In this document: piece by piece, positions 1 through 32,000 of the stretch
How positions within the stretch are numbered: position 1 is the first letter of the stretch
How the letters are laid out: each line of letters begins with the position of its first letter
Assembly (NCBI GenBank): GCA_000503915.1
Contig: CP006915.1
Coordinates: 300,001 to 332,000 of the forward strand
Reading direction: 5' to 3'
DNA: 32,000 nucleotides
Origin: Candidatus Saccharimonadota bacterium
GTDB lineage: Bacteria > Patescibacteriota > Saccharimonadia > Saccharimonadales > Saccharimonadaceae
Made by a program: the position numbers and the translations under genes
The notes under the pieces: model-generated
Seen by the model: only the letters and a program-made list of their open reading frames with translations
Told to the model about the DNA's origin: nothing
Databases searched by the model: none

Positions 1-272
1 TCACCAAGGGCTTGAATGCTACAGGTGCCAGTAATGGTAAGAACCTTCAGAAGAACATTAAGACAGTTGTAAATGTTATCCTCTTCTTGCTCGGTGCGAT
101 TGCAGTGATCATGATTATCCTTGGTGGCGTGCGCTACGTGCTCTCCAATGGGGAGGCATCACAGGTGACAGCGGCAAAAAATACGATTCTGTACGCGGTG
201 ATCGGCTTGATCGTTGCCCTACTCGCCTATGCGATTGTCAACTTCGTCGTCGATCAGTTTACAAAGCCTTAA
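1..272 (+). CDS. T4SS-pilin-like (TrbC/VirB2-type) small membrane protein, 5'-partial (open to left window edge)
   Basis: The frame is open back to nt 3, so the TTG at 12 used by the ORF track is probably not the true start. The C-terminal ~75 aa (NVILFLLGAIAVIMIILGGVRYV...AAKNTILYAVIGLIVALLAYAIVNFV) form two hydrophobic helices and are paralogous to the ORFs at 335-757 and 2251-2658. Confidence 0.7.
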   Translation, partial: TKGLNATGASNGKNLQKNIKTVVNVILFLLGAIAVIMIILGGVRYVLSNGEASQVTAAKNTILYAVIGLIVALLAYAIVNFVVDQFTKP

Positions 273-334
273 CAAAAGAGGTGGATTCTGCTATAACTAA
301 AGCAAGTAACATTCGAAGAAAGGAATTAAAACGA

Positions 335-757
335 ATGAAAAATATTTTGAAAAAAGCTGCACGTTCGCTGATGCTCGTACCAGCAATGGCGTTGGCACTG
401 AGCTTTGCGGCAGTACCGTTTGGCGGTTCCGCGTATGCTGCTGACCCAACTTGTGATGGTACTACTGGCCTCAACGCTACAACCGGAGCAAAATGTGCTA
501 AAGGAACTGGTACAAGTGATAATCTATTTGGTCAAGGCGGGATCTTCCGAACCATTACCAACGTACTACTCTTCCTAATTGGTGCCGTAGCGGTCATTAT
601 GCTGATCATCGGCGGTATCCGCTACACGATTTCAGGTGGTGACTCAACTGCCGTCACTGCCGCAAAAAACACGATTCTTTACTCAATCGTCGGAATCATC
701 GTGGCGCTGCTTGCTTACGCGATTGTCAACTTCGTACTCGATAGCTTTACAGTTTAA
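335..757 (+). CDS. T4SS-pilin-like (TrbC/VirB2-type) protein, paralog 2, with signal peptide
   Basis: The internal ATG at 335 is preceded by AAAGGAA about 9 nt upstream. It gives a signal-peptide-like N-terminus, MKNILKKAARSLMLVPAMALALSFAAVPFGGSAYA. The C-terminal two-helix pilin core is conserved with the other two paralogs. The 281 start in the track adds an unlikely leader. Confidence 0.75.
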   Translation: MKNILKKAARSLMLVPAMALALSFAAVPFGGSAYAADPTCDGTTGLNATTGAKCAKGTGTSDNLFGQGGIFRTITNVLLFLIGAVAVIMLIIGGIRYTISGGDSTAVTAAKNTILYSIVGIIVALLAYAIVNFVLDSFTV

Positions 758-784
758 AGCTAATCTTTTGTATAAGCACCAACG

Positions 785-812
785 AAAAACCACCGGTTTG
801 ACCGGTGGTTTT
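785..812. terminator. Bidirectional rho-independent terminator between convergent pilin and hsp20 genes
   Basis: Perfect hairpin accaccggt-ttg-accggtggt, flanked by an A-run on the left and a T-run on the right. Confidence 0.8.
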
Positions 813-831
813 GCTGAATCAGCTATAGGTT

Positions 832-1305
832 CTACTGAATCGTAATCTTCTTGGCTTGTTCTTGCTTCACCTTGTTGAAGCTAATCGTTAGAACGCCGTC
901 TTTCAAGACCGCTTCGACTTCTTCTTCCTTAACGGCGACCGGCAGGGCTACAGTACGGCTAAATTCGCCCCAGTAGCACTCCTGGATGTGCCAGTTGCTG
1001 ACCTCTGAGTCGTCACCGCTTGAGAGCGTGCCGCTGATAGTCAGGATGCCGTCTGAGATACTAACGTCGAGGTCTTCTTTGTTGACACCGGCGGTACGTG
1101 CTTTTACGATCAGCCTGTCTTCTGTCTCATAGACATCGACAGCGAGCTGACCAGGAAAGTCCTCTTCTGCTTCGTCCCAGCTCGCGTCGTCGGCTGGTTG
1201 AGCCGGCGCCTGGACATTATTGGTTTGTGAGAGATCGTCGTCATTCAAGAAGGCTGCTGCGAGCTCGTCTTCAATGAGCAAATCGTCATTTTGTTTACGG
1301 GCCAT
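832..1305 (-). CDS. hsp20: Hsp20/alpha-crystallin family small heat-shock protein
   Basis: Alpha-crystallin-domain-like sequence (LAVDVYETEDRLIVKARTAGVNKEDLDVSISDGILTISG...FSRTVALPVAV...AVLKDGVLTISF). The second ATG (1305) has a GGAGGAAATC Shine-Dalgarno directly upstream. An upstream TTGATT-17-TATACT promoter lies on the minus strand. Confidence 0.85.
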   Translation of the reverse strand: MARKQNDDLLIEDELAAAFLNDDDLSQTNNVQAPAQPADDASWDEAEEDFPGQLAVDVYETEDRLIVKARTAGVNKEDLDVSISDGILTISGTLSSGDDSEVSNWHIQECYWGEFSRTVALPVAVKEEEVEAVLKDGVLTISFNKVKQEQAKKITIQ

Positions 1306-1392
1306 GATTTCCTCCACTTCCATCTAAGGCTCTATTGACAGATTGTCCCCTTCAGTATAACGAAGCGTTAGCGTATAATCAACAGCTAGAAA

Positions 1393-2079
1393 GTGCAAAA
1401 CGTAAAAAGTACAATGTTTGACCAAGTCCTGCAAATTATCGCTCCTCACCACTGTTACGGATGCGGCAAAATCGGACAACTGCTGTGTGTGAATTGTAAA
1501 TACGACATCGCGAATGAGCAGATTTTGGTCTGCATCGTATGCCAGCGACCTAGCATACATGGCATTTGTCAAATGTGCCGCGTTCCGTATCAAAAGGCCT
1601 GGTGTGTTGGGGAGCGACGTGATGTGCTGGAGCGGTTGATTGACGCCTACAAGTTTGAACACGTAAGAGCAGCTCATATGACACTTGCCGAACTACTCAA
1701 TGCTACTCTGCCAGTTATGCCACCAGGTACCGTTGTTGTGCCTTTACCGACTATCCGCCCGCATATCCGTCAGCGAGGCTATGATCATATGCTGCTCATC
1801 GCTCGGGCTTTTGTACGAATGCGGCATCTACGTATCGATACCAGCCTGCGCCGCACAGGCATCAGTAAGCAGCTCGGTTCATCACGCCGTGAGCGCACTC
1901 AACAGGCTAAATCCGCCTATAGCGTCGCGAAGAAGCTGGACGGCTCACGTCCCTATTTACTTCTCGATGATGTCTTTACGACCGGCGCATCACTTCACTA
2001 TGCGGCCGAAGCCCTGCGAGTGGCCGGCGCGCACCAAGTCTGGGTGTCCGTCATCGCCCGCCAGCCCCTCGACAAGTAG
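1393..2079 (+). CDS. comF: ComF-family phosphoribosyltransferase-like competence protein
   Basis: N-terminal Cys-rich zinc-finger pattern (HHCYGCG...CVNCKY...CIVCQ...CQMC) and a C-terminal PRTase motif LLLDDVFTTGASL. The track start is a GTG at 1393; an ATG at 1414 is an alternative start. Confidence 0.8.
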   Translation: MQNVKSTMFDQVLQIIAPHHCYGCGKIGQLLCVNCKYDIANEQILVCIVCQRPSIHGICQMCRVPYQKAWCVGERRDVLERLIDAYKFEHVRAAHMTLAELLNATLPVMPPGTVVVPLPTIRPHIRQRGYDHMLLIARAFVRMRHLRIDTSLRRTGISKQLGSSRRERTQQAKSAYSVAKKLDGSRPYLLLDDVFTTGASLHYAAEALRVAGAHQVWVSVIARQPLDK

Positions 2080-2114
2080 CCGCTACATCTGTTAAAATAC
2101 AGCGAGTCACTTAG

Positions 2115-2204
<90 letters not shown>

Positions 2205-2208
2205 AATT

Positions 2209-2235
2209 AAAACCCGACCATGTGGTCGGGTTTTT
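2209..2235. terminator. Bidirectional terminator after tRNA-Ser(TGA) / pilin paralog 3
   Basis: Hairpin cccgacc-atgt-ggtcggg with a flanking A-run and a T5 run. Confidence 0.8.
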
Positions 2236-2250
2236 ATTTACCGTGAAAAA

Positions 2251-2658
2251 CTAAACGCTCGTGCCGCTACCGGCGCCACCCGTGAAGCTATCGAGTACGA
2301 AATTGACGATCGCGTAGGCCAAGAGGGCGATAATCACGCCGACGATTGCGTAGAGGATGGTGTTTTTGGCTGCAGTCACCGCTGTTGAGCTACCGCCAGA
2401 GATGACGTAGCGCAGGCCGCCGATGATGATCATGATAACCGATACGGCGCCGAGTACGAAGAGAAGGACGTTAGTAATCGTCCGGAAAATACCGGTTTGA
2501 CCAAAGAGATCAGTAGTTTGACTATTGCCGCGTGCCGCTTCTGCGCCGCCCTGAATAGTACCGTCAAATGCACCTACCATCGGTGCTGCGTAGATGGCGA
2601 GCACCAACGCTGCCGTGAGAAATGAAGGTAAAACTGTCCGAATCATTGTTTTGGTCAT
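2251..2658 (-). CDS. T4SS-pilin-like (TrbC/VirB2-type) protein, paralog 3, with signal peptide
   Basis: The internal ATG at 2658 has AAAGGAAAA upstream. N-terminus MTKTMIRTVLPSFLTAALVLAIYAAPMVGA. The conserved core reads LFGQTGIFRTITNVLLFVLGAVSVIMIIIGGLRYV...AAKNTILYAIVGVIIALLAYAIVNFVLDSF. Confidence 0.75.
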   Translation of the reverse strand: MTKTMIRTVLPSFLTAALVLAIYAAPMVGAFDGTIQGGAEAARGNSQTTDLFGQTGIFRTITNVLLFVLGAVSVIMIIIGGLRYVISGGSSTAVTAAKNTILYAIVGVIIALLAYAIVNFVLDSFTGGAGSGTSV

Positions 2659-2732
2659 GTATTTTCCTTTGTTTAATTCTATTTCCACTATAACAAAATG
2701 CTTCAAATAGTCTACTCGTCGCCCCTGTTTCG

Positions 2733-2741
2733 TGGTACAAT
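2733..2741 (+). promoter_or_regulatory. Extended -10 promoter (TGgTACAAT) heading the repeat array upstream of tRNA-Ser(GCT)
   Basis: TGgTACAAT read directly. The same nonamer precedes the tRNA-Ser(GGA) locus at 26040-26048. Confidence 0.5.
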
Positions 2742-2751
2742 TGTCCAAGTT

Positions 2752-3029
2752 GAGGGAGTGCCCCCAAGTGGCTGCTGCGTGAAACGCAAATTATGGACGG
2801 AAACCGTCCCCTTCAGTCCTTACGGAGTAGAAAGGTTTGAGGATTACGCAGGAGCTACGTGGTGTACGAAGCTTTACAATACGTGGAACGCCCAAGTGGC
2901 TGCTGCGTGAAACGCAAATTATGGACGGAAACCGTCCCTTTCAGCCTCGCTGTAAAGAAAATTTGGGTATCAGGCAGGAGTTACGTGGAATGCGTATCTC
3001 TAAAATATGGAGGAGTACCCAAGTGGCTG
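2752..3029 (+). repeat. Tandem ~127-128-nt repeat (2 full units plus the start of the tRNA), each unit carrying a tRNA-Ser(GCT) D-arm fragment
   Basis: The 48-nt block cccaagtggctgctgcgtgaaacgcaaattatggacggaaaccgtccc at 2763-2810 is repeated identically at 2891-2938. Its first 12 nt (cccaagtggctg) equal tRNA positions 3018-3029. A second conserved block, gcaggag(c/t)tacgtgg, lies at 2848-2862 and 2974-2988. Each unit is preceded by a -10-like box: TACAAT at 2736-2741, TACAAT at 2875-2880 and TAAAAT at 3001-3006. Confidence 0.85.
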
Positions 3030-3101
3030 AAGGGGACGGTTTGCTAAATCGTTAGTGTGGGGAGACCTGCAGCGGGAGTTCGAATCTCCCCTCCTCCGCC
3101 A
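3009..3101 (+). tRNA. tRNA-Ser(GCT), class II, CCA encoded
   Basis: Acceptor ggaggag/ctcctcc, anticodon stem acggt/atcgt with loop uuGCUaa, long variable arm, T-arm gggag-ttcgaat-ctccc, then gcca. Confidence 0.9.
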
Positions 3102-3109
3102 GGAGAGGA

Positions 3110-3138
3110 AGACCATATCTGAAGGATATGGTCTTTTT
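3110..3138 (+). terminator. Rho-independent terminator right after tRNA-Ser(GCT)
   Basis: 10-bp hairpin agaccatatc-tgaag-gatatggtct followed by tttt. Confidence 0.75.
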
Positions 3139-3169
3139 CTTCTGATGAAGAAAGGAAATTCGAACGGTC

Positions 3170-3225
3170 GAGTTCGGGCGAAGCGTTCGAGGCTATTGCC
3201 GAGAACCATCTCCCCTCCTCCGCCA
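3170..3225 (+). repeat. Interrupted partial copy of the tRNA-Ser(GCT) 3' end
   Basis: gagttcg (3170-3176) equals tRNA 3076-3082. After a 31-nt unrelated insert, atctcccctcctccgcca (3208-3225) is 18/18 identical to tRNA 3084-3101. Confidence 0.85.
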
Positions 3226-3380
3226 GAATGAAAAACGCTCGACCAAATGGCCGGGCTTTTTTCATACGCCGCAGGCGGCGGAATTCAAACTCCGCGCTGA
3301 TTTTGTTCGCCGTAGCTCACAAAACGCGGGAGTGGTGCTCGCGTTGCTCGCACCTCCGTTCGACTAAAGCCTCACTCCGA

Positions 3381-3394
3381 CGAATCTCCCCCAG
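3381..3394 (+). repeat. Second, shorter tRNA-Ser(GCT) T-loop/3' fragment
   Basis: cgaatctcccc (3381-3391) equals tRNA 3081-3091 and is followed by cca. The region 3278-3295 also holds a T-arm-like hairpin, gcgga-attcaaac-tccgc, and 3314-3324 holds a D-arm-like gccgtagctca. Confidence 0.5.
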
Positions 3395-3410
3395 TGGTAT
3401 AATTGAGTCA

Positions 3411-3767
3411 ATGAAACTCTATCTTAGTCACGCAAGCAATTTTGATTACCAAACGGAGCTTTATAAGCCGCTAAAAGCAGCTTTTATGGGTAAGTACGAA
3501 ATATACTTCCCGCACGATGTTGAAAACAACGGTCAAAATTCGAAAGATATCATCGCCACATGTGATTTAGTCATCGCCGAGGTGTCTCGGCCATCAACCG
3601 GACAGGGAATCGAGTTGGGCTGGGCGAATGCCGCGGGCGTGCCTATAATTTGTTTCCATCAAGAAAACATGAAGCCATCGGGTGCGGTAAAGTACGTCGC
3701 CAAGGCAATGTTTTCGTACACTACGACCGATAGTCTGGTTAACGAGCTACCTAAGTATCTGGAGTAA
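3411..3767 (+). CDS. Nucleoside 2-deoxyribosyltransferase-like superfamily protein (118 aa)
   Basis: The motif DLVIAEVSRPSTGQGIELGWANAAGVPIICF matches the family signature (acidic residue, small residues, then the E-[IL]-G-x-A catalytic Glu region). TGgTATAAT at 3395-3403 ends 7 nt before the ATG at 3411. The upstream part of the track ORF (3228-3410) crosses tRNA fragments and is unlikely to be coding. Confidence 0.55.
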   Translation: MKLYLSHASNFDYQTELYKPLKAAFMGKYEIYFPHDVENNGQNSKDIIATCDLVIAEVSRPSTGQGIELGWANAAGVPIICFHQENMKPSGAVKYVAKAMFSYTTTDSLVNELPKYLE

Positions 3768-3880
3768 CGAGTCTCCTTTCCTAACATTGCTCATGTTATA
3801 TCTATGATATAGCACTTCGACGGTTTGATTTTTTAGGCTAGCTTTCAAAACGCTCACGCTCCTCATGCTATACTAATCCT

Positions 3881-4408
3881 ATGCAACCAGTGTCGTCAGA
3901 TCAGTCAGCGGCTACACCACAAGCACCCGTATCGCCTTCTCGGGCAGATGACGGGGCGGTTCAGTGGCAAGCACCTGAGTATTTGCAGCGTGCTCGCACG
4001 CCGCTTTGGTACGTTAGCTTTTGGGCGGCGGTAATAGTTCTGATGGGCATCGCTGCTTTTCTGATAAAATCGTGGTCGTTCGTCATCCTGGTACCGGTCA
4101 TGGCCGCCGCACTGGTAATCTACTCACACCGGCCGCCTCGTCAGCTGAATTACGTCTTGAGCGCTAAAGGACTATATATCAACGACCAGCTCCACCCCCT
4201 GAGTGAATTCCGCAGTTTTGGCGTCATGCAGGAGGAGAGCTGGCCTGCACTGGTATTTATACCGGTCAAACGGTTCCGCCCTGGGCTTACCGTCTATTTC
4301 CCGTCGGAAAATGGTGAGGCTATCGTCGATATTCTCGGTGCGCGTATCCCGATGGAGGAGCTTCACCTCGATGCCTTCGACAAAATTGTTCGCAAGCTTC
4401 GTATGTAG
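3881..4408 (+). CDS. Hypothetical membrane protein (two TM helices, then a soluble C-terminal domain)
   Basis: 175-aa ORF with hydrophobic segments WYVSFWAAVIVLMGIAAFLI and SFVILVPVMAAALVIY. TGcTATACT (3866-3874) ends 6 nt before the ATG. Confidence 0.6.
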   Translation: MQPVSSDQSAATPQAPVSPSRADDGAVQWQAPEYLQRARTPLWYVSFWAAVIVLMGIAAFLIKSWSFVILVPVMAAALVIYSHRPPRQLNYVLSAKGLYINDQLHPLSEFRSFGVMQEESWPALVFIPVKRFRPGLTVYFPSENGEAIVDILGARIPMEELHLDAFDKIVRKLRM

Positions 4409-4520
4409 CTTGCTCGAATTACCCCTGTTATGCTACAATAGCTTTCGTCTGTCGCGTGTTGCGCGGAAGCACCTTATAGTTACAAAACGACGGCACAGAA
4501 TTTATTCCGTGCCCGAGTGA

Positions 4521-4597
4521 GCACCCGTAGCTCAGCTGGATAGAGCGTTGGCTTGCGGAGCCAAAGGTCATAGGTTCGAATCCTGTCGGGTGTACCA
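4521..4597 (+). tRNA. tRNA-Arg(GCG), CCA encoded
   Basis: Acceptor gcacccg/cgggtgt (G1-U72 wobble), D-arm gctc-agctggata-gagc, anticodon stem ttggc/gccaa with loop uuGCGga, T-arm atagg-ttcgaat-cctgt, then acca. A TGcTACAAT box lies at 4430-4438. Confidence 0.85.
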
Positions 4598-4599
4598 AG

Positions 4600-4631
4600 A
4601 AAAATAACTCATCTTTCGGTGAGTTATTTTT
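4600..4631. terminator. Bidirectional terminator
   Basis: 12-bp hairpin aaaaataactca-tctttcgg-tgagttattttt. The A and T tracts are part of the stem. Confidence 0.8.
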
Positions 4632-4651
4632 CTTGTCGGTTTATTTTTAAG

Positions 4652-4978
4652 CTAAATGCTCTGTTGTGTGGCTGACGATGACTCGTAGTGGTCATACATC
4701 GGCATTGGGTGTATATAGTCGTAGGAGTTGCTCGTCGTGGAAATGAGGATGACAAAGAGGACGAACAGAATCAGCAGTAATGCTAGGATAACGGACAGGC
4801 TACCGAGAATAATGCCGGCGATGCCGAGACCGCGATTGGTCGGGTTTTTTAGCGAAAGAGTGCCTAAAATGATGGCGGGAATGCCGGTCAGCGGACCGGG
4901 ACCGGCAAATGAGACGATACCGAGCACCAGGGCGGCAATTGCCAAGTTGTTTTCCTTCTTTGTCTCGACTTGTTTCAT
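4652..4978 (-). CDS. DUF4190-like small membrane protein
   Basis: Gly-rich TM repeats LAIAALVLGIVSFAGPGPLTGIPAIILGTLSL and GLGIAGIILGSLSVILALLLILFVLFVIL. The ATG at 4978 (MKQVETKK) has TATACT ending 6 nt upstream. The 5002 start is an alternative. Confidence 0.65.
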   Translation of the reverse strand: MKQVETKKENNLAIAALVLGIVSFAGPGPLTGIPAIILGTLSLKNPTNRGLGIAGIILGSLSVILALLLILFVLFVILISTTSNSYDYIHPMPMYDHYESSSATQQSI

Positions 4979-5028
4979 ATCACCAGTATACGCCATTCTC
5001 ATGGTAAAATACTAGAGATCAACTACCC

Positions 5029-5150
<122 letters not shown>

Positions 5151-5191
5151 TTGTGTTGGGGTTTGAACCCTCGATTTTGCGAAAGCAAAAT

Positions 5192-5303
5192 ACCGAGGGT
5201 TCGGCAAAAGGAGTGAAACGAAAAAGTGGTTCCATTTTTTCGTAAGCGACTGGAGGAGCGAACAAAGTGAGCGATATCCCTCCCTCTCCCCCAGGCTAGC
5301 CAG
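5192..5303 (+). repeat. Interrupted partial copy of the tRNA-Ser(CGA) 3' part
   Basis: accgagggttcg (5192-5203) equals tRNA 5086-5097. After an 82-nt insert, atccctccctctcc (5286-5299) equals tRNA 5099-5112, followed by c (g in the tRNA) and cca. A perfect hairpin, gaaccctcg...cgagggttc, spans 5165-5201 and contains a D-loop-like ggtttgaac. Confidence 0.85.
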
Positions 5304-5330
5304 ATACTTAGTGTTAAAATAAGTTCAACC

Positions 5331-6059
5331 ATGGCCGAACTATCTGTTGCAAGCTGGAATATACTTCTCGACGGAAACTATCCGCAGGAAGAACGAATCG
5401 ATGACATTATCGGGACGCTTAAAGAGGTACACCGGATCCATGCCTTGGGCGCTCTCGGTATCATGGAAGTGCAGGAAACACTTCTTGGCCACAGCGGGCA
5501 AATGATTGCACAAGCCTTGTTTGGCAATGACGGCGCCTGGCAGCTCCACTCACGTAAAAAACGTAAAGAACATATTGGCCTCGCAGGACCAGAGATTGAA
5601 GAGGTCGAGTTCGTCGAACTTGGACATAGCAAATATGCTGCCCTCACCCAGGCAGAAGGTGTTACCGTTGCCACCGTTCACTTACGAAAAAAGCGCGGTC
5701 AAGAACAGGTGGAGCAGATGGACGCGCTGCTGGAACGGCTCGAAGAAGAATCACAAGTGGTGTTGATGGGTGACTTTAATGGTATAAAGCTACAACGGCC
5801 GCGTCAAAAGATCTGGCGGCAGAACTATCGATCAGTGTTTACAGAGCTAAGTATGAAGCGTCAATACACTGTCCCAACGCCAGAATTTAAAGGCATGCTG
5901 ACGCGTCCTGAGCGAGTAGGTGCTTTTGTTTTGGGAGGTGGAGTAAACGTCGATGACATCTATGTACGAGGTGTTGACGTTATCGGTGCGGGCTATTTTA
6001 AAGGTCGGTCAGACCATCTGGGCGTGTGGGCGGATTTAGAGACTAAAGCAGCTGTCTAA
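5331..6059 (+). CDS. Endonuclease/exonuclease/phosphatase (EEP) family protein
   Basis: EEP hallmarks read by eye: N-terminal SWNIL, GIMEVQE, VLMGDFN, and C-terminal GRSDHLGVWADL. Confidence 0.75.
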   Translation: MAELSVASWNILLDGNYPQEERIDDIIGTLKEVHRIHALGALGIMEVQETLLGHSGQMIAQALFGNDGAWQLHSRKKRKEHIGLAGPEIEEVEFVELGHSKYAALTQAEGVTVATVHLRKKRGQEQVEQMDALLERLEEESQVVLMGDFNGIKLQRPRQKIWRQNYRSVFTELSMKRQYTVPTPEFKGMLTRPERVGAFVLGGGVNVDDIYVRGVDVIGAGYFKGRSDHLGVWADLETKAAV

Positions 6060-6118
6060 ACATGACTGAACCCCCGGCGAGCGGGGGCTCAAGCCAGGGG
6101 TTGTAGGAAAAAGGACTC

Positions 6119-6874
6119 TCACCTGCGCCACACCTCTTCGGGGGCGAAGGTGAGCAGAACCGGACGGATATCTTTGACGTAAACGCCCAGCTTTTCCGTT
6201 AGTTCATCCAGGGAACTCGCGAGCGCCTCCGGGACGCTTCCCAGTTCGGGGTCGATCGTGATGACCGGTAGACCATCAGAATCTTCCTCGAATTCTCCAA
6301 GGCACTGGTGTACCGTGGTGAGAAGTTGGTTAGCGACGAAGTTTTCAAGCGCGTTGTCACCTTCTCGGGCTCGGTTCACCTGGTAGATCTGCGTCAGTGA
6401 CCGGTAGATTGCCTCGTCTGTATCGAGGACATACCACCGGATAATGAGCAGATACCAGATGTGCTTGCCGTGGAACGTGGCACGAATCGGCTCGTTGAAG
6501 TTTGGTTCTTCGGGCGAGTTGCGGATTCTGACACTTTGCACCACTACGTCGTACATGTGCTTGACGTAGAAATGCTTCCTGCCAGGCATCAGCAACTTAC
6601 GCTTGCCGGTCTTGCGCTTGGAGGTAATCTTACCCCAGCGCCTGCGGTAGCCGCGCTCTCCCTCTTCCAGATTCTCGTTGGCGAATACGCCGTTGCGAAT
6701 CAGGAAGAAGACAACGATGCCACCACCGACAATCACAGAGCTCCACTTGATCGCGGAGATCGTGCTGAAGTCGCCTGTCATCACCTCACTTGCAAAGTCG
6801 GAGCCTATAGAGAGGCTACCAACGAGCACCAGAGAGACGGCAGCGAGCGGCACTACTCGATTTCTCATGTTCAC
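6119..6874 (-). CDS. Hypothetical membrane-anchored protein (two N-terminal TM helices, basic linker, soluble domain)
   Basis: 251-aa ORF. GTG start with AAGGAGGTG 7 nt upstream. No family recognised by eye. Confidence 0.6.
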   Translation of the reverse strand: MNMRNRVVPLAAVSLVLVGSLSIGSDFASEVMTGDFSTISAIKWSSVIVGGGIVVFFLIRNGVFANENLEEGERGYRRRWGKITSKRKTGKRKLLMPGRKHFYVKHMYDVVVQSVRIRNSPEEPNFNEPIRATFHGKHIWYLLIIRWYVLDTDEAIYRSLTQIYQVNRAREGDNALENFVANQLLTTVHQCLGEFEEDSDGLPVITIDPELGSVPEALASSLDELTEKLGVYVKDIRPVLLTFAPEEVWRR

Positions 6875-6999
6875 TGTGGTACACCTCCTTCAAAAGAATC
6901 GGCCACAGTTGCCTCCACCTTACCATGCCTTGACTATTTGCGCCAAGTGGTGTGCCGTTGTAGTTTTTATTTATTAAAAGAGAAGCTATACTGGATAAT

Positions 7000-7395
7000 A
7001 TGAAGCCCAGTATCTTCACCAAAATCATCAACGGCGAGGTTCCCTGCCATAAGGTGTACGAGGACGATACCACCTTTGCCTTTCTCGATATCAACCCCGC
7101 GACAAAAGGGCATACTTTAGTGGTGCCAAAACGTCAGGTAGAGTTCGTCTGGGATCTATCGGATGACGAGTATCAGGCATTGATGACAACGGTGAAGAAG
7201 ATCGCTCTCCATCTGCGCGAGCAGCTCGATGTTCCCTACGTTGGCGAAGTGGTGGTTGGTGTCGATGTACCGCATGCGCACGTCCATCTCATCCCCTTTT
7301 CAAAAAGTTATCAGTTAAAACACGTGTTTGAACCCACAGGTAGTGAGCCCAATCACGACGCCCTGGCCAAAGTGGCTGAACTCATTCAACTTTAG
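7000..7395 (+). CDS. HIT (histidine triad) family nucleotide hydrolase
   Basis: CIF-like N-terminus (IFTKIINGEVPCHKVYEDD) and the histidine triad HAHVHLIP. TATACT (6987-6992) ends 7 nt before the ATG. Confidence 0.85.
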   Translation: MKPSIFTKIINGEVPCHKVYEDDTTFAFLDINPATKGHTLVVPKRQVEFVWDLSDDEYQALMTTVKKIALHLREQLDVPYVGEVVVGVDVPHAHVHLIPFSKSYQLKHVFEPTGSEPNHDALAKVAELIQL

Positions 7396-7471
7396 AAGCT
7401 ACAGACTATACTTGACATAAGATAAAACTTATGCTAATCTAGAACAGTAGAAACAACCTAAAACAAACATT

Positions 7472-7798
7472 ATGCAATCACTTATTACTGTTCTAACCCC
7501 AATTTTTATTAGCCTTACAACCCTGGCGGGCGTGGCATTACATGAGACGCGGCTTGATCGCCTAGCGCTTTTCACGATGGCAGTGCCGGTTACTATCCCA
7601 ACGGCTACCGATGGTAGTATGACCAGGACGATGTCGAATGATCCCCATACGCACGTCGAGCGTGTCAGCCTACGGGAAGTACGTACTTCTTCACCGATGT
7701 TAGCACCGCGTTACGGTGAACAAAAGAAACATCTGCTGCAAAAAGGTGTGCCGCGTGGCTTCCACTACTTTGACCACTACGCCATCCACTTCTCTTAA
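7472..7798 (+). CDS. Hypothetical protein (possible N-terminal TM)
   Basis: 108-aa ORF downstream of TTGACA-17-TAATCT (7412-7440). It has no Shine-Dalgarno. Its stop overlaps the valS stop on the opposite strand. The coding status is uncertain. Confidence 0.35.
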   Translation: MQSLITVLTPIFISLTTLAGVALHETRLDRLALFTMAVPVTIPTATDGSMTRTMSNDPHTHVERVSLREVRTSSPMLAPRYGEQKKHLLQKGVPRGFHYFDHYAIHFS

Positions 7799-10356
7799 AC
7801 ACTTGTGATAACGGTCAACTCGGCCTCGAGACGCTCGATAAGGGCGGTTGTCTCGAGCCGGGCTTGAGCGGTTTCCTCTACCAGATGAGCGGGCGCCTTC
7901 TGGACGTAGCTTTCATTACCGAGGCGCTTTTCAAGGGTATCACGCAGTTGCTTTGCCTCAGCCAGGCGCACCTCGAGATTCGTCTGGTGTTCATAGAGAG
8001 TTTTTTCATCAATGACGAGCCAGGCTTCCCTGCCCGATGTAGCCAGCCGCAAACCACGTGGCTGCTCGGTTCTCTCGAGGGATACCAGCCTCGCAAGGCT
8101 CTGGATGAGCTGCCGGTTGTCTTCAATCAGACTGTCCTGGCCGTATTCGACCGTGTACTTCTTGTTGCCAGGCAGTTCGCTGGTAACGAAGCGAATCTCG
8201 CTGACAAGCTGCTGTAAGCGTTCAAACTCTGCCGCAGCGATCTCGTCGTAGGCTGTATGGGTCGGCCAACTGGCCTGTATGACCATCGTTCCATCGGCGT
8301 ACCATGGCAGCGTTTGCCAGATGGTCTCGGTGACGAAAGGAGCGAAGGGATGCGCCAGACGAAGAACCGTGTCGAGTACCCAGGCGAGCATGTCATGATT
8401 TTGCTCGTGCTTACTTGCTTCGATGTACCAATCGGCGACACTGCTCCAGACGGTGTGATAGACCAGCTCAGCGGCTTCCGCAAAACGGTAGTCGGTAAGC
8501 AGACTTTCTACCTCTGTTGATGCGGAAGTAAGTTCATGGATAATCCAATGGTCGGCTAGACTGGCAGGTTCCGGTGAGTTCATTTTGTAATGCTCACCGA
8601 GCTTATCTTCGGTAAAGCGGGCAATGTTCCATAGTTTGTTGCAGAAGTTACGGCCAGCGACCACCTTTGAGGTGCTAAAGGCTTGATTCTGGCCAGCGCT
8701 CCTGGCCGCGACGAGGCCAAGCCGCAGTGCGTCGGAGCCGTATTCGCTGACGATCTCGATGGGGTTGATGACGTTCCCTTTTGATTTGCTCATTTTTTGA
8801 CCATGTTCATCGAGCACCAAGCCATGCAGGTAGACGTCTTTGAACGGTACCTTACCGGTTACTTTTAGCCCCAACATGATCATACGCGCGACCCAGGGGT
8901 AAAGGATGTCGTGTCCGGTTTCCATGACACTGATAGGATAAAATCGGGAAAGCCCGCCTTCGGTGAGGTAGTCCGTAGTAATAAACGGCCATTGTCCTGA
9001 GCTAAACCAGGTGTCGAAGGTATCCTCTTCTCTGCGGTATGTTTTGCCGTCGATAGTAAGTGTGGTCTCATCGACGCGCTCGTCATAGATCCAATCATTG
9101 GCATCGGCAATATTTTGGAACGCCGGGATCGGAATGCCCCACGGAATCTGGCGACTTAGGTTCCAGTCACGGATATTCTCCAAGTACTGTAGGATGTCAC
9201 GCTGTTTTGATTCGGGCACAAAGCGTATTTCACCTCTGTTGATCACTTCTCGGGCGGCGTCAGCTAGCGGCTTCATATTGAGGAACCACTGGTCTTTGAT
9301 AAGCGGCTGGATGATACTGCCGCATTTGTAGCAGTGCCCAACGGCGTGCTCGATCTCTTCCTCGCCGCGCAGAAGTTCCTCCGCCTGTAGTGCCGCTAGA
9401 ACACGTTTTCGTGCTTCGACAGAGGTGAGTCCACTGAATTGAGCGGGGACATTGATCATTGTGTTATCAAAATCAATAACTTGCAGTTCCGGCAGATTAT
9501 GGCGCTTCCCTATCTCAAAATCGTTTGGATCATGCGCTGGAGTGATCTTGACGGCACCGGTACCGAACTCGCGATCGACATATTCGTCGGCGATGATTGG
9601 CACTTCTCGATCAGTTAGAGGCAGAAGGACATGCGAACCGATCAGGCCTTTGTAGCGCTCGTCCTCAGGGTGAACCGCAACGGCGACGTCACCGAGCATC
9701 GTCTCCGGGCGAGTCGTGGCGATAACAATCTCGCCGATCTTATCAATTGTCGGGTAGGCAATCTTGTAGAGCTTCCCTTTTTCCATCTTGTGCTCGACTT
9801 CAATATCGGAAAAACTAGTCTGGTGTACTGTACAGTAGTTGACGATACGCTCACCTCTGTAAAGCAAGCCCTCATCCCATAGTTTTTTGAATGTTTGATA
9901 GGCAGTTTTGGTGACCTTTTCGTCGAGGCTAAAGACGAGATTGTCCCAGCTGGCACTGACACCGAGGGCGCGCAGCTGCAACTCCATATTACCTATGGTT
10001 TGGTCAACGAAATCCCAGACTTGGCTGTAGAGCTGCCCACGTGAAAAATCAAAGCGACTCTGCCCTTTCTTTTCAAGCTCTTTCTCATAAACTACCCAAG
10101 TTTCAAAGCCGGCGTGATCGGCACCAGGAATATAGACGGTATCCCTGCCCTTCATACGGTAAAAGCGAACTAATATATCTTCAACAGAGGTCATTAAACT
10201 GTGACCGATGTGAAGGTTTCCATTGGCATTGGGAGGTGGCATGACGATGGCGTAGGGCTCCCCTACCCCTGTCGGCGCAAACGCTCCGCTCTTTTCCCAT
10301 AGGGCGTAAATAGTTGGTTCGTAATCGTTCGGTTGGTAAGCTTTTGGTAGTTTCAT
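7795..10356 (-). CDS. valS: Valine--tRNA ligase
   Basis: 853 aa. HIGH motif (PPPNANGNLHIGH), KMSKS motif, and a C-terminal coiled-coil typical of ValRS. Confidence 0.95.
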   Translation of the reverse strand: MKLPKAYQPNDYEPTIYALWEKSGAFAPTGVGEPYAIVMPPPNANGNLHIGHSLMTSVEDILVRFYRMKGRDTVYIPGADHAGFETWVVYEKELEKKGQSRFDFSRGQLYSQVWDFVDQTIGNMELQLRALGVSASWDNLVFSLDEKVTKTAYQTFKKLWDEGLLYRGERIVNYCTVHQTSFSDIEVEHKMEKGKLYKIAYPTIDKIGEIVIATTRPETMLGDVAVAVHPEDERYKGLIGSHVLLPLTDREVPIIADEYVDREFGTGAVKITPAHDPNDFEIGKRHNLPELQVIDFDNTMINVPAQFSGLTSVEARKRVLAALQAEELLRGEEEIEHAVGHCYKCGSIIQPLIKDQWFLNMKPLADAAREVINRGEIRFVPESKQRDILQYLENIRDWNLSRQIPWGIPIPAFQNIADANDWIYDERVDETTLTIDGKTYRREEDTFDTWFSSGQWPFITTDYLTEGGLSRFYPISVMETGHDILYPWVARMIMLGLKVTGKVPFKDVYLHGLVLDEHGQKMSKSKGNVINPIEIVSEYGSDALRLGLVAARSAGQNQAFSTSKVVAGRNFCNKLWNIARFTEDKLGEHYKMNSPEPASLADHWIIHELTSASTEVESLLTDYRFAEAAELVYHTVWSSVADWYIEASKHEQNHDMLAWVLDTVLRLAHPFAPFVTETIWQTLPWYADGTMVIQASWPTHTAYDEIAAAEFERLQQLVSEIRFVTSELPGNKKYTVEYGQDSLIEDNRQLIQSLARLVSLERTEQPRGLRLATSGREAWLVIDEKTLYEHQTNLEVRLAEAKQLRDTLEKRLGNESYVQKAPAHLVEETAQARLETTALIERLEAELTVITSV

Positions 10357-10448
10357 ACTATAATCACGTGAAAAGAGGGTTTAATGCCTGGAGCACCTCG
10401 GTTATTTGTCCTTTTAAGTATAGCACAAGAGGGAGTATACTAAAGGGA

Positions 10449-11426
10449 ATGATAACGGTAGAGGTATATGAGACGGCTGATGCGTGGGACGCGCTGGTGG
10501 AAGAATTTGCTGGCCATCCACTCCAACATTGGGGGTGGGGGACAGTGAAAGGCAAGCATGGCTGGCAGGCGCACCGGTTGGCGGTACTTGACCAGGGCAA
10601 AGCTATTGGTGGCGCACAAGTGCTCAGTAAGCGGTTGCCGTGGCCATTTCCACCGTTTGTGTATCTGCCACGCGGGCCGTTCGGAAAACTAGTAACCGAA
10701 GGTAGATATAGGCAGACGCTGGTAGAAGAAGTACGCCGATTATATCGTCCATTGGTCATAAGCGCCGAACCCGACCTCGAGGGGCGTATCACGTGGAAAG
10801 GCTGGCGGCAGGCCAAACATCGCATTCTTTTGGCACGAACGGCAATCCTTGACCTTCGACCGACAGAGGATGAGCTTCTTGCTGGCATGAGCAAGAAGAC
10901 CAGGCAATACATCCGTAAGTCCGCCAAAGAGGGAACAGTGGTACGACGGGCTACTGCGCTCGTGGATATCGAGGTATGTCTTGCGATCTACAAGCTTACC
11001 GCCGCGCGTGCCGGCTTTGCCCTCCACGGTGATGACTATTACCAAGACATTTTTAAGGAACTTGGTGAGCATAGTCCGGTCTATTTGGCCGAGCATGGTG
11101 GAGAGGTTGTCGCCTTTTTGTGGCCGTTAGTGGCGAATAAGACCGCCTTTGAGCTCTATGGCGGCATGAACGACAGGGGTCAGGCAATCCGGGCAAATTA
11201 TTTTTTGAAGTGGAGCGTCATCCAAGAGATGAGGCAGCGTGGTGTCGAGCGTTATGATGTGAATGGACTGCTTAATGATGGTGTTACTGCCTTCAAAAAA
11301 GGCTTTATACCAGAGGAAACCATGATGGTGGGGACGCTTGATAAACCACTATCGCCGCTTTATCCGTTGTGGGTCTATGGCCTACCGCTTGCCAAACGCC
11401 TCGTGCGGTTGCTGCGACGACGCTAA
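10449..11426 (+). CDS. FemAB-family peptidyltransferase (aminoacyl-tRNA-dependent peptidoglycan branch formation)
   Basis: FemX-like layout (WDALVEEF...HPLQHWGWG...; KKTRQYIRKS; ELYGGM...). TATACT (10436-10441) ends 7 nt before the ATG at 10449. The 10314 start of the track ORF overlaps valS and is unlikely. Confidence 0.75.
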   Translation: MITVEVYETADAWDALVEEFAGHPLQHWGWGTVKGKHGWQAHRLAVLDQGKAIGGAQVLSKRLPWPFPPFVYLPRGPFGKLVTEGRYRQTLVEEVRRLYRPLVISAEPDLEGRITWKGWRQAKHRILLARTAILDLRPTEDELLAGMSKKTRQYIRKSAKEGTVVRRATALVDIEVCLAIYKLTAARAGFALHGDDYYQDIFKELGEHSPVYLAEHGGEVVAFLWPLVANKTAFELYGGMNDRGQAIRANYFLKWSVIQEMRQRGVERYDVNGLLNDGVTAFKKGFIPEETMMVGTLDKPLSPLYPLWVYGLPLAKRLVRLLRRR

Positions 11427-12619
11427 GCCCAAGCCGTCCGGCGCATTGAAAGGCTAGGGACAACGGTCACCTGGTCAACAGGGGTGGGAGCAACAACTCT
11501 TTGCTGATAGTAGGCAAGGCTAGCGATCATAGCGGCATTGTCGGTACAAAGTTGTATTGGCGCGTAATCGATAGACAGAGGAAGTCGCTCTTTCAATTGC
11601 GCGCGCAGTTCTTGGTTGGCCGCCACGCCCCCGGCGATGACAACGGAAGCAGGCTGGAAATCGTGGTATGCCCTTTCGGTGACATCAACCAGTGTCTTGA
11701 CTGCAGTATGTTGGAAGCTGGCGGCAAAGTCTGCTTGCTGGAGGCCGTTTAAGCGCTCTGGGAGCCCGTAAGAGGGAAAAGTATGATCGACGCCCACTTC
11801 GCGCTGTACGGCACGTAGGACGGCCGTTTTAAGGCCGGAAAAGCTAAAGTCATACGGGTTGGCTAGCTTCGCCTTAGGAAACTGGTAGGCCTGGGGGTCG
11901 CCATGTTCGGCCACTCTGGCAATCGAGGGGCCGCCGGGGTAGGGGAGACCAATAATCTTAGCGACCTTATCGAAAGCCTCACCGACGGCATCATCCTGGG
12001 TCTCGCCGAGCAGTTCGTAGTTGCCGTGGTCGTGAAAAAGCACGAGCTGGCTGTGGCCACCACTGACGATCAGGGCAAGCATCGGGAAGGCGGGCTGCTG
12101 AGTGGGAAGAGAAAGTTCGCCCCTGTTTTGTTCGCCTTTTTGGATATGTTCGTTCGCAGAGGGCGTTTCGCCAGCTAAAACTGGCTGCACTACGCTTTTA
12201 CCCTCTGCAACCGGAGTATCCAAGCGGCTCGATTGTGACGAAGCTGTTTGATCGGTAATAAAATTTGCATACACATGGGCTTCGACGTGGTGGATCGGAT
12301 AGAGCGGTTTTTGGTGGAGTTCGGCCAGCGTGCGAGCCGCCAGCGTACCGACTAGTAGGGAGCCAACGAGACCAGGTGCATAGGTGACGGCGATGGCATC
12401 GATGCCATCCCAGGTAAGATTGGCGTCACGCAAGGCTTTGTTGATAACGGGATTGATCATCTCGATGTGGCTGCGAGCTGCCACTTCTGGTATGACGCCA
12501 CCGTACTGGGCATGGATATCGATCTGTGAGTGGACGACATTGCTAAGAAGCCGCTGGCCGTCTTCCACGACGGCTGCGGCTGTTTCATCACAGCTACTTT
12601 CAATCCCGAGTATCTTCAT
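11423..12619 (-). CDS. tsaD: tRNA N6-adenosine threonylcarbamoyltransferase TsaD (with internal insertion)
   Basis: MKILGIESSCDETAAAVV, HHVEAHV metal motif, VSGGHSQL, and GGVAAN at the C-terminus. 398 aa, against roughly 340 typical. Confidence 0.9.
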   Translation of the reverse strand: MKILGIESSCDETAAAVVEDGQRLLSNVVHSQIDIHAQYGGVIPEVAARSHIEMINPVINKALRDANLTWDGIDAIAVTYAPGLVGSLLVGTLAARTLAELHQKPLYPIHHVEAHVYANFITDQTASSQSSRLDTPVAEGKSVVQPVLAGETPSANEHIQKGEQNRGELSLPTQQPAFPMLALIVSGGHSQLVLFHDHGNYELLGETQDDAVGEAFDKVAKIIGLPYPGGPSIARVAEHGDPQAYQFPKAKLANPYDFSFSGLKTAVLRAVQREVGVDHTFPSYGLPERLNGLQQADFAASFQHTAVKTLVDVTERAYHDFQPASVVIAGGVAANQELRAQLKERLPLSIDYAPIQLCTDNAAMIASLAYYQQRVVAPTPVDQVTVVPSLSMRRTAWA

Positions 12620-12692
12620 CTGTTAGCAGTATACCATTGTGAGAGAGGAAATGTTTGCAGCAACGCCTAAGGGCGGTGTAAAATAAACGGTA

Positions 12693-13769
12693 ATGAACCA
12701 TACGTTAGTAGGGAAGATGACCGCCCGCGCGGCGGCGATGCGATACCGACACCCTGGTCGTGACCTGCGGATTATTGCGGTAGCCGGCGCGTACGGCAAG
12801 ACGACAACATCGCTACTACTCGGGGGGATACTGCAAGAGGCCAAAGTACCGGTTGTTACCATGACGAGTCAAGGTTGCTATTTCAACGGCCAGCCGCTGC
12901 CACTGCGCTATGATGGAGGCGCACAAAGTTTGCAGCACGCCCTCGCCAAGGCAAAGCAGAAAAAAGCCGATGTCGTTATTGTTGAACTGAGCGAGCGGCT
13001 ACTGGAAAGCCACGTGCTGGCCACTGTTCCGATCGAGATGGCGATCGTTACTAGTGATGACCCGACCGCCCAAGCCTTGTTGCGCCAGCCAGCTAACTAT
13101 GCCGTATTACCAAGCGGCTTTGAGGTGGATGGCTTGAGTGTTGCACCGCATCAGGCAATCAGTTTTGGCACGGATGATCTCGCGGAAGCAAAGATTGCCA
13201 CCACGCGGCTGCTGCGCGGCGGTACCGAGATAGAGCTTGTAATCGATCATCAGACAAAGCTCGAGCTGGCGACGTATCTGGTTGGAAAAGCCAATGTCAT
13301 GAATATTGCTGCTGCCGTAGCCGGTGCGTACGTACTGGCGGCGGACATCGAGACGTTTCAGGAAGGTATCGCCAAGCTCGAGAAAGTGCGCGGCAATTTC
13401 GAAAAGGTTGCGGCCGACAGACCCTACGTTATCTATAGCGATCATGCGGTGCACGCTACCTCTGTGGAGCTGGCACTTGCCTCGGCTCATGAGCTTGCTA
13501 AACGGCGTTTATTGGTCGCGCTTGACGGTTCGGTTGAGCTTGGTAGTTTTGAAACAGTTAAGTCGCTGAGTGACCGGTTGGTTTTGGTGGGTGAAGAACG
13601 GGAAGAGCGCGGTGTCGAAAGCGTAGCGACCGCCGGTGAAGCGCTCGAAGTGATCTTTCGTGCTGCTAAAAAGGATGACTTTGTCTTACTGCTCGGCGCG
13701 GAGTTTACGAAGACGGATGACAGCGGCCAAAGTCTTGTCGAGCGAATGATTGAAGGTACCGGTGAGTAA
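12693..13769 (+). CDS. Mur-ligase-family paralog with degenerate catalytic motifs
   Basis: P-loop VAGAYGKTTT is present. ELSER and VTSDDPTAQ occupy the positions of the usual E-x-S-S-H and T-N-x-x-x-D-H-L-D motifs. TAAAAT ends 8 nt before the ATG. Confidence 0.65.
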   Translation: MNHTLVGKMTARAAAMRYRHPGRDLRIIAVAGAYGKTTTSLLLGGILQEAKVPVVTMTSQGCYFNGQPLPLRYDGGAQSLQHALAKAKQKKADVVIVELSERLLESHVLATVPIEMAIVTSDDPTAQALLRQPANYAVLPSGFEVDGLSVAPHQAISFGTDDLAEAKIATTRLLRGGTEIELVIDHQTKLELATYLVGKANVMNIAAAVAGAYVLAADIETFQEGIAKLEKVRGNFEKVAADRPYVIYSDHAVHATSVELALASAHELAKRRLLVALDGSVELGSFETVKSLSDRLVLVGEEREERGVESVATAGEALEVIFRAAKKDDFVLLLGAEFTKTDDSGQSLVERMIEGTGE

Positions 13770-15060
13770 GCTGCGCAGCGCTGTCAAGGCGCTGATTCCG
13801 CGGAGCCTTTTTAGGAAGGTCGAGCCGTATGGCCACCTCGTAGAAGCCGTTCTCATGAATATCCGCTATGGCTTTCCGGCGCGTGGCCTCCACGTGATCG
13901 GTGTGACGGGGACGAATGGCAAGACAACAACTAGTTTTATGATTCATCAGATGCTGGTCGAAGCTGGCTACGACGTAGCGCTAATGTCCACCGTGGCCAA
14001 TGGAGTCGGCAGGAATATTACGCCGCAGGTGGCGCACATGACGACCATCTCGTCGCCCCAACTTCTAAAGAGCATCCGGGCATTTAAAAAGCAGGGCGCC
14101 AAATGGCTGGTGCTCGAGACGACCAGCCACGCTTTGGCACAGCACCGCGTCTGGGGTGTACCGTATGAAATCGCCGTCATGACTAACGTTACTCACGAGC
14201 ATCTCGACTATCACGGAACGTTTGAACACTACGTGCAGGCGAAGGCCGAGCTTTTCCGGGTTGCGGCTCGGCATGGGCACCGGTTTGGCGTGATTAATGC
14301 CGACGATCCAAGCGCCAAAGTGTTTCAAGCGGCGATTGGTCGCTCAGTAACGTATGGACTAACCCACGGTGATGCTCGAGCAACGGCAGTCGAGCTGCGG
14401 CCAAATGGCAGCCACTACCGTGTGGTGATCGGCGAGGACGAGCTATCTATCACCTGTAATATCCCCGGTGAGTTTAATGTCTACAATAGCCTGGCAGCGG
14501 TCTGTGTTGGCCGAGAGCTGGGCTTGTCGCCCCAGCAAATCACTGATGGAATCGCCGCCTTGAAGGGAGTCGAAGGTCGCATGGATACCATCGACGAAGG
14601 CCAGAAGTTCTCGGTGGTAATCGACTTCGCTCACACGCCGGACTCTTTTGAACGATTGCTTGGTGACCTGCGAAAAGCGACCAGCGGTAAATTGGTCGTC
14701 ATGTTTGGTTCGGCTGGCCGGCGCGACGAAAGCAAGCGTGCCATCCAAGGTGAGATCGCGGGCCGTTATGCCGATGAAGTCGTCATCACCGAGGAAGACG
14801 ACCGCGACATCGATGGCCAAGCGATCATGGCTGAAATCGAAAAAGGTGCAAAAAAAGCCGGCAAGACGACCGGCCAAGACCTGTTTTTGGTGCACGATCG
14901 CAGCGAGGCGATTCGCCTTGCTATTTCACGCGTGAAGCACGCCAACGACGCGGTACTACTACTCGGAAAAGGGCACGAAAAGACGATTGAGCGCAGCGAC
15001 GGCGAACATCCGTGGGATGAAGCAGCTGAAGTCCGCAAAGCACTGAGAGACATCGGCTAA
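13750..15060 (+). CDS. murE: MurE-like UDP-MurNAc-tripeptide synthetase (short N-terminus)
   Basis: GVTGTNGKTTT, LETTSHAL, TNVTHEHLDYHGT, GSAGRRDESKR, and LLLGKGHE. The track start is a TTG at 13750 overlapping the upstream stop; a GTG at 13762 is an alternative. The P-loop sits at about residue 55, so most of the usual N-terminal domain is missing. Confidence 0.8.
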   Translation: MKVPVSKLRSAVKALIPRSLFRKVEPYGHLVEAVLMNIRYGFPARGLHVIGVTGTNGKTTTSFMIHQMLVEAGYDVALMSTVANGVGRNITPQVAHMTTISSPQLLKSIRAFKKQGAKWLVLETTSHALAQHRVWGVPYEIAVMTNVTHEHLDYHGTFEHYVQAKAELFRVAARHGHRFGVINADDPSAKVFQAAIGRSVTYGLTHGDARATAVELRPNGSHYRVVIGEDELSITCNIPGEFNVYNSLAAVCVGRELGLSPQQITDGIAALKGVEGRMDTIDEGQKFSVVIDFAHTPDSFERLLGDLRKATSGKLVVMFGSAGRRDESKRAIQGEIAGRYADEVVITEEDDRDIDGQAIMAEIEKGAKKAGKTTGQDLFLVHDRSEAIRLAISRVKHANDAVLLLGKGHEKTIERSDGEHPWDEAAEVRKALRDIG

Positions 15061-15068
15061 GCAGATGC

Positions 15069-16100
15069 TTAGTAGTACGACTCGTGGTGCCGTTTGAAAT
15101 AGAGTTTTCGGACGGCTTTTTCGATAAACACATGCCATAGCTTTGCTTTGAATGGCTGGATAGGCACGTCGTAAGCGCCGACATATTCGGTAACAGTCTT
15201 GTTGAAGCTAGTCTTGAAGCGACCAAGGCCGTAAAACGGATGATCAGAGTTGGTAATGTCGGCGATCGGTGGTACACCGGCGAGGTCGTGAGCCTTAGAG
15301 CCGTGAGACTTTGCCCATTCGATCACTTTCCACTGCAGCAGATGGCTGGCACCGTAGGCGGTTCGCTCGCGCACCGAAGCGCCGTCTTTATACATACTTT
15401 TTTCACCTTGTACCAGGGCGAAAGCGCCGGCAACCACTTGCTTATTGAAGTAGGCGAAGAAGAACTGTCCAAGGCCAGCTTGTTCGTAGCGACGGTAAAA
15501 AGTCTGGTAATACTCGGGCGGGCGAATAGCGAACCCAGCTCCCATCGAGGTTTCGGCAAAGAGGTCATACATGACTCGGCAGTTTTCATCACTGGCAGGT
15601 ACTTGCTTGACTGTCACGCCATCACGCTCGGCACGGCGGATGGCGTGGCGGCCTTTTTGTGGCAGACGTTTCATGATTTCATCGGGCGAAGGAGTGAGAT
15701 CGATGATAACGGTGGCATAGTTGTACTGGATCGGGGTAGTTTTGATAAGATCGGCTGTTTTAAGTACCGTGGTGTGGTTAAGCTCGGGTTCGATTTTCAG
15801 GCTGAATACGCCGTTTGCCTTTGCAAATTGCCGCAAGGGTGCGAGGATTTGTTCGAGATCGGTGGGTGAGGTCGTGCTCGGACCTTTCGGGCAGTACCAC
15901 AGCTTGCCGAGCAAGGGTAGCGATCTTTCCAGAATAGCGACCGCCCGCGAACCGACGAATAGGTAGCACGGCGTCCAACCGCTATCGGCTTTTTGCTCTA
16001 GGAACTCTTTGCCTTGTAAGATAGCACCGCCGTCGGGGTTGTGGATGATAAAAGTATTCCATTCGGCTATTTCGGTTGCTGTAGCAAATCGTGCGTTCAT
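15069..16100 (-). CDS. FemAB-family peptidyltransferase, second copy
   Basis: 343 aa, with the same family layout as 10449-11426 (WNTFI...; KGRHAIRRAE; gap-free alignment by eye across the core). TACAAT (complement of 16109-16114) ends 8 nt before the ATG. Confidence 0.75.
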   Translation of the reverse strand: MNARFATATEIAEWNTFIIHNPDGGAILQGKEFLEQKADSGWTPCYLFVGSRAVAILERSLPLLGKLWYCPKGPSTTSPTDLEQILAPLRQFAKANGVFSLKIEPELNHTTVLKTADLIKTTPIQYNYATVIIDLTPSPDEIMKRLPQKGRHAIRRAERDGVTVKQVPASDENCRVMYDLFAETSMGAGFAIRPPEYYQTFYRRYEQAGLGQFFFAYFNKQVVAGAFALVQGEKSMYKDGASVRERTAYGASHLLQWKVIEWAKSHGSKAHDLAGVPPIADITNSDHPFYGLGRFKTSFNKTVTEYVGAYDVPIQPFKAKLWHVFIEKAVRKLYFKRHHESYY

Positions 16101-16130
16101 TATCCTCTATTGTAGCGCAGTTTTGGTATG

Positions 16131-16154
16131 AAAAAACTACACCCGGTGGTGTAG
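16131..16154 (-). terminator. Rho-independent terminator (minus strand) after the high-GC gene
   Basis: On the minus strand: ctacacc-accg-ggtgtag followed by tttttt. Confidence 0.75.
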
Positions 16155-16176
16155 GGAGGAAGATTCATTGAGTGCA

Positions 16177-16239
16177 CCTGCCCGGTGCGGGGTGAGGAGC
16201 GCTTGAGTAGCACTTCATCTCACCCCACACCAGGGCAGG
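16177..16239 (-). other. Long GC-rich imperfect hairpin immediately 3' of the high-GC gene
   Basis: Arms cctgcccggtgcggggtgag (16177-16196) and ctcaccccacaccagggcagg (16219-16239) are near-complementary. Confidence 0.6.
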
Positions 16240-16271
16240 CGTTCTCAACCATCCCGAGATGGCGGGGAAGC

Positions 16272-17036
16272 TCACTGGTTGTGAGCGCCCCAACCAAGCA
16301 TGATGAACCGCTGACGCATGTGGTCGTGGATCGACGTGACCGCCGACCGGAAGACACCCCCACCGATGTGGCCGGTCAAGGTGTTGACATGCCCGCTATT
16401 GGCGGGCACCCACGTCTGGCCGTCCATCAGGTAGACCTCGAAGTCAACGCTCTTGAGGTGCGTCTTCCACGTGTAGGTCTGCCCAGGCTTGATGACCGGG
16501 TGGACACGCGGCGTGCCCTCGGCGTATGTGCCGGCGAGCAGCTTGTACTTGTGCTCGGAGGTGGCGGGCACGTGCCACTTCAGCACGGCTGCATGGTGCT
16601 TGGTGTAGCGATGCGCAACCGTCGGTACAACCGGGTCGGGCAATACGACGGCAACGTCGATGCTACCCGTGACGAAATCGTCACCCGACGTCCCCTTACG
16701 GAGCACGTAGTTGATCGTGTCGATTCCCGACACCCCAACGCTGGCGGTGTAGTAGAGCAGGTTGTGCTCAATACCGCCTTCATCGGTGTAGTAGCCGCTG
16801 AACGCGTAGCCAAGGCTCGGCGGGTTGTCGCTGTCAGCGGCGAACAGGTGGTAGCCATCGTGCTGGACGCGGGCGTCGTAGCACATCAGGTCAAGCTCGA
16901 CGAAGCCACCGGCGTAGATCGTCGGTGACTCCTCCGGGCAGGCCACAGCTGCTGTGGCCTCAGTGGTGAAGGCGGCTAGGCTCAACAGAGCTAAAACCGC
17001 TACCGCCAGACCGGCGATGTATTTGCGAAGGGACAT
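16272..17036 (-). CDS. Secreted protein with Ig/cadherin-like repeat signature, high-GC (probable horizontal acquisition)
   Basis: The ATG at 17036 has AAAGGGGGG upstream. Signal peptide MSLRKYIAGLAVAVLALLSLAAFTTEATAA. The GIDTINYVLRKGTSGDDFVTGSIDVAVV segment resembles bacterial Ig-like/cadherin-like repeats. Third codon positions are strongly G/C. Confidence 0.7.
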   Translation of the reverse strand: MSLRKYIAGLAVAVLALLSLAAFTTEATAAVACPEESPTIYAGGFVELDLMCYDARVQHDGYHLFAADSDNPPSLGYAFSGYYTDEGGIEHNLLYYTASVGVSGIDTINYVLRKGTSGDDFVTGSIDVAVVLPDPVVPTVAHRYTKHHAAVLKWHVPATSEHKYKLLAGTYAEGTPRVHPVIKPGQTYTWKTHLKSVDFEVYLMDGQTWVPANSGHVNTLTGHIGGGVFRSAVTSIHDHMRQRFIMLGWGAHNQ

Positions 17037-17218
17037 GACGTCCCCCCTTTCATCTAGGATGGTTGAGTTTTTAGCGCACGAGGGAGTGATCCGGCTCGTG
17101 GACATGCGTGAGTTTCGTAGCCAGAGGCTTCGTCTCACACAAGCCAGACAACTATAACATAATTGGTACAAAAAAGCAATACTTACTACTCAGTAGAGTT
17201 TTTGTACAAAGGAGTGGA

Positions 17219-17245
17219 TTGGCACTCACCCTTGACGAGTGCCAA
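17219..17245. promoter_or_regulatory. CIRCE operator (HrcA binding site) overlapping the groES promoter
   Basis: TTGGCACTC-N9-GAGTGCCAA is a perfect inverted repeat and matches the CIRCE consensus TTAGCACTC-N9-GAGTGCTAA at 16/18 positions. A candidate -35 TTGACG (17232-17237) and -10 TACAAT (17256-17261) overlap it. Confidence 0.85.
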
Positions 17246-17300
17246 CTGGTTTGTTTACAATAAGAACTACAAAGCTAATACAACGGAGGAAGTGACGAGT

Positions 17301-17564
17301 ATGAGTTCACCTATTAAGCCGCTGGGCGACCGTGTTGTTGCGGTGCGCGAAGAAGCCCAGACCAAGACCGCCAGCGGACTATACTTGCCCGACAATGCCA
17401 AGGAAAAGCCAGTCGTGGCTAAGGTTGAAGCCGTCGGTAAAGATGTTAAAAGTGTCAAACCTGGCGACCGGATTTTGTATAAAGAGTACTCAACAACTGA
17501 TATCAAATTGAACGACACCGAATATCTAATCGTGAAAGAAGAAGATATTTTAGCAACTGTTTAG
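17301..17564 (+). CDS. groES: Co-chaperonin GroES
   Basis: MSSPIKPLGDRVVAVREE...ASGLYLPD...GDRILYKEY. GGAGGA lies 10 nt upstream of the ATG at 17301. Confidence 0.95.
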   Translation: MSSPIKPLGDRVVAVREEAQTKTASGLYLPDNAKEKPVVAKVEAVGKDVKSVKPGDRILYKEYSTTDIKLNDTEYLIVKEEDILATV

Positions 17565-17738
17565 TGGTGTAATTTAACAAACCAGTTTGCTGGTAATACA
17601 TTTTCTCCAAGGTAGCGTTTCACGCCCGGCCGTCCTCGAATACTAGTCAGGAACGACCAGGGTTGCACTACGCTTTTACTACCTTGAATAAAAGTATTAC
17701 CGTAAACTGGCTACGCAAAGCGAAGGAGGAAAGATTGT

Positions 17739-19409
17739 ATGGCGAAGAAAGTTTTTTATGATGAAGAGGCCCGCGAGCGCGTACTCGGCGGGGCAAAAGC
17801 ACTCTATGATGCCGTTAAGGTAACCTACGGGCCGAAAGGTCGCAACGTGGTGATTGCGAAAGGCTACGGCGGCCCAACGGTCACTCACGACGGCGTGACT
17901 GTTGCTGAAGGTATGGAACTACCAGAGAATGATGATGAGACGCTCGGCTACAAAGTCGGTGCCGATCTCATCAAGCAGGCAGCCAAGAATCTCAACAAAA
18001 GCGCCGGTGATGGTACGACTACCGTTACCGTGCTGACTTACAATATCTTGAAAGAAGCGAACCGTTTGATCGCGGCTGGCCACAACCCGATGGAGCTACG
18101 CAAGGGTATTGAAGCTGCCGGGGCAGAAGTAGTCAAAGCACTCGATGGTATGAGTGAAAGTATCGAAGGTAACACCGAACGTGTGGCCGAAGTTGCGACC
18201 ATTTCGGCTGGTGATGCCCAGATCGGTACATTGATTGCTGATGTGATCGAAAAGATCGGCAAAGATGGTGTGGTCACCGTTGAAGCCGGCCAGGGTCTCG
18301 AGATGGAAGCCGAAGTCGTCGAAGGTTTTAGTCTCGACAAGGGGTGGGCGAGCCCATTCTTTGTGACCGACACCAATCGCCAAGAAGCAGTCTTTGAAAA
18401 GCCGTCGATTGTCATTACCGATAAGAAGATCTCAAGTGCCAGTGAACTGCTGCCCCTGATCGAGAAGCTTGCTCAAGCTGGTAAAAAAGATATCGTGTTG
18501 GTAGCCGATGATGTTGACGGCGAAGCGCTCAGTATCTTAGTACTCAACAAGCTTAAAGGCGTCCTCAACACTGTCGTTGTCAAAGCACCGAGCTTTGGTG
18601 ATCGCCGCAAGGAAATCATGGCCGATATGGCCGTCCTGACTGGTGCACAGGTAATCTCTGAAGACCAAGGTATGACGTTTGAAAACGTCGGCCTTGAAGT
18701 CGTCGGTTTGGCTCGTAAAGTTATTGTCGGTAAAGACGAGACCACCATCATTGAAGGGGTCGGCCACGCTGATGAAATCGCGGCTCGCATCAAACAGATT
18801 AGCGCGCAAGCCGAAAACGCTTCGAGCGAATACGACAAAGAGCAATACGAAAAACGTGCGGCGGCACTTTCTGGTAAAGTCGCCGTCATTAAAGTCGGTG
18901 GCGCCACAGAGACGGAGATTGATGAAAAGAAATTCCGTGTCGATGATGCCGTGGCGGCTACAAAAGCAGCGCTGGCTGAAGGTATCGTGCCGGGCGGTGG
19001 TGTCACCTTAGTGAACCTTGCTAAGAAATTGGAAGTAGTCAACCAGTCGAATAAGGGTATTCCAAGTGGTAATCTAACCTACTTTGCTGGTCACCAGGTT
19101 GTCAGAGAAGCTCTCAAACAACCCTTCTTGCAGATTACCGCAAACGCTGGGCTTAACAGCGAAGCATTGCTGGCTCAAGTCGAAGATGCAAAACCCGGCA
19201 TGGGAGTTGATGTCATGAATCCCGGCAAGACACTTATTGATGTCAAAAAAGCCGGTGTCATCGACCCGACTCGCGTCACCAAAGAAGCTGTCCAAAACGC
19301 GGTCTCGATCGCTTCGACTGCAGCCACTATGGGCGCATTGGTAGTAGACATCCCGGAAAAAGAAGCCTCAATGCCTCCAATGGGCGGCGGTATGCCTGGG
19401 ATGATGTAG
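17739..19409 (+). CDS. groEL: Chaperonin GroEL
   Basis: 556 aa. AGDGTTTVTVL and a GGGMPGMM C-terminal tail. GAAGGAGGAAAG Shine-Dalgarno. Confidence 0.97.
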   Translation: MAKKVFYDEEARERVLGGAKALYDAVKVTYGPKGRNVVIAKGYGGPTVTHDGVTVAEGMELPENDDETLGYKVGADLIKQAAKNLNKSAGDGTTTVTVLTYNILKEANRLIAAGHNPMELRKGIEAAGAEVVKALDGMSESIEGNTERVAEVATISAGDAQIGTLIADVIEKIGKDGVVTVEAGQGLEMEAEVVEGFSLDKGWASPFFVTDTNRQEAVFEKPSIVITDKKISSASELLPLIEKLAQAGKKDIVLVADDVDGEALSILVLNKLKGVLNTVVVKAPSFGDRRKEIMADMAVLTGAQVISEDQGMTFENVGLEVVGLARKVIVGKDETTIIEGVGHADEIAARIKQISAQAENASSEYDKEQYEKRAAALSGKVAVIKVGGATETEIDEKKFRVDDAVAATKAALAEGIVPGGGVTLVNLAKKLEVVNQSNKGIPSGNLTYFAGHQVVREALKQPFLQITANAGLNSEALLAQVEDAKPGMGVDVMNPGKTLIDVKKAGVIDPTRVTKEAVQNAVSIASTAATMGALVVDIPEKEASMPPMGGGMPGMM

Positions 19410-19412
19410 CTT

Positions 19413-19443
19413 AATGAGGGGAACCGAAATAGGTTCCCTCATT
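19413..19443 (+). other. Strong 13-bp hairpin just after the groEL stop (no U tract)
   Basis: aatgaggggaacc-gaaata-ggttcccctcatt. Confidence 0.6.
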
Positions 19444-19497
19444 GCTCCGGGCGTCGAAGTGAATTCGGCTGCTCGGGCTGCTCCTTCCTGTAGATTT

Positions 19498-19536
19498 AAA
19501 AATATCCTGGAAATAAATTCCAGGATATTTATTTTT
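19498..19536. terminator. Terminator between groEL and the helicase cassette
   Basis: 11-bp hairpin aatatcctgga-aataaat-tccaggatatt, then tattttt. An A-run precedes it, so it is possibly bidirectional. Confidence 0.7.
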
Positions 19537-19547
19537 CGAATGATCTT

Positions 19548-19605
19548 ATTGTCCGTTTTGGCTCAAGAAGTCGATTTCCTTGATGATGTCGAGCAGCGCT
19601 TAGGC
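19548..19605 (-). pseudogene. Displaced pseudo-copy of the last 19 codons of gene 22145-22747 (direct repeat A)
   Basis: Gap-free 58-nt alignment with 22147-22204 at 50/58 identity. On the minus strand it reads A*ALLDIIKEIDFLSQNGQ*, versus AQALLDIIKEIDFLTQSGQ* in the intact gene. Confidence 0.85.
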
Positions 19606-19615
19606 TAATAAAACG

Positions 19616-22093
19616 CTAACTGTCTAGTGTGTTACGTAGCTCGTGGTGGTCTTCAAGTAACTGATAAAGCTCTTCCAGTTTATCCCTGAGCGATTCAAGA
19701 TACGCGAGACGTGATGCGTAGACATCAAGGGTCGCGAGTCGTTGTCCAAGCGAAGACTCATGGTCGGCTACGGGGGTCTGATTTAATCGATCGATTTCAC
19801 CCTCAACTATCCGAATTGCGTCGTCAATCTGCTCCTCTCTTTCCCAGAATGCTCGGTAGGTAGGTTCTTTTATACCAAGTCGGCTTCGGGTATCAGCCAC
19901 TGCGCGCCAATAGAACGGGGTTTTCTCACCGTCGTCAGACATCCAAGGATATGCAGTCTTTTCATATTCCGATTTAACGCGCTTAACAAGTGGAATATCG
20001 GGTAAGGGAGCAGCAAGGCTGAAACTAGTAAACTGCTGTATAAATGGATTGCCGGAGTTCCTCCTATTTGTTTCGTGAATGGTGGGCTCCTCCTTGTCTC
20101 CTATATGGTGATCTTCATAGTAGTCTCGTAAACTTTCAGAACGTGAAGGGTGCCGTAGTTTGGCCAAGGCTTTTGACTCAATCTGGCGTACCCGCTCTTT
20201 TGTGATTCCATAGACTTTACCTATTTCATCTAACTCCATCGGCTCCTCTTTATCGACGCCTTCAACCCGGCCAATCCCTCCGATTTGTCCTTTTTGGTCG
20301 CGACTGTGAAGGCCAAAACGGCGCATTACAACACCTGCCTCTCGCTCACTTAGGGTATCAAGCGTGTCATGGAGTTGCTGCCTTGAGTGAAAGCCTACGG
20401 CCATCTGATGCGGGTTGCTTATTTCATCATTGTTTGCAACATCTTCTAGATCGAGCTGCACAAGCTGGTCGAGCTCTGCTCTTAGGGCGAATGATCCGAG
20501 AATATTTCGCTCGGGGCCAGAGACCTTGCCCATGGTTTCGATGAGCTCGTCCACCGAAGGGGCAACGCCATGGTCGTGATAAAACTTGGCGTACGCTTTA
20601 CTTACCCGCTTCTCAAGCTTTGGCGGCAAGGCATCGTTGTGGGAGAGCTCGGCTGGCAGCCCTTCCTTTTCTAGGGTAGCTTCCCATTCAGCAATAAGTG
20701 GATCGGTAATTTTTCCCACTGTAACGTTTCGCAGGAGCTTGCCTTGGCTTTCTATCAATCTTTTATGAATTTTGGGGCTGATCACATGAAGCAATTTCAG
20801 GCTGTGACTATGAGCCGGAGTGTGTTCAGCGGGGCGACCGAGCACACGGGTAAGATCGATCGTGTCAAGTCCTAAGGCGTGCATAGCTGTGTATTGTGAC
20901 TTGCTTCGACTACCAGATTTTTTATCAACAAAGTCGACAAAAATACTTTCGAGATCGTCAGGCTTCTTGCGCAGAATACGTCCAAGTAGTTGAGTGGTGC
21001 GCACAGGTGAACTGGTCGGCGCTAAGTTAATCGCAAAGCTCGCTCGATCACTATCCCAACCTTCTTCCAACGCGCGCGTGAAAGTGAGTACGTCGAAATC
21101 ACCGCGATGGTACGCGGCGAGACGACGCGCTTGTGTTTCAGCGTCGAGATGTGCACCAACGTCGGCTGCTCTTATGCCGGATGTCTTAAGTAAGTCGGCA
21201 AGCAGGCGCGCATGGAGGTTGTCTCTACCAGGTATGCAGGCGATGATGCCTTGTCTACCTTCCTCTACAAATGCTTTGGTGAGGGCGACTGCTGTGCCAT
21301 TACGCTGGAGGTTATGTGTAAGCGGGGCAAGTTCTTTATCAGTAAATTCCCGCCGAGGATCGTTTAGAACGAGGGTTTCATCTGTTTCATACAGAAAAGC
21401 GCGTACAGGTGAAGTGCGGCCGGATTCGACAGCGTCACGAAGAGAAAACTCGTACAGTCGACGATCGTATACCTCTTCTGACATTCGGTCTACTGCGTAG
21501 TCAGGGGTAGCAGAAAGTCCTAACTTAAAGGCGTGCGGCATGACAGTGCGCAATACTTCCGAAGTCTCTTTACCGAGACTTCGGTGGCATTCATCGGCAA
21601 TGATCACGTCAAACTCACCCAGTTTACGGTGTTCACTTTTAGCATCATTCAGGAGTCCGGCATAGGTACTGACTACCACGTCGGCGTTTTTATTTCCTTT
21701 TTTTCCATTAAAATGTTGCTCGACACGTGCATTTTCGGGTAAATGAGCAAAGCGCTTCAGACCAGTGGGAGAAGATGACTCTGAGCCATCGATTTGTTTG
21801 GCGATAGGTAGAGTGGGGGCAAGAAGTAGTACGCGTTTTCCAGCTTTGACAGCTGCTTCAGTGAGTAACGCTTCTACAGTGGTTTTCCCGGTACTGGTAG
21901 CCATCTCTATGTATCCAGAGGAAACGCCTTCTATTAAAGCAAGACCAATAGCCTCAAGCGCTTCAGTTTGCTGGAGGTCAAGAGAAAAGTCGCGTTCAGA
22001 TAAGTTATTGAGCACCCCTTGGAGCGAGCCGGCCAGCTCACAATCTGGCTTGGAGGAGGTTTCTGCAGAGGGTACAAGGTGCTCTTTTGGCAT
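19616..22093 (-). CDS. SF2 (DEAH-type) helicase fused to sigma-70 region 3-4-like domain plus extra C-terminal coiled-coil region
   Basis: Helicase motifs [31 protein letters not shown] (aa ~40-375). Residues ~505-658 are colinear with RpoD regions 3-4: [14 protein letters not shown] ... [15 protein letters not shown] ... [40 protein letters not shown]. About 170 further aa end in heptad-like repeats. Confidence 0.85.
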
Positions 22094-22099
22094 GAGGAT

Positions 22100-22128
22100 A
22101 TGCTAGCATAAAAGCACTAAAAAGTCAA
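22100..22128 (-). promoter_or_regulatory. Promoter of the helicase-sigma gene (leaderless-type)
   Basis: On the minus strand: TTGACT, 17 nt, TGcTAGCAT, 6 nt (atcctc), then the ATG at 22093. Confidence 0.65.
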
Positions 22129-22144
22129 GAGGTAGATGATGAAC

Positions 22145-22747
22145 CTACTGTCCGCTTTGGGTTAAGAAGTCGATCTCCTTGATGATATCGAGCAGCGCCT
22201 GGGCACGGCGGGTTTCATCAGGGATATTCTTGGCAGCGTCGTGAGCGGGTGCGATCAGGGCTTTGTCGTCAGTGGAACGAAGCAGGAGCAGGTACGTGTC
22301 GAACTTTTCCTCAGGTGCGACGTTCAGCTTATCGACCAGTGGTCGCAGCTCGCCGAGTGCTTCCTGTTTTATGCCATCGAGTTCGCTTCCGCCGCTTACT
22401 GGCATACTCGATAGTGACGGAGTAGGTATAGACAGAGGCGTATCAGCGGCCGGCGGCAGGGTCGATGTCTCGACATCTGTTGATTTTGGTGGAACAGTTG
22501 AAATAGACGGCGATTCTACGTCTGAAGCCAGAGAGGTGTCGTCTGCCGGTGCGGTAGTGTCGTCCTCAGGAGAAGGAGTAGCCGCGCTGTCATCTTGCGG
22601 CAGTGGCGGTGTGGCAGGCAGCGAAACATCGGTGGCACCACCATTAGTTGTCGTTTCATCCGCCTGTTGGCTGACGCCAGCTAAAACTTTCGCCAGCTCT
22701 TGATCATCGCTGAGCGGTTGGTTGTTGATTGGTTCTATATTCGCCAT
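22145..22747 (-). CDS. Acidic Pro/Ser/Thr/Ala-rich low-complexity protein with conserved helical C-terminal domain
   Basis: Start at MANIEPINNQ (ATG 22747). A long low-complexity middle is followed by the structured C-terminus ELDGIKQEALGELRPLVDKL...AQALLDIIKEIDFLTQSGQ. No family recognised. Confidence 0.6.
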   Translation of the reverse strand: MANIEPINNQPLSDDQELAKVLAGVSQQADETTTNGGATDVSLPATPPLPQDDSAATPSPEDDTTAPADDTSLASDVESPSISTVPPKSTDVETSTLPPAADTPLSIPTPSLSSMPVSGGSELDGIKQEALGELRPLVDKLNVAPEEKFDTYLLLLRSTDDKALIAPAHDAAKNIPDETRRAQALLDIIKEIDFLTQSGQ

Positions 22748-22838
22748 GCCCACCCCTATAGTTGTTATGCTTTTCAGTTGATAATACTGTATCATGAAAT
22801 ATAGAATCATCGCAAGACAGTAAGGAGGAAGACAGACA

Positions 22839-23864
22839 ATGCTTGACGATATGAACGTAATTGCCCAGCGCGACCCACAGGATGCCCTCGGTGTGGCCGG
22901 TGGCCAATGGGAATACTTTTCGCGAAAATTTGATGCTACCTTTACCCCAAGTCAGCCGGTCGAAAATATCGTTTGGGCGGGTATGGGCGGCTCGGCACTG
23001 CCGGCGGTAATCATCCAGAGCTGGCCGCGCGTCAGCGTACCATTTGAAATTACCCGTGACTACAACATTCCAGCCCATGTCGGGGCAAAGACTCTTTTTA
23101 TTGCCTCAAGCTATTCCGGTAACACTGAAGAAACACTGTCGGCGCTTGCGCTTGCCGAAGAAAAGCAGGCACAGATCGTCGTGATCGCCGCTGGCGGCAA
23201 GTTGGCCGAGATTGCCAAAGAGAAGAACTATCCGTTATTTGCTATTCCCGCCGGTATCCAGCCACGTATGGCAACGTTTTATTTTGTGAATGCATTTACA
23301 GCGATTGTAAAAGATCTGAATGTCACTGAGGTACCAACCAACGAGTTAACAAATGTCGGTGAGTGGCTGAAAGAAGAGGTAAAAGGGTGGACAAAAGAAG
23401 TTTTACTTGCGGGCAACCAAGCCAAGCAACTCGCCGTCCAACTGGCGGGTAAGACGCCGATCATGTATGCCGGGCCGAAGCTGTTTCCGGCCGCCAACAA
23501 ATGGAAGATTTGTTTCAACGAAAACGCCAAAAACACCTCATGGGCGAACTACTACCCAGAATTCAACCACAATGAATTTATCGGTTGGAGCTCACATCCG
23601 GTCGAAAAACCATTTGCTGTGGTCGAAATCCGCTCAAATCTGGAGCACGAGCGAACTCAAAAGCGCTTTGAAGTAACCGAACGCCTGCTTTCCGGTATGC
23701 GTCCAAGCCCGATTGTCGTGACGCCAAAAGGTGACACCGTCTTGCAGCAACTGGCGTGGAGCTTCGCGCTCGGTGACTTCGTGAGTATTTACCTTGGTAT
23801 CTTAAATGGCGTTAATCCAACGCCGGTGGAGTTAGTGGAAAAACTAAAGGTCGAACTTGGCTAG
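22839..23864 (+). CDS. Bifunctional phosphoglucose/phosphomannose isomerase-type SIS-domain protein
   Basis: SIS motif ASSYSGNTEETL. The length (341 aa) and C-terminal layout are typical of PGI/PMI-family isomerases. AAGGAGGAAG Shine-Dalgarno. Confidence 0.75.
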   Translation: MLDDMNVIAQRDPQDALGVAGGQWEYFSRKFDATFTPSQPVENIVWAGMGGSALPAVIIQSWPRVSVPFEITRDYNIPAHVGAKTLFIASSYSGNTEETLSALALAEEKQAQIVVIAAGGKLAEIAKEKNYPLFAIPAGIQPRMATFYFVNAFTAIVKDLNVTEVPTNELTNVGEWLKEEVKGWTKEVLLAGNQAKQLAVQLAGKTPIMYAGPKLFPAANKWKICFNENAKNTSWANYYPEFNHNEFIGWSSHPVEKPFAVVEIRSNLEHERTQKRFEVTERLLSGMRPSPIVVTPKGDTVLQQLAWSFALGDFVSIYLGILNGVNPTPVELVEKLKVELG

Positions 23865-23954
23865 CTGTCAGGGAATAGAATAGTTGGTGTCACCAGACAT
23901 CTCTGGCCGCACCGCACAGTAAGAAAGACCAAGATTGTCTTACTAAGCAAGCGT

Positions 23955-25187
23955 TTAATGATAGCGTCGGAGCGATTCGATTGGGTCTTTGCGAGCGGCG
24001 CGGATGGCCGGATAGAGTCCAAAGACCAAGCCGACACCAATCGAAAGCAGGCTGGCGTAGCCGACGATATCCCAACCAAGTGCCGGGTCGTACGGAATAA
24101 ACATACTGACGACGAAAGCAACAAAGTAGCCACCGATAAAGCCGAGTAGGCCGCCCAGAGTACTGATGATGAGTGCCTCGATCAGGAATTGCCAGATGAT
24201 TGTGGCATTGCTGGCGCCAACAGCTTTTCGAAGGCCGATTTCGCGCGTCCGCTCTGAGACGCCGACCAGCATGATGTTCATAATACCGATACCGCCGACT
24301 AGCAGAGAAATACCCGCAATGACCGCCATGACCGCACTGATGAAGAGAAAGAGATGGCTGGTCGGCCTGGCGATTTCCTTGCCGGTATAAACTTTGGCTT
24401 CGGGTTGCTGGTCGTGATTTTCTTTTAGCTCTTTATCGATGCTAGTTGCGAAAGCTTTCATGTTGGTGCCGGCTTTGGCAGCGACATTGATCTGTTGGAT
24501 TTGCGCCATGCCGCCATTAAATAGCTTGCCGCTCTCCAGGCTAATGATAGCTGTATTGTCGAAGTCAACGTTATTGTAGTTGATCGGCTTGTTCTCACGC
24601 TTTAGGACGCCGATAACCGTAAAATCCTGGCCGCGTATCAGAAACTTTCGGCCGATCGACTGCTCGGTGCCAAAAAGATCTACCGAAAGTTGCGAGCCAA
24701 TCACGGCAGTATCTTGGGTGGTGACACTATCGATAAACTGGCCGTCCTCGATGGTAATGCCGCCGATTGTTTCAAAGGCCGGCGTGGTGGCAAGTAACGT
24801 CGCGTTTTTTGCCAGGCTGTCACGTGTACGGATACTGCCGCTGAGTGTCATCAGCGGTGCAACGTTCTGGGTGGAAGGTAGGCTGCCGATATTCTCGACG
24901 TCACGCTCGGTTAAGGGGCTGGTCGTGTAAGCATTTTGTGGTGTCGGGTTACTCAGGTCGGACAGGCTGAGTTCTGGCGTCGTGGGGCGTACGATGGCGA
25001 TATTGCCGCCGAGCTCCTCGATCTGCTGTGTGATGACGCGCGTAACGCCGCTGGACAAGGCGAGAATGGTGGTGATGCTGGCGACACCGATGGCAACGCC
25101 GCTGATGGTCAGCAGCGTGCGGAGCCGTGCTCGCTCAAGCGACTGACGAGCTGTGCGGTAGTGGTCACCCAGGAGTAAGTTGGTCAT
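23955..25187 (-). CDS. ABC transporter permease, MacB/FtsX family
   Basis: 410 aa. N-terminal TM, large periplasmic-type domain, and a C-terminal FtsX-like 3-TM bundle (GIGIMNIMLVGVSERTREIGLRKAVGA). ATGA overlap with the upstream ATPase gene. Confidence 0.85.
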   Translation of the reverse strand: MTNLLLGDHYRTARQSLERARLRTLLTISGVAIGVASITTILALSSGVTRVITQQIEELGGNIAIVRPTTPELSLSDLSNPTPQNAYTTSPLTERDVENIGSLPSTQNVAPLMTLSGSIRTRDSLAKNATLLATTPAFETIGGITIEDGQFIDSVTTQDTAVIGSQLSVDLFGTEQSIGRKFLIRGQDFTVIGVLKRENKPINYNNVDFDNTAIISLESGKLFNGGMAQIQQINVAAKAGTNMKAFATSIDKELKENHDQQPEAKVYTGKEIARPTSHLFLFISAVMAVIAGISLLVGGIGIMNIMLVGVSERTREIGLRKAVGASNATIIWQFLIEALIISTLGGLLGFIGGYFVAFVVSMFIPYDPALGWDIVGYASLLSIGVGLVFGLYPAIRAARKDPIESLRRYH

Positions 25188-25975
25188 CTCTTTGCCTTTC
25201 GCTTTGGTTTCTTTTTGGTTTTTACAGCGCGGCTGTCGAGCGGCACTTTAGTATGGACACGCTCCAGTATACGTTCATCTTGAGTGTCGGTATCGATGCG
25301 GCCATCGAGCATGGTGATGACGCGCGTGGCATAGGTTGTAAGGTTGGGGTTGTGTGTCACCATGATGATCGTGTTACCCTTTTTGTGAACTTCAGAGAGC
25401 TCTTCCATGATGACATGGCTGGAGCGTGAGTCGAGATTGCCGGTCGGCTCGTCGGCGAGAATGATGCTAGGGTTGCTCACGAGAGCGCGGGCAATAGCAA
25501 CACGCTGCGTCTGGCCGCCACTCAGCTGCCATGGCATATAATATTCTCGTTCCTGCAGATGGAAAGTACTGAGGGCTTTACTCGCTAGCTGCAAGCGCTT
25601 TGTGTGGTGGACGCCGCTATAGGTGAGGGGAAGCGCCACATTTTCGAGGACGTTTAGTCGCTCGATCAGGTTGAAGCTTTGAAAGATGAAACCAATTTGG
25701 CGAGCACGTATACGCGCCTGTTCGCCGCCACGGATGTCCTCGACATTTTTACCATCGAGTAGATATTCACCGTCGGTTGATCGATCGAGCATGCCGATGA
25801 TATTGAGTAGGGTCGTCTTGCCGCAGCCGCTCGGACCCATAATAGCGATAAATTCTCCCCTATTCACCGTGAGATCTACCCCATCGAGCGCGTAATTTTC
25901 GGCGTCGCCAATCCCAAACCGCTTTTTCAGGCCCTTGAGTTTGACGACTGGTGTACTCACAGTGGGTCGTTTCAT
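25184..25975 (-). CDS. ABC transporter ATP-binding protein (MacB/LolD type)
   Basis: Walker [10 protein letters not shown], signature LSGGQTQR, Walker B ILADEPT. Start MKRPTVS at 25975, with TATAAT (complement of 25983-25988) ending 7 nt upstream. The longer track ORF to 26302 runs through a tRNA gene. Confidence 0.9.
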
Positions 25976-26039
25976 CTGTTCTATTATAGAAATCGCAGTG
26001 AGGTAAAAGCAACCAAAAGCAGGCCGTATTTTTGACAAC

Positions 26040-26048
26040 TGGTACAAT
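26040..26048 (+). promoter_or_regulatory. Extended -10 promoter (TGgTACAAT) upstream of the tRNA-Ser(GGA) locus
   Basis: Read directly. The predicted transcription start lies about 5 nt before the 5' tRNA fragment at 26060. Confidence 0.5.
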
Positions 26049-26059
26049 AGAGTACGCGG

Positions 26060-26072
26060 GGAGAGGTGGCCG
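26060..26072 (+). repeat. 5' fragment copy of tRNA-Ser(GGA)
   Basis: ggagaggtggccg is 13/13 identical to tRNA 26197-26209, then diverges. It can fold back on cctctc at 26085-26090. Confidence 0.7.
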
Positions 26073-26196
26073 TGAAGCGAAGTGCCTCTCGCAGACAATC
26101 TTGATTGTCGAGAAAGGTACGAGCGGATATAGTGAGGATGTGCCAGCGGCACACCGGAACGCTGTGGATACGAGGCCATCGATCCGAGCGAAGTAA

Positions 26197-26286
26197 GGAG
26201 AGGTGGCCGAGTGGTTGAAGGCGCACGCTTGGAAAGCGTGTATACGTGCAAACGTATCGCAGGTTCGAATCCTGTTCTCTCCGCCA
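26197..26286 (+). tRNA. tRNA-Ser(GGA), class II, CCA encoded
   Basis: Acceptor ggagagg/tctctcc, anticodon stem cacgc/gcgtg with loop uuGGAaa, long variable arm, T-arm cagg-ttcgaat-cctg, then gcca. Confidence 0.9.
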
Positions 26287-26295
26287 GGAGAGGCG

Positions 26296-26322
26296 AGCTC
26301 ATTCTTTATGAATGGGCTTGTT
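26296..26322 (+). terminator. Hairpin/terminator right after tRNA-Ser(GGA)
   Basis: 9-bp hairpin agctcattc-tttat-gaatgggct (one G-U pair), followed by tgtt. Confidence 0.5.
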
Positions 26323-26352
26323 CCTTCTATCGAGAGAAAGCAGGGTTCGAGC

Positions 26353-26454
26353 CAGGTTCGACAGTTGTCACAATCTTTTGATTTGATAACTGTTAGCGAG
26401 TGGTGGCGCTAGCATAGCGCTATCACTCAAGCGTTCATCCTGTTCTCTCCGCCA
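26353..26454 (+). repeat. Interrupted partial copy of the tRNA-Ser(GGA) 3' part
   Basis: caggttcg (26353-26360) equals tRNA 26260-26267. After a 76-nt insert, atcctgttctctccgcca (26437-26454) is 18/18 identical to tRNA 26269-26286. In addition, ggagagg (26287-26293) directly follows the tRNA CCA. Confidence 0.85.
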
Positions 26455-26531
26455 AGATAACAGAGTTGCTAACAGGAAAAAGTTGAGATCAAAAACAACA
26501 TTTTTGAAATGTACAGCTTTACAACTAGTTA

Positions 26532-26783
26532 TTAGCGACCAGCGCCACGATCGGGACTCTTATAGTCGCCACCCTTCCAAATTGCCCAGACTACAAATCC
26601 AACAATAAAACCGACTAGTAGCTGTAGCCAGTACGGAACATCTCTAAGGAAGCTATGGTCGCTCAAGCCATCGATAATGGATACGACGATGAGACCACCG
26701 ATTGTCACGAGAAAAATATATAATGCTGGCAACAGTATCCATCTACGGACAAAGTCGGCGGTTCTTAATAGCTCTTTTTTCAT
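26532..26783 (-). CDS. Hypothetical small membrane protein (two TM helices)
   Basis: 83-aa ORF with hydrophobic segments ILLPALYIFLVTIGGLIVVSII and WLQLLVGFIVGFVVWAIW. On the minus strand, TTGACT-17-TACTGT ends 8 nt before the ATG. Confidence 0.55.
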   Translation of the reverse strand: MKKELLRTADFVRRWILLPALYIFLVTIGGLIVVSIIDGLSDHSFLRDVPYWLQLLVGFIVGFVVWAIWKGGDYKSPDRGAGR

Positions 26784-26832
26784 TGACCATACAGTACTCC
26801 TCTTCTATAAAGTAGTCAAACGCTTATGTCTA

Positions 26833-26890
26833 TGCTATAATAAACGTAAGCAGCTAAACAGCTCCCCGACTGGGGGCTGTTTTTGTTTTT
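26833..26890 (+). ncRNA. Candidate mini transcription unit: extended -10 promoter followed within ~15 nt by an intrinsic terminator
   Basis: TGcTATAAT at 26833-26841. Hairpin at 26856-26882 (aaacagctcccc-gact-gggggctgttt, one bulge), then tttttgttttt. No + strand gene lies upstream for it to terminate. Confidence 0.35.
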
Positions 26891-26951
26891 CAAAACCTCA
26901 ACCAAGGTGGGGCTTGTTATGTTGCAAATTAACACAACAAGGAGCAAGAAA

Positions 26952-27050
26952 ATGAAAGAATGCAAGCAAAGGCTATTTATTACAAACTTCCTTACAATCT
27001 TACGTATTTTATTGATAATCCATGAGATTATTGAACCTATGTGTCACTGA
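26952..27050 (+). CDS. Candidate 32-aa hydrophobic small protein
   Basis: GGAG lies 7 nt upstream of the ATG. Sequence MKECKQRLFITNFLTILRILLIIHEIIEPMCH. It sits in an AT-rich stretch of the long nrdA upstream region and is below the size cut-off of the ORF track. Confidence 0.3.
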   Translation: MKECKQRLFITNFLTILRILLIIHEIIEPMCH

Positions 27051-27159
27051 AGCCAATATTTATAACCGCTACATATAGCGTTGTAAAAAAGCAACACTAC
27101 GCTACAAGAGGTAGTGTAAGCAAAAGCGCCATGTGGTGAAAAAAACGTTAGGAAAAGAC

Positions 27160-27214
27160 TTGCACTGGCTATATATAGGGTCTATAGTCGTATGCAGACC
27201 ACTACATATGTAGT
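27160..27214 (+). promoter_or_regulatory. Candidate nrdA promoter with two AT-rich palindromes (NrdR-box-like)
   Basis: TTGCAC (27160-27165), 17 nt, TATAGT (27183-27188). The palindrome CTATATATAG (27169-27178) lies in the spacer. The palindrome ACTACATATGTAGT (27201-27214) lies just downstream of the predicted transcription start. The first equals the core of the published NrdR-box consensus acaCwAtATaTwGtgt. Confidence 0.45.
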
Positions 27215-27367
27215 CGTTCAATAAAATACACAGTAATGCAAATCACACCTAGAGTGACCTGGCATCCGCTGGATGTGTGTTTTTGCGTTTTGCCCGATAA
27301 TGAGCAGGAGGTGTCTCATCGTCGATGGGTACTGTGGCAAACATAAAATAATCATATAGGGGAAATC

Positions 27368-29827
27368 ATGAACGGAATTCATGTGGTAAAGCGAGATGGC
27401 ACCCGCGAACCATTTGACGCCAACAAGATTAACCTGGCGCTGGTGAAAGCAAGTGAGGGCTTACCGGACCAGATATCTAAAGTAGTGCAGGTAGCGACCG
27501 AGCTCCAACTGACACTCTTTGATGGCATCACATCTGAGCAGCTTGACGAAGCAGTAATCCATACGGCACTGCAGAACGTCAAAGACGATCCAGACTTTGA
27601 CAAAGTCGCAGCGAGGCTGCTGCTCAAGAACATCTACAAGAACATCCTGGGTGATTTCGAAACCGACGCGCAACTAAAGAAACTTCACGCCAGCGCGTTT
27701 CCTAAATATATCAAGGACGCCGTTAAAAACGGTCTGCTAGACGAGCGCATGGGCGACGGCCGTTTCGACCTTAAGAGACTGGCAGCTGCACTCGAGCCTG
27801 CGCACGACGAACTCTTTAAATATATCGGTGTGGTAACCAATAAAAACCGCTACGCCCTGCGTAAAAACAGCGGCGCACCGATCGAAACACCACAGTTTAC
27901 CCACATGCGTATCGCTATGGGGCTTTCCTACAATGAAAAAGACCCGACCCAGGCAGCACTTGATTTCTACGAACACATGAGCCGACTCGAGTACGTCCCG
28001 GGCGGTTCGACTCGCGTGAACGCCGGTGGCGCTTTCCCGCAGCTTTCCAACTGCTTCCTGATGGAAGTACAAGACGACATGGAGTCGATCGCCAAGAGTA
28101 TTCGCGACACGATGTGGATCGCCAAAGGTACCGGTGGTATCGGCATTACCATGACCAAGCTTCGTGCGGCCGGCAGTCCGGTAAAGACGACCAACACTGA
28201 AAGTACCGGACCAATTCCATTTATGAAGATGATCGACACGGCACTCTTTGCCGTATCGCGAAAAGGCAAGAAAGCCGGCGCCGCGGCCATGTACATGGAG
28301 AACTGGCACCTCAACTTCCCGCAATTTCTCGACCTGCGTGTCAACTCTGGTGACCCATACCTCAGAACCCGTATCATGAACACGGCAGTTTATCTGAGCG
28401 ATGAATTCATGAACCGTGTCCAAAAAGGCCAAGACTGGTACTTGTTTGACCCGGCCGAAGTGGAAGACTTACCGGAACTCTACGGCGCTGATTTTAGTAA
28501 GCGTTACAACGAGTACGTCAAATTGGCGGAAAAAGGTGAGATTCGCGAATTTTCTAAAGTTCCCGCTCGCCAGCAGTTCAAGCAGATCTTGACGACGCTA
28601 CAGGCGACCGGACACCCGTGGCTGACGTGGAAGGACACTATCAACGTCCGTGCGCTCAACAACAACACCGGTACGATTCATTGTTCAAACCTCTGTACCG
28701 AGATTACTTTGCCGCAGGATGAAAAGAACGTGTCGGTCTGTAACCTGATTTCGATCAACTTGTCACGTCACCTGACGGAAGACAAGACGTGGGAATGGGA
28801 TAAGCTAGAAAAAAGTGTCCGCTCGGCTGTTCGCCAGCTCGACAACCTCTGTGACATTACCAACACGCCGATTCCAGAAGCGATGCATTCCAACCTGCAG
28901 AACCGTGCGATCGGCCTTGGCCTGATGGGCTTTACCGACGTAATCGAGAAATTGAGCCACAGCTACGAGTCTGAAGAGGCATATGACCTGATCGACCAGC
29001 TGGTGGAATTTATCAGCTACTACGCAATCGACGAATCAGCCGAGCTTGCCAAGCTTCGGGGCAGTTACCCACAATTTAAGGGCAGCGGCTGGAGCCAGGG
29101 CTTATTGCCGATTGACACTGTCGATGAACTCGGCAAGTCGCGTAAGCTCAAAGTGAACGTCAACAAAAAGACCCGTCTCGATTGGGAAGTCTTGCGTAAA
29201 AAAGCCACCAAGGGCATGCGCAACGCAACCTTGATGGCTATCGCACCGACCGCCAACATTGGCCTGATTGCTGGCACAACCCCTGGTCTTGACCCGCAGT
29301 TTGCGCAGATCTTCTCGCGTAGCACGCTGAGTGGTAAGTTCCTCGAAGTGAACCAAAATCTTGTTCGTGACTTAAAAGAGCTGGACCTTTGGGATCAAGT
29401 CAAAAACGAAGTGCTGGCTCGCCAAGGCGATATCCAGGATATCGAGGCAATCCCGCAGCACATCAAAGATGTCTACAAAACCAGTTTCCAGCTTAGTCCG
29501 TACGCTTTCATCGAAGTCGCGGCGCGCGCTCAGAAGTGGGTTGACCAAGCAATTTCTCGCAATATGTACCTTGAGACTCGCAACATCGATGACTACGTCG
29601 ATATTTACAGCGAAGCATGGAAGCGCGGCCTGAAGACTACCTACTACTGCCACGTCAAACCGCGTCACCAGGCTGAGCAAAGTACCACTCACGTCAACAA
29701 AACCGAAGAGCTAGCTAAAAAGAGCGGTGGCGCTCGTAAGTCAGGCTTCGGCTTCGCGAAAAAACAAACAACAGGGGTCCCCGAGAAACTTGTTTCACGG
29801 GGTATAGAAACGGAGGCAGGGGTATGA
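27368..29827 (+). CDS. nrdA: Ribonucleoside-diphosphate reductase alpha subunit (class I), one ATP-cone
   Basis: ATP-cone VVKRDGTREPFDANKI. Active-site motifs LSNCFL, CSNLCTEI and VCNLISINL. The TTYY pair lies near the C-terminus. AGGGGAAATC Shine-Dalgarno. No Cys occurs in the last ~58 aa of the annotated frame. Confidence 0.95.
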   Translation: MNGIHVVKRDGTREPFDANKINLALVKASEGLPDQISKVVQVATELQLTLFDGITSEQLDEAVIHTALQNVKDDPDFDKVAARLLLKNIYKNILGDFETDAQLKKLHASAFPKYIKDAVKNGLLDERMGDGRFDLKRLAAALEPAHDELFKYIGVVTNKNRYALRKNSGAPIETPQFTHMRIAMGLSYNEKDPTQAALDFYEHMSRLEYVPGGSTRVNAGGAFPQLSNCFLMEVQDDMESIAKSIRDTMWIAKGTGGIGITMTKLRAAGSPVKTTNTESTGPIPFMKMIDTALFAVSRKGKKAGAAAMYMENWHLNFPQFLDLRVNSGDPYLRTRIMNTAVYLSDEFMNRVQKGQDWYLFDPAEVEDLPELYGADFSKRYNEYVKLAEKGEIREFSKVPARQQFKQILTTLQATGHPWLTWKDTINVRALNNNTGTIHCSNLCTEITLPQDEKNVSVCNLISINLSRHLTEDKTWEWDKLEKSVRSAVRQLDNLCDITNTPIPEAMHSNLQNRAIGLGLMGFTDVIEKLSHSYESEEAYDLIDQLVEFISYYAIDESAELAKLRGSYPQFKGSGWSQGLLPIDTVDELGKSRKLKVNVNKKTRLDWEVLRKKATKGMRNATLMAIAPTANIGLIAGTTPGLDPQFAQIFSRSTLSGKFLEVNQNLVRDLKELDLWDQVKNEVLARQGDIQDIEAIPQHIKDVYKTSFQLSPYAFIEVAARAQKWVDQAISRNMYLETRNIDDYVDIYSEAWKRGLKTTYYCHVKPRHQAEQSTTHVNKTEELAKKSGGARKSGFGFAKKQTTGVPEKLVSRGIETEAGV

Positions 29828-29859
29828 ACCAGTGTATCTGCGGCTGTAGCTGCTGCTAA
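29824..29859 (+). CDS. Candidate 11-aa Cys-rich micro-ORF overlapping the nrdA stop (ATGA)
   Basis: atg aac cag tgt atc tgc ggc tgt agc tgc tgc taa translates to MNQCICGCSCC. Its ATG overlaps the nrdA TGA. The same (-1) frame is open back to 29740. Confidence 0.3.
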   Translation: MNQCICGCSCC

Positions 29860-29900
29860 AAACAAGAGCGAAAAAAAGTAACAAAATAGGGGAAACAACG

Positions 29901-30074
29901 ATGAACGCAAACGCAATCCTAACCGATGAGATGACACTGGAAGAAAAACTGGCCGCTATCGACCAAGCGATGGCCAATGCCCAGGCACAGGCCAACGAAG
30001 AGGCCGCAGCGAACGGCCAGATGGCCGCACCGCTAGACCCAGCAAGTCTAACGATCTGTGATGGGTGTGAGTGA
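29901..30074 (+). CDS. Candidate 57-aa protein ending in a CxxC motif
   Basis: AGGGGAAACAACG-ATG has the same Shine-Dalgarno type as nrdA. Sequence MNANAILTDEMTLEEKLAAIDQAMANAQAQANEEAAANGQMAAPLDPASLTICDGCE. It is below the ORF-track size cut-off. Confidence 0.45.
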   Translation: MNANAILTDEMTLEEKLAAIDQAMANAQAQANEEAAANGQMAAPLDPASLTICDGCE

Positions 30075-30175
30075 TGGGCGAGCAGCTATCGATTCGCGAA
30101 ATTGATGAACAACTGAAACAGTTCCTCGACGAACCGCTTGCAGAGATTGCACTTGCGGGAACCGTCGAACTGTAA
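30074..30175 (+). CDS. Candidate 33-aa acidic protein, translationally coupled (TGATG overlap)
   Basis: MGEQLSIREIDEQLKQFLDEPLAEIALAGTVEL. Its ATG overlaps the stop codon of the 57-aa ORF. Confidence 0.35.
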   Translation: MGEQLSIREIDEQLKQFLDEPLAEIALAGTVEL

Positions 30176-30205
30176 ACGGAAGAAAAGAGAAGCAAAGGAG
30201 GTGTA

Positions 30206-31267
30206 ATGTCAGGAATATTAGGTACCGGTATCCAGGACGGGCTGCTCTTAAAGCCGGTTCATTACCCGTGGGCAATGGAACTCTACGATCAGGCGGTCGC
30301 TAATACGTGGTTTCCAAATGAGATTCAGCTCGGTCAGGATCTTTCCGACTGGAAAAAGATGACCGATGAGGAGCGCCATGCACTGACCTACCTCATGAGC
30401 TACTTCAACCCGAACGAGCTGCTGGTCAATAAAGCTTTGGCCTTTGGCGTCTACCCTTACGTCAATGCTGCTGAGTGTCATCTCTATCTTGCGAAACAGA
30501 TGTGGGAAGAAGCCAATCACTGTATGAGCTTCGAGTACGTGCTCGAAACTTTCCCAATCGACCGCGACCAGGCCTACGCCGGCCATGTCGAAGTCGACAG
30601 CATGCGCATCAAGGAAGAGTTTGAGACAAAGTATATCAAGCGCATGACCGAAGACACGCTTGATATTACGACGACCGAGGGTAAAAAAGACTTTGTACGC
30701 AATCTCATCGCTTACAATATCATCCTTGAGGGTATCTGGTTCTACAGTGGCTTTATGGTGGCGCTTTCTTTCCGCCAGCGCAACCTGATGCGTAACTTCG
30801 GCAGCCTCATGGACTGGATTATTCGTGACGAGAGCCTCCACCTCAAGTTTGGCATCAACCTCATCCTGACTGTGCTGGAGGAAAACGAGGATCTACAGAC
30901 CGAGGAGTTTGCAAATGAAATCAAGCAAATGATCCTCGACGCTGTCGATATGGAAGAGCAGTACAACAAAGACCTACTGCCAAAGGGTATCCTCGGCCTG
31001 AACGCTGACTACGTCAACCAGTACGTCAAGTATCTGACTGACCGCCGTCTCGAAGAACTTGGCTTTGAACCACACTACAAGGTATCAAACCCCGCTAAGT
31101 GGATGGCCGCTGCCAACGACACGCTCGAGCTGGTCAACTTCTTTGAAAGTACCAACACCAGCTACGAAGTGAATGCAGGTAACAGCGCTTCAGCGATGAA
31201 GGGCGGCAAAAGCCCTAGCGCCGATCGCGGTGAAAATAACCCCGACGAGAGCATTCTCGATAAATAA
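30206..31267 (+). CDS. nrdB: Ribonucleotide reductase beta subunit, class Ic-type (R2c-like)
   Basis: Metal ligands read as E71, E102, H105, E175, E209, H212, with Phe109 at the radical-Tyr position. The spacing is identical to the Chlamydia trachomatis R2c pattern (E89, E120, H123, F127, E193, E227, H230). AAAGGAGGTG Shine-Dalgarno. Confidence 0.9.
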   Translation: MSGILGTGIQDGLLLKPVHYPWAMELYDQAVANTWFPNEIQLGQDLSDWKKMTDEERHALTYLMSYFNPNELLVNKALAFGVYPYVNAAECHLYLAKQMWEEANHCMSFEYVLETFPIDRDQAYAGHVEVDSMRIKEEFETKYIKRMTEDTLDITTTEGKKDFVRNLIAYNIILEGIWFYSGFMVALSFRQRNLMRNFGSLMDWIIRDESLHLKFGINLILTVLEENEDLQTEEFANEIKQMILDAVDMEEQYNKDLLPKGILGLNADYVNQYVKYLTDRRLEELGFEPHYKVSNPAKWMAAANDTLELVNFFESTNTSYEVNAGNSASAMKGGKSPSADRGENNPDESILDK

Positions 31268-31298
31268 ACGTCCATAAGTTTAACAAACTGGGTTACGA

Positions 31299-31334
31299 AC
31301 GGGTGTGGTGACACAAAAAGCCACATCCGTTTTG
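31299..31334 (+). terminator. Rho-independent terminator after nrdB
   Basis: 10-bp stem acgggtgtgg/ccacatccgt (one G-U pair), a 12-nt loop, then tttt. Confidence 0.7.
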
Positions 31335-31359
31335 CTCTCAGCAAATAGGAGACTACCAC

Positions 31360-31464
31360 GTGAACGTCAAAACAACCATTAAAGTATCTGCGCTCATCGC
31401 CGCACTGATCGTGATGTACCTTGGTGTGTTTATGATTGAAGCAGCTCGGTATCGGCTAGGCTAA
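31360..31464 (+). CDS. Candidate 34-aa single-TM small protein upstream of mntH
   Basis: GTG start with AGGAG 8 nt upstream. Sequence (M)NVKTTIKVSALIAALIVMYLGVFMIEAARYRLG. It ends 23 nt before the mntH ATG. Confidence 0.4.
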   Translation: MNVKTTIKVSALIAALIVMYLGVFMIEAARYRLG

Positions 31465-31487
31465 TCTGATGAAGAGAGAAGACAGGA

Positions 31488-32000
31488 ATGGTTCGTAAAG
31501 CCCGACGTGTATTGACACTACTTGGTCCCGCCTTCGTGGCGGCGGTGGCCTATGTTGATCCGGGCAATTTCGCGGCAAACTTCTCGGCAGGTGCCGAGTA
31601 CGGCTACGCACTTTTGTGGGTACTCGTCTTCGCCAACCTGATGGCCAGCCTGGTACAGTATCTTTCGGCCAAAGTCGGTCTGGTGACTGGCATGAGCTTA
31701 CCGGAAGTTATTGCTAAAAAACTTGGCCGTAAAAGCCGTATCGCCTATTGGTTACAGGCCGAAGCGGTCGCCATTTCGACCGACCTTGCCGAGGTGATCG
31801 GTGGGGCGATTGCGCTTAATATTCTCTTTGGTCTGCCACTACTTCTCGGCGCTGTTATCACTGGTCTGGTGTCGCTGCTGCTGCTCTTTATCTACACCAG
31901 GCGAGGGCAGCGGCTGTTTGAGCGGATTATCGTCGGACTACTACTGATCATTCCGCTCGGTTTTTTTGCCGGCCTTATCATCCAGCCGCCCGATGCGAGC
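31488..32000 (+). CDS. mntH: NRAMP-family divalent metal (Mn2+) transporter, 3'-partial (runs off right edge)
   Basis: MVRKARRVLTLLGPAFVAAVAYVDPGNFAAN contains the NRAMP DPGN motif, followed by consecutive TM segments. The frame is open to the window end. It is absent from the ORF track because no stop codon falls in the window. Confidence 0.85.
   Translation, partial: MVRKARRVLTLLGPAFVAAVAYVDPGNFAANFSAGAEYGYALLWVLVFANLMASLVQYLSAKVGLVTGMSLPEVIAKKLGRKSRIAYWLQAEAVAISTDLAEVIGGAIALNILFGLPLLLGAVITGLVSLLLLFIYTRRGQRLFERIIVGLLLIIPLGFFAGLIIQPPDAS

Follow-up and report, generated by a model that had tools for sequence, protein, structure and literature searches.

A duplicated gene end beside a helicase–sigma gene in an uncultivated groundwater Saccharibacterium: a possible scar of one-sided homologous recombination

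Introduction

In the genome of Candidatus Saccharibacteria RAAC3_TM7_1, an uncultivated organism from groundwater, a gene for a helicase–sigma fusion protein is bracketed by two copies of the 3' end of a neighbouring gene. The question raised by this locus is how one gene end came to be present twice. The initial annotation regarded the two copies as the att-like bounds of a single-gene cassette that had been inserted site-specifically. Here we compare the window (the whole 32 kb stretch of DNA that was analysed) with related genomes and weigh the routes by which the repeat could have arisen.

Results

The repeat pair

Copy A (19546–19605) and copy B (22145–22204), both read on the minus strand, each comprise 19 codons and a stop, and are identical at 51 of 60 positions. 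A repeat search of the window extends the match without gaps to 66 nt (19540–19605 against 22139–22204; 56/66, 85% identity), and realignment reproduced the ungapped identity of 50/58 first reported for 19548–19605 and 22147–22204. The longest run that is identical in both copies is 12 nt. A 35-nt core pattern matched the window twice, at the two repeat copies, and gave no match in 100 shuffles. When further copies were sought, as the initial annotation had proposed, only these two were found in the window and no second gene end was seen at about 90 related loci, which rules out a common intergenic repeat. An assembly artefact is likewise ruled out, as four assemblies, made independently and drawn from three or more samples, all contain both copies and the exact junction. 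Rfam and tRNA scans gave no match at the junctions, and the repeat search found no inverted repeats at the repeat boundaries.

A 200-aa gene (22145–22747, minus strand) has copy B as its real 3' end, the functional last 19 codons and stop, which read ...AQALLDIIKEIDFLTQSGQ*. The product is a conserved Saccharibacteria protein with 3,896 homologues and no Pfam or NCBIfam match. Copy A lies 10 nt beyond the helicase stop codon (19616–19618) and reads A*ALLDIIKEIDFLSQNGQ*; both its position and its reading agree with those first given. It is non-functional because there is no coding sequence upstream and because of a CAA>TAA change. P0003 and P0004 end in the same peptide as copy A, whose SQNGQ* tail is that of the gene ends in the clade of L001, L199 and L200, three related genomes described below.

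Over 60 nt the two copies show nine differences, of which six are synonymous (D, E, L, Q, the stop codon and the third base of CAG>TAA), two are conservative replacements (T/S and S/N) and one is nonsense. The earlier count of five synonymous changes among eight was therefore right in finding the differences mostly synonymous, but the count itself becomes six of nine over 60 nt, the stop-codon change lying just outside the 58 nt then considered. As the copies differ mostly at synonymous sites (pS 0.49, pN 0.063; P = 0.0036 against the neutral expectation), they diverged as coding sequence, which bears out the proposal that copy A evolved as a coding sequence before it was displaced.

Between the copies we located a promoter and the helicase–sigma ORF and nothing else, as had been described. 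The gene (19616–22093, minus strand) encodes a protein of 825 aa with ResIII/DEAD/Helicase_C and Sigma70_r4 domains. Its own predicted promoter, TTGACT-17-TAGCAT with an upstream TG (22100–22128, minus strand), ends 6 nt before the ATG, from which a leaderless mRNA is predicted. This promoter is conserved in the genomes L004, L008 and L195.

The locus in related genomes

The closest relative, L001, lacks a helicase gene; across the flanking genes as a whole it shares about 90% amino-acid and 80% nucleotide identity with the window. Its site is empty: a 187-aa gene, a terminator and groEL are directly adjacent, and in blastn both window flanks map to the same 59 nt of this genome. The site in L199 is also empty. 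The empty arrangement for which the initial annotation had proposed a search is thus present in two relatives.

Across Saccharibacteria the frame of the locus is conserved: groEL bounds it at one end, phosphoglucose isomerase (PGI) and the 200-aa gene at the other. Among 80 species-level loci, groEL is directly adjacent in 38, an interval of 0.5–4.4 kb filled with unrelated genes (HATPase_c_3, DUF11 and unknown proteins) is found in 27, and a helicase gene is found in two. This stretch between conserved core genes is a hotspot of variable content. Homologues of the helicase are found at this site in L004, L008/L024, L011, L063 and L196, with spacers of 12–81 nt or other genes. The duplicated gene end is absent from these five helicase-occupied lineages and from all of about 90 other loci compared; there is no sign of a recurrent element in the comparison. 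We note that the hotspot of L011 contains another kind of cargo block that is likewise bracketed by a duplicated flank, and that large serine recombinases are encoded about 5 kb away in L004, L005 and L009.

The groEL side

From groEL through three hairpins to copy A, the window is collinear with L001. The groEL gene (17739–19409, plus strand; Pfam Cpn60_TCP1, 8e-68), a conserved flank that is convergent with the helicase and 200-aa genes, has about 91% amino-acid identity to that of L001. Downstream of it are hairpins 1 and 2 (19413–19476, plus strand, at 19413–19444 and 19447–19476; fold z = -5.2), which align with L001 at 78% identity, the ordinary level of divergence, and show compensatory stem changes. 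Hairpin 3 (19497–19536, with a 13-bp stem at 19500–19530) is a predicted bidirectional intrinsic terminator. It is identical to L001 at 39 of 40 positions and common to that genome only, the terminators of L199 and L200 being different. In L001 it stands directly 3' of the 187-aa gene and in the window it stands 3' of copy A, and would therefore be predicted to end helicase transcripts.

Copy A matches the gene end of L001 at 57 of 60 positions and those of L199 and L200 at 56 of 60, whereas copy B matches the same three ends at 49–51 of 60 (50/60 for L001). Since copy A adjoins the hairpin of the L001 gene end and matches that end at 57/60, it is the displaced native gene end, a relic of the last 19 codons and stop of the native 200-aa gene, as the initial annotation had surmised. 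The 9-nt linker between hairpin 3 and copy A (19537–19545) has 36% identity to L001; its stop-adjacent part, ATGATC at 19540–19545, matches the ATGAAC that follows the stop of copy B (22139–22144) at five of six positions.

Taken together, copy A and hairpin 3 show four differences per 100 nt from L001, compared with a genome average of 80% identity. At synonymous sites copy A agrees with L001 in 17 of 18 codons against 0.52 overall, a level reached in 2 of 2,275 windows of real genes, while copy B agrees in 10 of 17, which is the ordinary vertical level. The end of the 200-aa gene is slow-evolving in this clade, with a synonymous codon identity of 0.70–0.79 among L001, L199 and L200.

On its other side copy A ends at 19605/19606, where the gene-end homology stops abruptly and where the blastn alignment to L001 also ends (at 19605). 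We take this to be a probable illegitimate junction; the 10 nt from 19606 to 19615 separate it from the helicase stop codon. The sequence 3' of the helicase stop, CGTTTTATTA, resembles the post-stop sequence of L001, AGCTTTATTA, at 8 of 10 positions by eye, but this likeness was given no weight because it is short, AT-rich and was compared post hoc.

The PGI side

The other conserved flank, PGI (bact-PGI_C; 22839–23864, plus strand), is native. Sites unique to the window number 73 of 281 in PGI and the intergenic region versus 39 of 83 in the 200-aa gene (Fisher p = 4e-4), and the excess in the latter is mostly synonymous (29 synonymous, 9 non-synonymous). In a breakpoint test limited to three or four genomes, a change-point was placed at 22783–22808 (2dLL = 17.6, permutation p ~0.002). 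On its PGI side the window is the closest partner of L001, and on the side of the 200-aa gene the window is the outlier. When copy A is swapped in for copy B in the site-pattern comparison, the native pattern 1/2/3 is restored.

The change-point would represent a homologous crossover forming the right-hand end of an imported tract. As it lies upstream of the 200-aa start codon, the foreign tract would extend past copy B, and on this sequence evidence the whole 200-aa allele would have arrived together with the helicase gene. A tract that passes copy B and runs to 22783–22808 is at odds with repeats acting as att-like bounds of a single-gene cassette. A possible alternative source of the breakpoint signal is exchange involving the 200-aa genes of L001, L199 and L200. 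In a donor search the 200-aa allele of the window was no closer than the sister alleles to any of 84 outside genomes.

Discussion

Origin of the repeat

In our view, the repeat is best interpreted as the scar of homology-facilitated illegitimate recombination (HFIR), most likely following the uptake of DNA from a related Saccharibacterium. We put the probability of this reading at roughly 0.55. The ancestor would have had the empty arrangement seen in L001, consisting of PGI, the 200-aa gene, hairpin 3 and groEL, and a relative with the occupied arrangement would have provided a fragment of about 3.2 kb containing a 200-aa allele, the helicase promoter, the helicase–sigma gene and 10 nt past its stop codon. 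One end of this fragment would have entered by a homologous crossover just upstream of the 200-aa gene, at about 22783–22808. The other end, which lacked a homologous partner, would have been joined illegitimately within the native 200-aa gene, 60 nt before its stop (19605/19606). The native gene would in this way have been replaced, with about 0.6 kb deleted, save for its last 60 nt, which would persist as copy A beside the native terminator, and the donor's gene end, copy B, would now terminate the functional gene. With the native gene replaced in this manner, the copies would be alleles from different lineages and neither attL and attR nor a target-site duplication. The initial annotation's suggestion that the functional gene end was supplied by incoming DNA is supported. 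That the DNA moved from the relative into this lineage, that it did so by natural transformation and that the 19605/19606 joint is illegitimate are all inferred from the arrangement described above.

Two properties of HFIR can be recognized at the locus. One boundary of the tract lies in homologous sequence, at the change-point found with three or four genomes, and the insertion is accompanied by a deletion in the recipient, the native gene being reduced to 60 nt compared with the intact 187-aa gene of L001. At the 19605/19606 boundary homology is lost abruptly. HFIR has been described in Streptococcus pneumoniae, Acinetobacter baylyi and Pseudomonas stutzeri, and couples insertion with deletion, each of about 1 kb on average, through microhomology of 3–10 bp (PMC3240628). 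Natural competence, with integration of DNA by homologous recombination, is known from cultivated Saccharibacteria (PMC10633639); the HFIR mechanism is plausible in this group. No competence genes were found in the window. The unlikeness of the linker to L001 was counted against the import model, and the excess closeness of copy A to L001 fits that model only because the gene end is slow-evolving in the clade.

A transfer in the reverse direction appears rather unlikely. In that case the window lineage would already have had the helicase gene and copy B, and would have taken up an L001-like empty-site fragment containing hairpin 3 and the final 60 nt of the gene. Pairing in the terminator region and an illegitimate joint 10 nt past the helicase stop would then have made this a failed replacement of the occupied arrangement by the empty one. 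Such a course accommodates the 95–97% identity of copy A and hairpin 3 to L001, compared with 78–81% for the adjacent hairpins 1 and 2 and groEL, as well as the agreement of copy A with L001 in 17 of 18 synonymous codons versus 0.52 genome-wide and the ordinary vertical level of copy B (10/17). It also accords with the finding that the identity of the helicase to those at other occupied loci tracks that of MacB (helicase/MacB 64/67, 62/70, 48/60 and 43/58); in the comparison with flanking genes, two types of PGI are seen, and for the remaining genes the distances are about equal. However, at least two events would be required because all sampled close relatives are empty, the homologous tract of the donor would be only about 45 nt, and the outlier status of the whole 200-aa gene from its start codon on needs extra assumptions. 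The signal of copy A being too close to L001 is also weaker given the clade-wide conservation of the gene end. The 17/18 value speaks for import of copy A from an L001-like relative, but the slow gene end in L199 and L200 and the outlier 200-aa gene weigh against it.

Integration of a circular element is distinctly doubtful. Such an element would have consisted of the promoter, the helicase–sigma gene and an attP mimicking the gene end, and would have entered the 3' end of the 200-aa gene to leave the repeats as attL and attR, either through an integrase acting in trans or since lost, or through a Campbell-type single crossover within the 60-nt homology. A self-contained promoter–gene unit bracketed by direct repeats and the empty sites of relatives are consistent with this, as are the promoter accompanying the gene in other contexts (L195), the occurrence of the family at three other genomic positions and the large serine recombinases about 5 kb away in L004, L005 and L009. 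In addition, single-crossover integration of circularized fragments duplicates part of the homologous segment (PMC3240628). However, Pfam scans of all major ORFs of the 32 kb window revealed no integrase, transposase or other recombinase, as the initial annotation had remarked of integrases, and at 85% identity the copies share no identical core of more than 12 nt; its proposal of a site-specific insertion is not supported on these two points. Neither copy mixes the two allelic types, which would place any crossover at the very limit of the homologous segment. The foreign-like tract spans the whole 200-aa gene, and a breakpoint upstream of that gene weakens the reading further. The helicase gene occupies the site without the repeat in five other lineages, the duplicated gene end occurs at none of about 90 other loci, and no full-length member of the family was found on viral contigs. 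Among the properties of integrative elements, the locus thus shows the empty site in relatives, but not a recombinase, an identical att core, foreign DNA confined between the repeats or recurrence with the same repeats.

It is highly improbable that the last 60 nt or so of the 200-aa gene are a dedicated recombination target for cargo exchange, served by unrecognized machinery that perhaps includes the helicase–sigma protein. In that case Saccharibacteria would have a cassette system, recombinase-less or mobilized in trans, and the repeat would be its genuine att-like site. This idea was prompted by the conservation of the gene end, where synonymous codon identity is 0.70–0.94 among L001, L199, L200 and copy A versus about 0.5 elsewhere, and by the L011 cargo with its duplicated flank.

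Duplication in place on arrival of the helicase gene, as a long target-site or tandem duplication followed by decay of copy A as a pseudogene, might account for a repeat that runs 6 nt past the stop, where copy A resembles copy B (5/6) more than L001, but is effectively refuted by the asymmetry of the branches: in a three-way comparison eight changes (six of them synonymous) fall on the selected copy B, two on L001 and one on copy A, the opposite of decay, with a probability of about 2e-5, calculated from these counts, if copy A evolved four times faster. Moreover, three other genomes have gene ends that are almost the same as copy A. The locus also differs from a transposon or insertion sequence in having no transposase in the window, no terminal inverted repeats at the boundaries, and a repeat of 60–66 nt that is 85% identical with allele-like divergence.

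Comparison with known systems

Genomic islands and prophages that integrate in the 3' ends of genes restore that end from attP. The present locus resembles those that use tRNA, tmRNA and protein genes in the empty site of relatives and in the displaced and replacement 3' ends that form direct repeats. It differs from them in having neither an integrase nor an identical repeat core, in a foreign tract that passes one repeat and continues through the neighbouring gene, and in the presence of the same helicase gene at the site in other lineages without repeats. With chromosomal hotspots it shares a conserved frame around a variable interval; of 80 species, 38 have nothing there and 27 have unrelated genes. 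In ordinary hotspot exchange both flanks recombine by homology and no scar remains, whereas in the window one junction would be illegitimate, and a relic of the replaced allele would for that reason survive.

The resemblance to HFIR in natural transformation lies in one end being homologous and the other joined without homology, in an insertion (here about 3.2 kb) combined with a recipient deletion (here about 0.6 kb), and in the fact that no mobility gene is needed and that the host group is competent (PMC10633639). Unlike the experimental cases, the present one is deduced from natural genomes. A further difference is that the import would have carried an allele of the very gene that it disrupted, hence the gene-end repeat, which typical HFIR products lack. 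Campbell-type integration of a circularized fragment also leaves direct repeats of a host-gene segment around the insert (PMC3240628), but predicts hybrid copies and a native gene body, whereas neither copy in the window is a hybrid and the gene body there is foreign-like.

Events of this kind are already known. If the HFIR reading is correct, the locus would be a natural sequence-level footprint of one-sided homologous recombination that imported an accessory gene into an uncultivated groundwater Saccharibacterium. This would fit the laboratory finding of natural competence in Saccharibacteria and would mean that cargo can enter a hotspot between core genes without the machinery of a mobile element. 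For annotation, it would be a caution that a direct repeat of a gene end may mimic attL and attR and yet consist of two adjacent alleles.

The helicase–sigma protein

The helicase–sigma protein contains an SF2 ResIII/DEAD/Helicase_C core (approximately residues 35–410), sigma-70 regions 3–4 (approximately residues 496–660) and a C-terminal tail of about 165 residues without assignment. It misses the whole-protein cut-offs of the curated families RpoD/SigA, MzaA, PbeA and HsdR; the best NCBIfam score is 100.6 bits (cut-off 582) and that for MzaA is 71 (cut-off 800). The PbeA and restriction-enzyme models match the helicase core only. The nearest helicase homologue is 64% identical, and the donor lineage is unsampled. 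When metagenomes were scanned with the helicase alignment, the patterns proved too unspecific, so that most of the hits were ordinary SF2 helicases. This predicted leaderless fusion of an SF2 helicase with sigma-70 regions 3–4 is uncharacterized and may merit separate study. Its family comprises about 70 clusters, is sporadic in Saccharibacteria and is present at three further genomic positions.

The repeat and its two copies

A repeat search of the window returned a gapless two-copy direct repeat of 66 nt (19540–19605 and 22139–22204; 85% identity), within which the 58-nt repeat of the initial annotation was recovered at 50/58 identity. Over the stop codon and the 19 codons before it (19546–19605 and 22145–22204), 51 of 60 positions are identical. 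On the minus strand copy B reads ...AQALLDIIKEIDFLTQSGQ* and is, as proposed, the true 3′ end of a gene encoding 200 amino acids (22145–22747); copy A reads A*ALLDIIKEIDFLSQNGQ* and is located, again as proposed, 10 nt past the stop codon of the helicase-sigma gene (19616–22093, minus strand), with only a promoter and the helicase-sigma ORF between the copies. A pattern for the 35-nt core found two sites in the window, both in the repeat, and none in 100 shuffles. The junction and both copies are exact in four independent assemblies from at least three samples, which rules out an assembly artefact.

The nine differences between the copies comprise six synonymous changes, two conservative replacements and one nonsense change (pS 0.49, pN 0.063; P = 0.0036 against neutrality). 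The claim that the differences are mostly synonymous in frame thus stands, but the count of five in eight becomes six in nine over 60 nt. In some assemblies (L093 and L094) a 64-aa ORF is called as a gene at 19414–19608 (plus strand). It covers three terminator hairpins and passes antisense through copy A, and is almost certainly spurious.

Empty and occupied sites

The gene order in the window is groES, groEL (17739–19409, plus strand), helicase-sigma and the 200-aa gene (both minus), PGI (22839–23864, plus), then MacB/FtsX and an ABC ATPase (minus). The empty sites anticipated by the initial annotation were found in two relatives, L001 and L199. L001, the closest relative found (about 90% amino-acid and 80% nucleotide identity across ABC, MacB, PGI, groEL and groES), is fully syntenic with the window apart from the missing helicase gene; a terminator hairpin and then groEL come after its 187-aa gene. 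The left alignment of the window (17740–19605, including copy A) and the right alignment (from 22146, copy B) share the same 59 nt of L001.

Among 80 species-level genomes the frame is conserved: PGI and the 200-aa gene form one side of it, groEL the other. groEL is directly adjacent (70–425 nt) in 38 species, the interval holds 0.5–4.4 kb of unrelated genes in 27 (HATPase_c_3 ATPases, a DUF11 protein and many unknowns), and groEL falls outside the fetched locus in 15. The interval is a variable hotspot. Helicase-sigma genes fill it in few lineages only (the window, L004, L008/L024, L011, L063 and L196); those outside the window are 43–64% identical to its helicase, and lie 12–81 nt from groEL or have further genes intervening. 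Family members also occur in unrelated contexts (L195, L197 and L198). None of the other occupied loci has a duplicated gene end, and in a six-frame motif scan that took in about 90 other loci a second gene end was found in the window alone.

In L011 the terminator hairpin directly after the stop codon of the 147-aa orthologue (4369–4407) is repeated 2.1 kb downstream (6469–6507). The two 39-nt copies are 74% identical, with compensatory stem changes, and flank three extra ORFs (278, 174 and 91 aa) situated between the orthologue and the helicase. Here too, cargo at this hotspot may be enclosed by a duplicated flank, which would make L011 the second such case. In L002 (8624–8830) the space separating groEL from the 180-aa gene is taken up by an excisionase-like gene of the HTH_17/MerR type (68 aa) and an ORF of 79 aa.

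Origin of the two copies

Copy A sits in an L001-like context, the three hairpins downstream of groEL all being collinear with L001. Hairpin 3 (19497–19536), a bidirectional intrinsic terminator adjoining copy A, is 39/40 identical to L001 and is absent from L199 and L200. Compared with the ends of the gene in L001, L199 and L200, copy A is identical at 57, 56 and 56 of 60 positions and copy B at 49–51; copy A also encodes the exact tail of proteins P0003 and P0004. These matches and the mostly synonymous changes bear out the earlier view that copy A evolved as coding sequence before being displaced.

At codons with a conserved amino acid, copy A agrees with L001 in 17 of 18 cases, the genome-wide figure being 0.52; at least 17/18 was reached in 2 of 2,275 windows from eight genes. 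Taken by itself, this points to import of copy A from an L001-like relative into a helicase-bearing genome. That reading loses weight in view of L199 and L200, which show the gene end to be slow-evolving at synonymous sites throughout the clade (0.70–0.79), although in PGI they are equidistant from the window (0.46–0.54). The closeness of copy A to L001 is therefore expected of a native sister allele. The import reading, in effect transfer in the reverse direction with a patch from an empty allele joined behind a resident helicase gene, would account for that closeness, but it requires more events and leaves the breakpoint unexplained, and we consider it unlikely.

Among L001, L199, L200 and copy A, synonymous sites in the final 20 codons of the 200-aa gene show unusual conservation (codon identity 0.70–0.94, compared with about 0.5 in PGI and the remainder of the gene). 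No such constraint was seen in more distant species pairs. An RNA or DNA element, or recombinational homogenisation of the flank, could be responsible.

The whole 200-aa gene of the window is the outlier in three-genome comparisons. The identities (window–L001/window–L200/L001–L200) are 0.81/0.80/0.76 for the 3′ half of PGI, 0.78/0.79/0.78 for its 5′ half and 0.91/0.82/0.86 for the intergenic region; within the gene they are 0.83/0.82/0.89 for codons 1–30, 0.77/0.79/0.82 for the C-terminal domain and 0.83/0.85/0.92 for the last 60 nt (copy B). Sites unique to the window make up 73 of 281 unique sites in PGI and the intergenic region versus 39 of 83 in the gene (Fisher p = 4e-4), the excess being mainly synonymous (29 on the window branch versus 22 for L001 and 18 for L200). 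The best change-point is at 22783–22808, just upstream of the ATG at 22747 (permutation p ~0.002). When copy A is put in place of copy B the native pattern returns (1/2/3 unique sites).

The foreign tract thus extends past copy B through the 200-aa gene, contrary to the proposal of a single-gene unit bounded by the repeats. Site-specific insertion fares no better: the copies share no identical core and, as the initial annotation had itself observed for integrases, the whole 32-kb window encodes neither an integrase nor a transposase nor any other recombinase. The same points, together with the fact that each copy is wholly of one allelic type and that the repeat structure does not recur elsewhere, make integration of a single-gene circle, whether integrase-mediated or of the Campbell type, less probable still than reverse transfer. 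Duplication in place is effectively refuted by the branch asymmetry of the three-way comparison, in which copy B has eight changes (six synonymous), copy A one (nonsense) and L001 two. Over equal time a neutral relic must accumulate at least as many changes as a copy under selection; the two copies are therefore alleles from different lineages, recently brought together, and did not arise by duplication in place.

Proposed mechanism

In our view the repeat is the scar of homology-facilitated illegitimate recombination (HFIR) at a core-gene hotspot, a known kind of event; we give this reading a probability of about 0.55. HFIR produces an insertion coupled with a deletion, with homology at one end only and without mobility genes (PMC3240628), and the event proposed here would follow that pattern. 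The donor would be an unsampled relative with the occupied arrangement. About 0.6 kb of an empty locus of the L001 type would have given way to a fragment of about 3.2 kb, made up of the donor's allele of the 200-aa gene, the promoter and the helicase-sigma gene with 10 nt past its stop. The right crossover would have been homologous, near 22790, and the left joint illegitimate, at 19605/19606, 60 nt ahead of the native stop codon; helicase transcripts would now extend across copy A as far as the native bidirectional terminator. Which way the transfer went, how the DNA entered the cell and what kind of joint formed on the left are inferred. Natural competence, with integration of DNA by homologous recombination, has been shown for cultivated Saccharibacteria (PMC10633639). 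Of the original interpretation, insertion relative to an empty site, displacement of the native end and supply of a replacement end by the incoming DNA are retained, but the unit and the mechanism are not. On this reading an HFIR-type event is seen here in a candidate-phylum bacterium and is of modest interest.

The helicase-sigma protein and its promoter

The 825-aa ORF contains ResIII/DEAD/Helicase_C and Sigma70_r4 domains. An SF2 helicase core (residues ~35–410), weakly resembling PbeA as well as type I and type IV restriction helicases, is followed by sigma-70 regions 3–4 (~496–660; best solved relatives SigA/HrdB C-termini, 1e-19) and a tail of ~165 residues with no domain assigned. Every curated-family score of the protein is far under its cut-off. 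The architecture recurs in about 70 clusters, of which those with a named source are mostly from Saccharibacteria or related Patescibacteria; no member was found on viral contigs, and no description of the fusion was found in the literature searched. The sigma part (residues 541–659) is closest to regions 3.2–4 of primary sigma factors, the top solved matches being actinobacterial HrdB/SigA (1e-19); cultivated Saccharibacteria live on Actinobacteria.

The promoter (TTGACT-17-TAGCAT with an upstream TG) lies 6 nt before the ATG. TTGAC(T/A)-17-TAnnAT promoters ending 0–7 nt before the ATG are found in the window (22094–22128), L004, L008 and L195, so the promoter goes with the gene even away from the groEL site. 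This spacing implies that the mRNA would be leaderless, and its conservation in all four suggests that the gene carries its own leaderless expression signal. In L197 (5001–9853) a 1,029-aa homologue directly follows rplJ-rplL, after which rpoB is usually next; it is followed by a 567-aa protein, also with Sigma70_r4, that is 28% identical to the C-terminal half of the fusion.

Neighbouring genes

The 200-aa protein has 3,896 homologues, nearly all from Saccharibacteria, and no match in Pfam, NCBIfam, PADLOC or PHROG. Its sequence is the same as that of a protein from Candidatus Saccharibacteria bacterium RAAC3_TM7_1, encoded on a contig of 845 kb. Its NCBI name, 'bifunctional phosphoglucose/phosphomannose isomerase', is probably mis-assigned; it has no PGI domain, and the true PGI is the adjacent gene. 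tRNA and Rfam scans found no tRNA or Rfam family at the junctions. Some occupied loci (L004:16–1740, L005:3–1727, L009:1–1204) have a large serine recombinase (Resolvase, Recombinase, Zn_ribbon_recom) upstream of ABC/MacB, and in a near-identical genome a Fic protein takes its place (L008:1–499). Some 5 kb away from the helicase, this position forms a second variable spot.

The 5′ end of the 372-aa ABC ATPase ORF (25184–26302) overlaps tRNA-Ser(gga) at 26197–26286; its orthologues have just 263–270 residues, and translation probably starts further downstream. ARAGORN placed a tRNA-Ser(aga) at 28288–28383 within the ribonucleotide reductase gene; the call has no Rfam confirmation and is probably false. 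Two T4SS_pilin-domain proteins (281–757 and 2251–2748) are interleaved with a cluster of three tRNA-Ser genes and one tRNA-Arg gene (2115–5117).

Follow-up and report, generated by a model that had tools for sequence, protein, structure and literature searches.

In the window, by which we mean the whole 32,000-nucleotide stretch of DNA analyzed here (contig CP006915.1 of a Candidatus Saccharimonadota bacterium, positions 300,001 to 332,000 of the forward strand), one gene joins a complete SF2 helicase to the C-terminal half of a primary-type sigma factor. Helicase-sigma fusions of this kind are a conserved and stable family of Saccharimonadia, not a one-off. We tentatively favor the reading that the protein is an SF2 DNA translocase, which would be directed to the RNAP core and/or to −35-like promoter DNA via sigma-like contacts and would remodel transcription complexes.

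Gene and genomic setting

The gene product matches RAAC3_TM7C00001G0355, a hypothetical protein from Candidatus Saccharibacteria bacterium RAAC3_TM7_1, at every residue. The original prediction had described a single uninterrupted ORF and had quoted helicase and sigma motifs from it; the ORF was recovered in full, and all of the motifs were found where they had been placed. The gene and the elements next to it are as follows.

19616 to 22093, minus strand: whole ORF, 825 aa plus stop codon, with an ATG start and no internal stops
22100 to 22128, minus strand: promoter-like TTGACT-17-TAGCAT with TG before it, a consensus match only, ending 7 nt ahead of the ATG
22145 to 22747, minus strand: small co-directional upstream ORF of ~200 aa, likely start MANIEP
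19500 to 19530, no strand assigned: hairpin with a 13-bp stem and A/T runs on both sides, in the gap where groEL and the helicase-sigma gene converge

Since the promoter-like match lies so close to the ATG, it would imply a leaderless transcript or a very short 5' UTR; the count of such consensus matches in the region was not above that in shuffled sequence. The hairpin is a candidate bidirectional terminator. Close relatives have the gene order PGI, small ORF, helicase-sigma gene, and groEL-groES in common, and the neighboring genes (groESL, PGI, Mur ligases, aaRS, and RNR) are housekeeping genes. The family sits in a core-chromosomal, housekeeping setting that is syntenic in close relatives. 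No family match was found for the small upstream ORF in Pfam, PADLOC, or PHROGs, and it was rejected as an obligatory partner because its synteny is limited to the close subclade and it lacks such matches.

The helicase part

The N-terminal part of the protein and the segment that follows it comprise these features.

21359 to 21982, minus strand: RecA-like lobe 1 of an SF2 helicase (ResIII/DEAD), residues 38 to 245, Pfam ResIII 5e-24
21881 to 21904, minus strand: motif I, MATSTGKT, the Walker A motif of lobe 1, residues 64 to 71
21584 to 21595, minus strand: motif II, DECH, the DExH motif of lobe 1, residues 167 to 170
21506 to 21514, minus strand: motif III, SAT, lobe 1, residues 194 to 196
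20909 to 21310, minus strand: RecA-like lobe 2 of the SF2 helicase (Helicase_C), residues 262 to 395, Pfam Helicase_C 1.5e-8
21053 to 21085 and 20969 to 20992, minus strand: lobe 2 motifs, within the Helicase_C lobe
20627 to 20908, minus strand: conserved helical linker domain after the helicase, residues 396 to 489, with motifs QYTA(M/L)HAL, SQGKLL, DPLxxxWE, and EGLPAEL

Judged by its motifs, the segment from residue 38 to residue 395 is a complete DExH SF2 helicase of the ResIII type, in which motifs I, II, III, and VI are present, the last as QLLGRILR at residues 368 to 375 of lobe 2 (QxxGRxxR arginine finger). Both lobes scored above the curated Pfam cut-offs (ResIII, 85.5 bits versus 22.5; Helicase_C, 35.3 bits versus 23.5), and the two-lobe fold was predicted at a pLDDT above 90. 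In lobe 1, G69, K70, D167, E168, H170, A195, and T196 were invariant across 66 homologues; in lobe 2, Q368, G371, R372, and R375 were likewise invariant. The catalytic residues are thus intact throughout the family, and the complete SF2 core claimed in the original prediction was borne out. The helicase is also the most conserved part of the family (mean pairwise distance, 0.46). Its subfamily is loosely assigned, as Foldseek with the whole protein returned only generic SF2 folds (E values of 1e-15 to 1e-12).

Second-tier helicases without sigma domains still aligned up to profile position ~470. Because the segment from residue 396 to residue 489 is common to such sigma-less helicases, we assign it to the helicase clade and not to sigma. 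A hidden sigma region 2 within it was considered and rejected, since it gave no HMM match and the segment is found in sigma-less helicases.

The sigma-like part

The remainder of the protein was divided into the following features.

20474 to 20626, minus strand: three-helix domain like sigma region 3.0/3.1, residues 490 to 540, including GVAPSVDEL (G-x-x-P-T/S-x-x-E motif)
20414 to 20473, minus strand: acidic linker like sigma region 3.2, residues 541 to 560, aligned to the HrdB 3.2 linker
20114 to 20413, minus strand: sigma region 4 (4.1, the 4.2 HTH, and the C-terminal helix), residues 561 to 660, Pfam Sigma70_r4 2.8e-14
20243 to 20308, minus strand: lineage-specific insertion of ~22 aa in the sigma 4.1-4.2 loop, residues 596 to 617, an 18-residue gap versus E. 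coli and HrdB
19619 to 20113, minus strand: variable C-terminal tail, residues 661 to 825, column identity 0.14 to 0.25
19649 to 19858, minus strand: predicted antiparallel helical hairpin or coiled coil at the tail end, residues 746 to 815

Profile alignments and the structure model indicate that residues ~490 to 660 are colinear with regions 3.0 to 4.2 of primary sigma factors. A profile of residues 476 to 665 aligned end to end with residues 357 to 510 of HrdB (E=4.6e-44), and the NCBIfam model RpoD_Cterm matched residues 496 to 659 at model positions 88 to 237. When the AlphaFold model of the sigma module was searched with Foldseek, the best matches, which covered sigma3 as well as sigma4, were sigma-A chains from structures of RNAP initiation complexes. 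Together with the Sigma70_r4 match (52.8 bits versus a cut-off of 24.1), these results uphold the claim that sigma regions 3.0 to 4.2 are joined to the helicase. Every sigma alignment began at region 3.0, and searches for Sigma70_r2 and r1_2 found nothing in the whole protein (E≤1) or in residues 400 to 581 (E≤10). Since region 2 is absent, the protein cannot recognize a −10 element or hold the beta-prime clamp helices in the manner of a sigma factor, and we agree with the original prediction that a protein lacking regions 1 and 2 is not a sigma factor.

The Pfam set expected at the outset was recovered in part: ResIII, Helicase_C, and Sigma70_r4 scored above their curated cut-offs, and Sigma70_r3 gave no match, not even when the segment was searched on its own with the threshold relaxed to E≤10. 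Region 3 is present but diverged, as judged by profile, motif, and fold and not by Pfam. Three helices were predicted in the sigma3-like domain (residues 491 to 508, 514 to 521, and 526 to 535), the G-x-x-P-T-x-x-E hallmark is kept in 47 to 56 of the 66 family members, and a profile of residues 476 to 572 alone gave marginal matches to region 3 of FliA and SigA (E values of 1e-3 to 2e-2). The 3.2-like linker was modeled at a pLDDT below 50, shows a column identity of 0.24 to 0.30, and varies in length across the family.

Region 4 matched HrdB at an E value of 1e-19. Its identity to HrdB is 72% over 67 positions, compared to 60% between E. coli sigma70 and HrdB, so that it is no more diverged than true primary sigmas are among themselves. 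The 30-residue C-terminal sigma motif quoted in the original prediction spans residues 630 to 659 (nucleotides 20117 to 20206). The sigma4 model superposed on chimeras of SigA region 4 and the beta-flap tip with an rmsd of 1.4 Å (Foldseek). Among the 66 members, the −35-reading residues are R584 in 35 (K in 6), E585 in 42, R586 in 58, R588 in 49, and Q589 in 52, and the hydrophobic residues of 4.1 and 4.2 and the C-terminal KLRHPSRS..L helix are kept across the family. By sequence and model, sigma4 looks functional. The insertion in the 4.1-4.2 loop has 51% gaps in the family and a pLDDT below 50; elsewhere in the family this site holds longer insertions, and some members have tens of residues inserted in the 3.2 linker and the 4.1/4.2 loop. 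Sigma4 has a mean pairwise distance of 0.64 across the family, versus 0.46 for the helicase.

The original prediction had also described ~170 aa beyond sigma4 with a coiled-coil-like end, which agrees with the ~165 aa observed and the confidently modeled helical hairpin (helices 746 to 772 and 779 to 815, pLDDT 80 to 94). No family match was found for the tail, which may serve in oligomerization or partner binding.

Distribution and relatives

Of 72 clusters of homologues at 90% identity, 65 show the same architecture; in the other 7, a recognizable region 4 has been lost. At 50% identity it was found in ~75 clusters, nearly all labeled Saccharimonadia. Helicase and sigma-part distances correlate across the family. 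No members occurred on viral contigs, and a phage origin was rejected on this ground and because the PADLOC and PHROG matches are partial. No support was found for an assembly chimera or frameshift joining two genes; separate sigma3-4 genes at two related loci (L022 and L012) show that the parts can exist apart. The probability of such an artifact is negligible, given that the ORF is uninterrupted, that the architecture recurs in dozens of independent assemblies (JGI, ENA, NCBI, and Logan) at 30 to 64% identity, and that the conserved linker domain spans the junction.

The two separate genes are helicase-less relatives. L022 encodes a 313-aa protein of sigma3-4 plus tail at the same syntenic locus, and L012 encodes a paralogue of 567 aa that contains sigma3/4 and lies immediately downstream of a full-length member. 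Such natural versions would fit a sigma competitor or regulator, in which sigma3-4 is the functional core and would tune sigma-A-dependent transcription by occupying the beta-flap and sigma3 sites of RNAP or as a decoy for region 4 binders, with the helicase as an accessory. The helicase, however, is the best-conserved part, and its catalytic residues are all invariant, which is not expected of an accessory; moreover, the helicase-less forms are rare (2 seen versus ~75 full-length clusters), and no anti-sigma-like partner was identified nearby. We regard this explanation as improbable.

Sister helicases carry other domains at the same C-terminal position, among them MarR, HTH_24, HTH_6, and dsrm. 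The L019 locus is a further instance of other domains in this position. Taken together, the generic HTH domains of the sister helicases and the helicase-less relatives make a simple role in DNA targeting or regulation a serious possibility.

Two further proteins, the distant relative P0073 (1087 aa) and P0096 (875 aa), likewise have an N-terminal ResIII-type SF2 helicase followed by sigma-70 domains; the P0073 helicase is 29% identical to that of the window protein. Unlike the latter, both keep sigma regions 1.2 and 2 and could hence act as real sigma factors. P0073 also differs in having three extra HTH repeats and a mobile-element context (resolvase, TraG-like, FtsK, and Mrr genes), and the P0096 helicase is XPB-like and bears ERCC3_RAD25_C. 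The two are uncharacterized fusions of a helicase to a complete sigma.

The setting of P0073 bears on the suggestion of the original prediction that the protein might be a mobile-element or defense factor; in the version considered here, it would be a restriction-like translocase directed against invading DNA or foreign transcription complexes. In favor of this, the helicase lobe is similar to PbeA (9e-25), to type IV restriction enzymes of the SauUSI type, and to HsdR, and sigma4 alone matched the MZA defense sigma MzaA in NCBIfam and PADLOC. These library matches, however, span only generic helicase or sigma4 segments, far below family level (PADLOC coverage: PbeA, 251 to 445 of 672, helicase lobe 1; MzaA, 624 to 671 of 683, sigma4). 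Neither a nuclease domain nor defense partners or an island were found, the neighbors are housekeeping genes with stable synteny in close relatives, and viral contigs yielded no members. The suggestion is therefore disfavored, and we consider a defense role extremely unlikely.

Searches for a separate sigma gave the following results. When the window and all relatives' loci were searched by tblastn with an RpoD as the query, only the fusion genes matched. Searches with the sigma module returned only short proteins (≤333 aa), of which the named ones were all actinobacterial, and did not return the family itself. P0241 and P0378 were rejected as Saccharibacterial rpoD candidates, being actinobacterial-type sigmas in large-genome contexts.

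Proposed function

In the Saccharimonadia lineage, the C-terminal slot in which a ResIII-type motor usually carries its nucleic-acid-targeting domain is filled by the C-terminal half of a HrdB/SigA-like primary sigma. In the mechanism that we tentatively favor, the sigma3-4 module would dock the motor at the site of sigma's rear half: sigma4 would contact the beta-flap tip of RNAP and/or −35-like DNA of the TTGACA type, and sigma3 the neighboring surface of the core. Moving along duplex DNA at the expense of ATP, the motor would then remodel RNAP-DNA complexes or clear them away, either at promoters or once transcription has terminated, and the protein would compete with full sigma. In the holoenzyme, sigma 3.2 and sigma4 fill the RNA exit path, so that canonical docking would be limited to RNA-free core. 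Region 2 is the main core-binding determinant of sigma, so that weak binding to core is all that would be expected of a sigma3-4 fragment. Moreover, the linker and loop insertions and the poor conservation of 3.2 are hard to square with threading through the RNA exit channel.

The main rival to the RNAP-directed reading is DNA-only targeting by an HTH, which we consider somewhat unlikely. Here, sigma3-4 would be a sequence-specific HTH for −35-like DNA that never touches RNAP and loads the helicase at promoter-like or other sites, for example in repair, R-loop or branch processing, or chromosome maintenance. The variety of unrelated HTH/wHTH and dsRNA-binding domains that occupy the same slot in the broader helicase clade suggests that the module's general job may be nucleic-acid targeting, and the conserved DNA-reading residues of sigma4.2, the tolerance of large insertions in the 3.2 linker and the 4.1-4.2 loop, and the faster evolution of sigma4 compared to the helicase all point the same way. 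DNA-only targeting, however, leaves unexplained why the sigma3 signature motif, an entire colinear sigma half, and a primary-sigma-type KLRHPSRS..L helix have been retained, and isolated sigma4 binds −35 DNA only weakly without core.

Returning to the RNAP-directed reading, a more elaborate form of it would be a sigma-displacing complex without sigma2, in which sigma4 reads a −35-like element, sigma3/3.2 seat the module, and the ATP-driven motor supplies the DNA opening or remodeling for which region 2 is normally responsible, making the protein a TFIIH-XPB counterpart or an ATP-dependent RNAP recycler in a genome-reduced CPR bacterium; we judge this very unlikely. A still bolder variant has the HrdB-like module engage the RNAP of the actinobacterial host, as Saccharibacteria live on Actinobacteria and sigma4 is closest to actinobacterial HrdB. 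The window GroEL, taken as a control from the same genome, was likewise closest to an actinobacterial counterpart (M. tuberculosis GroEL2, among natural PDB chains). The affinity thus appears to be genome-wide and not sigma-specific, which weakens this variant, and host mimicry was downgraded.

Saccharibacteria are tiny, uncultivated, ultra-small epibionts with minimal gene sets. To our knowledge, all characterized bacterial RNAP-associated motors (RapA, Mfd, HelD, and UvrD/PcrA) dock by dedicated domains of their own, and we know of none that borrows the RNAP- and promoter-binding half of sigma. The original prediction had named no characterized helicase of this architecture, and our full-text searches of a paper library turned up no account of a helicase fused to sigma either; comparative-genomics papers naming both terms did so without it. 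If docking to RNAP or promoters holds true, the family would represent an undescribed way to bring ATP-driven DNA remodeling to these targets, and the fusion offers a natural experiment on sigma regions 3 and 4 in the absence of region 2. Were this confirmed, the transcription machinery of the Candidate Phyla Radiation, about which little is known, would gain a component.

Comparison with known systems

The closest counterpart of the sigma-like part is the C-terminal half of RpoD/SigA/HrdB, with which it shares the order of regions 3.0, 3.1, 3.2, 4.1, and 4.2, the −35 readers, the KLRHPSRS tail, and the predicted fold. Regions 1.1, 1.2, and 2 of RpoD, SigA, and HrdB have no counterpart in the window protein, which is thus without the main anchor to core and unable to recognize a −10 element or melt promoters; nor has the family kept the extended −10 readers H455 and E458. 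Further differences are the loose 3.2 linker, the 4.1-4.2 insertion, the 490-aa helicase ahead of the module, and the 165-aa tail after it.

For the helicase (residues 38 to 400), the best sequence and fold matches were T4 UvsW, RadD, HsdR, the SauUSI helicase module, Hef, and XPB. They share the DECH motif II and the lobe arrangement at an identity of only 15 to 21%, and none has sigma domains. In contrast to such ResIII-type translocases, the window protein lacks a nuclease and the DRD domain of XPB, and ERCC3_RAD25_C gave no match. PF16203 was absent from the window protein and, by precomputed lists, from family members, and XPB structures ranked in the middle among generic SF2 matches. Searches for anti-phage systems (PbeA, type I/IV restriction, and MZA) gave neither a full-length match nor partner genes.

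RapA (Swi2/Snf2), HelD (SF1), and Mfd (SF2) combine a P-loop motor with a dedicated RNAP-docking module, which is the working principle proposed for the window protein. RapA binds near the beta-flap and the RNA exit region. None of the three docks by sigma domains or is homologous to the window protein beyond the generic SF2 core. SNF2-rel_dom scored 13.1 bits versus a cut-off of 24.9 (E=0.052), and RapA was absent from the top sequence and fold matches in the PDB. Neither the CarD_TRCF RID nor the TRG/UvrB-homology module of Mfd was found in Pfam or NCBIfam searches, with Mfd appearing only as a generic SF2 fold match (2eyq_B, rmsd 16.8), and the domains of HelD are absent from the window protein. 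Finally, T4 gp33, AsiA, Rsd, and lambda Q, which are small, motor-less, not derived from sigma3-4, and without detected sequence relationship to the window protein, target the flap tip or sigma4, the same docking site that we propose for the helicase-sigma fusion.

The 825-aa ORF and its helicase motor

The original prediction of one continuous 825-aa ORF was borne out: the minus strand carries 825 unbroken codons at window positions 19616-22093, beginning with ATG, and every string it had quoted was located at its site in the translation. The product matches at 100% the hypothetical protein RAAC3_TM7C00001G0355 of Candidatus Saccharibacteria bacterium RAAC3_TM7_1 (genome, 845 kb). Both SF2 helicase families expected from Pfam, ResIII and Helicase_C, exceeded their curated cut-offs.

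Features of the helicase-sigma protein (residues)
38-198, ResIII (Pfam, 5e-24)
64-71, motif I, MATSTGKT
167-170, motif II, DECH
194-196, motif III, SAT
281-376, Helicase_C (Pfam, 1.5e-8)
368-375, motif VI
578-648, Sigma70_r4 (Pfam, 2.8e-14)
630-659, sigma-like ending (nt 20117-20206, minus strand)
746-815, helical hairpin (confidently predicted structure)

The helicase catalytic residues K70, D167, E168, H170, Q368, R372, and R375 were invariant in 66 sequences, and the helicase was the slowest-evolving part of the family (mean pairwise distance, 0.46). The predicted motor is shown to be an intact ResIII-type DExH helicase of the SF2 superfamily. Next comes a conserved helical stretch (residues 396-489) that extends the helicase and is also present in sigma-less relatives. 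As for the proposed tail of ~170 aa with a coiled-coil-like end, the last 165 residues are indeed variable and end in the predicted hairpin.

The sigma3-4 module

Colinearity with regions 3.0 to 4.2 of a primary sigma factor had been proposed for residues ~505-658 and was upheld, over residues ~490-660, by profile alignment to HrdB, by NCBIfam, and by Foldseek. The expected Pfam matches were obtained in part: Sigma70_r4 exceeded its curated cut-off, and Sigma70_r3 gave no match, not even at E≤10 when the segment was searched in isolation. Other evidence shows that region 3 is present, in diverged form. A family profile of residues 476-572 matched FliA and the SigA proteins of Thermus and mycobacteria at region 3, marginally (E = 1e-3 to 2e-2) but with all matches falling on the correct part of sigma, and the sigma3 hallmark G-x-x-P-T-x-x-E is kept (of 66 members, 54 have the G, 56 the P, 46 a T or S, and 47 the E). 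RpoD tblastn against the relatives gave single alignments from region 3 through region 4.

Over residues 476-665, the profile aligned end-to-end with Streptomyces HrdB 357-510, from region 3.0 to the C terminus (E=4.6e-44), as well as with sigma factors of M. tuberculosis (SigA, 1e-42), B. subtilis (6e-37), E. coli (7e-31), and Thermus (1e-27); positions 88-237 of the 238-position RpoD_Cterm model aligned to residues 496-659. With the AlphaFold model of residues 476-665 (pLDDT 78), the top Foldseek matches were exclusively sigma-A chains from RNA polymerase initiation complexes, spanning both domains, and SigA-region-4/flap-tip chimeras superposed at an rmsd of 1.4 Å with 54% identity. By profile and fold matching, the protein is shown to carry a colinear sigma3-3.2-4 module of primary-sigma type. 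The predicted absence of regions 1 and 2 also held: HMM searches gave no signal for region 1.2 or region 2, and residues 396-489 belong to the helicase. Since region 2 is absent, the protein does not belong to the sigma-70 family in a functional sense.

Sigma4 evolves faster than the helicase (mean pairwise distance, 0.64 versus 0.46). At the sequence level, its divergence runs toward the primary-sigma consensus: over 67 positions, identity to HrdB is 72% for the window protein and 60% for E. coli sigma70. The -35-contacting residues of sigma70 are mostly kept (R554 in 55, R562 in 48, R584 in 35 with K in a further 6, E585 in 42, R586 in 58, R588 in 49, and Q589 in 52 of 66 members), as are the hydrophobic residues of 4.1/4.2 and the C-terminal helix. 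Conservation among the 66 members does not extend to H455 and E458, the readers of the extended -10 element. It is also poor in the 3.2-like linker, whose length varies, and insertions concentrate in the 4.1-4.2 loop (~22 residues in the window protein, 596-617; up to ~35 elsewhere). Several members share a ~35-aa insert there with the motif IDPDSKEEVGY, and some have an additional HTH-like segment between sigma3 and sigma4.

The module's best matches were actinobacterial HrdB/SigA, and cultured Saccharibacteria are epibionts of Actinobacteria. Among natural PDB chains, the window GroEL is closest to M. tuberculosis GroEL2; as GroEL is likewise actinobacteria-like, the module's affinity probably reflects genome-wide phylogenetic signal. 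Host mimicry, considered because of the HrdB likeness, was set aside as probably not evidenced by it, since GroEL has the same affinity.

Distribution and genomic setting

A word-indexed search gave 72 homolog clusters at 90% identity (E = 0 to 1.8e-79), 65 of which combine Sigma70_r4 with helicase domains. In an exhaustive profile search, ~75 representatives at 50% identity aligned through sigma4, and all sampled more distant ones carried ResIII and Sigma70_r4. The feature is neither an artifact, an explanation that is hardly conceivable, nor a singleton; it is real and conserved. Named sources and a scan of species-representative genomes nearly confine the family to Saccharibacteria, Saccharimonadia, and Patescibacteria MAGs.

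In close relatives, the gene order is PGI, small ORF, helicase-sigma gene, and convergent groEL-groES; more distant members occupy other, equally ordinary chromosomal contexts. Sequence comparison shows long-term conservation of the fusion at chromosomal loci. Housekeeping genes make up the remainder of the window (aaRS, TsaD, Mur ligases, FemAB, a MacB-type ABC transporter, ribonucleotide reductase). No member was found in the viral contigs searched, and PADLOC and PHROG matches were limited to generic helicase or sigma4 segments; a role in defense is very unlikely.

Other features of the window
10314-11426, plus strand, FemAB-family gene
12693-13769, plus strand, first of two adjacent Mur-ligase ORFs
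13750-15060, plus strand, second Mur-ligase ORF
15069-16100, minus strand, FemAB-family gene
16272-17171, minus strand, 299-aa ORF
19413-19443, strong hairpin
19500-19530, strong hairpin
22100-22128, minus strand, promoter-like TTGACT-17-TAGCAT, preceded by TG
22145-22747, minus strand, small conserved ORF, co-directional, 51 nt upstream of the helicase-sigma gene

The small ORF contains the motif DDQELAKVL; its middle is P/T/S-rich and of low complexity, and its C-terminal ~85 aa form a well-conserved helical region. It has no match in Pfam, PADLOC, or PHROGs; its listed start (22810) is probably too far upstream, MANIEP being the likely start. The promoter-like site, a consensus match of a kind not enriched over shuffled sequence, ends 7 nt before the helicase-sigma start codon; with no recognizable Shine-Dalgarno sequence there, the mRNA may be leaderless or nearly so. 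Both hairpins fall within the 206 nt that separate the convergent groEL and helicase-sigma genes; that at 19500-19530 (13-bp stem, A- and T-runs on either side) is probably a bidirectional terminator. The FemAB-family genes flank the Mur-ligase pair. The first Mur-ligase ORF has only a partial Mur_ligase_M match and extends past the start of the second; it may therefore be a duplicate that is truncated or has diverged. The 299-aa ORF appears to carry a hydrophobic signal or anchor at its N terminus (LALLSLAAFTTEATA) and matched nothing in Pfam; GC is locally raised nearby (0.596 at 16001-17000 versus ~0.50-0.55 elsewhere).

Related helicases and separated modules

Below the sigma-bearing family, the profile search returned hundreds of related helicases (925 proteins at E≤1e-30). 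These have the same motor and linker domain with different C-terminal modules: among 54 sampled, MarR, HTH_24, HTH_6, HTH_11, dsrm, IF2_N, and, in 3 proteins, sigma region 2 either alone or together with region 4. At locus L019 (1-1088 and 7001-10198), nearby paralog pairs of sigma-less relatives (1093 and 1065 aa) have multiple weak HTH-type matches in each C-terminal half, which suggests a wider clade of helicases with DNA-binding-domain arrays.

Two proteins join a related helicase to a complete sigma. One, P0096, has an XPB-like motor. The other, P0073 (L007:8001-11264, 1087 aa), combines its helicase with a complete sigma (r1.2-like, r2, r4) and with three HTH-like repeats, and looks like a mobile-element version of the fusion because its neighbors are resolvase, TraG/VirD4-like, FtsK, Mrr, and SOS-type genes.

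Versions of the module that lack the helicase also exist. A 313-aa protein (L022:3900-4841) of sigma3-4 and tail, aligned to window residues 463-661 at 44.5% identity, lies at the same PGI/small-ORF/groEL-groES locus and is a natural helicase-less variant; upstream, a ThrE-family membrane-protein gene (L022:2351-3841) takes the helicase's place. A helicase-less 567-aa paralog (L012:8670-10373; Sigma70_r4, 4e-8; weak r3) immediately follows a full-length member (L012:5521-8610, 1029 aa). This pair is located after a ribosomal protein L10-like gene, identified from N-terminal sequence only. Helicase-less variants lend some support to action as a sigma competitor or regulator, which we nonetheless consider improbable.

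Proposed role and comparison with known systems

In holoenzyme structures, the rear half of sigma touches the beta-flap tip, neighboring core surfaces, and the -35 element. Given these contacts, the simplest function of the module would be to recruit the motor to RNA polymerase and/or -35-like DNA. Tentatively, we propose a motor so targeted: the sigma3-4 module would carry it there, and ATP-driven translocation would then remodel or clear RNA polymerase-DNA complexes. A serious rival, though a less probable one, is targeting of DNA only: the loose 3.2 linker, the insertions tolerated in the module, the generic HTH domains of sister helicases, and the missing sigma2 anchor all count against docking to RNA polymerase. 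Sigma3 and the complete colinear sigma half are retained, however, and for this reason docking to RNA polymerase is favored over a bare HTH.

We found no description of the helicase-sigma3-4 architecture in full-text literature outside subscription journals, where a prior mention may exist; among characterized proteins it is unprecedented. The protein lacks the defining features of RapA, Mfd, XPB, and the PADLOC systems, and is therefore none of these. The role proposed here is comparable to those of RapA, HelD, and Mfd, from which the window protein differs in its docking device.

What the first reader, a model, noticed from the sequence alone, without database searches (positions are those of the whole stretch)
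26040..26454. tRNA-Ser(GGA) nested between a promoter-proximal 5' fragment and a T-loop-split 3' copy that could fold as a tRNA-like RNA
A TGgTACAAT promoter (26040-26048) is followed about 12 nt later by ggagaggtggccg (26060-72), identical to the first 13 nt of the tRNA. The real tRNA starts only 137 nt later, at 26197. Immediately after its CCA comes ggagagg again (26287-93), then a hairpin, and then caggttcg (26353-60). A 76-nt insert and the exact last 18 nt of the tRNA (26437-54) follow. Nt 26287-26454 could therefore form an acceptor stem (ggagagg with tctctcc), a T-stem (cagg/cctg) and an encoded CCA. This is a minihelix-type tRNA-like RNA with an expanded T-loop and no anticodon arm. 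Whether it is a scar or a functional tRNA-like trailer cannot be decided from sequence.
Basis: partly seen in the sequence, partly recalled or inferred. Interest (0 to 1): 0.62.

Follow-up and report, generated by a model that had tools for sequence, protein, structure and literature searches.

The report
Small insertion cassettes flanking a tRNA gene
The partial tRNA copies on both sides of this Saccharibacteria serine-tRNA gene are left by small, conserved, hairpin-rich DNA units that sit beside many tRNA genes in this bacterial group and rebuild the tRNA end they displace; I found no published description of them.

Summary
The proposed minihelix fold is not supported. GGAGAGG after the CCA is the foot of a terminator hairpin. 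The 3' copy is predicted to pair with a linker at 26332-26346, not with the post-CCA heptamer or a T-stem.

The trailer 26287-26454 is one member of a family found only in Saccharibacteria. Each unit holds:
- a terminator;
- a linker that in most units is an inverted T-arm copy (ambiguous in the window);
- a forward T-arm 5' half;
- a roughly 76-nt two-hairpin module;
- a copy of the cognate tRNA's 3' end.

The module shows strong covariation: 20 of 24 pairs carry double changes across 68 distinct copies. Units follow at least 16 tRNA species, reach 10 per genome, and are patchy among relatives. One filled versus empty comparison places the unit exactly after the CCA. Other module families share the frame. 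One of them forms the 137-nt insert (124-nt leader plus rebuilt nt 1-13) behind the 13-nt 5' fragment.

My best reading (about 0.5) is a miniature tRNA-end insertion cassette whose recombinase is unidentified.

The parts
26032..26048 (+). Native tRNA-Ser(GGA) promoter: TTGACAACTGGTACAAT, with the extended -10 TGgTACAAT at 26040-48
   Evidence: The sequence is. The same word lies directly upstream of intact tRNA-Ser(GGA) genes in relatives. An extended -10 is found in 18 of 50 tRNA upstream regions.
26060..26072 (+). Displaced 5' fragment, tRNA nt 1-13
   Evidence: It is an exact 13-nt repeat of 26197-26209 (D6). It has the same spacing from the -10 as a real tRNA start in G013. G005 has the same fragment plus a homologous insert.
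26073..26196 (+). 5' insert, a 'type C'-like structured module, between the displaced fragment and the tRNA
   Evidence: It is 73% identical to G005. It shares the boundary motif TGAAGCGAAG, a hairpin and the motif CGAGCGGAnATAG with inserts of 3' units elsewhere.
26197..26286 (+). Intact tRNA-Ser(GGA) with encoded CCA
   Evidence: ARAGORN and Rfam RF00005 at 57.7 bits.
26287..26327 (+). Terminator-type hairpin that belongs to the 3' unit; GGAGAGG is its 5' foot
   Evidence: The minimum-energy fold is. Every unit has a hairpin here. The hairpin is part of the inserted block in the G010 versus G019 comparison.
26328..26353 (+). Linker: GAGAGA..GCAGGGT is complementary to the 3' copy. In most other units this position holds an inverted T-arm copy. 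In the window its orientation is ambiguous because the T-loop core is palindromic.
   Evidence: In the fold, 26332-37 and 26340-46 pair with 26437-49. Inverted T-arm copies are clear where T-loops are asymmetric, for example Lys, Trp, Glu and Asp.
26354..26360 (+). Forward T-arm 5' half (AGGTTCG, followed by A at 26361)
   Evidence: Covariance-model match 26354-26437.
26361..26393 (+). Module hairpin 1 (nnnnTGTCA..AATC-TnT-GATT..TGAyAnnnn)
   Evidence: Inverted repeat I7. Helices 1 and 2 have 96-98% of cells paired, with covariation.
26398..26428 (+). Module hairpin 2 (14-bp stem, triloop, conserved G.U pair)
   Evidence: Inverted repeat I1. In helix 3, 12 of 13 pairs carry double changes. G.U is conserved at alignment columns 64-105.
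26429..26436 (+). Conserved single-stranded tail of the module (AAGCGTTC)
   Evidence: CGT is invariant and the preceding G nearly so across the 22 seed copies.
26437..26454 (+). Displaced 3' end of the tRNA (nt 59-76, including CCA)
   Evidence: Exact copy of 26269-26286 (D2). In 50 units this copy matches the cognate tRNA at about 90% per position.
26455..27060 (.). Lineage-specific DNA between the unit and the conserved nrdA upstream region. It includes an 83-aa minus-strand ORF at 26532-26783.
   Evidence: In G035 the conserved nrd upstream region starts about 74 nt after the tRNA, against about 846 nt in the window. The ORF has no Pfam match.

Best explanation
The tRNA-Ser(GGA) gene has been hit on both sides by miniature insertion cassettes that rebuild the tRNA end they displace.

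On the 3' side, a block of about 168 nt entered the gene at or after the T-loop. It carries a replacement 3' end or a target duplication, a terminator hairpin, a linker complementary to the 3' region, a forward T-loop half and a two-hairpin module. The old 3' end (26437-54) was pushed downstream.

On the 5' side, a 137-nt block did the mirror-image thing and stranded the native promoter plus nt 1-13. That block is the 124-nt leader 26073-26196 plus the rebuilt nt 1-13.

What is shown:
- the anatomy of the locus;
- the family of units;
- the specificity of the copies for their target tRNA;
- one comparison of a filled and an empty site;
- tandem stacking of units;
- patchy gain and loss among relatives.

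What is inferred:
- The units move, or moved, as DNA by recombination within the short tRNA identity.
- The recombinase is supplied in trans and is not identified.
- The module is the element's folded recognition core on the tRNA-sense strand.

The copy in the window may itself now be inert.
For: - The same architecture follows different tRNAs. Of 61 type-A units, 50 have a same-strand tRNA within 330 nt upstream, covering 16 anticodon species. The 3' copy always matches that tRNA, at about 90% per position.
- One genome, G253, has 10 modules, each downstream of a different tRNA; at Glu-ctc the module is truncated and follows another insert.
- The module is patchy: 34 of 151 family genomes and 17 of 151 order genomes.
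- On a neighbour-gene tree, G000 groups with three genomes that lack the unit.
- In the filled versus empty comparison (G010 against G019), the 167-nt unit, including its terminator, lies exactly between the CCA and the conserved next gene.
- Different module variants stack in tandem in G176.
- Two 98.9%-identical modules with their linkers bracket a RibD_C/DHFR-like gene in G277.
- Near-identical modules (96%) sit at Ser-CGA and Ser-TGA in one genome, and each has its own tRNA-specific 3' copy.
- Truncated and decayed copies exist.
- The clade's tRNA-type extended -10 promoter occurs in 0 of 50 units against 18 of 50 tRNA upstream regions.
- Unit geometry is constant: the distance from tRNA end to module has a median of 70 nt and an interquartile range of 67-74.
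- The own genome has 3' or 5' partial copies at 15 or more of its 43 tRNAs, with several module families in the same frame.
- It is established that integrating elements leave one complete and one partial tRNA copy (PMC9897764; 10.1101/2020.12.28.424599).
Against: - No recombinase is encoded in the unit, and none was tied to it.
- These genomes hold only one tyrosine recombinase each.
- Five unit-rich genomes have no IS110 or TnpB-type gene, and only one has a reverse transcriptase.
- Large serine-recombinase islands use a different junction and lie between the tRNA and older units.
- Copies within G253 are diverged yet all keep their helices, which also fits selection on each copy.
- The conserved G.U pair and the strand-specific fold would suit an RNA.
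- No excised or free form was seen, and no within-species polymorphism was found.
- The mechanism that makes the linker and the forward half match each new target is unexplained.
Confidence: 0.5

Rival explanations
1. The unit is a functional structured RNA. It would be made by read-through of the tRNA terminator or from an unrecognised promoter. It would form a four-way junction in which the linker pairs with the two halves of a tRNA 3' mimic, and the two module hairpins bind a protein. Possible roles are a decoy, a processing signal or a regulatory signal tied to the cognate tRNA. This is the closest surviving form of the first reader's idea.
For: - Covariation is very strong: 94.9% of cells are paired against 76% in shuffles, and 20 of 24 pairs carry double changes.
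- A G.U pair is conserved, and G.U exceeds A.C by 83 to 17, which places the fold on the tRNA-sense strand.
- Folding energy is extreme (z = -9.75).
- Unit size is constant at about 150-175 nt even across unrelated module types.
- Each 3' copy is usually followed by its own terminator.
- Diverged copies within one genome all keep the structure.
- Apparently orthologous loci in G000, G013, G006 and G010 show compensatory stem changes.
Against: - No promoter is present in 0 of 50 units, and a terminator lies upstream of every unit.
- The CCA is lost in a third of copies, and the 3' copy is perfect in only 17 of 50.
- Truncated copies exist.
- The distribution is patchy and close relatives lack the unit.
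- Module families are interchangeable in the same frame.
- No Rfam family matches.
- No expression data could be obtained.
Confidence: 0.25
2. The units are passive scars. Larger islands, such as serine-recombinase elements or phages, integrated repeatedly into the tRNA ends and were later deleted. Only their end sequences and the displaced tRNA fragments remain. The units would never have moved on their own.
For: - Large serine-recombinase islands do sit at tRNA 3' ends in this genome (Glu-TTC about 20 kb, Gln-CTG about 9 kb) and in G115, each with displaced fragments.
- Serial integration that leaves partial tRNAs is well documented (10.1101/2020.12.28.424599; PMC9897764).
Against: - Random deletions would not give a constant unit size (interquartile range 67-74 nt to the module).
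- They would not give intact covarying hairpins in 70 copies.
- The serine-recombinase islands examined abut their displaced fragment without any module or linker.
- No long element ending in the module was found apart from the 0.9-kb single-gene cassette in G277.
Confidence: 0.15
3. The module is an independent miniature transposon of the IS200/IS605 or REP type. It would be moved by the Y1 (HUH) transposase-like proteins of these genomes and would insert 3' of the T-loop word TTCGA in pre-existing pseudo-tRNA fragments.
For: - The module has two subterminal hairpins, a fixed orientation and insertion right after GGTTCGA.
- Y1_Tnp-like genes occur in 29 of 151 family genomes. They overlap the 34 module-bearing genomes in 15, against about 6.5 expected, uncorrected for kinship.
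- One copy lies in a different context, an antisense D-arm fragment upstream of a tRNA-Gln.
Against: - G013 has four modules and no Y1 gene.
- No module-like sequence lies near four Y1_Tnp loci fetched, two of them bona fide IS200-type.
- The hairpins flanking the own genome's Y1 gene are unrelated in sequence and do not lie beside tRNAs.
- Several unrelated module families would all have to target the same T-loop position.
Confidence: 0.08

Closest known systems
attL/attR remnants of tRNA-targeting integrative elements (Williams 2002; Islander; Prochlorococcus tycheposons)
   Same: A complete tRNA and a displaced partial copy form direct repeats around inserted DNA. The element restores the tRNA end. 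Serial insertions stack partial tRNAs. Islands grow outward from the tRNA.
   Different: The inserted DNA is only about 150-175 nt and has no integrase. The displaced copy is preceded by a forward T-loop half, a structured module and an inverted T-arm copy. A mirror-image form exists on the 5' side. These genomes hold no tyrosine integrase besides a single Xer-like gene.
Integron gene cassettes with attC sites
   Same: The recombination-site candidate is conserved in structure rather than sequence, folds on one strand, sits at the end of small cassettes (one carries a single gene) and accumulates in arrays at a fixed chromosomal site.
   Different: There is no IntI-type recombinase. The array site is a tRNA 3' end and not attI. 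Most units carry no gene. The site contains copies of the target sequence.
CTX-phage type folded single-strand attP (IMEX elements that use host Xer)
   Same: Two inverted copies of the target-like sequence are separated by a bulged spacer, and they could fold into a duplex that mimics the chromosomal target. No recombinase lies in the element.
   Different: The target is a tRNA gene and not dif. The element is tiny. Single-stranded transfer and Xer involvement are pure inference here.
MITEs, REP elements and palindrome-associated elements of IS200/IS605
   Same: They are small, hairpin-rich, multi-copy, non-coding and patchily distributed.
   Different: No terminal inverted repeats and no autonomous partner were found. 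Copies in a genome are diverged. Each copy carries target-specific tRNA sequence.
tRNA-like RNAs (tmRNA tRNA-like domain, YrlA/Y RNAs, viral tRNA-like structures, acceptor-T minihelices)
   Same: It contains a T-arm-like sequence and an acceptor 3' strand, often ending in CCA. The T-loop insertion point (58/59) is where T-loop motifs tolerate insertions, from my general knowledge of T-loop motifs.
   Different: There is no conserved acceptor pairing and the T-loop half is sequestered. The CCA is not conserved. No promoter is present. No Rfam match was found.

Membership tests
   GGAGAGG at 26287-93 pairs inside the terminator hairpin. After non-Ser tRNAs the post-CCA heptamer does not resemble tRNA nt 1-7 (1.2 of 7). 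The 3' copy pairs mainly with the post-CCA region in 3 of 48 folds.
   The 3' copy pairs mainly with the T-stem 5' strand in 1 of 48 folds. The forward half pairs mainly with the linker in 19 of 48. In units that moved between tRNAs the forward half does not match the local T-stem, as in L032, L033 and L034.
   The CCA is kept in 33 of 50 copies.
No canonical promoter occurs in 0 of 50 units.
Integrative element at a tRNA gene (attL/attR) | Direct repeats of a tRNA segment flanking the inserted DNA, with the tRNA restored | tested here: met
   18-nt repeat at 26269-86 and 26437-54. Seen in 50 units.
Integrative element at a tRNA gene (attL/attR) | An empty site in relatives with the same flanks | tested here: met
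   G019 (empty) against G010 (filled) share the downstream gene, and the difference equals the 167-nt unit. No empty site with the window's own flank was found.
Integrative element at a tRNA gene (attL/attR) | A site-specific recombinase encoded in the element | tested here: not met
   The unit is 168 nt with no ORF. There is one tyrosine recombinase per genome. The serine-recombinase islands use other junctions.
IS200/IS605-derived miniature element or REP | An autonomous relative with the same end hairpins, or a cognate Y1 transposase | tested here: inconclusive
   Co-occurrence is 15 observed against 6.5 expected. G013 has modules without Y1, the modules are absent from four Y1_Tnp loci fetched (two bona fide IS200-type), and the own genome's Y1-flanking hairpins differ.
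IS110 bridge-RNA, TnpB omega-RNA or retroelement | Presence of the cognate enzyme (DEDD transposase, TnpB or reverse transcriptase) | tested here: not met
   0 of 5 unit-rich genomes for PF01548 and PF07282, and 1 of 5 for PF00078.
Any Rfam family | A covariance-model match at or near the gathering score | tested here: not met
   Only the tRNA reaches threshold. The weak sub-threshold matches overlap the tRNA.

The most novel reading that the evidence does not exclude
These units are a previously undescribed class of element. One form would be a recombinase-free, target-copying miniature cassette system. It would use tRNA ends as docking sites, build small gene arrays there, and rely on a folded single-stranded site that mimics the tRNA gene. 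The other form would be a family of tRNA-cognate structured RNAs with interchangeable expansion modules. In either case the sequence of the linker and the 3' copy would be programmed by the neighbouring tRNA.
Probability: 0.3. Interest if true: 0.85.

Novelty: new variant of a known kind. Interest (0 to 1): 0.66.

Why it matters
Saccharibacteria have tiny, streamlined genomes of about 0.8-1 Mb. Even so, a quarter or more of their tRNA genes can carry these units. That points to either an efficient and unrecognised way of inserting DNA at tRNA genes or an unrecognised RNA class tied to tRNAs.

If the units are mobile, they show how gene cassettes enter genomes that lack classical integrases, and they could offer a docking site for genetic tools in these hard-to-manipulate bacteria. 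If they are RNAs, they add a lineage-specific layer of tRNA biology.

There is also a practical consequence. The partial tRNA copies and hairpins can mislead tRNA and small-RNA annotation in genomes of the candidate phyla radiation.

Tried and rejected
- **Rfam:** both the gathering-threshold and the permissive E-value searches found no family for the trailer or the leader.
- **IS200/IS605 link:** four Y1_Tnp loci (two bona fide IS200-type) carry no module-like sequence. The hairpins flanking the own genome's Y1-like gene are unrelated and do not lie at tRNAs.
- **IS110 bridge RNA, TnpB guide RNA and retroelement ideas:** the enzymes are absent from unit-rich genomes.
- **Tyrosine integrase:** there is only one Xer-like gene per genome.
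- **Serine-recombinase att site:** the islands examined have different junctions and lie between the tRNA and older units.
- **Own promoter inside the unit:** none was found. The TTGACA word in hairpin 1 has no -10 at a usable spacing (read from the sequence).
- **Phage origin:** there were no matches in viral contigs with a strict pattern.
- **Empty-site search for the window's own flank in metagenomes:** no match.
- **Earlier notes of this scan:** none was found for this sequence.
- **Post-CCA GGAGAGG as a conserved acceptor strand:** I considered this because one relative with acceptor GGAAGAG has ggaagag after its CCA. I judge it mostly a coincidence of purine-rich terminator feet, since non-Ser units lack it.

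Full report
**1. The observation**

- The extended -10 TGGTACAAT lies at 26040-48.
- The 13-nt copy of tRNA nt 1-13 lies at 26060-72.
- tRNA-Ser(GGA) lies at 26197-26286.
- GGAGAGG directly follows the CCA.
- A hairpin follows, then CAGGTTCG at 26353-60.
- A 76-nt insert follows, then an exact 18-nt copy of the tRNA 3' end at 26437-54.

The trailer 26287-26454 folds at -81.5 kcal/mol, z = -9.75. The window is G000:C1:300001-332000 of an 845-kb single-contig genome.

**2. The trailer is a family member, not a one-off**

A DNA search in 60 relatives showed the tRNA plus trailer conserved in three genomes of the same genus. Unexpectedly, the 76-nt insert also matched many other places. After fetching those places, ARAGORN found different tRNAs just upstream: Ser-CGA, Ser-TGA, Asp, Gln, Glu and Trp. 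The layout is always the same:
- the tRNA ending in CCA;
- a terminator-type hairpin (typically AGAAAA..stem..TTTTCT);
- a linker that holds an inverted copy of the T-arm;
- a forward T-arm 5' half (GGTTCGA or GGTTCAGA);
- a conserved two-hairpin module;
- a copy of the 3' end of whichever tRNA lies upstream;
- usually another terminator.

**3. Structure of the module**

An alignment of 22 modules gave two hairpins, and 15 of 24 pairs had compensatory changes. A covariance model built from it recovered 70 copies in the loci held. On the 68 distinct rows:
- 94.9% of cells form standard pairs, against 76.4% in shuffles and at most 48% when partners are slid;
- 20 of 24 pairs carry changes on both sides.

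One G.U pair is nearly fixed. G.U exceeds A.C by 83 to 17, or 26 to 17 without the two G.U-rich columns. The fold therefore belongs to the tRNA-sense strand, as RNA or as single-stranded DNA. No Rfam family matches.

**4. Distribution**

- The module occurs in 34 of 151 sampled genomes of the family, at 1-8 copies each, and in 17 of 151 genomes sampled across the order.
- A strict pattern found it only in Saccharibacteria genomes and in no viral contig.
- Of 61 units collected, 50 have a same-strand tRNA within 330 nt upstream, covering 16 anticodon species.
- One genome, G253, carries ten modules, each downstream of a different tRNA: Arg, Gln, Asp, Lys, Leu, Ser, Met, Val, Asn and Glu; the Glu-ctc copy is truncated and follows another insert.
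- The own genome has a second module about 20 kb downstream of tRNA-Glu(TTC), inside a stack of three displaced tRNA-Glu 3' fragments.

**5. Geometry and decay**

The distance from tRNA end to module start is tightly constrained: median 70 nt, interquartile range 67-74. The 3' copy matches its tRNA at about 90% per position. However, it is perfect in only 17 of 50 units, and the CCA survives in only 33 of 50. Truncated modules and orphan 3' remnants occur.

**6. Evidence that the unit is inserted DNA**

- G010 (filled) and G019 (empty) share the gene downstream of tRNA-Ser(GGA). In G019 the ORF starts 29 nt after the CCA. In G010 the 167-nt unit, terminator included, lies between the CCA and a 25-nt spacer before the homologous ORF.
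- Relatives without units have a plain terminator or nothing after the CCA.
- On a tree of the conserved upstream ABC-ATPase gene, G000 groups (97/92 support) with three genomes that lack the unit. The other three carriers lie in a second subclade together with non-carriers. This is a single-gene tree.
- G176 has three tandem units of two module variants.
- In G277, two modules with their linkers, 98.9% identical, bracket a RibD_C/DHFR-like gene.
- In G017, two 96%-identical modules with identical linker cores follow Ser-CGA and Ser-TGA. Each has its own tRNA-specific 3' copy and a different terminator.

**7. The frame is general and the modules are interchangeable**

In the own genome, 3' end copies lie 26-190 nt downstream of these tRNAs:
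- Lys-CTT
- Lys-TTT
- Gly-TCC
- Met
- Ser-GCT (window about 3210)
- Ser-CGA (window about 5278)
- Ser-GGA
- Trp

More distant copies lie 20 kb downstream of Glu-TTC and 9 kb downstream of Gln-CTG.

The inserts belong to several other families but occupy the same T-loop position, and the total spacing is similar, mostly 145-177 nt. tRNA-Ser(GGA) itself carries other module types in other families of the order (L013, L014, L019, L028, L031).

**8. The 5' side**

The native promoter word lies 9-11 nt upstream of the tRNA start in relatives. In the window it is followed at the same spacing by the 13-nt fragment. The 13 nt therefore mark the old start of the gene. The 137 nt that follow are an insertion, made up of the 124-nt leader (26073-26196) and the rebuilt nt 1-13.

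- G005 has the same fragment with a homologous leader at 73% identity, in which the hairpins differ in sequence but keep their form.
- The leader shares its boundary motif TGAAGCGAAG, a variable hairpin and CGAGCGGAnATAG with 'type C' inserts of 3' units.
- At least six other tRNAs of this genome have 5' copies upstream (Leu-GAG, Pro-TGG, Met, Pro-GGG, Gln-CTG, Gly). Several of these have a new promoter-like box next to the tRNA.

The 5' form thus mirrors the 3' form. The unit supplies the expression signal and the rebuilt tRNA end, and the module abuts the displaced fragment.

**9.

- GGAGAGG is the foot of the terminator hairpin.
- Purine-rich feet are general (83-91% purine), but resemblance to tRNA nt 1-7 is confined to Ser tRNAs, whose acceptor strand is itself purine-rich.
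- In the window the 3' copy pairs with GAGAGA..GCAGGGT at 26332-46.
- Over 48 units the copy pairs mainly with the linker (21) or is mainly unpaired (18). It pairs mainly with the T-stem 5' strand once and with the post-CCA region three times.
- The forward half and the linker core travel with the module in some cases and then mismatch the local T-stem.

A minihelix with an expanded T-loop is therefore not the conserved structure.

**10. Search for an enzyme**

Five unit-rich genomes gave the following:
- no IS110-type or TnpB-type genes, and a reverse transcriptase in only one;
- exactly one tyrosine recombinase each;
- three to seven large serine recombinases each.

The serine-recombinase islands studied lie between the tRNA and older units. 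Their far ends abut a short displaced fragment without linker or module.

Y1 (HUH) transposase-like genes occur in 29 of 151 family genomes and overlap module-bearing genomes more than expected: 15 against about 6.5, uncorrected for kinship. Against a link, G013 has four modules and no such gene, four Y1_Tnp loci fetched (two bona fide IS200-type) lack the module, and the hairpins around the own genome's Y1 gene are unrelated. The enzyme remains unidentified.

**11. RNA or DNA?**

- No extended -10 promoter of the kind used by tRNAs in this clade occurs in any of 50 units, against 18 of 50 tRNA upstream regions. Every unit also lies behind a terminator.
- The strand-specific fold and the preservation of helices in diverged copies keep a read-through RNA function open.

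**12. Verdict**

I rank the readings as follows:
- miniature tRNA-end insertion cassettes, about 0.5;
- a functional tRNA-linked RNA family, about 0.25;
- passive scars of larger elements, about 0.15;
- a Y1-mobilised miniature transposon, below 0.1.

Partial tRNA copies left by integrating elements are well known (PMC9897764; 10.1101/2020.12.28.424599). I found no description that combines the following: a unit of about 170 nt without a recombinase, a T-loop split by a structured module, an inverted T-arm copy, mirror-image 5' and 3' forms, and interchangeable module families (paper searches).

Noticed in passing
window 3102-3226 and 5118-5294: tRNA-Ser(GCT) and tRNA-Ser(CGA) in the same window carry their own 3' units. 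Each has a terminator, an inverted T-arm, a forward T-loop half, an insert and a copy of the tRNA 3' end. The inserts belong to other module types.
   Followed up: partly
Rfam does not call it, so it is probably a false positive.
   Followed up: no
G000:C1:67600-87631 and 805100-814360 (outside the window): Islands of about 20 kb and 9 kb, with large serine-recombinase genes, lie between tRNA-Glu(TTC) or tRNA-Gln(CTG) and older displaced 3' fragments. G000 holds five resolvase-domain matches in all.
   Followed up: partly
G000:C1:30752-31445 (outside the window): A 207-aa Y1 (HUH) transposase-like gene (motifs NHFHLL and RYIHLNP) is flanked on both sides by the palindrome CCCTATTGCAAGGATnATCCTTGCAATAGGG. 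This is a REP/RAYT-like arrangement. A few further copies of the palindrome half lie elsewhere in the genome.
   Followed up: partly
window 26030-26041 versus 26362-26373 and 26383-26394: The promoter-region word TTTTGACAACTG is the inverted complement of the 5' strand of module hairpin 1, and it resembles its 3' strand (TTGATAACTGTT). It may be chance or a relic of shared origin.
   Followed up: no
L097 (G176:C19:176000-183393), module at locus 2508-2592 (-): One type-A module lies upstream of a tRNA-Gln in the opposite orientation. It is flanked by antisense D-arm fragments of that tRNA. The module is therefore not restricted to T-loop contexts on the 3' side.
   Followed up: partly
window 26455-27060: About 600 nt between the unit and the conserved nrdA upstream region are absent in G035. 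They hold an 83-aa minus-strand ORF without a Pfam match and an isolated terminator at 26856-26882. This may be older cargo of the same insertion site.
   Followed up: partly

Follow-up and report, generated by a model that had tools for sequence, protein, structure and literature searches.

Organization of the nrd operon

The window analyzed here is a stretch of 32,000 nucleotides from a Saccharibacteria (TM7) chromosome, and all coordinates refer to it. It contains one operon in which nrdA, a Cys-rich micro-ORF, a gene for a 57-residue protein, a further small ORF and nrdB follow one another (Table 1), with the 57-residue protein encoded 74 nt downstream of nrdA. No terminator was found on the + strand between nrdA and nrdB, the window contains no gene for thioredoxin, glutaredoxin or NrdH, and a megablast search of the operon against phage genomes gave no match. 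The slot of the third small ORF is variable among relatives: two loci (L010 and L038) have ORFs with similar N-termini there, and elsewhere the slot is taken by ORFs of other families.

Table 1. Coordinates of the nrd operon features within the window
Feature	Position	Strand	Basis
nrdA, class I ribonucleotide reductase (RNR) alpha subunit, 819 aa	27368..29827	+	Pfam; alignment to 5im3; invariant columns; tails
GFGFAKK, Cys-less C-terminal motif of Saccharibacteria NrdA	29744..29764	+	GFGF-like motif near the NrdA end in 78/80 species-level loci
39-nt in-frame insertion, strain-specific	29774..29812	+	absent from the otherwise identical L081
Shine-Dalgarno sequence GGAGG of the micro-ORF	29812..29816	+	7 nt 5' of the ATG, within the last nrdA codons
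Cys-rich micro-ORF, MNQCICGCSCC	29824..29859	+	start overlaps the nrdA stop (ATGA)
Shine-Dalgarno-like AGGGGA of the 57-residue protein gene	29888..29893	+	G-rich Shine-Dalgarno sequence common upstream of orthologues
57-residue protein gene, proposed detached NrdA redox tail	29901..30074	+	conservation, synteny, terminal motif
C-terminal motif LDPASLTICDGCE of the 57-residue protein (Cys53, Cys56)	30033..30071	+	invariant columns; sister-clade NrdA match
Third small ORF (MGEQLSIREIDEQLKQFLDEPLAEIALAGTVEL)	30074..30175	+	start overlaps the stop of the 57-residue protein gene (TGATG)
nrdB, beta subunit of R2c-like (class Ic) type in which Phe takes the radical-Tyr place	30206..31267	+	Pfam; 1SYY match

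The best PDB match of NrdB is the R2c protein of Chlamydia trachomatis (1SYY), with an E value of 2e-70. The NrdB segment EEANHCMSF aligns with EEAVHTHTF of the chlamydial protein and places Phe at the radical-Tyr position, known as F127 in that protein. A second segment, NPNELLV, aligns with STAESLV of 1SYY and carries Glu in place of Asp at the first metal ligand position. These alignments point to a class Ic-type (Chlamydia-like) RNR, for which the Mn(IV)/Fe(III) cofactor is a prediction. The resemblance to the C. trachomatis enzyme comprises the Phe, the first-ligand Glu and the membership of NrdA in a broad P. aeruginosa/Chlamydia clade; unlike that enzyme, the Saccharibacteria NrdA has a single ATP-cone and no tail, and its operon carries extra small genes.

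NrdA lacks a C-terminal cysteine pair

NrdA comprises an ATP-cone (PF03477), an all-alpha domain (PF00317) and a ten-stranded barrel (PF02867), the Pfam matches having E values between 5e-19 and 1e-164, and it aligns with P. aeruginosa NrdA (5im3) at an E value of 2e-188. Residues C229, C443/E445 (in N-x-C-x-E), C458 and Y759-Y760 align with the P. aeruginosa protein and are invariant in 58 homologues; the window NrdA thereby keeps the equivalents of C225, C439/E441 and C462. Because these active-site cysteines are kept and invariant, the enzyme would still need a reductant.

The C-terminus reads TTYYCHVKPRHQAEQSTTHVNKTEELAKKSGGARKSGFGFAKKQTTGVPEKLVSRGIETEAGV up to the stop codon, and the only Cys after the TTYY motif directly follows YY, so that the absence of a C-terminal Cys pair, as originally noted, is borne out. 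Aligning the C-termini of relatives showed that every one of the 120 closest homologues inspected shares the frame-0 tail devoid of Cys, and that no Cys follows the position after YY in 79 of 80 species-level Saccharibacteria loci. All class I RNRs are said to have, at the C-terminus, a Cys pair that is redox-active (PMC6187632), and CXXC has been described in the literature as the class I consensus; a pair of this kind (CxxC or Cx4C) on the same polypeptide is missing from the window NrdA. The Cys-less tail is a genuine trait and not an error. As judged from the homologues, the flexible C-terminal CxxC tail, whose usual task is to re-reduce the active-site Cys pair after its oxidation in each turnover, has been lost from NrdA throughout the lineage, and the active-site pair itself has been retained. 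An AlphaFold2 (AF2) model of NrdA alone, built on a 58-sequence alignment, was poor (mean pLDDT 59), which makes the low confidence at residues 756-819 uninformative.

A conserved 57-residue protein ends in a CxxC motif

The original prediction drew attention to the Cys-rich micropeptide encoded at the nrdA stop codon and missed the next ORF, which is the better candidate for a Cys pair supplied in trans. This ORF encodes a protein of 57 residues, MNANAILTDEMTLEEKLAAIDQAMANAQAQANEEAAANGQMAAPLDPASLTICDGCE, with only two Cys and no domain match. An amphipathic helix at its N-terminus is followed by a linker that varies and by an invariant CxxC-x at the C-terminus. In the AF2 model, residues 13-37 form a helix (pLDDT 75-83) and the tail is of low confidence. 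Searches of Pfam, NCBIfam and PDB sequences returned weak matches to designed coiled coils alone, which arise because the protein contains helical heptads.

More than 1,000 homologues were found, all of about 57 residues and all unannotated. A profile search with the family against 1.84 billion representatives yielded 120 clusters, 118 of which are standalone proteins of 33-144 residues; the remaining two are long, low-complexity proteins unrelated to NrdA tails. A terminal CxxC-x is present in 91 of these 120 clusters. The columns D46, P47, L50, T51, C53, G55 and C56 are invariant in the family. By eye, a G-rich Shine-Dalgarno sequence precedes the ATG in nearly all of approximately 125 distinct orthologue upstream regions. 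The gene is present in 76 of the 77 nrdA-centered loci that reach far enough, and its linkage to the operon is seen in two gene orders, with the following counts: nrdA, small gene, nrdB (75 loci); nrdA, nrdB, small gene (19 loci); and nrdB, small gene (41 loci). No nrd gene lies within 1.2 kb in 10 of 80 loci centered on a gene of the family.

Since the profile search gave small standalone proteins, the link to NrdA tails was made by directly reading the C-termini of sister-clade NrdAs. We sampled ten such proteins with 40-45% identity, from P. aeruginosa, Acinetobacter, Legionella, Teredinibacter, Azospira, Ralstonia, Phyllobacterium, Halorussus, Acaryochloris and the Pseudomonas phage Illi-2. 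All ten terminate in [DN]P.CEACQ (for example, DPDCEACQ), GDPGFAECESCQ or GDPDSDGCQACQ, and the small proteins terminate in VDPADLTMCEGCQ, DPSDAFACEGCQ or LDPASLTICDGCE. In both groups the Cys motif is located exactly one residue from the C-terminus. As a control, we examined six-frame segments with a length of 30 residues or more; among 13,893 of these, 144 end in C[DE].C[QE]; all except one of these belong to the 57-residue family. The ending of the small protein matches the sister-clade redox tail nearly residue for residue. The link rests on a terminal motif of 5-12 residues, and HMMER profile and PDB searches gave no connection between the small protein and NrdA tails; consequently, a shared origin through gene fission is unproven. 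When the NrdA C-terminus was artificially fused to the small protein, the fusion aligned to PDB entries over the barrel only, and the profile search recovered no long NrdA with a C-terminus homologous to the small protein among the 1.84 billion representatives.

The likeness to a canonical (NrdAz-type) tail, such as SIDNPDCEACQ in P. aeruginosa, extends beyond the cysteines: an acidic-Pro pair is followed after a few residues by C-E/D-x-C-Q/E and the C-terminus, and a low-complexity linker of variable length precedes the motif. The difference is that the Saccharibacteria motif resides on a separate polypeptide with a conserved N-terminal helix (MTLEEKLAAID.AM), and that NrdA itself ends in GFGFAKK.

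A cysteine-rich micro-ORF overlaps the nrdA stop codon

The nrdA TGA (29825-27) is overlapped by an ATG at 29824 (gtATGA), which is the layout originally described. The micro-ORF reads ATG AAC CAG TGT ATC TGC GGC TGT AGC TGC TGC TAA, and its product was credited with six Cys in 11 residues; there are five, at positions 4, 6, 8, 10 and 11. Two six-frame stretches in the window contain at least five Cys in 11 residues, whereas shuffled sequence gave 0.28 on average and never more than 2. Within the window alone, this density is only mildly unusual; the micro-ORF rises above chance because it is conserved among relatives.

A comparable micro-ORF is found at the nrdA stop of 19 other loci from relatives, and the near-identical strain L081 carries the same micropeptide. 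No other instance of the pattern was detected in 812 kb of six-frame sequence. Across 161 loci, the nrdA stop is its sole site. The 19 micro-ORFs tabulated (17 distinct) all start with ATG and stop with TAA or TAG, and all are preceded at 5-13 nt by a purine- or G-rich Shine-Dalgarno-like stretch, which contains GGAG or GAGG in 15. The junctions with nrdA are ATGA (13 cases), TAATG, TAAATG, +14 nt (three cases) and +25 nt. The products follow the pattern M..(x)CxCxCxCC(xxCxxC), with 4-7 Cys in 11-26 residues; the long forms have seven Cys in 21-26 residues and no aromatic residue, and Y and H occur in a single short variant (L099).

The codons point to selection on the encoded peptide. Across the 19 micro-ORFs, the 120 Cys codons comprise 74 TGC and 46 TGT. 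In the 11 long forms, the first two codon positions are fixed in the seven Cys columns and the third varies in all seven, and the 11 non-Cys columns vary at positions 1, 2 and 3 in 8, 10 and 11 cases, respectively. Insertions and deletions are multiples of three, and the Shine-Dalgarno sequence, start and stop are all kept. Overall, these patterns identify the micro-ORF as a genuine second small gene, which would be translated from its own Shine-Dalgarno sequence or by termination-reinitiation at the nrdA stop, with no frameshifting.

Searches of Pfam and NCBIfam with four of the micropeptides gave no match at E values up to 10, metallothionein families included. Because of this, any role is a guess, and ours is that the micropeptide is an accessory thiol- or metal-binding peptide. 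Most Saccharibacteria that share this RNR architecture do not have the micro-ORF. Neurospora crassa Cu-metallothionein is a short metallothionein of 26 residues, and the micropeptides resemble such proteins in their length and in having CxC, CC and CxxC arrays. The rest of their composition is dominated by S, T, N, D, E and K, and metal binding is putative; unlike short metallothioneins, they match neither database and have a fixed genomic location. An amino-acid leader peptide acting as an attenuator was considered and rejected: the 41-nt A-rich spacer contains no hairpin, and the downstream genes encode RNR and not Cys biosynthesis.

A proposed supply of the redox tail in trans

Gene structures, conservation, synteny, motif identity and the pattern of selection can be read directly from the sequences compared. 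From these we infer a reading to which we assign a probability of roughly 0.65: the enzyme would be a class Ic RNR that receives its redox tail in trans from the 57-residue protein, and the micro-ORF would be a separate accessory gene that involves no frameshift. Supply of the tail by the 57-residue protein is the most likely way for the lost motif to be replaced. The N-terminal amphipathic helix would anchor the protein to NrdA, perhaps near the GFGFAKK end, a possible docking site. The variable linker would provide reach, the terminal DP..L..C-D/E-G-C-E/Q-COOH would enter the active site and reduce the disulfide, and the small protein would then be re-reduced by a redoxin. Binding, electron transfer and the part played by the micropeptide are thus proposals drawn from sequence comparison.

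There is a precedent for such a division. In P. aeruginosa and other gamma-Proteobacteria, NrdJb has thiol-disulfide exchange in trans to NrdJa as its main role, binds near the NrdJa C-terminus and is essential in vivo (PMC4520616; PMC5704485). As in the Saccharibacteria operon, the catalytic chain lacks C-terminal redox Cys and an adjacent gene encodes a Cys-bearing module. Unlike the B12-dependent class II NrdJa/NrdJb enzyme, the Saccharibacteria enzyme is of class I (Ic-type) and has NrdB; unlike NrdJb, which is a Cys-rich domain that is folded and has six Cys and Zn, the partner is a helix plus a flexible tail, with about 57 residues and two Cys. No sequence similarity between the two was found. 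By analogy, the NrdA/57-residue protein pair may mirror the NrdJa/NrdJb split, and the detached-tail reading would extend its principle from class II to class I. A different kind of split is reported for NrdA of the Aeromonas phage Aeh1, a class I alpha subunit in two reassembling pieces (PMC3045599). There a mobile element, a homing endonuclease gene, splits the catalytic core, unlike the Saccharibacteria case, in which the tail alone is detached and mobile genes play no part.

Our searches of the literature found nothing specific on a split class I tail or on Saccharibacteria RNR. On the sequences compared, a whole bacterial lineage appears to break the rule of a Cys pair on the class I alpha subunit, with the tail placed on a separate small protein. 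If confirmed, this arrangement would offer a natural two-part system for studying tail docking and reach into the active site, and would assign a function to the more than 1,000 unannotated homologues. More generally, essential motifs missing from reduced CPR genomes may hide in adjoining small ORFs. The micro-ORF is a clean case of gene callers missing a conserved gene on account of its shortness; it came to light solely through its overlap with a stop codon.

Alternative explanations

An extended scheme, which we regard as speculative and rather unlikely, is a class Ic RNR of three or four components. The 57-residue protein would then be a free, possibly diffusible shuttle, and the micropeptide, translationally coupled to nrdA, a new RNR accessory factor in one subclade, acting as a miniature metal-thiolate or Fe-S peptide that re-reduces the shuttle, or giving the extra electron or the correct metal for Mn/Fe assembly. 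In that case it would rank among the smallest partners known to be dedicated to an enzyme.

Somewhat less probable again is that one or both small proteins handle metal for the Mn/Fe site of R2c, as a metallochaperone or a mini-metallothionein acting against mis-metallation, and that a redoxin or small thiol reduces the tail-less NrdA directly, so that no shuttle takes part. The R2c-like NrdB would need correct Mn/Fe loading, CxxC and CxC/CC arrays are classic metal-binding motifs, and the micropeptide composition is like that of short fungal metallothioneins. CxxC is a metal-binding motif common enough to count against the detached tail as well. However, the ending of the 57-residue protein matches the sister-clade redox tail even in its distance from the C-terminus, the protein co-occurs with tail loss in essentially every locus, and no Pfam metallothionein or HMA match was obtained. 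The Mn and Fe sites of R2 proteins are formed by carboxylates and His, and we know of no thiolate chaperone for them.

It is improbable that the micropeptide itself replaces the NrdA redox pair in trans, as one of four explanations in the original prediction had it. The part of that explanation that stands is a real, independently initiated gene, as its conservation, codon pattern and own Shine-Dalgarno sequence indicate. It starts at the nrdA stop and encodes many vicinal thiols under purifying selection, which would suit such a role. Yet the micro-ORF occurs in 8 of 80 species-level loci, compared with 79 of 80 NrdAs that lack the pair; being confined to a subclade, it cannot be a general replacement for the missing tail. 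Moreover, two loci (L002 and L003) retain the ATGA overlap but encode short Cys-free peptides there, and the micropeptide has no resemblance to NrdA tail motifs, which are present in the adjoining 57-residue protein.

We consider it slightly more improbable that the micro-ORF is non-functional, either a chance ORF or a sequence-indifferent spacer for translational coupling. It is very short, is reported by no gene caller and is absent from most relatives, and its Cys density is mildly significant in one window only. Against this, 17 distinct sequences keep every Cys through TGT/TGC swaps only, the intervening codons diverge throughout, the reading frame and signals survive triplet indels, and the location is exclusive to the nrdA stop. 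We therefore reject coincidence, which had also been proposed.

A programmed -1 frameshift near the nrdA 3' end, fusing NrdA to the Cys-rich frame as a tail, is very improbable, and we reject this explanation too. As originally reported, the -1 frame is open from 29740 (a TAA at 29737-39 precedes it), with an A6 run at 29759-64 and G4 runs at 29774-77 and 29799-802; the upstream peptide given as CFHGY actually reads ETCFTGYRN. However, the run in GCG AAA AAA CAA does not form a phased X_XXY_YYZ heptamer in frame 0, and it is broken in three relatives (L004, L005 and L011). The search for a stimulatory RNA structure was negative, folding of 29755-29905 giving z = -1.07, and Rfam returned nothing over the same interval. 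The placement of the micro-ORF with respect to nrdA differs among relatives, which have it in frame -1, 0 or +1 and at offsets from -1 to +25 nt; it starts 14-25 nt past the stop in four loci, and in L005, L008, L096, L128 and L131 it is in frame 0 or +1, or past the nrdA stop with stops between. A Shine-Dalgarno sequence and ATG are always present.

A sequencing or assembly indel that conceals a conventional Cys-containing tail, which the homopolymer runs and a 39-nt indel polymorphism might suggest, has a negligible chance of being correct and is rejected, since the frame-0 tail is conserved over hundreds of independent assemblies, the 39-nt indel is in frame and Cys-free in both alleles, and the separate downstream gene is the sole source of a CxxC-x tail in any frame of the region.

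A strain-specific insertion in the nrdA tail

The 39-nt insertion has the codons GVPEKLVSRGIET, with edges that are ambiguous by approximately 3 nt because of a flanking AAC repeat. No further copies were found in the window, in 170 loci or in viral contigs. The insertion is missing from L081 and from P0003-P0005 and present in the independent assembly P0002, and it holds an imperfect palindrome, CCCCGAGAAAC-tt-GTTTCACGGGG, at 29779-29802.

RNR operon and the NrdA C-terminus

The window derives from a chromosome of Saccharibacteria (TM7). The closest NrdA homologues and the 80 related genomic loci all belong to Saccharibacteria MAGs, and the nrd region is surrounded by housekeeping genes (ValRS, TsaD, Mur ligases, FemAB, GroES/EL, PGI and an ABC transporter). 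NrdA contains an ATP-cone, an all-alpha domain and a barrel; among solved structures, P. aeruginosa NrdA (5im3, E 2e-188) is closest to it. The active-site residues C229, C443/E445, C458 and Y759-Y760 are present and invariant, which implies that an active-site disulfide forms at each turnover and has to be re-reduced. NrdB carries Glu as the first ligand and Phe at the radical-Tyr position, aligned with the C. trachomatis position known as F127. Because NrdB is R2c-like and has Phe at this position, the enzyme is class Ic-like, and the RNR of Saccharibacteria appears, judged by sequence, to be of class Ic (Mn/Fe type). No terminator-like site was found on the + strand from nrdA to nrdB, and the region therefore reads as a single operon.

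Features of the nrd region (window positions)
Feature	Position	Strand	Description
nrdA	27368..29827	+	819 aa, ending ...TTYYCHVKPRHQAEQSTTHVNKTEELAKKSGGARKSGFGFAKKQTTGVPEKLVSRGIETEAGV before the stop
39-nt in-frame insertion	~29774-29812	+	adds GVPEKLVSRGIET to the NrdA tail
Shine-Dalgarno of micro-ORF	29812-16	+	GGAGG
micro-ORF	29824..29859	+	12 codons, MNQCICGCSCC and stop; ATG overlaps nrdA TGA (gtATGA)
57-aa ORF	29901..30074	+	74 nt downstream of nrdA; MNANAILTDEMTLEEKLAAIDQAMANAQAQANEEAAANGQMAAPLDPASLTICDGCE and stop
33-aa ORF	30074-30175	+	MGEQLSIREIDEQL...; start overlaps upstream stop (TGATG)
nrdB	30206..31267	+	best match Chlamydia trachomatis R2c (1SYY, E 2e-70)

The class I consensus at the C-terminus is CXXC (Burnim et al.). 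The frame-0 tail here, TTYY[LC]HVKPRHQAEQSTTKVNK..E.AK.SGG.RK.GFGFAKK..., is Cys-free and is kept in 120/120 closest homologues. At the species level, no Cys follows position YY+1 in 79 of 80 loci, and a GFGF-like motif lies near the NrdA end in 78 of 80. The original prediction had offered an indel or assembly error in a homopolymer run as one explanation for the missing pair; the runs sit at the positions it named, and the conservation of this tail rules out an artefact, the alignment of relatives' C-termini showing frame 0 to be the conserved frame. Saccharibacteria NrdA can be aligned with its sister clade up to ...AEQSTTKVNK (compare ...TEKSTINTGKLNAV), past which it ends in GFGFAKK, whereas the sister-clade proteins go on into a linker and a CxxC tail. 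The motif G-F-G-F-[AS]-[KR]-[KR] (29744-29764) is a conserved Saccharibacteria NrdA ending that sister-clade NrdAs do not have, and it is a candidate docking site for a detached tail protein or a redoxin.

Compared with its nearest relatives, the window NrdA has 13 extra aa. The 39-nt insertion in its tail has a short AAC repeat on its flanks and holds an imperfect palindrome, CCCCGAGAAAC-tt-GTTTCACGGGG (29779-29802). The 39 nt are missing from the otherwise identical strain contig L081 and are thus polymorphic between strains; among the NrdA homologue entries they are present in the independent assembly P0002 and absent from P0003-P0005. No further copies were found in the window, 170 loci or viral contigs. 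The insertion leaves the tail Cys-free and the micro-ORF unchanged.

A candidate detached tail protein

A detached CxxC tail protein, which the 57-aa ORF would encode, is a more important feature than the micro-ORF, and it had been overlooked in the original prediction. Homologues of the 57-aa protein number more than 1,000; each is ~57 aa long and annotated as "hypothetical". When 1.84 billion representatives were searched with a profile, 120 clusters came back, all but two of them standalone proteins of 33-144 aa, the two exceptions being long low-complexity matches. A CxxC-x ending is present in 91 of the 120 clusters; the remainder look truncated or frameshifted. Family members consist of an N-terminal segment that is conserved (DDMTLEEKLAAID.AM), a linker that differs in sequence and length, and an ending, P.DP..L..C.GC[QE] before the stop, that is invariant. 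In the AF2 model, residues 13-37 form a helix (pLDDT 75-83) and the tail has low confidence. Nearly all orthologues have a G-rich Shine-Dalgarno sequence 5' of the ATG.

The small gene keeps company with the nrd genes. Its order is nrdA, small gene, nrdB in 75 loci and nrdA, nrdB, small gene in 19; it follows nrdB in another 41, each too short for nrdA to show, and lacks an nrd neighbour within 1.2 kb in 10. When divergent ...GDPADAFACEGCQ forms are counted, it is found in 76 of the 77 nrdA-centred loci of sufficient length.

We compared its C-terminus with those of ten sister-clade NrdAs (40-45% identical in the final 230 residues of the barrel). These end in ...ACSIDNPDCEACQ (P. aeruginosa), ...CSILDPNCEACQ (Legionella), ...VEDPTCEACQ (Halorussus), ...RPGDPDSDGCQACQ (Ralstonia), ...RPGDPGFAECESCQ (Pseudomonas phage Illi-2) and ...SPGDANFDDCEACQ (Acaryochloris), and the small proteins in ...VDPADLTMCEGCQ, ...RDPSDAFACEGCQ and ...LDPASLTICDGCE. 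Common to both are a low-complexity linker, an acidic-Pro pair, a few residues, C-E/D-x-C-Q/E and then the C-terminus. As a control, we scanned 13,893 six-frame segments (30 aa or longer) from 161 loci; 144 end in C[DE].C[QE], and 143 of these belong to the 57-aa family. The sole other segment, ...RPPRICDYCQ, lies on the + strand between nrdA and nrdB in one locus (L054) and may be either a chance ending or another tail-like ORF. HMMER gave no link between the small protein and NrdA tails. The order nrdA then small gene would be compatible with in-situ fission of an ancestral tail.

Taken together, we consider that the 57-aa protein supplies the NrdA tail in trans, with a probability of about 0.7. 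Its amphipathic helix would dock onto NrdA, its flexible C-terminus would bring C53/C56 to the oxidised C229-C458 pair, and C53/C56 would then be re-reduced by a redoxin. The known analogue is the split class II RNR, in which inter-subunit electron transfer is documented (PMC5704485) and NrdJb is the separately encoded Cys-bearing module. In contrast to that system, the chemistry here is class I, the small protein has two Cys where NrdJb has a six-Cys Zn domain, and the two share no sequence similarity. We class the case among split RNR redox modules, in this instance one of a class I enzyme; no paper describing a detached class I tail was found in a literature search of incomplete coverage.

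The 80 loci (L001-L080) differ in which small ORFs they carry in the slot that separates the 57-aa gene from nrdB, and the nrdA-nrdB spacer looks like a small-gene hotspot. N-termini similar to that of the 33-aa ORF occur in L010 and L038, ORFs of 96-144 aa occupy the slot in L001, L006 and L007, and an 86-91-aa coiled-coil protein does so in L058, L061, L062, L072 and L080.

The Cys-rich micro-ORF at the nrdA stop

The layout of nrdA and the micro-ORF was as originally described, with the -1 frame open from 29740; the peptide has five Cys, not six, and the upstream -1 frame reads ...CFTGY..., not ...CFHGY.... Judged by the window alone its Cys density is only modestly unusual, since stretches of 11 aa with 5 or more Cys number two in six-frame translation, where shuffles give 0.28 on average and 2 at most. 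The other stretch, CHEYCCCRSRC, at 13295 (+ frame) within a Mur-ligase gene span (12693-13769), is probably chance.

Conservation argues for a gene. Besides the window, eight of the 80 genome loci (L001, L005, L006, L007, L008, L011, L017, L023), L081 and 10 metagenome loci carry the micro-ORF, in short forms (MNQCICGCSCC, MTECTCNCSCC, MTNCTCACNCCK, MTDCTCNCGCSCCK, MNNYHCPCGCNCCT) and long ones (such as MTDNTCTCNCECCKSCDTCNK and MDKKCNCSCECCMNCSECNVNLTDDK). Cys codons in the tabulated micro-ORFs total 120, of which 74 are TGC and 46 TGT. In 11 aligned long forms, the 7 Cys columns are fixed at codon positions 1 and 2 and always T/C-variable at position 3, whereas positions 1, 2 and 3 vary in 8, 10 and 11 of the 11 non-Cys columns; selection thus acts on the amino acid and not on the DNA. 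Furthermore, the pattern M-x(0-6)-CxCxC-x(0-3)-CC (ORFs of at most 40 aa) is found in 18 of 161 loci, always at the nrdA stop and on the + strand; the rest of the 812 kb of six-frame sequence has no instance. The micro-ORF is therefore very probably a real peptide gene, and coincidental overlap, which had been one of the proposed explanations, is rejected by its retention in further loci with a Cys-selective codon pattern.

A programmed -1 frameshift, also proposed, would join the Cys-rich frame to NrdA, and the data speak against one. There is no phased slippery heptamer in the A-run (GCG AAA AAA CAA), which is interrupted in L004, L005 and L011. The search for a stimulatory RNA structure over 29755-29905 was negative: the segment folds no better than shuffled sequence (z = -1.07) and has no Rfam match. 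The nrdA junction also varies: among the 19 tabulated micro-ORFs it is ATGA in 13, TAATG in one and TAAATG (frame 0) in one, and a separate start lies 14 nt past the nrdA stop in three and 25 nt past it, in frame +1, in one. What is constant in all 19 is an ATG with a purine- or G-rich, Shine-Dalgarno-like stretch 5-13 nt upstream, containing GGAG or GAGG in 15. In the window this site falls within the end of nrdA, so the codons for the final NrdA residues (...EAGV) double as the ribosome-binding site of the micro-ORF.

Of the remaining proposal, a micropeptide acting in trans, separate translation stands and replacement of the Cys pair is probably wrong. Every Saccharibacteria NrdA lacks the pair, and the micropeptide is therefore not a general substitute for it. 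The micro-ORF is limited to the clade nearest the window (NrdA identity ~81% or higher) and is patchy within it; L002 and L003 retain the ATGA overlap and encode Cys-free peptides. The micropeptide has no match in Pfam or NCBIfam, and its composition is metallothionein-like; we can only offer an accessory, thiol- or metal-binding role. A function as attenuator was discarded, the 41-nt spacer having no hairpin. The combined explanation, a 57-aa trans tail with a separate micro-ORF gene, seems to us reasonably likely.

Leader and tRNA genes

Three AT-rich palindromes, GCTACATATAGC (27068-27079), GGCTATATATAGGG (27167-27180) and CACTACATATGTAGTC (27200-27215), lie 5' of nrdA in a ~580-nt leader without an ORF; by eye they are NrdR box-like, and the latter two are ~34 bp apart, centre to centre. 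A segment ~480 nt 5' of nrdA (26813-26882) gives a good match to a sigma-70-like promoter (TAGTCA-17-TATAAT with TG) and then, no more than 15 nt further on, has a strong terminator-like hairpin, AAACAGCTCCCCGACTGGGGGCTGTTT, with a T-run; the arrangement could represent a bidirectional terminator or a very short transcript. Four tRNA-Ser genes with different anticodons (tga, gct, cga, gga) and one tRNA-Arg gene are present in the window (2115-5117, 26197-26286). A further ARAGORN call, tRNA-Ser(aga) at 28288-28383, falls within nrdA on the minus strand and is probably spurious. Since the tRNA at 26197-26286 runs into the 5' end of the mechanically called ORF 25184-26302, this ABC-transporter gene must start further in.

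Follow-up and report, generated by a model that had tools for sequence, protein, structure and literature searches.

A Free-Standing 57-Residue Protein as the Likely C-Terminal Redox Tail of a Class I Ribonucleotide Reductase in Saccharibacteria

Introduction

Class I and class II ribonucleotide reductases (RNRs) share a flexible pair of C-terminal cysteines by which the active site is re-reduced (PMC4520616), and most class I RNRs end in a CXXC motif (PMC9669993). The C-terminal cysteine tail has been treated as integral to every class I large subunit. The documented cases in which these cysteines reside on a separate chain are limited to the class II NrdJa/NrdJb enzymes of Pseudomonas aeruginosa and other gamma-Proteobacteria, in which the catalytic chain lacks the tail cysteines and a second chain encoded in the same operon supplies them. 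NrdJb binds near the C-terminus of NrdJa, provides its C-terminal cysteines in trans through thiol-disulfide exchange, and is indispensable in vivo (PMC4520616). Splitting of domains has been presented as a class II peculiarity in a survey of RNR extensions from 2022 (PMC9669993). Among class I enzymes, Aeromonas phage Aeh1 has an NrdA that is cut through its catalytic body by the insertion of a homing endonuclease, so that two pieces must reassemble (PMC3045599). In the literature on Saccharibacteria RNR and on class I enzymes lacking the tail cysteines, no description of a detached-tail arrangement was found.

The stretch of DNA analyzed here, which we will call the window, is 32,000 nucleotides long and is part of a single-contig genome of 845 kb. 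The names on the closest protein relatives are Candidatus Saccharibacteria or Saccharimonadales. The window contains an nrd operon for a class I RNR, in which a small open reading frame, ORF1, lies between the genes of the large and the small subunit. ORF1 probably encodes, as a free-standing protein of 57 residues, the redox tail that is usually the C-terminus of a class I large subunit. Three observations support a detached tail that would act in trans: the tail motif is homologous to the ends of fused NrdAs, ORF1 strictly accompanies an NrdA that has no tail, and phages have modules that pair it with NrdH/glutaredoxin-like genes. A detached tail is the hypothesis of the original prediction that the results favor. 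The arrangement is best read as a class I (Ic-type) RNR with a detached tail, corresponding within class I to the split NrdJa/NrdJb of class II.

In both systems the catalytic chain lacks tail cysteines, and a second, separately translated chain of the operon supplies them or, in our case, would supply them. On the other hand, NrdJa/NrdJb is a B12-dependent class II enzyme, whereas the local enzyme is class I and has an NrdB. Compared with NrdJb, the ORF1 product is predicted to consist of one helix and a tail, with two cysteines only. As in Aeh1, the gene of a class I large subunit is divided in two, but here the tail alone is detached and there is no mobile element.

The nrd Operon and Its Subunits

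The operon comprises nrdA, nrdB, and micro-ORFs only. Its two subunit genes are:

27368..29827, + strand: nrdA, class I RNR large subunit, 819 aa (Pfam PF03477, PF00317, PF02867)
30206..31267, + strand: nrdB, class Ic-like (R2c-type) small subunit (Pfam PF00268; PDB match 1syy)

The spacer between nrdA and nrdB measures 378 nt, and no terminator-like site was found on its + strand. The length of the spacer, the coordinates of ORF1 and of a second frame, ORF2, and the overlap of the two in the sequence TGATG had all been given in the original prediction and are confirmed on the sequence. An NRAMP-type open frame is found at 31488, after the operon.

NrdA is composed of an ATP-cone and a class I catalytic barrel according to Pfam. 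It satisfies the class I alpha models NF005101 and TIGR02506, and its partner in the operon is NrdB. The match to NCBIfam NF005101 scores 1322 bits and covers profile positions 3–803 of 822, so that the final 19 positions are unmatched. The catalytic cysteines are present as C229 (SNCF), C443 (NLCTE), and C458 (VCNL), together with the tyrosine pair YY759–760; we take these motifs to be the equivalents of E. coli C225, C439, C462, and Y730–Y731. No cysteine occurs past C761, and the protein has no C-terminal cysteine pair. A tail cysteine is also absent from all of 116 close NrdAs, so the claim that the redox-tail cysteines are missing from this NrdA is borne out and extends to its relatives. 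The NrdA of Saccharimonadales ends ~10 residues past a conserved GFGFAKK motif.

NrdB has a phenylalanine in the position of the radical tyrosine. Its best solved match is 1syy, the R2 protein of Chlamydia trachomatis (E = 2e-70), with eeanHcmsFeY aligned with eeavHthtFlY.

Architecture of the ORF1 Product

The ORF1 gene and its presumed translation signal are located as follows:

29886..29895, + strand: ATAGGGGAAA, presumed ribosome-binding region of ORF1 (identical decamer upstream of nrdA, 27348–27357)
29901..30074, + strand: ORF1, 57-aa tail protein (conserved helix, linker, and C-x-x-C tail)

The presence of ATAGGGGAAA upstream of both ORF1 and nrdA agrees with the nrdA-type Shine-Dalgarno sequence that had been assigned to ORF1. 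In relatives, AAGGGTATAAGGGAA is found at the ribosome-binding place of ORF1.

The product of ORF1 is MNANAILTDEMTLEEKLAAIDQAMANAQAQANEEAAANGQMAAPLDPASLTICDGCE, with the C-terminus ...PLDPASLTICDGCE (..LTICDGCE). Its architecture is an amphipathic helix with the signature D-x-MTLEEKLAAID-x-AM, followed by a variable linker and by the tail P-[LIV]-D-P-x5-C-[DE]-G-C-[EQ], after which the protein stops. The invariant positions fall into two blocks. The helix block contains I6, M11, L13, E15–L17, A19–I20, A23–M24, and N26–Q28, and the tail block contains P44, D46, P47, C53, and C56. The helix (MTLEEKLAAID) is the most conserved part of the protein, more so than the linker of the tail.

AlphaFold2 predicts one helix in ORF1, at residues 13–38, with a pLDDT of 75–83, in line with the helical N-terminal part that had been proposed. 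The C-terminal end is of low confidence in the same model, with a pLDDT of 63 at residues 41–50 and of 49 at residues 51–57; such values in the tail are compatible with disorder and are not proof of it. Pfam and NCBIfam scans of ORF1 give no match even at an E-value of 10, and a sequence search of the PDB with ORF1 returns designed coiled coils only. With a chimeric query made of the NrdA end and the ORF1 tail, the PDB alignments are not extended into the solved R1 tails, which are too divergent and short.

Conservation of ORF1 as a Gene

Across the genus, the best DNA-level conservation within the spacer coincides exactly with ORF1. The frame is intact, at 57 aa, in 16 genus relatives (all that gave a match) and in one sister genus, with an amino acid identity of 65–89%, and it is also intact in other genera and families of the order. 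Its pN is 0.07–0.19 against a pS of 0.6–0.8, at which synonymous sites are near saturation, and the median dN/dS is 0.12. ORF1 is therefore a real gene under strong purifying selection. Within its own genome it is the sole case of a C[DE][GSA]C[QE] ending among 45,648 stop-to-stop frames.

The family is large and unannotated. A collection of 5.8 billion proteins contains 1078 clusters of ORF1 homologues at 90% identity, with lengths of 31–100 aa. Every one of these clusters lacks a Pfam domain and bears either no name or the label "hypothetical". The C[DE][GS]C[EQ] ending is present in all 120 ORF1 homologues listed. A search of 1.84 billion representatives with the ORF1 profile gives 118 clusters at 50% identity, 116 of which are small free-standing proteins of 33–144 aa. 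The C..C end is intact in 88 of the 118 representatives, the remainder being mostly visibly truncated or frameshifted. No long protein with both the ORF1 helix and the tail is found among the 118 clusters.

The ORF1 Tail and the Tails of Fused NrdAs

A profile built from 14 ORF1 homologues has been searched in 401 Patescibacteria genomes. Besides free-standing genes, it matched three long frames (853–955 aa) through its last 18–24 positions. The three frames are the closest full-length NrdAs, with a C-terminal domain 59–65% identical, and the matched segments are their extreme C-termini, ...VPVDPQEKFLCESCQ, ...CPVDPQERLQCDSCQ, and ...CPVDPQERLNCESCQ. In these fused NrdAs, a low-complexity linker of 50–70 residues follows ...KVNK..GKKGFG and leads to the matched end. 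The motif shared by ORF1 and its nearest fused NrdAs is ..DPxxxxxC[ED]xCQ. Ten more distant Patescibacteria NrdAs also have a C-x-x-C end, which takes the form ..DPx(1-3)C[ED]xCQ in 8 of the 10, and divergent free-standing forms of ORF1 end in ...IPTDPQDDFLCDSCQ and ...APIDPQDAFQCEGCQ. The match of the tail is short and its per-genome E-values range from 2e-4 to 1e-2; the case rests on motif, position, and context and not on alignment statistics. These fused forms came from whole-genome profile searches, while a word-index search for NrdA homologues gave close Saccharibacteria relatives only.

The position at which the split NrdA stops, ~10 residues past GFGFAKK, places the cut where the linker begins, with the tail on ORF1. 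In an ancestor within Saccharimonadales, nrdA would have been cut at the start of the low-complexity C-terminal linker. The tail would then have persisted within the nrd operon as a separate cistron and would have gained an N-terminal amphipathic helix. In a tree of the NrdA C-terminal domain (206 columns), the split forms and the three fused relatives make up one clade. The split forms are not recovered as a single clade within it, with family f59 outside the group that unites the other split forms with the fused relatives. The AU test does not reject that the split forms are monophyletic (p-AU 0.128), and a single fission of nrdA is possible on this tree.

In the covalent NrdA/R1 tails of class I enzymes (CXXC in most, CXXXXC in E. 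coli), as in ORF1, the cysteine pair is placed one residue from the end. Both are encoded in the same operon as the enzyme, on a segment that is flexible in the fused tails and may be so in ORF1. By analogy, the role in re-reducing the active-site disulfide and in being reduced by a redoxin is presumed for ORF1. The differences are that ORF1 is a separate polypeptide with a conserved amphipathic helix, whereas the fused tails have a low-complexity linker of 50–70 residues, and that ORF1 can stand after nrdB and can travel alone in phages.

The equivalence with the fused tails also bears on a different role for ORF1, namely a factor that handles metal for the class Ic (Mn/Fe) small subunit or helps to assemble it, the CxxC motif of which would bind or deliver metal. 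NrdB is R2c-like, the NRAMP-type frame at 31488 follows the operon, CxxC motifs are able to bind metals, and in this genus a poly-Cys micro-ORF is found beside ORF1. Nevertheless, the motif and position of ORF1 are those of the covalent NrdA tail of the nearest relatives, and if ORF1 served the metal site NrdA would have no tail at all. The partners of the gene in phages, described below, are NrdH/glutaredoxin-like and not metal genes, and NrdB is not among them. We regard a metal-handling role as highly improbable.

Linkage of ORF1 to a Tail-Less NrdA

Reading ORF1 as a detached tail agrees with its distribution among genomes. Among 151 genomes of the family, ORF1 is present in all 73 that are NrdA-positive. 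Four further ORF1 hits come without NrdA: a weak partial hit, two in assemblies that are fragmented or incomplete, and one in an assembly that is fragmented and rated 95% complete. In a sample of the order, ORF1 occurs in 7 of 7 genomes that have a close match to the local NrdA, and these are the same 7 genomes. Likewise, in a sample of the phylum, the same 8 of 8 genomes of the family of the window have both a close NrdA match and ORF1.

ORF1 is located on the same contig as nrdA and at most 2.2 kb away in all 68 genomes with a measured spacing. It directly follows nrdA in 47 of the 68 and is 1.06–2.2 kb downstream in the other 21, a gap that leaves room for nrdB; the order nrdA-nrdB-ORF1 has been read directly in genome G088. 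The operon thus occurs as nrdA-ORF1-nrdB or as nrdA-nrdB-ORF1. This strict link to NrdA, together with the lack of a maturase gene in the operon, speaks against the suggestion that the micro-ORFs encode a leader-plus-core peptide.

The spacing also bears on whether the enzyme is truly split. Splicing, frameshifting, read-through, or trans-splicing by a remnant of an intein could in principle join ORF1 to NrdA, and such a product would fit the position of ORF1 just downstream of nrdA in most genomes. However, the distance from the nrdA stop to ORF1 varies from 29 to 181 nt with all three frames represented, which excludes a conserved frameshift or read-through, and stops intervene whichever frame is read. 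ORF1 is equipped with a start and a ribosome-binding motif of its own, stands 1.06–2.2 kb downstream in 21 of 68 genomes, and is carried alone by phages. No intron, riboswitch, or other RNA family of Rfam was found in the spacer, either in the window at gathering thresholds or in 29650–30300 at E ≤ 1, and no intein or endonuclease domain was found. A joined product is barely credible on these data, and the idea of an intron or intein remnant that accompanied the hypothesis of a detached tail is likewise not supported. Given the intervening stops and the variable spacing and frame, ORF1 is a separate cistron that is not covalently attached to NrdA.

Phage Copies and Cellular Redoxins

IMG/VR contains 39 viral contigs with an ORF1 homologue, at 41–72% identity; we will use the term "mini-gene" for these copies. 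None of the 39 contigs has nrdA or nrdB within 4 kb of the mini-gene. The RNR large subunit (PF02867) is absent from the five whole phage records that were tested, four of which are at least 99% complete and two of which have terminal repeats. Judged by reading their sequences, the neighboring genes look like replication, RusA-like, exonuclease, amidase, and holin-like genes. Two phages have a second, divergent tail gene in tandem.

A glutaredoxin-fold gene follows the mini-gene in 11 of the 39 contigs. In 7 of these 11 it abuts the stop codon of the mini-gene, with its start within 10 nt. The abutting product is a WCAFC protein in three loci, where it is 55–57% identical to one of the two YruB-type redoxins of the host genome, and a CVQC protein in four loci. 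One of the CVQC proteins has been scanned and passes the curated NrdH cut-off (86.3 bits against 85.75). In four loci, a small acidic ORF lies between the mini-gene and the WCAFC protein. In class Ib RNRs, the tails have NrdH as their dedicated reductant. A phage module of a tail protein and NrdH without an RNR therefore argues that the mini-protein would act in trans on the host enzyme and that its electrons would come from such a redoxin.

No PF00085 thioredoxin is encoded in the host genome, which has two glutaredoxin-like (YruB-type) proteins, with CPFC and WCAFC motifs, and one thioredoxin-reductase-like gene, which scores 305 bits, below the equivalog cut-off. Like ORF1, the NrdH/glutaredoxin-like reductants are small CxxC proteins encoded with RNR genes, and they pass electrons to the enzyme. 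ORF1 differs from them in that it has no thioredoxin fold, its CxxC motif is at the extreme C-terminus, and it matches no redoxin family. The location of ORF1 beside NrdH in phages points to a partner of the redoxin and not to a substitute for it. The proposal that ORF1 replaces NrdH or thioredoxin is accordingly dropped, since the genome retains glutaredoxin-like and thioredoxin-reductase-like proteins of its own.

The phage modules also bear on the possibility that ORF1 is a regulator that binds NrdA, an inhibitor or activity switch like yeast Sml1, while a redoxin reduces the active site directly. ORF1 is small and is predicted to be helical and partly disordered, its helix is more conserved than the tail linker, and phages might de-repress the host RNR with such a protein. 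On the other hand, neither the cysteines nor the DP motif vary, the tail of ORF1 equals the fused NrdA tail, and the linkage to NrdH is better explained by a substrate of the redoxin. A purely regulatory role thus appears quite unlikely.

Proposed Mechanism and Significance

A mechanism for the detached tail can be proposed from homology, gene context, and the precedent of class II. Each turnover would oxidize the active-site cysteines C229 and C458 of NrdA to a disulfide. The mini-protein would dock on NrdA through its MTLEEKLAAID helix, and its presumably flexible C-x-x-C end would enter the active site and reduce the disulfide by thiol-disulfide exchange. The tail would presumably be re-reduced by a glutaredoxin-fold redoxin of the YruB type, which may in turn be recharged by the thioredoxin-reductase-like enzyme. 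We give about even chances to the fuller proposal that the 57-residue protein is a third RNR subunit that docks via the MTLEEKLAAID helix, and that Saccharibacteria phages use the tail, alone or with an NrdH/glutaredoxin-like protein, as an auxiliary gene to speed up the tail-less enzyme of the host, while encoding no RNR of their own.

If the reading of ORF1 as a detached tail is true, a natural class I enzyme with a separate 57-residue tail would mean that the recharge step can pass to a diffusible partner. Such an enzyme would be a clean system for studying how the tail gains access to the active site, a step that is poorly seen in structures because the fused tails are disordered. It would also give a function to a widespread family of unannotated small proteins (~1100 clusters at 90% identity) and would point to phage auxiliary genes of a new kind, directed at the DNA-precursor supply of the host. 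The family would further serve as an example of how gene callers and annotation overlook essential micro-proteins in CPR bacteria.

ORF2 and the Slot between ORF1 and nrdB

The slot between ORF1 and nrdB is occupied by the second micro-ORF:

30074..30175, + strand: ORF2, acidic micro-ORF, 33 aa, MGEQLSIREIDEQLKQFLDEPLAEIALAGTVEL (ATG overlaps the ORF1 stop in TGATG)

ORF2 has a net charge of −6 and ends 30 nt before the start of nrdB. Clear homologues occur in 4 of 16 genus relatives, at 50–62% identity and with the same overlap with the ORF1 stop, and their pN/pS is 0.27–0.59. Five species share the 33–36-aa sequence, in which G2, E3, Q4, L5, I7, E9, and D11 are invariant. Searches beyond the genus gave no homologue. 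Public gene calls include the exact 33-aa product on 5 contigs. ORF2 has no family or profile match in Pfam or NCBIfam, even at an E-value of 10, and a search with its profile connects it neither with the slot ORFs of the other genus members nor with the small ORFs downstream of the phage mini-gene.

In all 16 genus genomes, the slot is filled by one or two + strand ORFs, which begin at or a few bases from the ORF1 stop and end anywhere from 37 nt before the nrdB start to a short overlap with it. These slot ORFs are 33–145 aa long, almost all of them are acidic, and they form several groups with no relation to one another. The long ones exceed the length expected from shuffles in 8 of 8 spacers of at least 250 nt (P ≤ 0.03), and two slightly shorter spacers give P = 0.08 and 0.09. 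In other genera, ORF1 lies 10–30 nt from nrdB and there is no slot ORF.

Judged from these comparisons of sequence, ORF2 is probably translated and is fast-evolving, genus-specific, and weakly constrained. We give just under an even chance to the view that it is not a functional protein and is either a chance frame or a translated spacer that leads ribosomes from ORF1 to the nrdB start. The 34-codon frame of ORF2 in a stretch of 143 nt is no longer than dinucleotide shuffles give (P = 0.65), unrelated sequences of 33–145 aa occupy the slot in different species, there is no homologue outside the genus and no slot ORF in other genera, and the family and profile searches are empty. This is offset by the sequence and invariant residues shared among five species, by the pN/pS of 0.27–0.59, and by the length of the long slot ORFs relative to shuffles (P ≤ 0.03 in 8 of 8 spacers of at least 250 nt). 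The odds are about the same for a specific function and for a translated spacer that maintains the coupling of nrdB, and the role of ORF2 may be no more than to carry ribosomes on to nrdB.

Two points of the original prediction stand in part. The translational coupling of the two micro-ORFs is consistent with an overlap that is conserved in most members of the genus, but ORF2 is weakly supported as a gene. Similarly, conservation of the micro-ORFs in relatives, for which the prediction had looked to both frames, is clear for ORF1 (pN/pS ~0.1) and weak for ORF2 (4 of 16 relatives, pN/pS 0.27–0.59).

Other Elements at the 3' End of nrdA

Two additional elements are located at the 3' end of nrdA:

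29824..29859, + strand: poly-cysteine micro-ORF MNQCICGCSCC, 11 codons (ATG overlaps the nrdA stop in ATGA; GGAGG 7 nt upstream)
29774..29812, + strand: strain-specific in-frame insertion of 39 nt, GVPEKLVSRGIET, near the nrdA 3' end (absent from NrdAs that are 98–100% identical)

A version of the poly-Cys micro-ORF, MTDCTCxCxCC(K) with the same ATGA overlap, is present in 12 of 17 loci of this genus and a sister genus and is absent from the other genera examined. Its cysteine codons are conserved and the intervening codons are variable. It is not part of the fused-tail linker of the relatives, and the region shows no evident pairing with the ribosome-binding site of ORF1 and no attenuator structure. 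Very short, cysteine-rich ORFs upstream of cistrons are also known as the polycysteine sORFs of mycobacteria, which are cysteine-responsive attenuators (bioRxiv 10.1101/834739). Unlike these, the poly-Cys micro-ORF is inside an operon, has a Shine-Dalgarno sequence, overlaps the nrdA stop, is not leaderless, and is not upstream of cysteine-biosynthesis genes.

The 39-nt insertion is missing from NrdAs P0003–P0005, which are 806 aa long and 98–100% identical to the local protein and read ...AKKQTTEAGV. An imperfect palindrome of 11 bp lies within the insertion, and the genome has one similar hairpin, at position 194239.

Phage and Second Copies of the Tail Mini-Gene

ORF1, the 57-aa tail mini-gene proposed as a detached NrdA redox tail, has homologues on IMG/VR phage contigs, two of which (L067 and L078) carry a tandem pair. 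The second tandem copy is divergent (46–55 aa), and its ending, ..P[IT]DPMD[ED]LQCDSCQ, is nearer to the motif of the covalent C-terminal tail of the fused NrdA of relatives. In four other phage contigs (L087 and L091–L093), the tail gene overlaps at its end with an acidic ORF of 56–68 aa, which is followed by a glutaredoxin-like gene. This acidic ORF occupies the position that ORF2, the window's 33-aa acidic micro-ORF, has in the window; no significant similarity between the two was detected. A second ORF1-like copy is also found in some relatives on a separate contig, off the nrd operon (G726 C19, G003 C35, and G018 C19); these copies could be due to prophage or to strain heterogeneity in the assembly.

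Redoxins and the Small Subunit

PF00085 thioredoxin has not been found anywhere in the window's own genome (99.7% complete). The genome encodes two YruB-type glutaredoxin-like genes, with CPFC at ~233.0 kb and WCAFC at ~606.9 kb, and one thioredoxin-reductase-like gene (~772.3–773.2 kb), which scores 305 bits, under the equivalog cut-off.

30206–31267, + strand: nrdB, class Ic-like
31488–32000, + strand: NRAMP-like open frame with a DPGN motif, continuing past the window end

By sequence, NrdB is class Ic-like: the R2 of Chlamydia trachomatis (1syy) is its best match among solved structures, and the radical-tyrosine position is occupied by Phe (EEANHCMSF). The NRAMP-like frame begins 220 nt 3' of nrdB and probably encodes a Mn2+ importer. 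The adjacency of a predicted Mn2+ importer frame and a Mn/Fe-type RNR is a noteworthy pairing.

The 3' End of nrdA

29774–29812, + strand: in-frame 39-nt insertion, nrdA 3' end
29824–29859, + strand: poly-cysteine micro-ORF MNQCICGCSCC, 11 codons

The insertion, which adds GVPEKLVSRGIET to NrdA, is missing from strains 98–100% identical. It contains an 11-bp imperfect palindrome, and one similar hairpin with compensating changes is present at genome position 194239.

The ATG of the poly-cysteine micro-ORF overlaps the nrdA TGA, with GGAGG 7 nt 5' of the start. Versions of it, at most 21 aa long, occur at 12 of 17 loci, in the window's genus and one sister genus, and are absent in other genera. 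Their consensus is MTDCTCxCxCC(K), in which the Cys codons are kept while the intervening codons are variable.
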